From contig JBHHZW010000002.1 of NCBI GenBank assembly GCA_046758305.1, positions 1 through 34,489 on the forward strand: a stretch of DNA of 34,489 nt, given 5' to 3'. The position numbers and the translations under genes were made by a program. This document shows positions 1 through 34,489 of the stretch, piece after piece. Below the pieces are notes generated by a model, which did no database searches, was not told the origin of the DNA, and was given only the letters and a program-made list of their open reading frames with translations. Source of the DNA: Bacteroidota bacterium (lineage in GTDB: Bacteria; Bacteroidota; Ignavibacteria; UBA10030; JAZGDE01). Position 1 is the stretch's first letter, and every line of letters begins with the position of its first letter.

Positions 1-52
1 ATCCTGAGCGTTGGCCTCTGAGCCGACACCAGAACGGGATCGTCGAAACGAA

Positions 53-87
53 ATGGGTCCTTGGTATCCTAAGGACCCATTTTTTTG
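53..87 (+). terminator. Rho-independent terminator of an upstream plus-strand gene that ends off-window or at the window edge
   Basis: ATGGGTCCTT (53-62) pairs perfectly with AAGGACCCAT (71-80) across an 8-nt loop. T7 follows at 81-87. Confidence 0.7.
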
Positions 88-443
88 CTTATCGAATCAA
101 TCGCAGTTCTCCCTCCCGGAGAAGTCCGAACTGACACCCGATACTTTCCACCTGGAGCAGTTTGTCCTGTTCCCCAACGTTCGATGAAGTCGCTCCTGCG
201 TCGCGTTCGAACCTCGCGCGGCGGGAGTTGACCTTCCATCCAAGTGCATTTACCTGGAGATTCGAGGGGGTAAGAATCATACCCAGCAGTGCCGAACAGC
301 TCGTGTTGAACTTGTGTGTTTTTTCCTTGAATCCGAGAACTTTATATCGTATCTTAAGGTACCGCAGTTCATCTGCCCCGTAGGCTCTGTTTGTCTTTGA
401 CAATCTCTAGGTCATATCCCAATTGATCGGAAGGAGGTAGGAG

Positions 444-1895
444 ATGTCGTGCTCTGCGTTTCAACGAGGATCTCGCTTCGCCCTCGTCGTCGGGCTTGCC
501 GTCAGCATATCAACGTTCGCCTCTGCGCAATCTGCAGACAAGTTCTTCCCCTATCCTGTTCAGAAAGAGATGCTGCCGAACGGACTCGATGTCATCATCA
601 TCGAGATGCCGGAGTTTAAGGACGTGTTGAGCTACAACATGCTGGTGCTCGCCGGCGCCCGGAATGAGGTAGAGCGCGGAAAAACTGGACTCGCGCATCT
701 GTTCGAACACATCCTGTTCCGTCACAAGTATCAGGGCGAGGTGAACGGTTACCGCGAGGCGATCAATAAACTCGGCGCATTCAACAATGCCTGGACGTGG
801 TTCGACGTTACCTTCTACCATCCACTTACTTTCACCTTCAATCTGGAATCGAAAACGATCCCGAGTGCGACCGGGATGCAACCCCTGCCCGGAATTCTCG
901 ACCTGGAATCGGACCGTTTCGTCTCGCTCGCCTTCGATGAGAAAATCTTCAAGACTGAAACTGGCGCCGTCCTAGGCGAATACCGCCGCATTGCGACGAA
1001 CCCGGGACTGAAGATGGGCGAAAAAATGCTTGAGCTCGCCTTCCCTGCTCACTCCTACGGTCACACCACGATCGGCTACTACCAGGACATTCTTGACATG
1101 CCGAACCACTATGATGCAGCAGTGAAATTCTACCAAACCTATTACCGACCGAACAATTGTGTGTTGATCATCGCGGGAGACGTGAACAGCAAAGAATTGT
1201 TCCCAAGGATCCGACAGTACTATGGCAGCTGGCAAAGTCGCCCGGTACCCGATGTCACGATCGAAGACCCACCCCAGGCGGAGGAACGGCGCGGACACGT
1301 CTCCTGGGAATCCGATGTCCCACCCCGAGTATCCGTTGCATACAAACTGCCCAGTTACCGGACAGGCAACATGCAGACAGCAGTTGGCCAGCTACTTCCC
1401 GAGCTTCTCGTGTCTGAGTCTGCTCCGCTCTTCAGGAAACTTCGCTACGACAAGAAGACCGCCAGCGAGTTCTACTTTGATGGCGGTAAGGCGACGTACG
1501 AAGGGTTTGACCCACGCCTCGTGGTGGCAACCGCCCGGCTCTACAAAGAACAATATGCCGAGCGAGGCGAAGAATACCTGGAAGAAGTGATCAACGATAT
1601 GGTGGATGGGTTCGATGAGCTGAAAGCCTTTTCTTCAATGCCCGATGCAGATCAAATCCTCGAGACCGTGAAGAGTAAGTACAAGTACGATTTCCTCGCG
1701 TCACTGAACAGTTCAGGCAACGTCGCTCAAACATTCGCCTGGTACTACCGATTCGAGCGCGATCCGAACGTGTTTGACAAACTGGTCGCGTCGGTTGAGA
1801 AACTTCAGCCGACTGACATTGATACGTTCGCACGGAGATTCTTTGTGTCGGACAACCGCATCATCGTGACAATGTCACATGATGCACAAGAGTAA
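444..1895 (+). CDS. Exported M16 (pitrilysin/insulinase) family zinc peptidase, catalytic-type subunit
   Basis: 483-aa ORF with AGGAGG 8 nt upstream of the ATG. N-terminal signal-like segment (FALVVGLAVSISTFASAQ). Inverted zincin motif HxxEH is present (GLAHLFEHILF). Confidence 0.85.
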   Translation: MSCSAFQRGSRFALVVGLAVSISTFASAQSADKFFPYPVQKEMLPNGLDVIIIEMPEFKDVLSYNMLVLAGARNEVERGKTGLAHLFEHILFRHKYQGEVNGYREAINKLGAFNNAWTWFDVTFYHPLTFTFNLESKTIPSATGMQPLPGILDLESDRFVSLAFDEKIFKTETGAVLGEYRRIATNPGLKMGEKMLELAFPAHSYGHTTIGYYQDILDMPNHYDAAVKFYQTYYRPNNCVLIIAGDVNSKELFPRIRQYYGSWQSRPVPDVTIEDPPQAEERRGHVSWESDVPPRVSVAYKLPSYRTGNMQTAVGQLLPELLVSESAPLFRKLRYDKKTASEFYFDGGKATYEGFDPRLVVATARLYKEQYAERGEEYLEEVINDMVDGFDELKAFSSMPDADQILETVKSKYKYDFLASLNSSGNVAQTFAWYYRFERDPNVFDKLVASVEKLQPTDIDTFARRFFVSDNRIIVTMSHDAQE

Positions 1896-1986
1896 CGACT
1901 CAACCAGTTGAGTAGTCAAACGCCGAATTCCGAACTCTCTCCCGATGACGAACTCATCGGGATGGATTCCCAACAGGAGCATACTA

Positions 1987-3615
1987 ATGAAACCAGTTAC
2001 TCGAATCCTTCTCGTTTCGCTCGTCTGTGCCCTTACAGCTTTTTACTCCAGCCTGAGCACTGCGCAGGTATCGAGAGTCAAAACCATAGCACTCGATACG
2101 CCTGCTGAACTCGTGCAGATCAACATCATGGTGAAAGGCGGGTCGGCTCTTGACCCAGTCGGTCTTGAAGGACTTTCCTACCTCACGGCACGGTTAATGC
2201 TTGAAGGGAGCTACGGTGACCCGAAGGCTCCGGTGACAAAAGAGCAGCTGGCGGAAATCGTCCGACCGTGGGGATCTGCCGCCAAACCGTCTGTCCGCAT
2301 AGAAATGGAGACCGCAACATTCTCGATGAGCGTCCCGCGCGACATTTTTTCTCAATACATCGAAAATGTCTTCCAGCCGCTGTTCACTCAGCCTCTGTTC
2401 GCGCAGGATGAATTGGACAGAGTGCGTCAGGAGATTGTCGAGGACATTGGGTCTACGCTCCGGCTGGAAAACACAGAGCTGCTGGGACTCTATGCCCTCG
2501 ATAACTTCATCCACGAAGGGACCTCGTACGGACATGTGGCGTTAGGAACGGTGCAGGGTTTAAAAGCGGTGAAGCGGAAGGACGTACTTGTGTTCTACAA
2601 CACCTACTACGTTCCAGAGAACCTCGTCGTCGCCTTGAGCACGAAGGACGACCGCGTTCTTGCGTTGGTCCAACAGGCTCTGGAAAACCTCGGGAACAAC
2701 ACCAAGGCGAGCATGCTCACGAAGCAAATCCCTGACCCCCCCTGGCCAATCAATGGGAAATATTTGACCATCGTGATACAGCCGGGCACTATCGCCTCGG
2801 GCATCCATGCGGGATTTCCAATACGCCTAACGCGATCGGATCCTGACTACTGGGCGCTTTACGTTGCGAACGTGTTCTTCGGAACACACCGCGACGCCTT
2901 CGGTAAGCTGTATGGTGACATCCGGCAGGCACGCGGCTACAATTACGGAGATTATTCGTACATTGAGTGGTTTGATTTCAGACCGTGGTATCTGTTTCCC
3001 CCACCCAACACGCCGCGACGATACCAGTACTTCAGCCTCTGGGTTCGACCCGTCGCTCATCAGTACGTCCACCACATTCTTAAGGCAATAACCTGGGAAT
3101 TGGAAAACTTCATCCGTGCAGGAATGACGCCGGAAGAATGTCGATTGGCAAAAAACAAAGCGAAGGTTCTCTACCTGAATCTCGCAGAAACCGGGTCACG
3201 ATTGCTCGCGTACAAACTCGATGATGAATTCTACGGCATGTCTACGCACGGATATCTCAATCAGTACGTGCAGGCAATCGACCGACTGACGCCAGATGAG
3301 ATAAACTCAGCGATCAGGAAGTATCTTCAGGTCGAGAATATGAAGTACGTCATCGTCACGAACGAGGAGTGGGCAGACCGTTTGAAGGAGGACATCGCTA
3401 AGAACCGGAATGCGCGCGGAAAGGATTTCAATGAGTACAATATCGATTTCACGACTGCGAACGGCGACACCCTATGGCAGTTCCCGAAGAGCAAAATCGA
3501 GGTGGTTAAGATGGACAAAGTGTGGGAAGCTTACTGGCTTGACATACCGGCGGAAAACATTCAGGTGGCACGTTCGAGTCAGCTGTTTGAGAATCGAAAC
3601 TTCATCGCCAAATAG
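1987..3615 (+). CDS. Exported M16 family peptidase-like protein, non-catalytic-type partner (HxxEH absent)
   Basis: ORF 1945..3615. I prefer the ATG at 1987 (MKPVTRILLVSLVCALTAFYSSLSTAQ is a classic signal peptide). The equivalent motif position reads GLSYLTARLMLEG, so the zinc ligands are lost. M16-like length and layout, directly downstream of the catalytic paralog. Confidence 0.8.
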   Translation: MKPVTRILLVSLVCALTAFYSSLSTAQVSRVKTIALDTPAELVQINIMVKGGSALDPVGLEGLSYLTARLMLEGSYGDPKAPVTKEQLAEIVRPWGSAAKPSVRIEMETATFSMSVPRDIFSQYIENVFQPLFTQPLFAQDELDRVRQEIVEDIGSTLRLENTELLGLYALDNFIHEGTSYGHVALGTVQGLKAVKRKDVLVFYNTYYVPENLVVALSTKDDRVLALVQQALENLGNNTKASMLTKQIPDPPWPINGKYLTIVIQPGTIASGIHAGFPIRLTRSDPDYWALYVANVFFGTHRDAFGKLYGDIRQARGYNYGDYSYIEWFDFRPWYLFPPPNTPRRYQYFSLWVRPVAHQYVHHILKAITWELENFIRAGMTPEECRLAKNKAKVLYLNLAETGSRLLAYKLDDEFYGMSTHGYLNQYVQAIDRLTPDEINSAIRKYLQVENMKYVIVTNEEWADRLKEDIAKNRNARGKDFNEYNIDFTTANGDTLWQFPKSKIEVVKMDKVWEAYWLDIPAENIQVARSSQLFENRNFIAK

Positions 3616-3795
3616 CTGGTCTTTGTTTGGGTTCCCTGTGTACTTTCCTCCTACATCGTGGGGGGTACCGAAGGCGGGCAAGTGTGGTTCATTGTTCTCC
3701 CTGTCGTGTCGACCGAGTGCCGCGGTCCTAGATCCCGCTTATTGTAGACGTGATTAAGGACAGAGAATACAGAGAGCACGAAGGGCAGTGATGGC

Positions 3796-4710
3796 TTACT
3801 TCAAAATATCCTCTAGTGCACCCTCCAATCTTGGAAACCGAAACTGATAGCCTAGCTGGATCATTTTTTCAGGCAGCACACGCTGACCGCTGAGCAACAG
3901 CGATTGTGCCATCTCACCGAGAACAACCTTCAAGAAGAACGCCGGCACCGGAGCCCAGCAGGGTCGGCGCAGCACACGCGCCAGCGTCTTGCTGAATTCG
4001 CGGTTTGTGAGCGGCTCTGGTGCCGTACCGTTGACGGCTCCCACCACTTCCGGGTGAGTCAGTGCGTACATTATGATCCCTGCCTCATCGTCACGGTGAA
4101 TCCAGGACATCCATTGCCTCCCAGATCCGATTGGTCCGCCGACAAAGAGTTTGAATGGAATAAGCATTCGCTGGAGGGCTCCTCCATCTTCTCCCAGGAC
4201 TATCCCCGTCCGGACCCGCACAACACGCACCCCGTATTCCTCCGCTTGCCTTGCCTCTAACTCCCATTTCTGGCCCGTCGTGCTGAGGAAATCTGAGCCC
4301 GGCGGGTGATCCTCAGACACAACCACATCGCCCGTGTTGCCATAGTAGCCAACTGCCGACTGATTGACGAGCACGCTTGGTTTCTGTGTGCATTGGGCAA
4401 TGGCATTCACGAGCGCGCGCGTTGCCTCCACACGGCTCGAGAGAATGCGTTCCTTTTGCCTCGGTGTCCACCGTCGTGCCGCAATCGATTCCCCCGACAA
4501 GTTTACGACTGCATCCAAGCCCTCCACACTCGAGCGCAATCCTGTTAAACTCTTCGCGTCCCACTCCACTACAGCTGACTTTTGACCGAGGACCTGTCTC
4601 GCCTTCGATTCGCTCCGCGATAGTACCGTGACGGCATGGCCTTGGTCAATCAATGCGTTGTAGAGCCGCTTGCCGATGAAACCCGTTCCGCCTGCGAGGA
4701 GGATTTTCAT
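3796..4710 (-). CDS. YfcH-like epimerase family protein (SDR fold with a C-terminal DUF1731-type extension)
   Basis: MKILLAGGTGFIGKRL Rossmann motif at the internal ATG (4710). The ORF-track start at 4737 adds 9 unlikely residues. The C-terminus LSGQRVLPEKMIQLGYQFRFPRLEGALEDIL resembles the YfcH family tail. Confidence 0.8.
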   Translation of the reverse strand: MKILLAGGTGFIGKRLYNALIDQGHAVTVLSRSESKARQVLGQKSAVVEWDAKSLTGLRSSVEGLDAVVNLSGESIAARRWTPRQKERILSSRVEATRALVNAIAQCTQKPSVLVNQSAVGYYGNTGDVVVSEDHPPGSDFLSTTGQKWELEARQAEEYGVRVVRVRTGIVLGEDGGALQRMLIPFKLFVGGPIGSGRQWMSWIHRDDEAGIIMYALTHPEVVGAVNGTAPEPLTNREFSKTLARVLRRPCWAPVPAFFLKVVLGEMAQSLLLSGQRVLPEKMIQLGYQFRFPRLEGALEDILK

Positions 4711-4912
4711 ATGACATGCTTTCTTGTAATGGAACAAATAGTGGTCTCTGTGTTCCCCGCCTGCCCATCCGCCAGATATCGCGTGGGGCGTAGGCCTGTG
4801 GTTTGTTTTTCTTGCATGTTAGACCGAGGTGGATACCGAGCAGTTGAAATTCATACGGAAAGAGAAACACTTCATACGAATAAACTGAATTCCTCGATCT
4901 TTTTCCACTGAC

Positions 4913-7315
4913 CTATGATTGCACCATTCTCCCGCCCAGGCTGCCGAATGATGCCAGTGCGAGCACGTAGGAAAGGCCTGCGACCACCAGAACGCCTACA
5001 AAGCCCTGGTTGATGGCGATGAAGGTCGCGAGAATCACACTCGCGACAGAGGCACAGCCGTTGATTCCCCAGGCCCATGGTACCAGCGCAGGGTTCGCTC
5101 TAGAAAGCCTTTCGAGTCCCAGCGGAAACAACAAGCCCATGAGATACGCAGGCGGTGAAAGCAGCAGGATGGCAGTAGTGAACCGAAGGAGAATCGGCAG
5201 TTTTGAAAAGAACTTCAGAATGACCGGTGAACCGAAGAGATACAGAGTTGTAAAACCCACGACACTGATCACTGCAATCGTCAGAATTGCTGGAAACCGT
5301 GATGCAAGTCGGTGAGAAAAATAACTCCCGAGGCCTGAGAACACTAACATCCCTGCAACAACCACCGCAACAGCATAGATTGGATGACCCACGAGAAGGA
5401 TGAATTTTTGTATCATGACCACTTCGACGAACATGTACCCTACTCCGATCCCTCCGAAGTAGAACAGCGTGGGCCCGATCCTTTTGTTGACGGTCCCGCT
5501 ACCTCGCAGGAAAAACAGCGGAACGAGGATAAGTAAGAGGCTAAGAATAACCAGCTGGACCAGCGTGGCAACGAGAATCACATATCCCCACTCAAAAAAA
5601 GGCAGCCCTGATGTACCGTAGATCTCTCTCAAGTACGGAAGACTTTTCCATTTGAAAAAGTGTGAGAAGTAGGGACGATTGTCTCCTGCCGGAGCGATGA
5701 AGAACTGATAGTCACGAAGGAAGTCTTCTCTCGTCTCCGACAGGAGAAGATCTGAAGCATTCTCCAAGATCGACTCTTCGAGCTGATGGAAGCGGTTGAC
5801 CTCCTCAGGCCGAATTCCCGGGACGTACACCAGGTCGAAAAAATTATCTTCGCAGAATCCACGAATTGCCTCGATCTCCTCCTCGTTGAACGGCGATCGT
5901 TTCGCCAACAACGTTACGGTGCCCCAGCTTCGAATCACCGCGACCTGCTGTTCCAAACGATGACTCCGCAGTTCTCGCAAAGCTTCGTGGATCGTTGCAA
6001 GAATCTTCAGTGAACTTCGCGGCGGATAGTTCATCCAGGTGGTTATGCTGAGGATGCCGTCTTCCCGGAGATGATCGATCATCTCGCGGAACGAATCGAC
6101 CGTGAAGAGATAGTTTTCAAAGAGGGCCTGCATTCCAGCTGCAGAAGCGGTGAAACCCTCGAGGATCGGAAGGACAATGAGGTCGAAACGATGCTGCGAA
6201 CCTGCAAGAAACGTGCGCGCTTCTTCGACCCGGAGAAGAACGTTCTTTCTCTCGTAGAGGAAATCTGTCCGATCGGGAGCGACAGCCCTGAGCAACTCGA
6301 CAAGCTGACTGTTCATCTCCACGGCGGTAACGGAGCGAGCACTATGGCCCAACGCAAGATAGACGTCGCTTCCCGTGCCGGCCCCGAGAACGAGCACCTG
6401 CGGTTCAGTTTTTAATCTGTAAGGTAGTGCAGAGGTCGTCCGCTCGAGAAACTGAGCCGCGGAAGTGTCCCGGTGGTCGATGATTGTTCCAACCCATTCC
6501 CCGTCCGCAAACACCCCGAGCTGACTTGGTATGCGGCCGCCGTAGGAGAGACTCAACCCGGGAGCGTAACGGAGGGCGGGACTTTCAAGCGCCGTCACAA
6601 TGCCGAGCGGGCCACGCCGTTCTCCGACAATTTTCGCCTGTGGAAGTAGCAGCGCTTTCGACAGGCTCTTGTATTGCGACATGACGGGAGTTACAGGATG
6701 CCACCAGTCTAATAAGAAAATGAGTCCAAGAAGAGCGATAGAGGCGGTGAGTGCACGCCGCGGCTGGTCCAGGAGAAACACAGCCAGCGCAAAAACACAA
6801 AACGCTGCGGTAATTAGCGGCACAGTTAACGGATGGACGACGTACGCCAACGGAATCGCTCCAACAGCCCCCAGCCCGGATCCAAGGAGGTTGGCAAAAT
6901 AGAGCTTTCCGATCTGTTCCGGTCGCTTCATAAACGTGAGTCCAATGACAAACGCGCCAAACAGAAAGGGGAGGAACAGAACAACATAAAAGTAAAGCAG
7001 ATTCCAGACTTCAGAAAATTTCCAGACGATCCGATAAGGATCAAAACAGACGATGCCCAGAAGTGTCATCGAGAGTATCATGAAGAGCGAGCACAGGATG
7101 AGCGCAAAAGCGACCGCCATCTCAAATCGACGGATGAAGTGCGACCGGAACAGGAAGAGGAGCGTACCGCTTGCCCCAAAGCCGAGCAACGCAACGCTGA
7201 TGATCATGTACGCGAAGTGATACCACTGCAGGTAGGAGAGGACTCTCATGAGAGAGACCTCGAACGCAAGGAGTGCAAAGGAAAGAATACCGAGGGTCCA
7301 GGCTGGTCGGTCCAT
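4913..7315 (-). CDS. Polytopic membrane protein with a central spermidine-synthase-like (class I SAM-dependent transferase fold) domain
   Basis: About 800 aa with many hydrophobic helices at both ends. The central soluble part has VLVLGAGTGSDVYLALGHSARSVTAVEMNSQLVELLR and FDLIVLP, like SpeE or methyltransferase motifs I and post-I. The ATG at 7315-7313 overlaps the pcm stop by 1 nt (TGATG). The ORF-track start at 7318 is a GTG one codon upstream. Confidence 0.7.
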   Translation of the reverse strand: MDRPAWTLGILSFALLAFEVSLMRVLSYLQWYHFAYMIISVALLGFGASGTLLFLFRSHFIRRFEMAVAFALILCSLFMILSMTLLGIVCFDPYRIVWKFSEVWNLLYFYVVLFLPFLFGAFVIGLTFMKRPEQIGKLYFANLLGSGLGAVGAIPLAYVVHPLTVPLITAAFCVFALAVFLLDQPRRALTASIALLGLIFLLDWWHPVTPVMSQYKSLSKALLLPQAKIVGERRGPLGIVTALESPALRYAPGLSLSYGGRIPSQLGVFADGEWVGTIIDHRDTSAAQFLERTTSALPYRLKTEPQVLVLGAGTGSDVYLALGHSARSVTAVEMNSQLVELLRAVAPDRTDFLYERKNVLLRVEEARTFLAGSQHRFDLIVLPILEGFTASAAGMQALFENYLFTVDSFREMIDHLREDGILSITTWMNYPPRSSLKILATIHEALRELRSHRLEQQVAVIRSWGTVTLLAKRSPFNEEEIEAIRGFCEDNFFDLVYVPGIRPEEVNRFHQLEESILENASDLLLSETREDFLRDYQFFIAPAGDNRPYFSHFFKWKSLPYLREIYGTSGLPFFEWGYVILVATLVQLVILSLLLILVPLFFLRGSGTVNKRIGPTLFYFGGIGVGYMFVEVVMIQKFILLVGHPIYAVAVVVAGMLVFSGLGSYFSHRLASRFPAILTIAVISVVGFTTLYLFGSPVILKFFSKLPILLRFTTAILLLSPPAYLMGLLFPLGLERLSRANPALVPWAWGINGCASVASVILATFIAINQGFVGVLVVAGLSYVLALASFGSLGGRMVQS

Positions 7316-8076
7316 CACTGTCTGCGCTGAAGAGGGACGAATCGTACCGGCAGCAGGCTGCGAGAGGTTATTTTGCCGTTCTGCTTCTCGACCAGCATCA
7401 GTGTTTGAACAAGGAATGGATGTCCGACAGGAATGACCATTCTACCGCCGTCTTTCAGCTGCTCGATGAGTGGCGGAGGAATGTGTTCGGCTGCTGCCGT
7501 GACGACAATCGCGTCGTACGGCGCATGCTCTGTCCAGCCGTAATAACCGTCCGCGATCTTCACCGAGACATTTTCGAAGCCCAAACTTTGCAGTCGCATT
7601 TTGGCTGCCTCGCCAAGCGGCTCGATGATTTCAATCGTGAACACGGAATCGACGATCTCAGCAAGGATGGCCGCTTGGTATCCGGATCCCGTGCCGACCT
7701 CCAAAGCTTTGCTCCGATCTGAAACTTCAACAAGCTCAGTCATGTACGCGACGATGTACGGCTGGGAGATCGTCTGCCCGTATCCGATCGGAACGGGATG
7801 ATCTTCGTATGCCTCATCGATCGAAGAGCGCGGCACAAATTGGTGGCGCGCCACCTCCCGCATCGCGTTGAGCACGTGCTCATCTTTGACCCCACGCAAT
7901 CGGATCTGTCGCTCGACCATCTGATGGCGCAGACGATCGAATTCTGACGCCTGTTGGGATGAAAAGGAATGAACAAACGCAGCAACAGCGGGATCGTAGA
8001 CAGGACTGCTGTGATCTTGGACAACGACGACCGCAAGGATGAAAATGAATATCCAGAGGGGAATAAAAGGTTTCAT
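7315..8076 (-). CDS. pcm: Protein-L-isoaspartate O-methyltransferase with an N-terminal hydrophobic signal or anchor segment
   Basis: Hallmark GQTISQPYIVAYMTELV and ALEVGTGSGYQAAILAEIV motifs. The N-terminus MKPFIPLWIFIFILAVVVVQD is strongly hydrophobic. Confidence 0.9.
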   Translation of the reverse strand: MKPFIPLWIFIFILAVVVVQDHSSPVYDPAVAAFVHSFSSQQASEFDRLRHQMVERQIRLRGVKDEHVLNAMREVARHQFVPRSSIDEAYEDHPVPIGYGQTISQPYIVAYMTELVEVSDRSKALEVGTGSGYQAAILAEIVDSVFTIEIIEPLGEAAKMRLQSLGFENVSVKIADGYYGWTEHAPYDAIVVTAAAEHIPPPLIEQLKDGGRMVIPVGHPFLVQTLMLVEKQNGKITSRSLLPVRFVPLQRRQ

Positions 8077-8100
8077 GATTTTCTGAAAATCGAGTTGAGG

Positions 8101-8272
8101 CTGTAGTAACCGACCCGTCCCGACGACCTACGGTCTCGTACAGAATTCGGGATCCCCTGCTTGTCCGCCAATCTCTTTGGCGGAATCGGTGGATACTAAC
8201 CACGCGAGTCAGTCCGAAGGACCCCTTCGGGGGCGACCCGCTTCTACGCAGGATTGGCTGTTTTCACAGGGG
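8101..8272. other. GC-rich, multiply self-complementary intergenic element (candidate structured RNA; class and strand undetermined)
   Basis: Nested pairings read directly from the sequence. CCCCTG 8154-8159 pairs with CAGGGG 8267-8272. CCGCCAA 8165-8171 pairs with TTGGCGG 8177-8183. GTGG 8089-8092 is not involved; GTGG 8189-8192 pairs with CCAC 8200-8203. GCGAGTC 8204-8210 pairs with GACCCGC 8235-8241 (1 mismatch) and encloses GTCC-GAA-GGAC (8212-8222) and CCC(C)-TTCG-GGG(G) (8222-8233). An imperfect hairpin spans 8101-8143 (CTGTA...TACAG). Confidence 0.3.
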
Positions 8273-8282
8273 AATTAAATAA

Positions 8283-9281
8283 TTATCCGATGTCAAAGAC
8301 CCCGGCGCCTCGGATCTTGCTGTCTTTCAAAAGCCTCAGGGCTCGATTTGCTTCCTTGAGGGGGAACGTCTCCACCTCTGTGCAAACCGGAATTTCGGCC
8401 GCAACTTTGAGGAAATCCATCGCGTCCTGCCGCGTGCTGTTCGCAACGCTGCGGATGGTCCTCTCCTCATAGAGGAGTTTGTACTCAAGTTCGGGAACCG
8501 GCGTCATATAAATACCAGCCAGGGCGAGAGTCCCACCTTTTCGGAGTGCCTGGAGCGCATGGTGCACGAGATGGCCCGCCGGTGCAAACATCACAGCGCT
8601 GTTGACCGGATGCGGCGGGCGATCCTCGGCCCGACCCGTCCACGCTGCCCCAAGCTCCTCTGCGAGCTTCCGGTGCTCGTCGCTTCTCGTGAACACGTAG
8701 ACTTCGCAGCCCCAATGCCGCGCAACCTGAATGGCCAGGTGTGCCGACGCCCCAAAGCCAAACAATCCCAGCCGGTCCCCGGGTCGAATCTCGCACAGTC
8801 GGAGCGCTCGGAATCCGATAATGCCAGCACACAGCAACGGTGCCGCTTCGAAATCGGAAAACTTCTCGGGAATGGCATACACGAACGACTCTGGCGCGAC
8901 AGCATACTGGGCGAATCCGCCATCAACATGGTATCCGGTGAAACGAGCGTTCTCGCAGAGATTCTCCAGTCCGCGCGTGCAGTATCCACACTTGCCGCAT
9001 GTCCAGTGAAGCCAGGGCACCCCAACACGATCGTCAGTCTGAAATCTTGAAGCTTCCGGACCGATTTTCGCCACCTCACCGACAATTTGATGGCCGGGAA
9101 TGACGGGAGATTTTTGCGGAGGGAGTTCACCCTCGACGATGTGGAGGTCCGTGTGGCAGATTCCGCAAGCCTTGATCTTGATCAAAATGTCGCTGTCGCC
9201 GGGGATCGGATCTTCAACCTCTCGGTAGCGCAGTGGTTCATTCTCGATTGGCCCACGACCGTCAAGCCACACTGCTTTCAT
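8283..9281 (-). CDS. Zinc-dependent alcohol dehydrogenase (MDR superfamily)
   Basis: GICHTDLH catalytic-zinc motif and a structural-zinc Cys cluster (CGKCGYCTRGLENLC). I prefer the ATG at 9281 (MKAVWL...), which has AGGTG 6 nt upstream. The ORF-track start at 9290 is a GTG three codons earlier. Confidence 0.9.
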   Translation of the reverse strand: MKAVWLDGRGPIENEPLRYREVEDPIPGDSDILIKIKACGICHTDLHIVEGELPPQKSPVIPGHQIVGEVAKIGPEASRFQTDDRVGVPWLHWTCGKCGYCTRGLENLCENARFTGYHVDGGFAQYAVAPESFVYAIPEKFSDFEAAPLLCAGIIGFRALRLCEIRPGDRLGLFGFGASAHLAIQVARHWGCEVYVFTRSDEHRKLAEELGAAWTGRAEDRPPHPVNSAVMFAPAGHLVHHALQALRKGGTLALAGIYMTPVPELEYKLLYEERTIRSVANSTRQDAMDFLKVAAEIPVCTEVETFPLKEANRALRLLKDSKIRGAGVFDIG

Positions 9282-9640
9282 GCATGCCACCTGCTTTCGA
9301 TCTTGTCATATTGAGCAAATGAACCGTGATCTCTTCGCTAAAGTAGCAGATTGCACGCCGAATAGCAAGGAAGGTGCCAGTGCTGACTTCTAGAAAATCC
9401 AGTCTCTCGAGGAGAGAGACCGTGCTTTCAAGGGTTGGACCTATGCTGGCGAACGGGACTTCTCATATGCATCTGGACGGTTTCTTCTCGTCACCTTAAC
9501 CGCGAACCGCAAACAACATCCGCTAGGTCTGACATCCCACGCCTGCGGCCATCATTTCGGGCCTTTCGCCCTTATTTTACCAGGCCTCAAGAGCCCTGGG
9601 ATCCGCCCCGACGCACAAGAAAAACCTTAAATAAAAACAC

Positions 9641-9669
9641 TTGACAAAACATTTCCGATTATGTATATT
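9641..9669 (+). promoter_or_regulatory. Sigma70-type promoter for the abrB-like/arsM cassette
   Basis: TTGACA (9641-9646), 17-nt spacer, TATATT (9664-9669). Confidence 0.6.
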
Positions 9670-9679
9670 ATTCAGTAGA

Positions 9680-9695
9680 TTCTGATTAATCAGAA
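9680..9695. promoter_or_regulatory. Perfect 16-bp palindrome, candidate operator just downstream of the predicted transcription start
   Basis: TTCTGATTAATCAGAA equals its own reverse complement. It starts 11 nt after the -10 hexamer and lies about 45 nt upstream of the ATG at 9740. Confidence 0.5.
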
Positions 9696-9739
9696 AAGGG
9701 CAAATATCCCGAATAACATCTCTCCCGGAGGTTACGAAC

Positions 9740-10015
9740 ATGGCCAAGAAAGGTACAGATCGACGTCGTCCTGTTAGGGCGGCAAGGGGACTTGGTTGCT
9801 GTAAAGTAGAATCAGTAATCACCGTCGATGATCGGGGACAGATGGTGCTTCCCAAAGAGATAAGAGAGACCGCAAAAATCCGCCCTGGTGATAAGCTAGC
9901 TGTGATCGGTTGGGAGAAGGATGGTAAGGTATGCTGTATTTCTCTCATTAAGGTTGAAGACCTTACAGAAATGGTAAAAGATATGCTCGGGCCAGTGATG
10001 AAAGGTATCCTTTGA
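9740..10015 (+). CDS. SpoVT/AbrB-fold DNA-binding protein carrying two vicinal cysteine pairs
   Basis: 91 aa with GGAGG 8 nt upstream. The core VITVDDRGQMVLPKEIRETAKIRPGDKLAV matches the swapped-hairpin AbrB/MazE signature. Cys20-Cys21 and Cys65-Cys66 flank that core. Confidence 0.75.
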   Translation: MAKKGTDRRRPVRAARGLGCCKVESVITVDDRGQMVLPKEIRETAKIRPGDKLAVIGWEKDGKVCCISLIKVEDLTEMVKDMLGPVMKGIL

Positions 10016-10033
10016 AACAATGAGGAGGTTGAA

Positions 10034-10867
10034 ATGAAGGAACAAGAGATCAAAAAAGCCGTAAGAGAAGGCTATGCAAGAATAGCGGAAACGGGCAACT
10101 CTTGCTGTGCTCCTAAGAGCTCCTGCTGTGAGAGCTCGGACCTTGGAGAGGATATTACCAGGAGGATCGGATATACGGATGAGGAGCTGAAATCTGTTCC
10201 CGAGGGGGCAAACCTCGGACTCGGTTGTGGAAATCCTACCGCTCTGGCATCGTTACGAGAAGGGGAAACTGTTCTCGACCTCGGGGCAGGGGGCGGTTTC
10301 GATTGTTTCCTCGCCTCCAACAAGGTCGGAAAGAAGGGAAAAGTCATCGGTGTGGATATGACGGTGGAGATGGTCGCGAAAGCCAGAGAAAACGCACGAA
10401 AGGGCAGTTACGAAAATGTAGAATTTCGGTTGGGAGAGATTGAAAACATACCGCTCGCCGATCATTCCGTTGATGTGGTCATCTCGAACTGCGTCATCAA
10501 CCTTTCCCCTGACAAGACAAGAGTCTTCCAAGAAGCATTCAGGGTTCTTAAACCTCAAGGAAAGCTGATGGTATCTGACATTGTCCTGATGAAAGAGCTT
10601 CCCAATTTCATACGAGACTCCCTCGACGCATATGTTGGGTGCATCTCAGGGGCAATGCTAAAGGACCACTATGTCGGAGCGATAAGAAAAGCGGGCTTCC
10701 ATGAGATCAAAATACTCGATGAGAAACCATTTCCAGCTGGGTCAAGCGTCAACGATCCAACTCTCCAGAGGATCCTCGAGAGCCTGAACATACCGACGGA
10801 GGAGGTGGAAAGGAACCTTCGATCCGTTGTTAGCATAACGGTCACCGCAGAAAAAGGAAGAGGGTAA
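10034..10867 (+). CDS. arsM: Arsenite S-adenosylmethionine methyltransferase
   Basis: 277 aa with GAGGAGG upstream. SAM motif VLDLGAGGGFD. ArsM-typical cysteine contexts are all present: N-terminal CC pairs (SCCAPKSSCCE), LGCGNP, ISNCVINL and YVGCISGA. Confidence 0.85.
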   Translation: MKEQEIKKAVREGYARIAETGNSCCAPKSSCCESSDLGEDITRRIGYTDEELKSVPEGANLGLGCGNPTALASLREGETVLDLGAGGGFDCFLASNKVGKKGKVIGVDMTVEMVAKARENARKGSYENVEFRLGEIENIPLADHSVDVVISNCVINLSPDKTRVFQEAFRVLKPQGKLMVSDIVLMKELPNFIRDSLDAYVGCISGAMLKDHYVGAIRKAGFHEIKILDEKPFPAGSSVNDPTLQRILESLNIPTEEVERNLRSVVSITVTAEKGRG

Positions 10868-11235
10868 CCTGAAGAATTCCATAAGACTCACTGCAGACGG
10901 TTTTTTCTCCGATTCAACAGCTTCTCCAAACTAATAATTTACATTAAATAAGCTGAACATGTTGTGCTGTTCTACACAGAAAGTCAATCTATTTTATCAC
11001 TGTGTCGTGCTTCGTATATCGTTGAGGCAACGATCTAATGAAATGCGTAATTTAAGAGTACTTCAAACGCTCACCCATCTGGAAAGAAAGATCCATTGCA
11101 TCAAAATGAAAAAAGGATCACTCTGACGTCTCTCGAACAACCGGATGTCGATCACGATTCCATTTCCTCCTACCTCCCATGACGCTCAGGCTGTGAAACC
11201 TCTTCCCAACTGTGGGGTTGAAGAGCTCTCCGTAT

Positions 11236-12120
11236 CTATTTTGGGGTTAGTCTAGTTTGGTCAGTGCCATCCGCATTCATGACAAAAATGCCCCCGACAC
11301 CTTCTCTTGTAGAAACAAACGTGATCTTGTTCCCGTCAGGGGACCAAACCGGCGTGGAATCAGGACCTGGATCGTCGGTTAAGCGGGTCAAGTTCGAACC
11401 GTCCGCGTCTATGGCATAAATGTCAGCATTGCGTTTCCTCTTTAATCTGAAAACGATCTTAGTGCCATCGGGTGACCAGCCAGGGGTGTCCGCGTTATCA
11501 ATTAAGTGAGTTACGTCGGACCCGTCAGTATCCATAAGATAGAGGTGGAATTTGCGCCATTTACCCCTCGCAAAAGCAATGTGTTTCCCATCTGGTGACC
11601 AGGATGGAAATACATCATTCGTCGTTTGGTCAGTTAAATGTACGAGATTCGAGCCATCCGCATTCACGATGCGCAGATCGTGATTGTACCTGCCTGCCCC
11701 AGGCTTCCATTGGAAAATAATCTTCTTGCCATCAGGAGACCAAGCAGGGCCATAATCTACTTCGGAATTGTTGGTTAAATTGATCCGATTGGAGCCATCG
11801 GCGTCCATGACGTAGATTTCGAAGTCACCATCCGCCTCAGACATGAAAACGATCTTCGAACCATCAGGTGACCAAGAGCCTTGCTGAGCCTTATCCTCTA
11901 ACCGAGTAGTCTCGGAACCGTCAGCGTTCATGATGTAGAGATCGAGGACACCATCACCGTCCAGACTTGACGCGAACATAATCCGAGAGCCATCAGACGA
12001 CCAAGCAGGATTCCAGTAGTTAATGGGAGATTGGCTCTGTTGTGCAAAAGCTGATTGTGCTGCGACGAAGAGAAGCGAACACCCCAGCAACGGTATTTTG
12101 ACCACGTTGTTTCTTTTCAT
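11236..12120 (-). CDS. Exported six-bladed PD40 (TolB-C-terminal-like) beta-propeller protein
   Basis: Signal peptide (LLGCSLLFVAAQSAFAQQ). Six repeats of about 44 aa each contain W-S-(P/S)-D-G-x-(K/R/H)-I-x-F and (N/D)-(A/T)-D-G-(S/T). GGGAGG upstream. Confidence 0.85.
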   Translation of the reverse strand: MKRNNVVKIPLLGCSLLFVAAQSAFAQQSQSPINYWNPAWSSDGSRIMFASSLDGDGVLDLYIMNADGSETTRLEDKAQQGSWSPDGSKIVFMSEADGDFEIYVMDADGSNRINLTNNSEVDYGPAWSPDGKKIIFQWKPGAGRYNHDLRIVNADGSNLVHLTDQTTNDVFPSWSPDGKHIAFARGKWRKFHLYLMDTDGSDVTHLIDNADTPGWSPDGTKIVFRLKRKRNADIYAIDADGSNLTRLTDDPGPDSTPVWSPDGNKITFVSTREGVGGIFVMNADGTDQTRLTPK

Positions 12121-12254
12121 TATTTATTACCTCCCGTTTCGTTCTATGCTCTCCATTTGGGAACAAAATCTATACGATGTCATCATCAAACTCAAGAAGA
12201 ATCGTATTGACAGGCTTACTACGCGCTGACGATGAGCGAGAAGGATAATGATTC

Positions 12255-12283
12255 TTGACTGTCAAAGCGCGCAGTTGTATATT
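12255..12283 (+). promoter_or_regulatory. Sigma70-type promoter for the 12394 gene
   Basis: TTGACT (12255-12260), 17-nt spacer, TATATT (12278-12283). The -35 is part of the inverted repeat TTGAC-T-GTCAA. Confidence 0.5.
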
Positions 12284-12393
12284 ATTACGTTAGCCCACGT
12301 TCAGTTGCATCGATTGGCCACTTCAGGCTGCGATTCCTTTTCTTTAGCGTTCGTTCACACTCACTTGACTGTCTCACACATCGGAGGCTCATA

Positions 12394-14463
12394 ATGTTTC
12401 ATCACCCGACCGGTCCGAAGACCACGCGTTTTGCACTGTGCGCGATCACTATCGCTACCCTGATATCGACGGAGAGTTTTGCGCAGAATGCTTCGAAGTC
12501 CATCAGCGAGGGAACCATGCAAAATGTCACGAGCGAACTCATCAGCCGCTTTGGAACGTCTCAAGCAAGCCGAATCGAGAAAGGAGTCCGACAGGTTACA
12601 CGACTGTGGCGCCCTGAAGACGGCAGCGAGGAAAACTTCATACAGTTCTGCCGCGACAATTTCGTTGCAGACCCTGACCTGCTCCAGAAAACGTTCGACC
12701 GATTACAAGAGAACCTGATACTCGTCTATGGATACATGCTGGAATTAAAGCGCGACATCGACAGACCCCTTGACCTCGACCTCGGACCCATTCTCCCCAT
12801 CGATTATCTGTTCGGAGAGTTCTCACCATCAGCTCACCTGAGCGAGGATCTTTTCAAATCGAAGATCGCGTTCATCGTCCTCCTGAACTTCCCGCTCTAC
12901 ACCCTCGAAGAGCGCCTTACCCTCGCTCCGTCGTGGACTCGTCAGGAGTGGGCGGAAACAAGACTGGCGCAAATTTTCTCCACCCGCGTTCCGGCGTCGG
13001 TGAAGCAAAAAGTAACGCAGGCATACACCAAAGCGGACAATTATATCAACTCGTACAACATCTTCATGCACAATGTGCTCACGGAGAACGGCGAGCGGTT
13101 GTTCCCTGAAGGATTGAAACTCATCAGTCACTGGGGGTTGCGGGATGAGCTCAAGGCTCAGTACGCTAACAAGGACGGACTCCCACGCCAGGAGATGATT
13201 CAACTCATCATGGAGAGAATCATCACTCAACAAATCCCCTCAGTCGTCATTAATAACCCGGACGTGGATTGGAATCCAAGTTCGAACATCGTCACGTTGA
13301 GGTCAGGAAGCACGCGTACGAGCGAACGCGAGCCTGACCGCCGCTACACGATGTGGCAGAATACCTTCAAGGCGGAACGCGAGATCGACGCTTACGATCT
13401 GGACGCGCCAACAAAAATCGACCGACGATTCCAGCGCGATCGTGAGATTCCGGAAGCAAAAGTCGAGCAGCTACTGGGGTCAGTTCTCGGCTCCCCGGTC
13501 GTCAAACAAGTTGCCGCAATCATCAAAAAGCGCCTCGGCAGGGAACTCCGACCGTTTGACATCTGGTACAACGGATTCAAGCCTCGTGGAGCGTACACGG
13601 AACAGGAACTCGACCGCATCGTGGCCTCGCGCTATACGACCATCCCCTCGTTTCAAGCGGACATAGCCAACATTTTGAAGAAACTCGGCTTTTCAGGGGA
13701 AAAGAGCCAATTTCTCGCAGCAAAAATTGCCGTAGACCCTGCCCGCGGGGCTGGACACGCTTATCGACCAGGAAGACTCGTCGACAAAGCGCACCTCCGA
13801 ACGCGGATCCCGCAAAGCGGGATGAACTACAAAGGGTACAACATCGCCATCCATGAGCTCGGTCACAACGTGGAGCAGGTGATCTCCTTCAACATGATCG
13901 ATTACACTCTCCTGCGCGGTGTCCCGAACACAGCGTTCACGGAGGGCTTCGCGTTCGTTTTCCAATCGCGCGACCTTGAAATTCTGGGGGTCGGAAAAGA
14001 AGAGCAACACGCAGAGCACCTCAAAGCACTCGACGTACTATGGTCCACCTACGAAATCGGCGGCGTTGCCCTCGTCGACATGAAGGCATGGCGCTGGCTG
14101 TATGAACACCCCGACGCAACTCCTGCAGAGATGCGTGAGGCAGTTATCGCGATTGCAAAGGATGTCTGGAACGACTATTTCGCCCCCGTCCTCGGAGTCC
14201 GCGACGTTCTCCTCCTCGCCGTCTACTCGCACATGGTGGATGGAGGAATGTACACTCCGGATTATCCCCTTGGCCATATCATCGCATTCCAGATCGAAGA
14301 GCATATGAAGAAATACAGCCTGGCGGAAGAAATGGAAAGGATGTGCATGATTGGATCCATCACACCAGACCTGTGGATGGAGCAGGCTGTGGGCTCTTCT
14401 ATTTCAACGAAGCCGCTGCTGGAAGCAGCAGAGAGAGCAGTTGCTGTGCTGAAAGGCAAGTAA
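12394..14463 (+). CDS. Exported gluzincin metallopeptidase (M3/oligoendopeptidase-like)
   Basis: 689 aa with GGAGG 6 nt upstream and a signal peptide (FALCAITIATLISTESFAQ). HELGH zinc motif, with a Glu 26 residues after the second His (NTAFTEGFAF), as in gluzincins. Confidence 0.65.
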   Translation: MFHHPTGPKTTRFALCAITIATLISTESFAQNASKSISEGTMQNVTSELISRFGTSQASRIEKGVRQVTRLWRPEDGSEENFIQFCRDNFVADPDLLQKTFDRLQENLILVYGYMLELKRDIDRPLDLDLGPILPIDYLFGEFSPSAHLSEDLFKSKIAFIVLLNFPLYTLEERLTLAPSWTRQEWAETRLAQIFSTRVPASVKQKVTQAYTKADNYINSYNIFMHNVLTENGERLFPEGLKLISHWGLRDELKAQYANKDGLPRQEMIQLIMERIITQQIPSVVINNPDVDWNPSSNIVTLRSGSTRTSEREPDRRYTMWQNTFKAEREIDAYDLDAPTKIDRRFQRDREIPEAKVEQLLGSVLGSPVVKQVAAIIKKRLGRELRPFDIWYNGFKPRGAYTEQELDRIVASRYTTIPSFQADIANILKKLGFSGEKSQFLAAKIAVDPARGAGHAYRPGRLVDKAHLRTRIPQSGMNYKGYNIAIHELGHNVEQVISFNMIDYTLLRGVPNTAFTEGFAFVFQSRDLEILGVGKEEQHAEHLKALDVLWSTYEIGGVALVDMKAWRWLYEHPDATPAEMREAVIAIAKDVWNDYFAPVLGVRDVLLLAVYSHMVDGGMYTPDYPLGHIIAFQIEEHMKKYSLAEEMERMCMIGSITPDLWMEQAVGSSISTKPLLEAAERAVAVLKGK

Positions 14464-14614
14464 CGCAGTGCCAGAGCAAAGACTGATCCATCGGCGTCTC
14501 CCCATTGGGCTCGCACCCACGGGGCGGGGCCGAGCCCGATGTGCGAGCACAATCAATTTAGCGTCTTGCGTTAACGGATAAATGAACCGATTCAGTGATC
14601 GGTTCTGGTGTAGC

Positions 14615-14643
14615 TTGAAACTATTACCTGCTACGTCTATATT
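14615..14643 (+). promoter_or_regulatory. Sigma70-type promoter for the zinc-ribbon gene and downstream genes
   Basis: TTGAAA (14615-14620), 17-nt spacer, TATATT (14638-14643). Confidence 0.5.
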
Positions 14644-14706
14644 ATTTATATAGGTTTTTTTTCGCCTTGCCTCCAGGATAGCTTTCGCTGAGTAGGAGGA
14701 ACGACC

Positions 14707-14874
14707 ATGCCGGACTATGACTTCAAATGCGCCGACTGCGGGCATGTCTTCGAGCTGCACCTCTCCGTTGCTGAACATGATAAGATGCAGGGGGTTCAGT
14801 GCCCCAAGTGCAACTCCAAGAACGTCAAACCCGTCATGTCCGTCGGCGGGGTCATTACCAGCAAGAAAAGTTGA
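14707..14874 (+). CDS. FmdB-family CxxC...CxxC zinc-ribbon protein (55 aa; below the ORF-track length cutoff)
   Basis: Hand translation gives MPDYDFKCADCGHVFELHLSVAEHDKMQGVQCPKCNSKNVKPVMSVGGVITSKKS*. The MP-Y-[DE]-[FY]-x-C-x-x-CGH-x-FE opening and second CPKC knuckle are typical of the family. AGGAGG lies 8 nt upstream of the ATG. Confidence 0.8.
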   Translation: MPDYDFKCADCGHVFELHLSVAEHDKMQGVQCPKCNSKNVKPVMSVGGVITSKKS

Positions 14875-15147
14875 CCGTTACGCCCAACAGCGAGCCCGCC
14901 CTTTCCAAGATGCTGGAGATCAACGCGGCTCAAGTGCGTAGCTCAAGGGACAGAACTACAAAGCTCATTCAGTATTGGACAAGCTTGAAGCGGCGCTCAG
15001 CAGCGCAGCTGAGACCGGACAATGGAACCCTCGTTTCCGAACGCAGCGTCTCTGTGCAAGTTCATACCCCACCTCGTCGGTTTCATCCGACTGAGGATCA
15101 CCTCACCCGCAGGTATTGGTTTTGTGCGTGAGCTCGAACCGTTCACG

Positions 15148-16083
15148 ATGCTCTGGCTCTTACCGTCCCTTCTTGTTCTCCATGCCAGTGTAATCCGCAC
15201 GAACGCACAACTCGTAGACGCGGACAAGCTGCCCCGCAACCTGCGGCAGTTTGTCCAAGCAGACTATAGCCTCACCTACGCGCGTGAAGATACTGTGCAG
15301 GTAGACGAGGCCACTGCTACCATCGATTTCCTGCTTCGTGGAATAAATGACCGAACCGTTCGGGGGCGCCTGCGCATCCCACGGGTGGGCAGTCCACCGT
15401 ATCCGCTCGCCTATCTTACGGTCGGTTTGGAGACCGGCAAGAACGTCGTCGGCATGATCGAAGGTTACGACAGTGTCATCGTGGCGGCGATTGATTATCC
15501 ATTTGATCCATTGCTCGATTTCTCCGGTCTGGGCGGGTTTCTCAAGCTGTTCAGGGCCCGCAAAAGCGCGGCGGAGAGCATCTATTCAAGCCTGTTGTGC
15601 CTGCAGTGGTTGCTTGAGAAACCGATTGTCGACACGCGGAACGTGTCGATGATCGCGGTCAGCTTCGGCGTCTTCACGGCCGTCCCCGTCGCAGTCATCG
15701 AGCAGCGATTTTCCCGATTGGTCGTTATCGAAGCAGGTGGTAACCTCGGGCGGATCATCAAAACAAACGCGAAAAAATCTGGCACCTTCGTGCCCTCCTG
15801 GTTTGCCGGATGGCTGGGCGGACTCGTGCTGAGCCGCTACGATCCGATTAATTACATTGACGACTTCGCCCCAAGACCCGTGCTCATCGTCGGCAGCGCC
15901 GCCGATGAATTTTTTCCCAAGGAATCGATCGAATCTCTCTACGACGCAGCAAGGAAGCCAAAGGAAATCATCTGGCACGAACGGGCCCACGTCATGCCAT
16001 ACCAGCAGGACCGCATCCGCGAACTCACACGCCTCGTCGCCCAAAAACTGTACGGAAACACACCGACTGGTTCACATGAATAA
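15148..16083 (+). CDS. Alpha/beta hydrolase (dienelactone hydrolase / S9-like), probably exported
   Basis: Nucleophile-elbow-like AVSFG and a C-terminal His context (WHERAHV). I prefer the ATG at 15148 (MLWLLPSLLVLHASVIRTNAQ is signal-like) over 15022. No clear SD for either start. Confidence 0.6.
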   Translation: MLWLLPSLLVLHASVIRTNAQLVDADKLPRNLRQFVQADYSLTYAREDTVQVDEATATIDFLLRGINDRTVRGRLRIPRVGSPPYPLAYLTVGLETGKNVVGMIEGYDSVIVAAIDYPFDPLLDFSGLGGFLKLFRARKSAAESIYSSLLCLQWLLEKPIVDTRNVSMIAVSFGVFTAVPVAVIEQRFSRLVVIEAGGNLGRIIKTNAKKSGTFVPSWFAGWLGGLVLSRYDPINYIDDFAPRPVLIVGSAADEFFPKESIESLYDAARKPKEIIWHERAHVMPYQQDRIRELTRLVAQKLYGNTPTGSHE

Positions 16084-17218
16084 TCTATCGCCTCGAGAGC
16101 TCGAGCGGTTGATCTTCACCGTGTTTGCTCCAACAGAGGCCGACCGTACACTCTTGATCCTTGTCGATGTTCCGAACGCCGCCGCTCCGGACAACGCCGC
16201 CTGGAGAGACCGACGGATGATAGCACACGAGTGGCACCGCGCTCTCACGAGCGTTCGGTACCAACTTGGATTCCAGAACCTCAAAACTCTCTACTACGAG
16301 AACGTCGAAAGTAACAACGCAGACCTGCCAGAACTTTGCTATGAGTACGATGCGTCTTGCGAGGAACTGCATGCCGAAAAACTCGCAACATCCGGCAGGT
16401 CGTGCCCCCTCAACGCTGTGCTCGCGCAAACTGATATTGTCATCGCTCCAACCGAGTTCTCCGCTACAGCGCCGCTTAAACTCCTCGCGAGGCAGTATGG
16501 GTTTCGCGCTGCGACCTTGCCCGGTTTTTCCCGGGAGATGATCTCAGCTCTGGGTTTGGACTACGTCAAGATCCACGAGCGCGTGATGTTCTTCAAACAG
16601 AGACTGGACGATGCCGTCGGCATCAAGGTGGTCTTGAGTGATGGAAGCAGGGAGTATGCATCGTCCTTTGACCTTCGTTTCCGCACGGCGCATGCAAGCA
16701 GTGGACTCATCCGTGAGCGCGGCACGGCAGGAAATCTTCCGTCCGGAGAAGCCTACATTGTCCCAAACGAAGGGGAAAAGGAACAAAGCCAAAGCGAGGG
16801 GCTGCTGCCTGTTCAGTTCGGAGAGGAAGTCGTTGTGTTCAAGATCGAGCAGAATCGTGCGATCGACGTTCTCAGCAAGGGGTCACAATCAGAAAACCAG
16901 CTTCGGATGCTTCAAGAGGAGCCTGCCTACGGCAACATTGCTGAAGTCGGAATCGGCGTGCTTGGTGCGTTCGGGGTAACTGCAGTCGGGAATACGTTGC
17001 TGGACGAGAAACTCGGGCTGCACATCGCCTTCGGTCGCAGCGATCATTTCAGTGGAATTACCGGCCCGAGCACTTTCAAGAATCCGAAGCGAGTTGTGCA
17101 CATTGATTGGGTGTATGTTCCGTCAGTTCAGCCGAAGATTCAAGTGCGGGAGGTAAGGCTTATCTATAGTGGGAAGGCAGACGAGGTGACCATGAAGAAC
17201 GGGAAGTTTCTGGTCTGA
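16076..17218 (+). CDS. M29 (aminopeptidase T/S)-like protein
   Basis: The C-terminal region GNIAEVGIGV...NTLLDEKLGLHIAFGRS resembles the M29 signature (E-x-GIG...LFDEK-x-G-x-HIALG). The ATG at 16076 overlaps the upstream stop (ATGAATAA). The ORF-track start at 15857 lies inside the upstream gene. Confidence 0.5.
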   Translation: MNNLSPRELERLIFTVFAPTEADRTLLILVDVPNAAAPDNAAWRDRRMIAHEWHRALTSVRYQLGFQNLKTLYYENVESNNADLPELCYEYDASCEELHAEKLATSGRSCPLNAVLAQTDIVIAPTEFSATAPLKLLARQYGFRAATLPGFSREMISALGLDYVKIHERVMFFKQRLDDAVGIKVVLSDGSREYASSFDLRFRTAHASSGLIRERGTAGNLPSGEAYIVPNEGEKEQSQSEGLLPVQFGEEVVVFKIEQNRAIDVLSKGSQSENQLRMLQEEPAYGNIAEVGIGVLGAFGVTAVGNTLLDEKLGLHIAFGRSDHFSGITGPSTFKNPKRVVHIDWVYVPSVQPKIQVREVRLIYSGKADEVTMKNGKFLV

Positions 17219-17306
17219 TGTTGAATTATCAGCCGCCAGATTCAATCTAATGATTGGCTCCATCAAACGCCGATCTAGCCGCACCGGAGGAATTCAGGCT
17301 CGGTCG

Positions 17307-18236
17307 CTACGAAAACTTTCCTTCGATCGCCGCACGCACAAATCCCTGAGACTTTCTCAGTCGCTTTTCTGCCTCTGCCGCTGACACACCAGCCCGGATC
17401 ATCACCAGAGCTTTTTTCACATGGCCGCCTGCCCCCTGCAGGACGCGCGCGGCCTCTTCATACGATACGCCTGTTATCATCATCACGACAGCTTTTGCAC
17501 GCTCCTCGAGTTTGCGGCTGTTCATCTGCAGGTCGATCATCATGTTCTCGTACACCTTGCCGAGCTTAATCATCGCCGTCGTCGTGATCATATTGAGAAC
17601 CAGCTTCTGTGCCGTCCCCGACTTCATCCGCGTCGATCCCATGATCACCTCAGGTCCGACCTCCGGGCATATAGCCACATCCACGAAATCGTAATTGAAC
17701 TCCGATCGAGGGTTCGTCGTGATGAAGATCGTTCTCGCCCCGAGCCCCTTCGCACGCCTCACAGCTGCCACAACGTACGGCGTCCTCCGACTGGCCGCAA
17801 CTCCACAGACTACATCCTTCGAGGTCACGTTTCGACCTTCAAGATCTCGCACACCGGAACCTTCATCATCCTCAGCTCCCTCCTGTGCCTGGAACACCGC
17901 CCTCTCCCCTCCGGCAATAATCCCCTGGATCATCTCCAGATCGGTCCCGAAGGTCGGAGGACACTCAGCCGCATCCACAATTGCCAGTCGACCGCTTGTT
18001 CCGACGCCGACGTACAGCAGCCTTCCACCATTCTGAAAACTTTCCACCACCAGGTCGACCCCTTTTGCGATGTAAGGAATTTCCGATTCAACAGCCATCG
18101 CCACCTTCGTGTCCTCGCTATTGATGATGGTCAGGATCTCCCGGACCGATTGCGCATCGATGTCCATAGACGCTGGATTACGCTGCTCGGTCGCAAGCTT
18201 CTTCAATTCCTCGAAAAGCTCTGATCGTTCTTTCAT
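17307..18236 (-). CDS. murQ: N-acetylmuramic acid 6-phosphate etherase
   Basis: SIS-domain motifs GVGTSGRLAIVDAAECPPTFG and STRMKSGTAQK, with typical length and N-terminus (LATEQRNP). Confidence 0.9.
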   Translation of the reverse strand: MKERSELFEELKKLATEQRNPASMDIDAQSVREILTIINSEDTKVAMAVESEIPYIAKGVDLVVESFQNGGRLLYVGVGTSGRLAIVDAAECPPTFGTDLEMIQGIIAGGERAVFQAQEGAEDDEGSGVRDLEGRNVTSKDVVCGVAASRRTPYVVAAVRRAKGLGARTIFITTNPRSEFNYDFVDVAICPEVGPEVIMGSTRMKSGTAQKLVLNMITTTAMIKLGKVYENMMIDLQMNSRKLEERAKAVVMMITGVSYEEAARVLQGAGGHVKKALVMIRAGVSAAEAEKRLRKSQGFVRAAIEGKFS

Positions 18237-18244
18237 ACTGTGAC

Positions 18245-18967
18245 TCAGCTCAGCGGCACAATGACCAGCTGCTTGTCGTTCGCTTCCATTGTTTCACTTC
18301 CTTCAAACACGATTGGGACCACCGTGATCGATCGCACCGACTTCATCTTGCGTATGACCTGGAATTCTCGTTCGAGCTCACCGCCTTTCCATGCAATCAG
18401 CGAACCTACCGGCACGCGAAAGCGATGGCCGGTACTCAGCTGTGGTCCTCGACTGGCGGACTCACCATACTTCCTCAGAAACGGCGCACTCCATTTCACT
18501 AGATCCTTGAGTCGTCCCACTGCCCGGCATAGCACGTAATCATACGATGAATGAAACTGGTTTTTCTTCCCCAGATCTTCTGCGCGGCCGCAAACGACCT
18601 GCACTTCACTCAACGAGAGCTTCAGGACGATATTGCCCAGAGCAACGGTTTTCTTCTTGATGGAGTCAAGGCAAGTTAACTGAAGACTCTCAAGTACGAT
18701 CTTGATCGGAATGCCTGGCAGTCCACCACCCGCACCGAGGTCAAGCACGCTGGCGGTGGGCGAAAGGTCGAGCTTGAACAGCGCCGCAAGTGAGTGGAGG
18801 ATGTGTCGCTCCCAGATGTTTGGTTCATCTCTCCGTGAAATCAGATTGATTCTCTTATTCCAGTCGAGAAGAAGTTCTACGTATTTCCGGATGAATGTAA
18901 GCTTGTCATCTGAGATCATCAATCCGTTCTTCTGGCAAACAGTTCGGAACCAGACCAACTTATCCAT
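18245..18967 (-). CDS. rsmG: 16S rRNA (guanine527-N7)-methyltransferase
   Basis: WNKRINLIS...HILHSL and LDLGAGGGLPGIPIKI motifs. Sits immediately downstream of mnmG. Confidence 0.9.
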   Translation of the reverse strand: MDKLVWFRTVCQKNGLMISDDKLTFIRKYVELLLDWNKRINLISRRDEPNIWERHILHSLAALFKLDLSPTASVLDLGAGGGLPGIPIKIVLESLQLTCLDSIKKKTVALGNIVLKLSLSEVQVVCGRAEDLGKKNQFHSSYDYVLCRAVGRLKDLVKWSAPFLRKYGESASRGPQLSTGHRFRVPVGSLIAWKGGELEREFQVIRKMKSVRSITVVPIVFEGSETMEANDKQLVIVPLS

Positions 18968-19032
18968 TGCTGCTGATGATCTAAACTGCTGTTTTCATTG
19001 AACTTAATTGGTATTTTTTCACGTGAAACATC

Positions 19033-20934
19033 TCATCCTTTCAGATACACCATCACGATGGAGACATCGGCAGGCGTAACGCCGCTGATGCGGGAAGCCT
19101 GGCCGATCGATCGTGGGCGGACGCGATTGAGCTTTTCTCTTCCTTCGGTGGAGAGCGACTTCACCCGATTGAAATCAAAATTCTCCGGAATGTCGATCGA
19201 CTCGTACCTTTCGAAGCGCTCGATTTGCTCCACCTGCCGTGTAATGTAGCCATCGTACTTCAACTCGATTTCGAGCTGCCTCAAGACATCGCCGCAATCA
19301 AGGCACTTCGCCACAAAGGGCTCTGAGCGCAGGGATTCCTGCCTCAGGAGTTCTTCAACTGTCACGTCCGGACGCTTGATCAAATTGGCCAATTTTTCGT
19401 TTTCCGTCAGCGGGGTGGATCCCACCGACTCCAGATAGACGTTCACGTCGTCGGGACGGATCGAGAAAGACTCTGCAAATCTTATACCTTCCTCCACCAA
19501 CTGTTCTTTCTCTTTGAGTGCTGAATAGACATCATCCGGGATGAGTCCAAACGCCTTTCCGTACTTCATCAAGCGCCGGTCGGCGTTATCCTGCCGCAGG
19601 AGGAGCCTGTATTCAGCCCTCGAGGTGAACATACGATAGGGCTCATCCGTGCTCTTGTTGACGAGGTCGTCGATTAGGACACCGATATAGGCCTGAGACC
19701 GCTTGAGGACAAAGGGCGGTTCACCTTTTACCCTTAGAGCGGCGTTAATACCTGCGACTATGCCTTGACCTGCTGCCTCTTCATATCCGGAGGTACCATT
19801 GATCTGGCCGGCAAAGAAGAGGCCTTCCAAGAGCTTCGTCTCCAGAGTCAGTTCGACCTGATGGGGTGGGAAAAAGTCATACTCCACCGCGTATCCTGGT
19901 CTCAGCATTTTGACGTTTTCTAAGCCAGGAATCGTCTTCAGACCCTCAAACTGGATGTCTTCCGGAAGGCTCGTCGAGAACCCGTTGACATAGACCACGT
20001 TTGTAGTGTATCCCTCCGGTTCGAGGAATATCTGGTGGCGCTCCTTGTCCGCAAAACGCACGATCTTGTCCTCAATGGACGGGCAGTACCGCGGACCGCG
20101 ACCTTTAATAAGGCCGGTGAACATAGGGGACCGGTCAAATCCTTTTCGGAGGATATCGTGGGTCACGCCGTTCGTGTGTGTCAGGTACATCGAGATCTGC
20201 CTTTGGCCGATCTCGGTAGACTGGTGGGAAAATGGCTCGGGCGGGTCATCCGAGTGCTGCTCTTCGACCTTGGTGAGGTCAATGCTATCGATATTAACCC
20301 TTGGCGGGGTTCCAGTCTTCAGTCTACCGCTCACAAAGCCGAACTTCTCGAGACATTCGGTCAGGCCACCGGAGGCCGGCTCTCCGTATCTTCCGCCGGC
20401 ACTACTTTTCAATCCCGTGTGCATCAGTGCACGCAGGAAGGTCCCCGCGCAAATAATGAGCGCTTTACATCGGACAAATGCGCCTTTCGAGGTTTTCACC
20501 CCGGTTAGCTTTCGCCGCCCTGGGACACCGTCAGATTCGCCGTAGATTTCAACAACAGCATCTTCCAGTATCGTAAGGCCTTCCTGTGATTCGACACGCA
20601 TTCTTGCCTGATCGGCGTACCACTGACGGTCATTCTGACACCGTGGTGACCATACTGCCGGACCCTTCGATTTATTCAGCATTCGGAAGTGGATGCCAGT
20701 GGCATCGGCGATTTTCCCCATTTCTCCGCCCAGTGCGTCGACCTCGCGAACCAGGTGCCCTTTCGCGGTCCCTCCGATGGCCGGATTGCACGACATTCTC
20801 CCTATGGCCTTCTTGTCCATCGTCATCAGGAGGGTGCTGCAGCCCATTCGCGCCGTCGCCAGACAGGCTTCAATGCCAGCATGCCCACCACCGAGTACGA
20901 CTACATCATAGTATGCATGGTTATTTGATTCCAT
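19033..20934 (-). CDS. mnmG: tRNA uridine 5-carboxymethylaminomethyl modification enzyme
   Basis: 633 aa with the N-terminal FAD motif [15 protein letters not shown] and GidA-family motifs throughout ([27 protein letters not shown]). Confidence 0.95.
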
Positions 20935-20984
20935 ACACGTCGAAAGCGAGTTTCACGTGAAACCTCGGTGTTATGTAAACTTAC

Positions 20985-22385
20985 TTACTTCCCGATGCAG
21001 AATTTTGAAAAGATCGAGTTCAAAATGTCCTCTGTAGTCACTGTCCCTACGATTTCACCGAGAAAATCGAGAGCAGACCGTAGGTCTACTGCAACAAACT
21101 CCCCACTCTGTCCCTCTTCGATCGATCGAAGGGCCAGCCTGAGATGATCTCTAGCTTTCTCGAGCGCTTGCTTATGCCGGCTGTTCGTGACCGTGACGGT
21201 CCCCTCAGAGCTGTCGGTTCTGCCGACAAGAGCTAGATTGACGAACTCCCGGCGAACATCGTCGAGACCCATTCCTCTGAGAGCTGAGATTTTCACTCGT
21301 GGATATCGGCTGAGGAACTGCAATGCCCCGTCGGACTGGCCGTTCGAGACCAGATCCATTTTGTTTTGAACAACCAAGCAACCTGTTTGTTTGCTGTCGA
21401 TCTTGCCCAGAATTCGCTCAATGAGTACACGGTCAGGTTCGCCGACAGGCTGTGAGGCATCGAATACCAACACGAGAATGTCGCAGCTCAAGATCTGATT
21501 TTCTGACCGCCTTACCCCTTCCTGTTCAACGATATCGACCGTTTCCCGAAGGCCGGCGGTATCGACAACCCGAAACAAAACTCCCTCAATATTGAGGCTT
21601 TCCTCGATCACATCACGGGTCGTCCCTGGTATCTCCGTCACGATAGCGCGGTTCTCGTCGAGCAGTGCGTTCAGAAGGCTTGATTTTCCTACGTTTGTGT
21701 TACCGGAGAGCACCACTTTGATGCCCTCGCGGCACAGCTTCCCAAATGAGTAGGAGCGAACCAAGAGGTCGATCTGCGCAATAACGGAGGACAGCCTCCG
21801 CGCGAGCTTCGGCTTATCCATGAACTCGATGTCCTCCTCGACGAAATCCAGCTCTAACTCCAACAGTCCGCACATTTCGATCAGTTCGCTCCGGACCACG
21901 TTGATTCTTTCTGATAACTTTCCCTCAAGCTGGTGCAGGGATGATCGATGCGCCAAGTCGGTGCGCGCCCGAATGAGATCTGCAACCGCCTCTGCTTGGG
22001 ACAGGTCAATGCGACCGTTCAAGAATGCACGCTTGGTGAACTCCCCCGGTTCAGCAAGCCGCCCGCCATTTGCAATAACAGCATCCAAGACCGTCCGCGT
22101 AATCCATGGCCCACCGTGACAGCTTAGCTCCACCACGTCCTCTGCCGTGTAGGAATGCGGTCCTCGAAACACCACCGCGACCACCTCGTCCACCACCTCG
22201 CCCGACTGGTCGATGATATACCCGAAATGCGCTGTGTGCGTCCGCGCCTCGGAAAGTCGCACCTTACCCCGAAATCCGCGATCGGCGACCTCGAGCGCAC
22301 GCTTGCCGCTCAGACGAATCACCGAAATCCCGCCTTCGCCGATCGGCGTCGCGATCGCAGCAATGACATCATCCTGTGATTTCAT
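20985..22385 (-). CDS. mnmE: tRNA modification GTPase
   Basis: DVIAAIATPIGEGGISVIRLSG N-terminus, G-domain GNTNVGKSSLLN and the C-terminal FCIGK. I prefer the ATG at 22385, which has GGAGG 9 nt upstream. The ORF-track start at 22463 adds an implausible 26 aa. Confidence 0.9.
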   Translation of the reverse strand: MKSQDDVIAAIATPIGEGGISVIRLSGKRALEVADRGFRGKVRLSEARTHTAHFGYIIDQSGEVVDEVVAVVFRGPHSYTAEDVVELSCHGGPWITRTVLDAVIANGGRLAEPGEFTKRAFLNGRIDLSQAEAVADLIRARTDLAHRSSLHQLEGKLSERINVVRSELIEMCGLLELELDFVEEDIEFMDKPKLARRLSSVIAQIDLLVRSYSFGKLCREGIKVVLSGNTNVGKSSLLNALLDENRAIVTEIPGTTRDVIEESLNIEGVLFRVVDTAGLRETVDIVEQEGVRRSENQILSCDILVLVFDASQPVGEPDRVLIERILGKIDSKQTGCLVVQNKMDLVSNGQSDGALQFLSRYPRVKISALRGMGLDDVRREFVNLALVGRTDSSEGTVTVTNSRHKQALEKARDHLRLALRSIEEGQSGEFVAVDLRSALDFLGEIVGTVTTEDILNSIFSKFCIGK

Positions 22386-22422
22386 CGCACCCATCCTCCC
22401 GATTGAACAAACAACACAAAAA

Positions 22423-22451
22423 AATCTATCAAAAAAACGCGCGAAAATCAA
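22423..22451 (-). promoter_or_regulatory. Candidate sigma70-type promoter for mnmE
   Basis: On the minus strand: TTGATT (22451-22446), 17-nt spacer, TAGATT (22428-22423). Confidence 0.35.
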
Positions 22452-22551
22452 ACCTCCGCGCACACCTGACGTATACGTATTCGATCACGGCAAGAGGACA
22501 TCCCGCCCTGAATCCTAGACCCCGGGGAGTAAACTCTTCTCAAATTAGCAC

Positions 22552-22580
22552 TTGACAAAAAACATCGTATGTATTATATT
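22552..22580 (+). promoter_or_regulatory. Sigma70-type promoter for arsR-family gene; predicts a leaderless transcript
   Basis: TTGACA (22552-22557), 17-nt spacer, TATATT (22575-22580). The ATG begins 8 nt after the last -10 base, and no SD intervenes. Confidence 0.55.
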
Positions 22581-22595
22581 TAACCATATGGTTAA
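22580..22595. promoter_or_regulatory. Perfect 16-bp palindrome centred on the arsR-family start codon (candidate auto-operator)
   Basis: TTAACCATATGGTTAA equals its own reverse complement. The ATG at 22588-22590 lies at its centre. Confidence 0.5.
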
Positions 22596-22932
22596 CTATT
22601 CTTCAGGCTCTCTCAACGCAACGTTCTCAGCTCTTGCCGACCCAACGCGCCGCGCAATCCTGGCACGACTCGCACGCGGCGAGACCTCAGTGACGAAACT
22701 GGCGAAACCGTTCGATGTGTCCCTCCCCGCCATCTCCAAACACCTGCATGTATTGGAAAACGCAGGACTGATTCGCCGCCAGAAAAAAGGCCGCGTCCAC
22801 CGCTGCCGGTTCGTAGGAGAACCGATGAAAGACGCTGCAATTTGGATTGAACGCTATCGACGTTTCTGGGAAGGTCAATTCGAGGCTCTTGCTGAGTATC
22901 TAGACAAATCCAACGAAAAGGAGAAACCCTGA
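22588..22932 (+). CDS. ArsR/SmtB-family winged-helix transcriptional regulator (no obvious metal-binding Cys motif)
   Basis: ALADPTRRAILARLARGETSVTKLAKPFDVSLPAISKHLHVLENAGLI is the canonical ArsR HTH region. The ORF-track start at 22552 is the TTG of the -35 box, so I prefer the ATG at 22588. Confidence 0.85.
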   Translation: MVNYSSGSLNATFSALADPTRRAILARLARGETSVTKLAKPFDVSLPAISKHLHVLENAGLIRRQKKGRVHRCRFVGEPMKDAAIWIERYRRFWEGQFEALAEYLDKSNEKEKP

Positions 22933-23390
22933 TGACCAAGGCGAATGCTAAAATAGAAACCAGTCTCCAGCTCAAGCGGACCTTCGCAGCGCCGCGGGAG
23001 AGACTATTCCGTGCATGGACAGAGCCCGCAGCATTGAAAAAATGGTTCGCTCCGACAGACGAGTATTCTATGCCCATCGCCCAGGTGGACTTGAGGATCG
23101 GGGGAAATTATCGTTTCGGCATGAAGCCACCTAACACGGATGTTCCCCACGTTGCGTTCGGCACGTTCCGTGAAATCCGAGTCCCGGAGAAGCTCGTATT
23201 CACATGGTCTTGGGAAAATCCGGACTCGAACATCGGAGAAACGCTTGTCACCGTTGAATTCCGCGATTTGGGAGGTTCCACCGAGATCATTCTTACACAT
23301 GATCTCTTCCCTGACGAAAAATCACGTGATGACCACAACAAAGGTTGGACTGGATGCCTCGGCCGGCTCGCCAAGTTGGTGTCAACTTAA
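22932..23390 (+). CDS. SRPBCC-superfamily (Aha1/AHSA1-like) protein
   Basis: 152 aa with R-x-F-x-AP-x-E-x-(L/V)-(F/W)-x-A-W-T-(D/E)-P and a C-terminal GW-x-x-x-L-x-x-L pattern typical of the family. ATGA overlap with the arsR stop; this pairing with ArsR regulators is common. Confidence 0.75.
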   Translation: MTKANAKIETSLQLKRTFAAPRERLFRAWTEPAALKKWFAPTDEYSMPIAQVDLRIGGNYRFGMKPPNTDVPHVAFGTFREIRVPEKLVFTWSWENPDSNIGETLVTVEFRDLGGSTEIILTHDLFPDEKSRDDHNKGWTGCLGRLAKLVST

Positions 23391-23446
23391 GCAATCTGGC
23401 GCACTAGAAACTCAAATTCAACTACATCACAGGAGGAAACTAAACT

Positions 23447-23953
23447 ATGAAGCGACATAGAATATTTCTCTGCTTCGTCGTGCTCACCTTGTTGCACGTA
23501 CGTCCCGCTCTTGCTCAGAGCAAGGCCGAACCGGGATTCGACAAGTTGAAAGCTCTCGCTGGTGAATGGCAGGGCAAGAATCCCGATGGAACACCGCTTC
23601 GACTAACCTACCAGTTATTCTCAGGCGGATCGGCTTTGGTCGAAACCATGGAGCCCGGAGGAGATCATCCAAGCATGATCACCGTCTATCATCTTGACGG
23701 CGACAACTTGATGATGACACATTACTGTTCGGCCCAGAACCAACCCCGAATGCGTGCGAAGCCCGTGGCCAGCAAGGTCAACAAAATTGAGTTTTCCTTC
23801 GTGGATGCCACAAACCTCGCGAATCCGTCTGACGGATGCATGCACAAACTCGTCGTCACCTTCGTCGACGACGATCATATTACACAAGAGTGGACCTTTC
23901 TTGAAGACGACAAGGAATCGCCTTGGAAGTTCGAATTCGAGCGCAACAAGTAA
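23447..23953 (+). CDS. Exported protein of unknown function (possibly DUF1579/lipocalin-like beta-barrel)
   Basis: 168 aa with AGGAGG upstream and a signal peptide (IFLCFVVLTLLHVRPALAQ). No catalytic motif recognised. The family assignment is from memory only. Confidence 0.6.
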   Translation: MKRHRIFLCFVVLTLLHVRPALAQSKAEPGFDKLKALAGEWQGKNPDGTPLRLTYQLFSGGSALVETMEPGGDHPSMITVYHLDGDNLMMTHYCSAQNQPRMRAKPVASKVNKIEFSFVDATNLANPSDGCMHKLVVTFVDDDHITQEWTFLEDDKESPWKFEFERNK

Positions 23954-24117
23954 CGAGAAATCGCTGCACCTACGGGGTAGGCCGTGTGATGCGGACCGCT
24001 CACGTGCACCAGTTGTAGCGCCATCGCCGCCACACGGAGACACCTCTGGCGCTACTGTAAAATTTCCTAGAAGTCGCCAGAAAGAAAATCGAACCTAATC
24101 CGTAATAGAAGGAAACC

Positions 24118-24468
24118 ATGGGCAAGCCTGTCATCCATTGGGAGATCGGAGGGAACGATACTAAGATGCTGCAGGACTTCTACTCCAAACTGTTTGACTG
24201 GAAGGTCGATTCCAACAACCCGATGAACTACGGACTAGCGAACACCGGCGGCGAGGGTGGAATCAATGGCGGAATAGGACCAACCGGTGAGGATAAGAAA
24301 CCATACGTAACCTTCTACGTCCAGGTCGATGATTTGCAGGGGTACCTCAATAGGGCGGAAAAGCTCGGTGGCAAGGTCGTAGTACCGCCGACAGAGATTC
24401 CGAACATCGTGACGTTCGCGCTGTTCACTGATCCCGAGGGCAACCGAATCGGTCTCGTCAAAGGGTAG
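24118..24468 (+). CDS. VOC (glyoxalase/bleomycin-resistance/dioxygenase) family protein
   Basis: 116 aa. The H-W-E-I start, FYSKLFDW, and the GG-x-V...P...F-x-F-x-DPEGN-x-IGL end are typical of small single-domain VOC proteins. Confidence 0.7.
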   Translation: MGKPVIHWEIGGNDTKMLQDFYSKLFDWKVDSNNPMNYGLANTGGEGGINGGIGPTGEDKKPYVTFYVQVDDLQGYLNRAEKLGGKVVVPPTEIPNIVTFALFTDPEGNRIGLVKG

Positions 24469-24613
24469 AGGTAGCATGATTCAACCAGTGTTCTGTTGGC
24501 ATGGCAAAACCTGACATTCGACTGTCTTTGGCCTGTGTTTTACCTCACGAACTTTTCCTTCGTAACTTCAAGAACAGATTGATACCAACGTCCATGAAGA
24601 AAGGAGCCTAAAT

Positions 24614-24811
24614 ATGAAAACTCTATCATGTCGCGATGTTGGCTCTTTTGATTGCGACTTTGTTGCAAAAGGACAAACGGCCGAGGAAGTGAAAAAGGCC
24701 GCGTTTGCCCATGCCGAACAAGTTCACAAGGACGCCTTGCAAAAGATGTCTCCTGAAGATATTAAGGAACATAACGGAGAAAATGGACAGTTTGCTCAAA
24801 TGAACCATTGA
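24614..24811 (+). CDS. DUF1059-family small protein
   Basis: 65 aa with AAAGGAG upstream. The MK-x-x-x-CRD-x-G-x-DC-x-F-x-x-x-G-x-T-x-EE opening matches my recollection of DUF1059. Confidence 0.65.
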   Translation: MKTLSCRDVGSFDCDFVAKGQTAEEVKKAAFAHAEQVHKDALQKMSPEDIKEHNGENGQFAQMNH

Positions 24812-25319
24812 GGTTCTGATCCTTATTGTATCTTCGAACGCTCCGCAATGGGACAGCCAACACCCATGCTTATAGCAGGGGATGTTGTCCGAAAGCCGTA
24901 TCCACCTTTCTTGGACTGAAAGCAGTATCTCGGTTGTGAGAGAATACGATCTGCAGCTGACCCGTTTCTGTTCTCGCAACACCGTTCCGGGTAGTCCTCA
25001 TGAGTACTGCCGGGAAAAAAATTCTTTCAAGTCTGAAAAAGGGGGCAATCTATCGCTACCGCTTCATTTGGCCTGCGAGTAACGGGGTTTTTCTCCATTC
25101 GTGTCCTCAAACCCCAAGTGATCAGAGATACTCACTTACCGCAAGGCTCCGAAAAATCCATCCGTTAGCAGCTCCATATTGCCTCTTACCAGTAAGAAGC
25201 TAAATTTGGGAGAAACCTCCATGCGCCTTTTTTTAACTGTTTCTAACGTTGTTGGGCAAGCTCGCCTCTGCTCGGGGAAGCTCATGGACTCGCAGCAAAC
25301 GTCGATCGCTTGCGCAGCG

Positions 25320-26651
25320 ATGAAAACCGCTTTCGTAAGAATAGCAGTAATCGTTGCCGCTTGCGGCATAATCTGCCCGCAGGCAGCGTTCACCCAACAA
25401 TTCGATCCCCGCAATAATCCTTGGCCTGAGATACGAAAGGCACGGATTGAAAAGCTACTCCCACAAGCGATGGAGCGGGCAGGGATCGAGGCATGGGTGA
25501 TCATCTGTCGTGAGAACAACAATGATCCCCTCGCCCTGCACGTCGGTGCCGAAAATGCTGGTGGTACGGCCGCCTTCCTGTTTTTCCTGCAAAGTGGTCG
25601 TGTGAAATCGGTCGCCATTTCTCCCGTCGGTGAGGCTACCGCCCTGAAACACATTGGCTTGCACGACACTGTAATTGTCTCGGATCGTAGGGGAAACGTG
25701 GGGCAATTGGTTGCAGAGCAACTTCGAGCAGTCAATCCACAAAAGATTGGGATCAATTCGTCGTCGCGAGCCGTGGCAGACGGCCTCTCGTATACCCAAC
25801 GACTACAGCTGGAGAAGGCAATCGGACCTGACTTAACGAAGCGATTAGTCTCGGCTGAGGAGCTTGTCGTCGAATGGCTCTCAGTAAAGCTTCCTGAGGA
25901 GGTAGAAATCCTGCGCAAAGCTGCCGTGATGACTGAGCAGCTCGAACTCGAGGCATACAAAACGGTGGTTCCGGGGAAAACGAAAGATTCCGACGTCGCT
26001 CGATATCTCAAGAATCGGATGAACGAACTCCGAGTGGAAGATGCGTGGGCACCCGAACAGAACCCGAACGTCAACTCCGGTATCGACCGCGGTCACTCGC
26101 ATGCGACCGATCGAGTGATCCACGCGGGTGATTTTATTCAAACCGATTTTGGAATCAAAGTCTATGGAGTGTGGTGCACAGACATCCAACGGTTTGCATA
26201 CGTCCTCGCTCCTGGAGAAACCAAGCCGCCGGCAGAAGCACTCCAGAAATGGGAGAAAGCACGGAATGGCAGCCGCATTGCACTTCAAGCGATGAAACCG
26301 GGTGTCCGCGGCTACGATGTTGACAAGGCCCAGCGAAACTGGATGCGGAACGTTGGCTCGTTGCCTGTCATGTGGAGTACCGGGCATCCCGTTGGATACT
26401 GGGCCCACGACGTAGGCCCAAGCCTTGGTGGTGCTCAGACGCAACGCGAACCTTCGGGTAATGCGTTACGAATTCTGCGGCCCGGACAGACCTTTGCATT
26501 TGACGGATTTTTCAGCTGGCAAGTCGATCATCGGGACAAGAGGGCATCGAAGACGATCTCGGTTGAGGAAATGGCAGTCATCACGGACGAGGGCGCGGAG
26601 TATCTGATCCCGCCGCAGGAGGAGCTCATCCTGATTCCATCAAAGGAGTGA
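25320..26651 (+). CDS. Exported M24-family metallopeptidase (Xaa-Pro aminopeptidase/creatinase-like)
   Basis: Pita-bread-fold metal-ligand contexts (DFIQTDFG, WCTDIQR, GHPVGYWAHD, SVEEM). The start is uncertain. The ATG at 25320 gives a classic signal peptide (MKTAFVRIAVIVAACGIICPQAAF). The ATG at 25221 has GGGAGA upstream but adds a T-ending-codon stretch that looks non-coding. Confidence 0.75.
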   Translation: MKTAFVRIAVIVAACGIICPQAAFTQQFDPRNNPWPEIRKARIEKLLPQAMERAGIEAWVIICRENNNDPLALHVGAENAGGTAAFLFFLQSGRVKSVAISPVGEATALKHIGLHDTVIVSDRRGNVGQLVAEQLRAVNPQKIGINSSSRAVADGLSYTQRLQLEKAIGPDLTKRLVSAEELVVEWLSVKLPEEVEILRKAAVMTEQLELEAYKTVVPGKTKDSDVARYLKNRMNELRVEDAWAPEQNPNVNSGIDRGHSHATDRVIHAGDFIQTDFGIKVYGVWCTDIQRFAYVLAPGETKPPAEALQKWEKARNGSRIALQAMKPGVRGYDVDKAQRNWMRNVGSLPVMWSTGHPVGYWAHDVGPSLGGAQTQREPSGNALRILRPGQTFAFDGFFSWQVDHRDKRASKTISVEEMAVITDEGAEYLIPPQEELILIPSKE

Positions 26652-26689
26652 TTCGCATACGAAGCTGCCAAGGGAACAGCTACGGGGGA

Positions 26690-26698
26690 TAAGGGGCA
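26690..26698. repeat. Left copy of the 9-bp target-site duplication
   Basis: TAAGGGGCA, identical to 27996-28004, directly abutting the IS terminus. Confidence 0.75.
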
Positions 26699-27995
26699 GG
26701 TAATGTCAAGAGTTTTGTGTAAAAGCAGCCGGATGATTCTTCCAGTTGTTGTTTAGCAGTCCAAAGACGTTATGATAGATCCGATCAGCGCTTGCTGGAT
26801 TGACAAAGGTTCCGCCCATCGGCCGAGTCCTGCGTCGCACTTCACGGAAGCTGCGTTCGAGGACATTGGTCGTTCGGATGGACTTCCAGTGTTCTTTGGC
26901 GAAGTCATAATAGGTCAGGCATTCGCGCAAATCTTTCTGGAGGCATTTGACAGCCGCAGGTTCTTCAATCTCCCACTGGCGCTTCCATGTCTTGAAGCGA
27001 TGGATGGCTTCACGTCGTGTGCAGGCTGCGAAGATCAGCTTACACTGGCCCATGAGAGCTTTCCGGTTACGCTTCTTGGCTTTTGCCTGGACGTTGGTCA
27101 TCTTGTGCCAGATGCAACGCTGATGACGTTTGTAGGGGAAGAGACGCTTCAACGTTGCCTTGAGAGCTGGGTTGCCGTCGGTGGTGATGAGCCGTAGGGC
27201 CCTGCCCTTGAGGCCACGGTTCTTCAGATCGATCAAGAACTCGGTCCAGTTGTCTTCAGACTCGGTATCGACCAGATGGAAAGAAAGGAGTTCTTTCTTA
27301 CCATCTTTGGTCATGCCCAAGGCACAGAGCAATACTTTGCGTTCCAGGCCTATTTCCCGGATTTTGTCGTAGATACCGTCAAGGAAGAGATAGTCATAGG
27401 TATCCTCGATGGGCTTTGTTCGATAGTGCTCGAGCTCCTCATCGGTCTTCCGGACAATCGCTGAAACTGTCTGAGCGCTCACCGGGCGACCGGTCAACTG
27501 CTCAGCAATGGCCTTCAACTTATGAGTACTGACACCGTTCAATCCCGCTCTGCGGGACTAACGCCTTATCGACGTCATCCGTCCGCTGCTGGTAGGGAGC
27601 AAACAGGCTATGCATCAGGCCTCCCTGCCGAAACCGAGGCACAAGCAGCTCCTCGATGGCGCCAAACCGTGTCGTCAGGCTTCGCTTGTACATTCCGTTG
27701 CGATACTTCTTCCGACTCCCTGTCCGCTCATACGGACCAGCACCGGCCTGCTCCGTTGCAGCCCGGTCTAAGAGAATCTCGAACATTAGTTTCAAAAGCA
27801 GTGCAACGATCCCCTCAATCGACTCCCAGGTCTGCTGTCGAAGATCCTGCGCTGAGGGGGCTTTCTTTTGATCACGATTCTTGCTACGTTGCTCATGCTG
27901 TTTCATCGGGTGGTCCCTCCGTTATTAGTGTTGGCAAACCTAATATACCGGAAGATCACCCGATTTTCTTTTTACACACAACCTAAGATATTACC
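26699..27995 (-). mobile_element. IS256-family insertion sequence (1297 bp)
   Basis: Terminal imperfect inverted repeats. GGTAATGTCAAGAGTTTTGTGTAAAA (26699-26724) matches the reverse complement of 27970-27995, GGTAATATCTTAGGTTGTGTGTAAAA, at 20 of 26 positions. Flanked by 9-bp direct repeats and encoding an IS256/mutator-type transposase. Confidence 0.8.
26706..27906 (-). pseudogene. IS256/mutator-family transposase split into two frames (128-aa and 278-aa ORFs)
   Basis: The N-terminal ORF 27520..27906 and C-terminal ORF 26706..27542 are both clearly IS256-like (YERTGSRKKYRNG...; LFLDGIY...LITTDGNPAL...QRCIWHK). The downstream frame is +1 relative to the upstream frame. It is open from the TAG at 27560-27558, so the shift must fall in 27540-27557, which contains a CCC run (27554-27556 on plus). 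Confidence 0.75.
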
Positions 27996-28004
27996 TAAGG
28001 GGCA
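27996..28004. repeat. Right copy of the 9-bp target-site duplication
   Basis: TAAGGGGCA, identical to 26690-26698. Confidence 0.75.
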
Positions 28005-28265
28005 GGACAGGATGCTAGTCAGTTCGCGAGCAACGTACCTTACTTATAAGTAAGAGGCCGGCGTGCTTCCTTAAACTTAGCACAAAGGTTTGCGAAGACG
28101 AAGTGGCTAATTTTGCTTAGATAAAGGGTTCGCAACCATTGCGTTCGCTTTGGTAATACTGAGGATTGCGATGCGCGATTTGGATCTCCTATTGACCTAT
28201 TCAAGGCGGGATTGACGCTTGGAGGCTTAGTAATAAGAGCTGGATAATTCTGAGCGCCCGCTTTT

Positions 28266-30071
28266 TCACCTCCGCATCCGCTTGCTCATCTTCGACAGCT
28301 GTAACTGCTTCTCCATTCGATTGAACAAGCCACCGGATTTTTTCTTCGGCACCACTTTCTGCAGCGGCTCCCCTTTGTGCTGCTTGGTCAACCACATCTG
28401 CTGTGCAATTGAAAGAAGATTGAACATAAAATAGTAAAGGTTCAGACCCGACGGGAAATTGTTAAACAACAAGGTCAAAAACACCGGCATCATCCAGACC
28501 ATCATCTTCTGCTTTGGGTCTTTCATCGTCATTTTTTGCTGGATGAACATCGTGGCACCCATCAGGAACGCGAGCCCACTGATGTGTGAACCAAGGAGAG
28601 GAATGCTGACGCCAAGTTGAGCGATAACGTCCGGAACAGAAAGGTCCGTAATCCACAACAAGAACTCGGCCTGTCGAAGCTCAATGGTGGAGCGGAATAC
28701 CGACCAGAGTGCATACAGGATTGGCATCTGGAGTATGATTGGTAAGCACCCGCCAGCGGGGTTGACGCCGTAATCCTTGTACAGCCTCATCATGGCTTCG
28801 TTCATCTTCTGCGGGTTGTCCTTGTACTTCTGCCGGATCTCGGTCATCATCGGCTGGAGCGACTGCATTTTCTGCATCGAGCGCATACTCGTCCGCGTCA
28901 GAGGGTACAGAAGCACTTTGATGACGATCGAGAAAACGATGATGACTAGCCCGTAGTTCGGGATGAACGAATGCAGGAAGGTGAACAGCGGAATGATAAA
29001 GTAAACGGAAATCGGCCGGATCCAGACCCAGCCCAGGCTCATGATCCGGTCAAGCTCAACACCGTAACTCTTGACAATACCAAGCTGCAGTGGTCCTAGG
29101 AAGACCGTCAGCCGCGAGTGCCAGTCTTCCCTCCCCTTGAACGGCATTTTGAGCGCAACCGTATAATTCTCCTTGACTCCACCGTCGGGCAAAGGTGTTC
29201 TCCTACCTGCAAGGTACGCCCCGGAGCCTTTCCGTCCCTGCGGAATGAGTGCTACTGCGAAGTACTTGTTACGGGCAGCCACCCAGTCGGTTGCACCGGT
29301 GTAATCCGACTTCACCTCCTCCCCGATATCTGCTGCGTCCAGCTCCTCTAACTCACGACCGATGTACGCGAAGGCAGCCGCATACTCGGCCTCATCCACA
29401 CTTCTGGACTCCGTGAGTCGAAGTCCTCCTGACCACACCACCTGGTACTCAAAATTCGAGATGATCTGCTCCATACCGACGAACTTTGTCTCCACGTCGA
29501 ACGAATACAACCCGTTCTTAAAGATGAAGATTTTCTCGATCCAGCTTCCCTGCGCTACAGGCAGGATAAGCTTGATTGCCGTCGAATCTTCCCCTCGTAG
29601 TCTCACTGAGGACCACGTTGCAACTTCCAGTGTATAGTAGAAGTTCCTCGTGTCGACGATCTTACCGTCGGACGTCGTAAACAAATAGCTGAGGTCACCG
29701 CCCCGTACTTCGTCCACAAGCTGAACGTCGTGTCCGTCCCACGCCTTGTATTCTTTCAACTCGAATATCCTGATCACTCCTCCCTTCGTCGTAACTTCAG
29801 CAACGTACAGGTCAGTCTCGATCCGAACAATCTTCTCCTCACCCATCACGAGGTGACCGAACCATCGACCGAGTGTATCGAGCTGTCTGGGAGTCTCAAT
29901 CTCTCTCCTCGGCACTGGTGTCCCCGCTAGTCTCGTTGTGTCCGGCGGCGAGACAACTACCGTATCGGGCCGCGTCGTAGAAGGAGGGGGAGGCTCCGGA
30001 GCGTTGAGGAACATCCAGAGTATTAGTACGACTGCGATCAAAACAAACCCGATCGTTTCATGCCTACCCAT
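28266..30071 (-). CDS. yidC: Membrane protein insertase YidC (long form with large periplasmic domain)
   Basis: 601 aa. C-terminal 60-kDa-IMP core (GCLPILLQMPILYALW..., basic tail). GGAGG 4 nt upstream. Sits downstream of yidD/rnpA. Confidence 0.95.
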   Translation of the reverse strand: MGRHETIGFVLIAVVLILWMFLNAPEPPPPSTTRPDTVVVSPPDTTRLAGTPVPRREIETPRQLDTLGRWFGHLVMGEEKIVRIETDLYVAEVTTKGGVIRIFELKEYKAWDGHDVQLVDEVRGGDLSYLFTTSDGKIVDTRNFYYTLEVATWSSVRLRGEDSTAIKLILPVAQGSWIEKIFIFKNGLYSFDVETKFVGMEQIISNFEYQVVWSGGLRLTESRSVDEAEYAAAFAYIGRELEELDAADIGEEVKSDYTGATDWVAARNKYFAVALIPQGRKGSGAYLAGRRTPLPDGGVKENYTVALKMPFKGREDWHSRLTVFLGPLQLGIVKSYGVELDRIMSLGWVWIRPISVYFIIPLFTFLHSFIPNYGLVIIVFSIVIKVLLYPLTRTSMRSMQKMQSLQPMMTEIRQKYKDNPQKMNEAMMRLYKDYGVNPAGGCLPIILQMPILYALWSVFRSTIELRQAEFLLWITDLSVPDVIAQLGVSIPLLGSHISGLAFLMGATMFIQQKMTMKDPKQKMMVWMMPVFLTLLFNNFPSGLNLYYFMFNLLSIAQQMWLTKQHKGEPLQKVVPKKKSGGLFNRMEKQLQLSKMSKRMRR

Positions 30072-30093
30072 TAGACCTCCATTGTATCAACGC

Positions 30094-30306
30094 TCACGGC
30101 ACGGGATCGAATCCACCTGGATGAAAAGGATGGCAACGACCGACTCGTTTTGCCGTCAGCCACATCCCCAGCAGGAAACCGCGCTTTGAGAACGCTTCCA
30201 ACGAGTAGGATGAGCACGTGGGGTAGAACCGACAGCTATTTGGAGGAAGGAGCAGCGAGAGAAAACGTTGATAGAATTTGATGAAAGAGATGGCAACAGT
30301 AGTCAT
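30094..30306 (-). CDS. yidD: Membrane protein insertion efficiency factor
   Basis: The 70-aa ORF contains YQ-x-x-(I/L)S...CRF-x-PTCS-x-Y-x-x-EA...G...RCHP-x-x-x-GG-x-DPVP. ATGA overlap with the rnpA stop. Confidence 0.9.
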
Positions 30307-30770
30307 ACGAATCCCGCTCCGTCCAAGCCGCGCTCGAGTCGATCGACGATGCGCAGAAAATCCTTTTCGATGAGTTCGTATGGAACTTTCTTCGGGTCGG
30401 CGTCGCTGTTTCCCCTGTACAACAGCACGAGCTCGAGTCGCTGAGACTTCCGTATCGCGAGCTGATGGAGCCGCTCCCTGTGCATACGATAGACTTCCCG
30501 CATTATCCGCTTGAGTCGATTTCGCACAGTCGATCTTCGGATTTTCCGGCTGACTGTGAACCCGACCTTCACGATGTCTCGCCCCGGGTCTTCTCCATAG
30601 CCCGAAGCCGAAACGAAGCAGCGCAGAAGCTCCCCGAGGAGCGATCTCCCCCCCGTTATTACGCGGTTAAATTGTTTGTGCCCGCGAAGGATTTCATGCT
30701 TCTTGAGACTCCTTCGAGTGCCGTGCGACTTGACAACCTCCGCCGAAATAGGGATCGTTCCCCGGTTCAT
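30303..30770 (-). CDS. rnpA: Ribonuclease P protein component
   Basis: RnpA-like [16 protein letters not shown]...[25 protein letters not shown] prefer the ATG at 30770, whose A is shared with the rpmH stop (TAATG). The 270-aa ORF-track version runs through rpmH in another frame. Confidence 0.85.
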
Positions 30771-30916
30771 TATCGCTCGTCGCTGGTCGTTAACTTCCAA
30801 CGACCCTTCGCTCTGCGTTGCGCGACCACTCTCCGGCCGCTCTTCGATTTCATGCGCGCACGAAAGCCATGTGTATTTTTTCGCTTCCGGATGCTCGGTT
30901 GAAACGTCCGCTTCAT
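30770..30916 (-). CDS. rpmH: 50S ribosomal protein L34
   Basis: [43 protein letters not shown] is the near-universal L34 sequence. The start is the ATG at 30916. Confidence 0.95.
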
Positions 30917-31061
30917 CTCTGATATCCATGTCCTGGTGAATATTCGCCTCACGAAAAAAAAGAGGTTTGCTCTGGCAGCAATCCTCTTGGCGAACGACTT
31001 TCAACATATAAAAAATGTGCCACAAATACAACCCAACCCGAAAAAAACAAAAATTTTTCCC

Positions 31062-31090
31062 TTGCCTACACATCAGAAACTTTGTATAAT
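31062..31090 (+). promoter_or_regulatory. Candidate sigma70-type promoter facing dnaA
   Basis: TTGCCT (31062-31067), 17-nt spacer, TATAAT (31085-31090), about 320 nt upstream of the dnaA ATG. Confidence 0.45.
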
Positions 31091-31202
31091 CTCTACGGAT
31101 TAGACGACAAATCATCTGTTGATAGAATGTTAGTTACTTTTTCGGCCTTGTTCAAGGTGCAGTCTTGACGTACCGCTCGGCCTTCACCCGCCGTCAGTAT
31201 CT

Positions 31203-31211
31203 TGTGGATAA
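31203..31211. promoter_or_regulatory. Consensus DnaA box
   Basis: TGTGGATAA is a perfect match to the reverse complement of TTATCCACA. It is the only perfect box I found in either spacer. A one-mismatch box TGTGAATAA lies at 31346-31354. Confidence 0.6.
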
Positions 31212-31408
31212 CCGCCCAACCTCCTCCCATAACCCTAGATTGTTTAAGAGCTTACAGGTAATTGGCTCTCGTGAACAGGGGGTGTCCAGGTTATCAGTTC
31301 CGAGTGCGCCCGAGAGTGTCCGAGGGAGGGTAATCGCGCTGCCCGTGTGAATAAGTTGTTTACAGGTGTGAGGACTGTTTGTTCACGTTTTTCATCTGAG
31401 AGAAAAGC

Positions 31409-32884
31409 ATGAAACTAGAAGAGAATACCGCAGTGGATACGGGGGGAAAGGCGGAGCAATTCAATGAAAATCAGGTCAAGCAGGTATGGTCACGATGTCT
31501 AGCAATTATCAAGGACAACATCAACCAGCAAAGTTTCAAGACTTGGTTTGAACCGACCGTTCCACTGAAACTGGAGGATAATAAGCTCACGATTCGAGTA
31601 CCAAGTCAATTTTTCTACGAATGGCTGGAGGAGCACTATTACTCCCTCATTAACAGGACACTTGCTGAGGTCATCGGCGAAAACGCCCGACTCGTGTACT
31701 CCGTTGTGGTAGAGGATGGCCCGGACGAAGTTACGAGACACGCGATCACGATTCCATCTGCCAAACAGGTACTCGGTCCACCGCCGACATATCATAAGGA
31801 TTCCCTCCCGCCAGCAACTTCACCAACATCTGCAGTGCTCGCCGGGAGAGCGACCGGGAGTTTCCTGAACGCCCGCTACACCTTTGAGAACTTCATCAAA
31901 GGAGACAGTAATCAGCTCGCGCGCGCTGCTGCGGTTGCAGTCGCCAATAACCCAGGTGGAACATCCTTTAACCCGCTCGTGATCTACGGCGGCGTCGGAC
32001 TCGGCAAAACTCACCTGATCCAGGCCATCGGGAGCCATGCTCTGAACCATCAACGCGCGGACAAGGTTTTCTACGTCTCCAGCGAAAAATTTACCATCGA
32101 ATTCGTCGACGCAATCCAGAGCGACCGCATCAGCGAGTTCTCCAGTTTTTACCGTAGTATCCACTTGCTGATCGTCGACGACATTCAGTTCTTCGCCGGC
32201 AAGGAAAAAACACAGGAGATTTTCTTCCATACGTTCAACACTCTCCATCAATTCGGGAAGCAGATCGTCCTCTCGTGTGATCGCTCGCCAAAGGAGCTGA
32301 AAGGCCTCGATGAGCGTCTCGTTTCCCGATTCCAGTGGGGCTTGACCGCTGATATTCAGCCTCCTGAACTCGAGACCCGGATCGCCATCCTCCGGAAGAA
32401 AGCCGAGGATGACGGCGTTGAATTGCCGCAAGACGTCATCGAATTTATCGCAACGCACGTAACTTCCAACATTCGTGAACTGGAGGGCTGCCTGATCGGC
32501 TTGCTGGCGCACGCGTCGCTCAAGAACGAAGAGATCACCCTCGACCTTGCGCGTCACGTCGTGAAGACCGTTGTTGGAGACATCCGCGCCCATGTGACAA
32601 TCGAAGATATTCAGCGCACCGTCTCCGAATATTTCGGCATGCCCGAAGATCTCATTCGCGCAAAAACCAGGAAACAAGAAGTCGTAATCGCGCGACAGAT
32701 CGCCATGTACATCGCAAAAGAACTGACAAACTCTTCCTTGAAAACGATTGGCCTCCATTTTGGGGGACGCGACCATAGTACGGTCATCCATGCATACCAG
32801 TCCGTTGAAGATCTCATGAAAACGGACGAACGTTATGGTCGTACCGTCCAGGACATCAAAAAACGGTTGCAGCTCTACCAGTAA
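31409..32884 (+). CDS. dnaA: Chromosomal replication initiator protein DnaA
   Basis: 491 aa with Walker A GGVGLGKTHL, Walker B LLIVDDIQF and the C-terminal DNA-binding helix region (IARQIAMYIAKELT...SLKTIG..FGGRDHSTVIHA). Confidence 0.97.
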   Translation: MKLEENTAVDTGGKAEQFNENQVKQVWSRCLAIIKDNINQQSFKTWFEPTVPLKLEDNKLTIRVPSQFFYEWLEEHYYSLINRTLAEVIGENARLVYSVVVEDGPDEVTRHAITIPSAKQVLGPPPTYHKDSLPPATSPTSAVLAGRATGSFLNARYTFENFIKGDSNQLARAAAVAVANNPGGTSFNPLVIYGGVGLGKTHLIQAIGSHALNHQRADKVFYVSSEKFTIEFVDAIQSDRISEFSSFYRSIHLLIVDDIQFFAGKEKTQEIFFHTFNTLHQFGKQIVLSCDRSPKELKGLDERLVSRFQWGLTADIQPPELETRIAILRKKAEDDGVELPQDVIEFIATHVTSNIRELEGCLIGLLAHASLKNEEITLDLARHVVKTVVGDIRAHVTIEDIQRTVSEYFGMPEDLIRAKTRKQEVVIARQIAMYIAKELTNSSLKTIGLHFGGRDHSTVIHAYQSVEDLMKTDERYGRTVQDIKKRLQLYQ

Positions 32885-32912
32885 CCCGCTTGCGCTCATC
32901 CATTTCCAGGCC

Positions 32913-32946
32913 AAGCCCATCCTTCTGAGGTTGGGCTTTGCTTTTT
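32913..32946 (+). terminator. Rho-independent terminator of dnaA
   Basis: AAGCCCA (32913-32919) pairs with TGGGCTT (32932-32938), followed by TGCTTTTT. Confidence 0.6.
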
Positions 32947-33452
32947 CCCCCAGAATAGTGTTGATGCGGTGTCAATAGGATCCGCAGAAAGTGTTTACAA
33001 CTTGATTTCACAATCCTCTCGTATCGGAATCACAATCCGGATGTGGGAAAGTAACAGCATTATCCAGACTCTTTGACTATATGAGGAACAGAAATTTTCC
33101 ACCATTCCGGTCAAATCCGCGAATGTTAGACAGTTATTAACATACTCACAGGTCTAATAGTAGTAGTAATTTTTTTCCTCTTACTAAGGTTTATACAAGC
33201 AATCAACTGGTTTGGTTCAAAACCCGGAGGCACAATATTGCTCTCAAAGAATACAAGTGCTCTTGGCTTGCTGTGCGTTAGCAAACGGCTGCGAGGAGGC
33301 AAATGTGATTGGTGAATAAGATGTTTGGAGAGTCAAAAGCTCTGCGAGAATAGAAACTGAATACGTGTGAAAAACAACATTCAGTCCAGACTGGATAATA
33401 AATGTGGTCTGGGGTGATGGGAGGCTAAAGATGAAGTGGCAGGAGGGATAAC
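32947..33452. other. Candidate oriC core (dnaA-dnaN spacer)
   Basis: The spacer is long, with no ORF-track entry. An AT-rich tract at 33151-33200 has 15 G/C in 50 nt, including (TAG)3 and T7. One one-mismatch DnaA box TTATCCAGA lies at 33060-33068. Two-mismatch boxes lie at 33042-33050, 33095-33103, 33311-33319 and 33390-33398. TCACAATCC is repeated at 33008-33016 and 33030-33038. Confidence 0.5.
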
Positions 33453-33563
33453 ATGTTGGAAAATATTGGAGTTAGCAAGTTTCGGCGCTTGAATTTGGGG
33501 GATGAAATTCGTAAATTTCAAGGTTGGATTTTTCAAACTGGCCAGACAGGAGGTAACGGATGA
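33453..33563 (+). CDS. 36-codon upstream ORF overlapping the dnaN start (hypothetical; may be non-functional)
   Basis: AGGAGGG (33441-33447), 5-nt spacer, ATG at 33453. It encodes MLENIGVSKFRRLNLGDEIRKFQGWIFQTGQTGGNG*. The stop TGA (33561-33563) overlaps the dnaN ATG (33560-33562) as ATGA. Confidence 0.2.
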   Translation: MLENIGVSKFRRLNLGDEIRKFQGWIFQTGQTGGNG

Positions 33564-34489
33564 AATTCACCGTTTCGAGCACTGAACTTCAAAAAGCACT
33601 CTCCAAAACAAGCGGAGTAGTTCCATCGAAATCAACACTCCCTATCCTAGAAAATCTCCTGCTCGAGCTTGAAGGCGACGAGTTGAAAATTACTGCGACA
33701 GATCTCGAGCTTTCACTGTCGGTCACGACCAAACTCAAGGGTATCGAAGACGGCAAGATTGCAGTGCCGGCGCGTCGGGTGCTCGAGACAGTACGTGCAC
33801 TCCCGGAGACGCAGGTGACGCTGAGTGCAGATCCTTCAAACAAAGTCACGATCGTGACGGAGACCGGTGAGTATCGACTGACTGGCGAATCGAGCGAGGA
33901 GTTCCCGAGCGTACCTCAGATTAAAGGGGACGAACAGATCACGTTGCCGGCAGAGATACTGCGCCGAATGATCAGCAAAACACTGTTTGCGGTGAGTACG
34001 GATGAGCTTCGGCCGGCAATGATGGGAGTGTTGTTTCAGATGAAGAGGGACGAGCTGTGTGCTGTCTCGACAGACGGGCATCGCTTGGTGAAGCTAAGCC
34101 AGCGGAAGAGTCCCCTGAAAAAGGGGGAGAAAGACATCGTGATACCGGGAAAGGCGCTCAGCATCATTGCGAAATCGTCGGATGAATCGGCATACACCGT
34201 TTTCCTCGATGATTCCCATGTAATGTTTCGGTTCGGGAACACGACCCTCATCTCGCGCTTAATCGAGGAGAAGTACCCTAACTACGAGAGCGTGATTCCA
34301 AAGGACAACGACAAGCGAATGGTGATCAACAGGAACGACATGCTGGCATCGGTTCGGCGGGTCTCACTGTATTCGAGTCTCACCACACACCAGGTTCGAC
34401 TCTCGTTGAAGAAAAACGAGCTGAAGCTTTCCGCTGAGGATATCGACTTCGGCGGACTTCAAGATGCGTATGTCGTCGTAGGCTTCCTG
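33560..34489 (+). CDS. dnaN: DNA polymerase III beta sliding clamp, 3'-truncated by the window edge (absent from the ORF track because no stop is reached)
   Basis: AGGAGG 6 nt upstream. Hand translation MKFTVSSTELQKALSKTSGVVPSKSTLPILENLLLELEGDELKITATDLELSL...STDGHRLV...EEKYPNYESVIP is canonical DnaN. The frame stays open for 310 codons to position 34489. Confidence 0.93.
   Translation, partial: MKFTVSSTELQKALSKTSGVVPSKSTLPILENLLLELEGDELKITATDLELSLSVTTKLKGIEDGKIAVPARRVLETVRALPETQVTLSADPSNKVTIVTETGEYRLTGESSEEFPSVPQIKGDEQITLPAEILRRMISKTLFAVSTDELRPAMMGVLFQMKRDELCAVSTDGHRLVKLSQRKSPLKKGEKDIVIPGKALSIIAKSSDESAYTVFLDDSHVMFRFGNTTLISRLIEEKYPNYESVIPKDNDKRMVINRNDMLASVRRVSLYSSLTTHQVRLSLKKNELKLSAEDIDFGGLQDAYVVVGFL

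Follow-up and report, generated by a model that had tools for sequence, protein, structure and literature searches.

An HgcC-family protein of the AbrB fold encoded upstream of arsM: a candidate new kind of metal(loid)-responsive switch

The stretch of DNA analysed here (34,489 nt, referred to as the window) contains a short gene for a 91-aa protein and, directly behind it on the same strand, arsM, which encodes an As(III) S-adenosylmethionine methyltransferase. The two appear to be the first and second genes of a two-gene operon, hgcC-arsM, whose features are listed in Table 1. The original prediction had also placed them in one operon, at a distance of 19 bp; the operon is upheld, while the gap measures 18 nt. 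The ArsM product scored 359.7 bits against NF008823 (arsenite methyltransferase, cut-off 263) and matched the PDB structure of Chlamydomonas ArsM (5EVJ) at E=4e-33, with C65 (GCGNP), C153 (SNCVINL) and C203 (GC(I/L)(S/A)GA) aligned with the 5EVJ cysteines. It also carries the two N-terminal CC pairs already pointed out in the original prediction, at positions 24/25 and 31/32. Neither hgcA nor hgcB was found in the window, since no ORF contains the HgcA cap-helix motif and a Pfam scan gave a CdhD domain in none of the 20 larger ORFs. Moreover, no arsenic efflux or reduction genes were found in the window, so that a classical detoxification role is not evident. An unrelated ArsR-family gene is located at 22552-22929. 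It was considered as the regulator of arsM and set aside, as it is 12.5 kb distant, its partner is an AHSA1-family gene and the palindrome belonging to it is a different one.

Table 1. Positions of the hgcC-arsM features in the window
Feature	Position	Strand	Remarks
-35 hexamer TTGACA	9641..9646	+	conserved in the syntenic relative L082
-10 hexamer TATATT	9664..9669	+	17-nt spacer from -35; identical in L082
putative operator pentamer 1, TCAGT	9672..9676	.	one mismatch to TCWGA; 9 bp upstream of pentamer 2
perfect 16-bp palindrome TTCTGATTAATCAGAA	9680..9695	.	roughly +4 to +20
decayed pentamer 4, CCCGA	9708..9712	.	18 bp (two registers) after pentamer 3
ribosome-binding site GGAGG of the small ORF	9727..9731	+	8 nt before ATG
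hgcC-family gene	9740..10015	+	91-aa AbrB/SpoVT-fold protein, C20 C21 and C65 C66
arsM ribosome-binding site GAGGAGG	10022..10028	+	read in the 18-nt intergenic gap
arsM, As(III) S-adenosylmethionine methyltransferase	10034..10867	+	277 aa

The AbrB fold proposed for the 91-aa protein was supported by profile searches, in which three families scored above their cut-offs: NCBIfam NF040962, named "HgcAB-associated protein HgcC" (122.6 bits, cut-off 70, E=4e-36), TIGR01439 (39.4 bits, cut-off 28.3) and PF04014 (30.4 bits, gathering score 24.7). The NF040962 match joins residues 20-88 to profile positions 1-69 of 70, i.e. it is full-length, and it bears out the suggestion in the original prediction that AbrB-like genes occur beside hgcAB. 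An alignment profile run against PDB structures matched the N-domain of SpoVT (2RO5, E=4e-5) and also the Sulfolobus AbrB structures 5ITJ and 2L66. In an AlphaFold2 monomer model (pLDDT 73.5) residues 1-18 are disordered and are followed by a beta strand (20-28), a helix (39-44), two beta strands (52-60 and 63-71) and a last helix (72-90), which is the beta-alpha-beta-beta order expected for the swapped-hairpin fold. When this monomer was compared with the PDB by Foldseek, no match reached E<1; this outcome carries no information, since proteins of this fold exist only as interleaved dimers. The Pfam scan matched neither a winged helix-turn-helix (PF01022/PF12840) nor the ArsD family in the protein. 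We therefore assign it to HgcC, a family that by these matches probably forms a specialised lineage within the DNA-binding proteins of the AbrB/SpoVT/MazE swapped-hairpin type. A tblastn search of 72,556 plasmids matched no copies of HgcC and gives no evidence for plasmid carriage.

The translation contains only the four cysteines that had been described, at positions 20, 21, 65 and 66, arranged as two vicinal pairs. Conservation of all four had been proposed as a check, and it holds for one member of each pair. In an alignment of relatives, C21 is present in 148/148 sequences and C66 in 147/148, and these two appear to be the invariant cysteines, with C20 and C65 each seemingly dispensable in some lineages; both C65 and C66 are missing in one locus (L006). 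In a set of 150 diverse representatives, drawn from clusters at 50% identity, 78% have C21 and 84% have C66, a lower share which means that some members may act without these cysteines or that the alignment misplaces them. The DNA-contact residues of the same representatives are conserved at 89-99%, i.e. above the cysteines. In profile alignments, the corresponding positions of generic AbrB, SpoVT and MazE domains are not cysteines. Moreover, the first pair is CC in 89 of the 96 arsM-linked proteins versus 17 of the 32 hgcA-linked ones (Fisher p=2.5e-6, kinship uncorrected), so loss of C20 correlates with hgcA as the gene downstream. Vicinal cysteine pairs plus a third cysteine form the As(III) sites of ArsD and of the Corynebacterium and Acidithiobacillus ArsR proteins.

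Tabulation of the neighbouring genes showed that the predicted linkage to metal(loid) genes holds for the bulk of the family. In 158 related loci, arsM is the commonest downstream gene (about 100), followed by hgcA(B) (about 33). When 81 loci were considered (80 GTDB species genomes and the window), the next gene was arsM in 61, hgcA in 8 and a gene for an HgcA-like protein in 2, while homology clustering of the regions from -5 to +6 kb, applied to 78 loci, found ArsM in 64 of them, HgcA in 14 and HgcB likewise in 14. A metagenome scan was seeded with hgcA-linked proteins, yet its arsM loci (35 to 41) outnumbered the hgcA loci (23); further downstream genes in these loci encode an ArsP permease and a DsrE-like protein. 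A toxin gene is adjacent in none of about 150 loci, the neighbour being a metal(loid) enzyme or permease, and the reading of HgcC as part of a toxin-antitoxin pair was rejected because no toxin gene is present. The hgcC-arsM pairing recurs over many bacterial and archaeal phyla, and the hosts are mostly anaerobes, including Methanoperedens, Dehalococcoidia, Aminicenantes and Thermodesulfobacteriota. Neither homologs without the cysteines nor homologs unlinked to metal(loid) genes make up the bulk of the family.

The promoter described in the original prediction was found again upstream of the small gene, with 11 of 12 consensus matches in its -35 and -10 hexamers, and so was the perfect 16-bp palindrome just after the presumed transcription start. 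The window holds five such palindromes where about 0.5 are expected (34489/4^8), so a perfect palindrome alone is weak evidence. What lifts TTCTGATTAATCAGAA above chance is its conservation, as the dyad is concentrated upstream of homologous genes. This palindrome comprises pentamer 2 (TCTGA, 9681-9685), TTAA and pentamer 3 (TCAGA, 9690-9694), and it is the only exact TCWGA-N4-TCWGA site in the window. The equivalent of pentamer 1, tCAGt, occurs in most bacterial and archaeal loci, and pentamer 4 is preceded by aaagggcaaatat, in which the archaeal aaagTTTAAATAT block persists in decayed form. The putative operator of the window totals three good pentamers and a decayed one. In L082, the syntenic relative with about 77% nucleotide identity, alignability begins at 9634, just before the -35 hexamer, and the remaining intergenic region is not alignable; L082 carries TCAGG in place of pentamer 4.

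We compared the occurrence of the dyad at homologous promoters with a background of 706 kb in total, taken from 6 kb on each side of the hgcC loci. TCWGA-N4-TCWGA was found 5.6 times per kb within the 160 nt that precede homologous genes versus 0.004 times per kb elsewhere, an enrichment of about 1300-fold. Three dyads lay outside hgcC promoters in the 706 kb, and they were judged to be chance occurrences because their spacers all contain G/C. As for other regulon members, no convincing second operator was found within 6 kb on either side, nor elsewhere in the window. A scoring matrix built from the sites tops the background maximum in 74 of 78 loci, and a dyad with at most one mismatch was present in 37/41 arsM-linked, 22/23 hgcA-linked and 7/7 other metagenome loci. 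The pentamers are spaced by 9 bp (69 times) or 18 bp (36 times) and almost never otherwise, the 4-nt spacer is wholly A/T in 64 of 69 cases, and the arrangements are inverted (34), direct (27) and also everted. A pentamer with at most one mismatch recurs at +18 in 25/32 archaeal and 25/46 bacterial loci. With regard to the promoter, TTGAC[AT] precedes the operator by no more than 70 nt in 39/45 bacterial and 2/32 archaeal loci; a TATAAT-like box abuts or overlaps the first pentamer in bacterial homologs, and a TATA-like box follows the dyad in 27/32 archaeal loci, where the array flanks the box. In all, the short repeats were seen at about 150 related loci of Bacteria and Archaea, beside genes for arsenic or mercury methylation. 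By this comparison, the upstream site is a conserved putative operator overlapping the core promoter. That part of the predicted palindromic operator is retained, and the part that took the palindrome as the unit is not: the functional unit is more probably an array of TCWGA pentamers that keep strictly to a 9-bp register and have A/T between them.

The HgcC family is already named, yet it is uncharacterised. An AbrB/PrlF/MazE-like gene reported as a putative hgcAB regulator by Zhang et al. 2023 (PMC10349881) belongs to it, and the "putative transcriptional regulator" upstream of hgcAB in McDaniel et al. 2020 (PMC7438021) is probably HgcC. Beyond these two papers, we found nothing in open-access text on HgcC, on arsM with an AbrB/SpoVT/MazE/PrlF protein or on such a gene ahead of arsM, and the open-access literature yielded no operator, ligand or experiment for the family. 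The protein had been put forward as a new type of sensor; it is not new as a family, while we found no account of its mechanism in open-access text. New here are arsM as the commonest partner, the putative family-wide operator and the correlation of C20 loss with hgcA downstream.

HgcC can be compared with several known systems. First, the ArsR/SmtB repressors that control ars and arsM operons in response to As(III), like HgcC as proposed here, are small, cysteine-bearing, autoregulated, encoded first in the operon and bound to an operator over the promoter, and they serve the same two enzyme systems, arsM or hgcAB, an example being the ArsR-like hgcAB regulator of Pseudodesulfovibrio mercurii ND132 (Gionfriddo et al. 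2023; bioRxiv 10.1101/2022.10.17.512643). However, their fold is a winged helix-turn-helix and their operator a 12-2-12 type inverted repeat, whereas HgcC has a swapped-hairpin beta domain and a 9-bp pentamer array. ArsR/SmtB proteins come off DNA once three cysteine thiolates hold As(III); on the HgcC side, what is seen is the conservation of C21 and C66 together with their vicinal partners. Second, AbrB, Abh and SpoVT have an N-terminal domain homologous to HgcC. B. subtilis AbrB binds TNCCA-WWWW-TGGNA, palindromic or tandem, with 4-5 W bases between the motifs (PMC3025583), and the geometry of this site, at least two 5-bp motifs with 4-5 A/T between them, bound by AbrB as a tetramer (PMC3025583), is that of the HgcC operator. 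AbrB is global and of low specificity, without cysteines or a known ligand, while HgcC appears dedicated to one promoter and has a sharp motif, conserved Cys pairs and a single C-terminal helix. Third, MazE/PrlF antitoxins have in common with HgcC the swapped-hairpin fold, autorepression (proposed for HgcC) and overlapping alternative palindromes in the operator; MazE binds as one dimer per major groove (PMC4333400), and mazEF has an "alternating palindrome" (Marianovsky 2001, cited in PMC4333400). Unlike them, HgcC has no toxin partner, and a short C-terminal helix takes the place of a disordered toxin-binding tail. Fourth, ArsD, a metallochaperone and weak repressor, is a small protein encoded inside an arsenic operon, with vicinal cysteine pairs as As(III) ligands. 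HgcC resembles it in size, cysteine pairs and arsenic-operon location, but ArsD has a thioredoxin-like fold and the best-conserved part of HgcC is its DNA-binding residues.

On the comparative evidence for fold family, operon linkage, operator and its position, and cysteine conservation, hgcC-arsM is a strong candidate for a switch of a new kind that responds to metal(loid)s. We lean, with modest confidence, towards HgcC repressing its own operon as a tetramer, which would block access to the core promoter and let go of it once a thiophilic metal(loid) is bound by the cysteines. Each homodimer would read one nearly self-complementary TCWGA pentamer, contacting it with the invariant loop and helix residues D30, R32, G33, Q34, P38, K39 and R42, and the C-terminal helix (72-90) may join dimers into tetramers or longer assemblies. 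Such assemblies would occupy the pentamers exactly 9 bp apart at 9672, 9681, 9690 and, weakly, 9708. Starting 2 nt behind the -10 box, the array extends over the presumed transcription start, so that RNA polymerase would be excluded; in archaeal relatives the same array would bracket the TATA box. We infer one dimer per pentamer, tetramerisation, and repression rather than activation. More conjecturally, C21 and C66 might hold the metal(loid) through their thiolates, C20 and C65 serving as further ligands, and the metal(loid) of arsM-linked proteins would most likely be As(III) or methylarsenite. Its binding might alter the beta1/beta4 region or the dimer-dimer geometry, in which case DNA affinity would fall and arsM would be derepressed.

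Other explanations were weighed against this repressor model. The same operator and repressor might work with C21 and C66 as a thiol redox or sulfide switch (oxidation or persulfidation), which would tie arsM and hgcAB to anoxic, sulfidic conditions. The mostly anaerobic hosts, a DsrE/DsrF-like sulfur-relay protein as one downstream-gene type and nitroreductase genes recurring in 5 loci are in its favour. However, we consider it unlikely, as the main downstream genes (arsM, hgcAB, ArsP permease) act on As(III)/Hg(II) or export organoarsenicals, and the cysteine pattern co-varies with arsenic versus mercury genes, which a generic redox switch would not predict. An equally improbable explanation is that HgcC is chiefly a metallochaperone that delivers As(III) or Hg(II) to ArsM or HgcA at their CC-rich N-termini, with autoregulation secondary. 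Vicinal Cys pairs do occur in HgcC and at the N-termini of ArsM, HgcA and HgcA-like proteins, the flexible N-terminal tail has an extra CC pair in 42 of 78 relatives, and translation of the genes is tightly coupled, the hgcC-family gene and the next being -10 to +50 nt apart. For ArsD, likewise, a repressor function was described first and the role of ArsA chaperone later. Set against this are the DNA-contact residues, more strongly conserved than the cysteines, and the operator kept family-wide, which implies that DNA binding is under strong selection; the tail CC pair is missing from the window protein, and a chaperone role would also be compatible with the sensor model.

More doubtful still is a ligand-independent autoregulator, either an orphan antitoxin-like protein or a transition-state-type AbrB, whose cysteines would be structural, e.g. 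forming a Zn site or packing the core. The family goes under the MazE/PrlF antitoxin label in Pfam, KEGG and COG, no small-molecule ligand is known for AbrB, and one or both Cys pairs are missing in a minority of the diverse representatives, but the metal(loid) neighbours in place of a toxin gene and the lack of cysteines at these positions in generic AbrB, SpoVT and MazE domains speak against it. Finally, the palindrome as a chance feature or an RNA hairpin in the 5' leader is effectively refuted, and an RNA element was rejected as its identity: the window does have five perfect palindromes and the RNA could form a 6-bp stem, yet the leader is no more stably folded than its shuffled versions (z = +0.29), a scan of 9300-11100 gave no Rfam family and only a sub-threshold snoRNA match, the direct pentamers, counted 27 times against 34 for inverted ones, cannot form hairpins, the archaeal site lies upstream of the TATA box and is thus not transcribed, and the dyad enrichment at promoters exceeds chance.

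A wider interpretation of the repressor model is offered tentatively, as a possibility that we do not yet favour. HgcC proteins would be transcription factors that sense metal(loid)s and make up a structural class so far overlooked, based on the AbrB swapped hairpin and common to Bacteria and Archaea, in which one operator grammar (TCWGA every 9 bp) switches on arsM and hgcAB and the cysteine complement tunes ligand preference (CC..CC when arsM-linked, often xC..CC when hgcA-linked). The cassette with its promoter would have moved between the domains, gaining the bacterial -35/-10 while the archaeal TATA-type block decayed. If ligand sensing is true, metalloregulators gain a new fold class, and arsenic and mercury methylation share regulatory logic across both prokaryotic domains. 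The control of hgcAB and arsM expression in anaerobes is a question for environmental microbiology, and to our knowledge the only tested regulator of these genes there is the ArsR-like protein of one Pseudodesulfovibrio strain. HgcC provides handles on it, namely a defined protein family, two cysteines that appear invariant and a sharply defined putative operator by which any genome or metagenome can be screened. Dethiobacter alkaliphilus is an example of a cultured host, the species being represented in our data by a metagenome-assembled genome (L071). The name "HgcAB-associated protein HgcC" implies hgcAB, and the hgcA-linked members do share cysteines and operator with the window protein, but the name covers many genes partnered with arsM, which lies downstream in the window and in most sampled relatives; P0085 (locus L008), for instance, is named HgcC by NCBI, yet it precedes arsM.

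The 91-aa protein encoded upstream of arsM matches the NCBIfam model NF040962, "HgcAB-associated protein HgcC" (122.6 bits against a cut-off of 70), and also exceeds the cut-offs of TIGR01439 (AbrB looped-hinge helix) and PF04014. The family therefore has a name, and the suggestion in the original prediction that AbrB-like proteins occur beside hgcAB was right. The ORF, four cysteines, arsM, promoter and palindrome that it described were all reproduced from the window sequence. The feature is real, and its reading as a candidate AbrB-fold metalloid sensor controlling arsM through a palindromic operator is largely upheld, with three corrections: the family is already named, the putative operator is an array of pentamers, and of the four cysteines, C21 and C66 form the core. 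McDaniel et al. (2020; PMC7438021) described a "putative transcriptional regulator" directly upstream of hgcAB in 112 genomes, which is probably the same family, and Zhang et al. (2023; PMC10349881) an AbrB/PrlF/MazE-like gene upstream of hgcA, chiefly in Archaea, with a proposed regulator role; neither names an operator or ligand or reports experiments. No report of an HgcC-type protein tied to arsM was found in the open-access literature, and the literature searched has no description of the arsM linkage, operator or cysteine pattern.

Features of the hgcC-arsM cassette (hgcC, arsM and their promoter) and its surroundings
Feature	Position	Strand	Remarks
-35 box TTGACA	9641-9646		17 nt from -10
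-10 box TATATT	9664-9669		with -35, 11/12 consensus positions matched
Array pentamers	9672; 9681; 9690; 9708		TCAGT; TCTGA; TCAGA; decayed CCCGA
Perfect palindrome	9680-9695		TTCTGATTAATCAGAA
hgcC-family ORF	9740..10015	+	91 aa; cysteines at 20, 21, 65, 66 and nowhere else
arsM	10034..10867	+	277 aa; NF008823 (arsenite methyltransferase), 360 bits vs cut-off 263
Left of cassette			M16 peptidases, epimerase, PCMT (protein-L-isoaspartate O-methyltransferase), zinc alcohol dehydrogenase
Right of cassette			PD40 beta-propeller gene, rsmG, mnmG, mnmE, ArsR-family/AHSA1 pair, IS256-type transposase, yidC

The family comprises 3123 clusters at 90% identity and 338 representatives at 50% identity (E<=1e-10), with at least 594 matching stretches in GTDB (one genome per species) and no match among 72,556 plasmids. 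Among the matches listed, hosts include Methanoperedens, Bathyarchaeia, Thermoplasmata and Asgard archaea, as well as the bacterial Aminicenantes, Dehalococcoidia, Nitrospirota, Thermodesulfobacteriota, Actinomycetota and Clostridia. Structures of Sulfolobus AbrB-family proteins and of the SpoVT N-domain (2RO5, E=4e-5) were retrieved by an alignment-profile search. In the AlphaFold2 model, residues 1-18 form a disordered tail, followed by a beta-alpha-beta-beta core and a C-terminal helix (72-90), which could join dimers. Among 150 diverse representatives, conservation is 89-99% at the positions that correspond to the loop and helix contacting DNA (D30, R32, G33, Q34, P38, K39, R42).

We then tabulated the genes directly downstream of hgcC in the best 80 genome loci plus the window, a sample biased toward the window protein. 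arsM was found at 61 loci, hgcA at 8, an HgcA-like corrinoid protein at 2, and a small SAM methyltransferase or nitroreductase followed by arsM and/or hgcA at 3, while contigs ended at 5; the predicted linkage to arsM or metal genes is borne out in most of these loci. Homology clustering over -5/+6 kb placed ArsM in 64, HgcA in 14 and HgcB in 14 of 78 loci. Because of the bias, a metagenome scan was seeded with an alignment of hgcA-linked members; it yielded arsM at 35 loci and hgcA(+hgcB) at 23. On the arsM side there were also 5 truncated methyltransferases and one arsM that the ORF caller had overlooked, and elsewhere the scan found a membrane-protein/DsrE-like pair and an ArsP_1 permease. 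The partner gene of hgcC serves metal(loid) methylation or export, and arsM is at least as frequent as hgcAB, which makes the name HgcC too narrow. arsM-linked and hgcA-linked proteins are intermixed in the neighbour-joining tree. Several hgcC genes have the same operator and neither arsM nor hgcA next to them (L154:670-1599; L122:1473-2363; L085, L087-L089), one being followed by the permease (PF03773, 182 bits) and others by a small His/Cys-containing membrane protein and a DsrE/DsrF-like protein. The HgcA-like corrinoid proteins (CdhD domain; L038:4038-4949 and a 376-aa ORF after hgcC in L057) carry NVWCAAGEG in place of the cap-helix NVWCAAGK, and two N-terminal CC pairs (GGCCTPP...VPCCGGG) resembling the ArsM N-terminus.

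Taken alone, the palindrome TTCTGATTAATCAGAA is not impressive, as the window holds five perfect 16-mer palindromes against about 0.5 expected. Mapping TCWGA upstream of all homologs revealed it as a single case of a family-wide array. Upstream windows totalling 11.8 kb contain 66 copies of the dyad TCWGA-N4-TCWGA, whereas the other 706 kb contain 3; these three have G/C in their spacers and were judged to be chance matches, and the window has no exact dyad besides that of its array. Successive pentamers lie 9 bp (69 cases), 18 bp (36), 27 bp (2) or 36 bp (2) apart, with almost no other distances, while the distribution outside promoters is flat. The spacer is wholly A/T in 64 of 69 dyads. Orientations are mixed (34 inverted, 27 direct, 8 everted; TCWGA is self-reverse-complementary except for its centre base), which excludes an RNA hairpin and makes the pentamer, not the palindrome, the unit. 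In 74/78 loci a site-derived matrix scored higher than in any of 320 background windows, and in the metagenomes a dyad with at most one mismatch precedes 37/41 arsM-linked, 22/23 hgcA-linked and 7/7 other genes. The perfect palindrome of the prediction belongs to this family-wide upstream array, with the 9-bp pentamer array as the likely operator unit.

TTGAC[AT] lies within 70 nt upstream of the array in 39/45 bacterial and 2/32 archaeal loci, and in Bacteria a TATAAT-like box adjoins or sits inside the first pentamers. Archaeal loci have a TATA-like box, aaagTTTAAATAT, after the array in 27/32 cases and then a further pentamer at +18 in 25/32. Judged from these motifs, the array overlaps the core promoter in both domains, the position expected of a repressor. 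In L082, a relative with the same flanking genes and about 74-80% nucleotide identity, the alignable block starts at 9634, just 5' of -35, and keeps -35, -10 and all pentamers; the remaining intergenic region has diverged past alignment.

C21 is present in 148/148 and C66 in 147/148 unique core sequences (exception, L006), and cysteines are absent from the aligned positions of generic AbrB and SpoVT. Among more distant representatives, C21 is retained in 78% and C66 in 84%, and just 1/136 lacks cysteine at both pairs. Of the two predicted dyads, then, the cysteines are conserved, with C21 and C66 as the core. The C20-C21 pair is complete in 89/96 arsM-linked and 17/32 hgcA-linked proteins (Fisher p=2.5e-6, phylogeny not corrected), and C65-C66 in 88/96 and 32/32, respectively. 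Loss of C20 was seen in 15/32 hgcA-linked versus 7/96 arsM-linked proteins among L001-L162, the homologous loci (phylogeny likewise uncorrected); this excess could be a clade effect or ligand tuning. In 42/78 relatives the N-terminal tail bears an extra CC, which the window protein lacks. The partner enzymes likewise bear N-terminal CC pairs (24/25 and 31/32 in the window ArsM, which on alignment with solved ArsM structures has the GCGNP, SNCVINL and GC(I/L)(S/A)GA cysteines all in place). In ArsD and several ArsR proteins, As(III) is bound by a vicinal cysteine pair together with a third thiolate.

HgcC is very probably a repressor of its own operon that works through the TCWGA array. Its dimers would bind pentamers and, bridged into tetramers or longer assemblies, block the promoter; the protein would leave the DNA when its C21/C66, with C20/C65, bind a thiophilic metal(loid), which in arsM-type members would be As(III) or MAs(III). 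This full chain we favour by a modest degree. A thiol redox or sulfide switch is unlikely, and we give equally little weight to a chaperone-first, ArsD-like role, which would be compatible with sensing. Still less probable is that HgcC autoregulates without a ligand and that its cysteines are structural. The reading of the palindrome as a chance feature or an RNA hairpin is rejected on the concentration of dyads upstream of hgcC, the common direct orientation, an Rfam scan with no hit above threshold and a leader RNA that folds no better than shuffled sequence.

In Bacillus subtilis, ChIP of AbrB/Abh recovered TNCCA-WWWW-TGGNA, with palindromic or tandem pairs separated by 4-5 W enriched, read by the authors as tetramer binding by two N-domain dimers (PMC3025583); the HgcC sites have exactly this geometry. 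A loop arginine mediates binding of the MazE N-domain dimer to one major groove, and the same work (PMC4333400) cites the mazEF promoter's "alternating palindrome". The operon would follow ArsR-type metalloid-repressor logic but with an AbrB fold.

The window belongs to a bacterial chromosome. rsmG, mnmG, mnmE and yidC (17310-22463, 28269-30071; all minus strand), a set typical of origin-proximal bacterial chromosome regions, confirm the bacterial host. The 34.5 kb contain no hgcAB and no arsenic efflux or reduction genes, so that the term "detoxification module" is an assumption. The genes hgcC and arsM are 18 nt apart, with GAGGAGG between them. The lower GC of the cassette (0.48-0.50, left flank 0.54-0.57), the grouping of its HgcC with Methanoperedens proteins (neighbour-joining tree) and a decayed archaeal TATA/pentamer block suggest an old inter-domain transfer, in which the whole promoter-gene unit may have moved. 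The block, a variably decayed aaagTTTAAATAT-TCWGA 3' of -10, was seen in the window (9696-9712, aaagggcaaatatCCCGA), L001, L002, L010, L021 and L029.

Between arsM and the PD40 gene, L082 (9214-12146) has a CMD/AhpD-like 85-aa gene (CxxC, C-terminal GNCGCG) and a DUF5916 gene, where the window has 368 nt of non-coding DNA (10868-11235); ArsM/AhpD fusion selenoproteins are among the weaker NCBIfam matches to the window ArsM. Four large ORFs, 4916-7318(-), 12394-14463(+), 15022-16083(+) and 15857-17218(+), gave no Pfam hit at E<=1e-5; one of them encodes an 801-aa membrane protein and shares 4 nt with the PCMT gene. At 22552-23390, an ArsR-family HTH gene and an AHSA1/SRPBCC gene have a promoter layout like that of the hgcC cassette, a TTGACA promoter-like site directly followed by a perfect 16-bp palindrome of different sequence, TTAACCATATGGTTAA (22580-22595); it overlaps the TTG start of the longest ORF, so the true start is probably further downstream. 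The Mutator/IS256-family transposase (26709-27906) matches only profile positions 113-378 of 379 with a separate 128-aa ORF directly upstream, which points to a probable frameshifted IS copy; the perfect palindrome CTTACTTATAAGTAAG (28039-28054) adjoins it. Two more perfect 16-bp palindromes, AGATGATCGATCATCT and CTTCGATCGATCGAAG (6069-6084, 21116-21131), lie within coding regions and share the centre GATCGATC.
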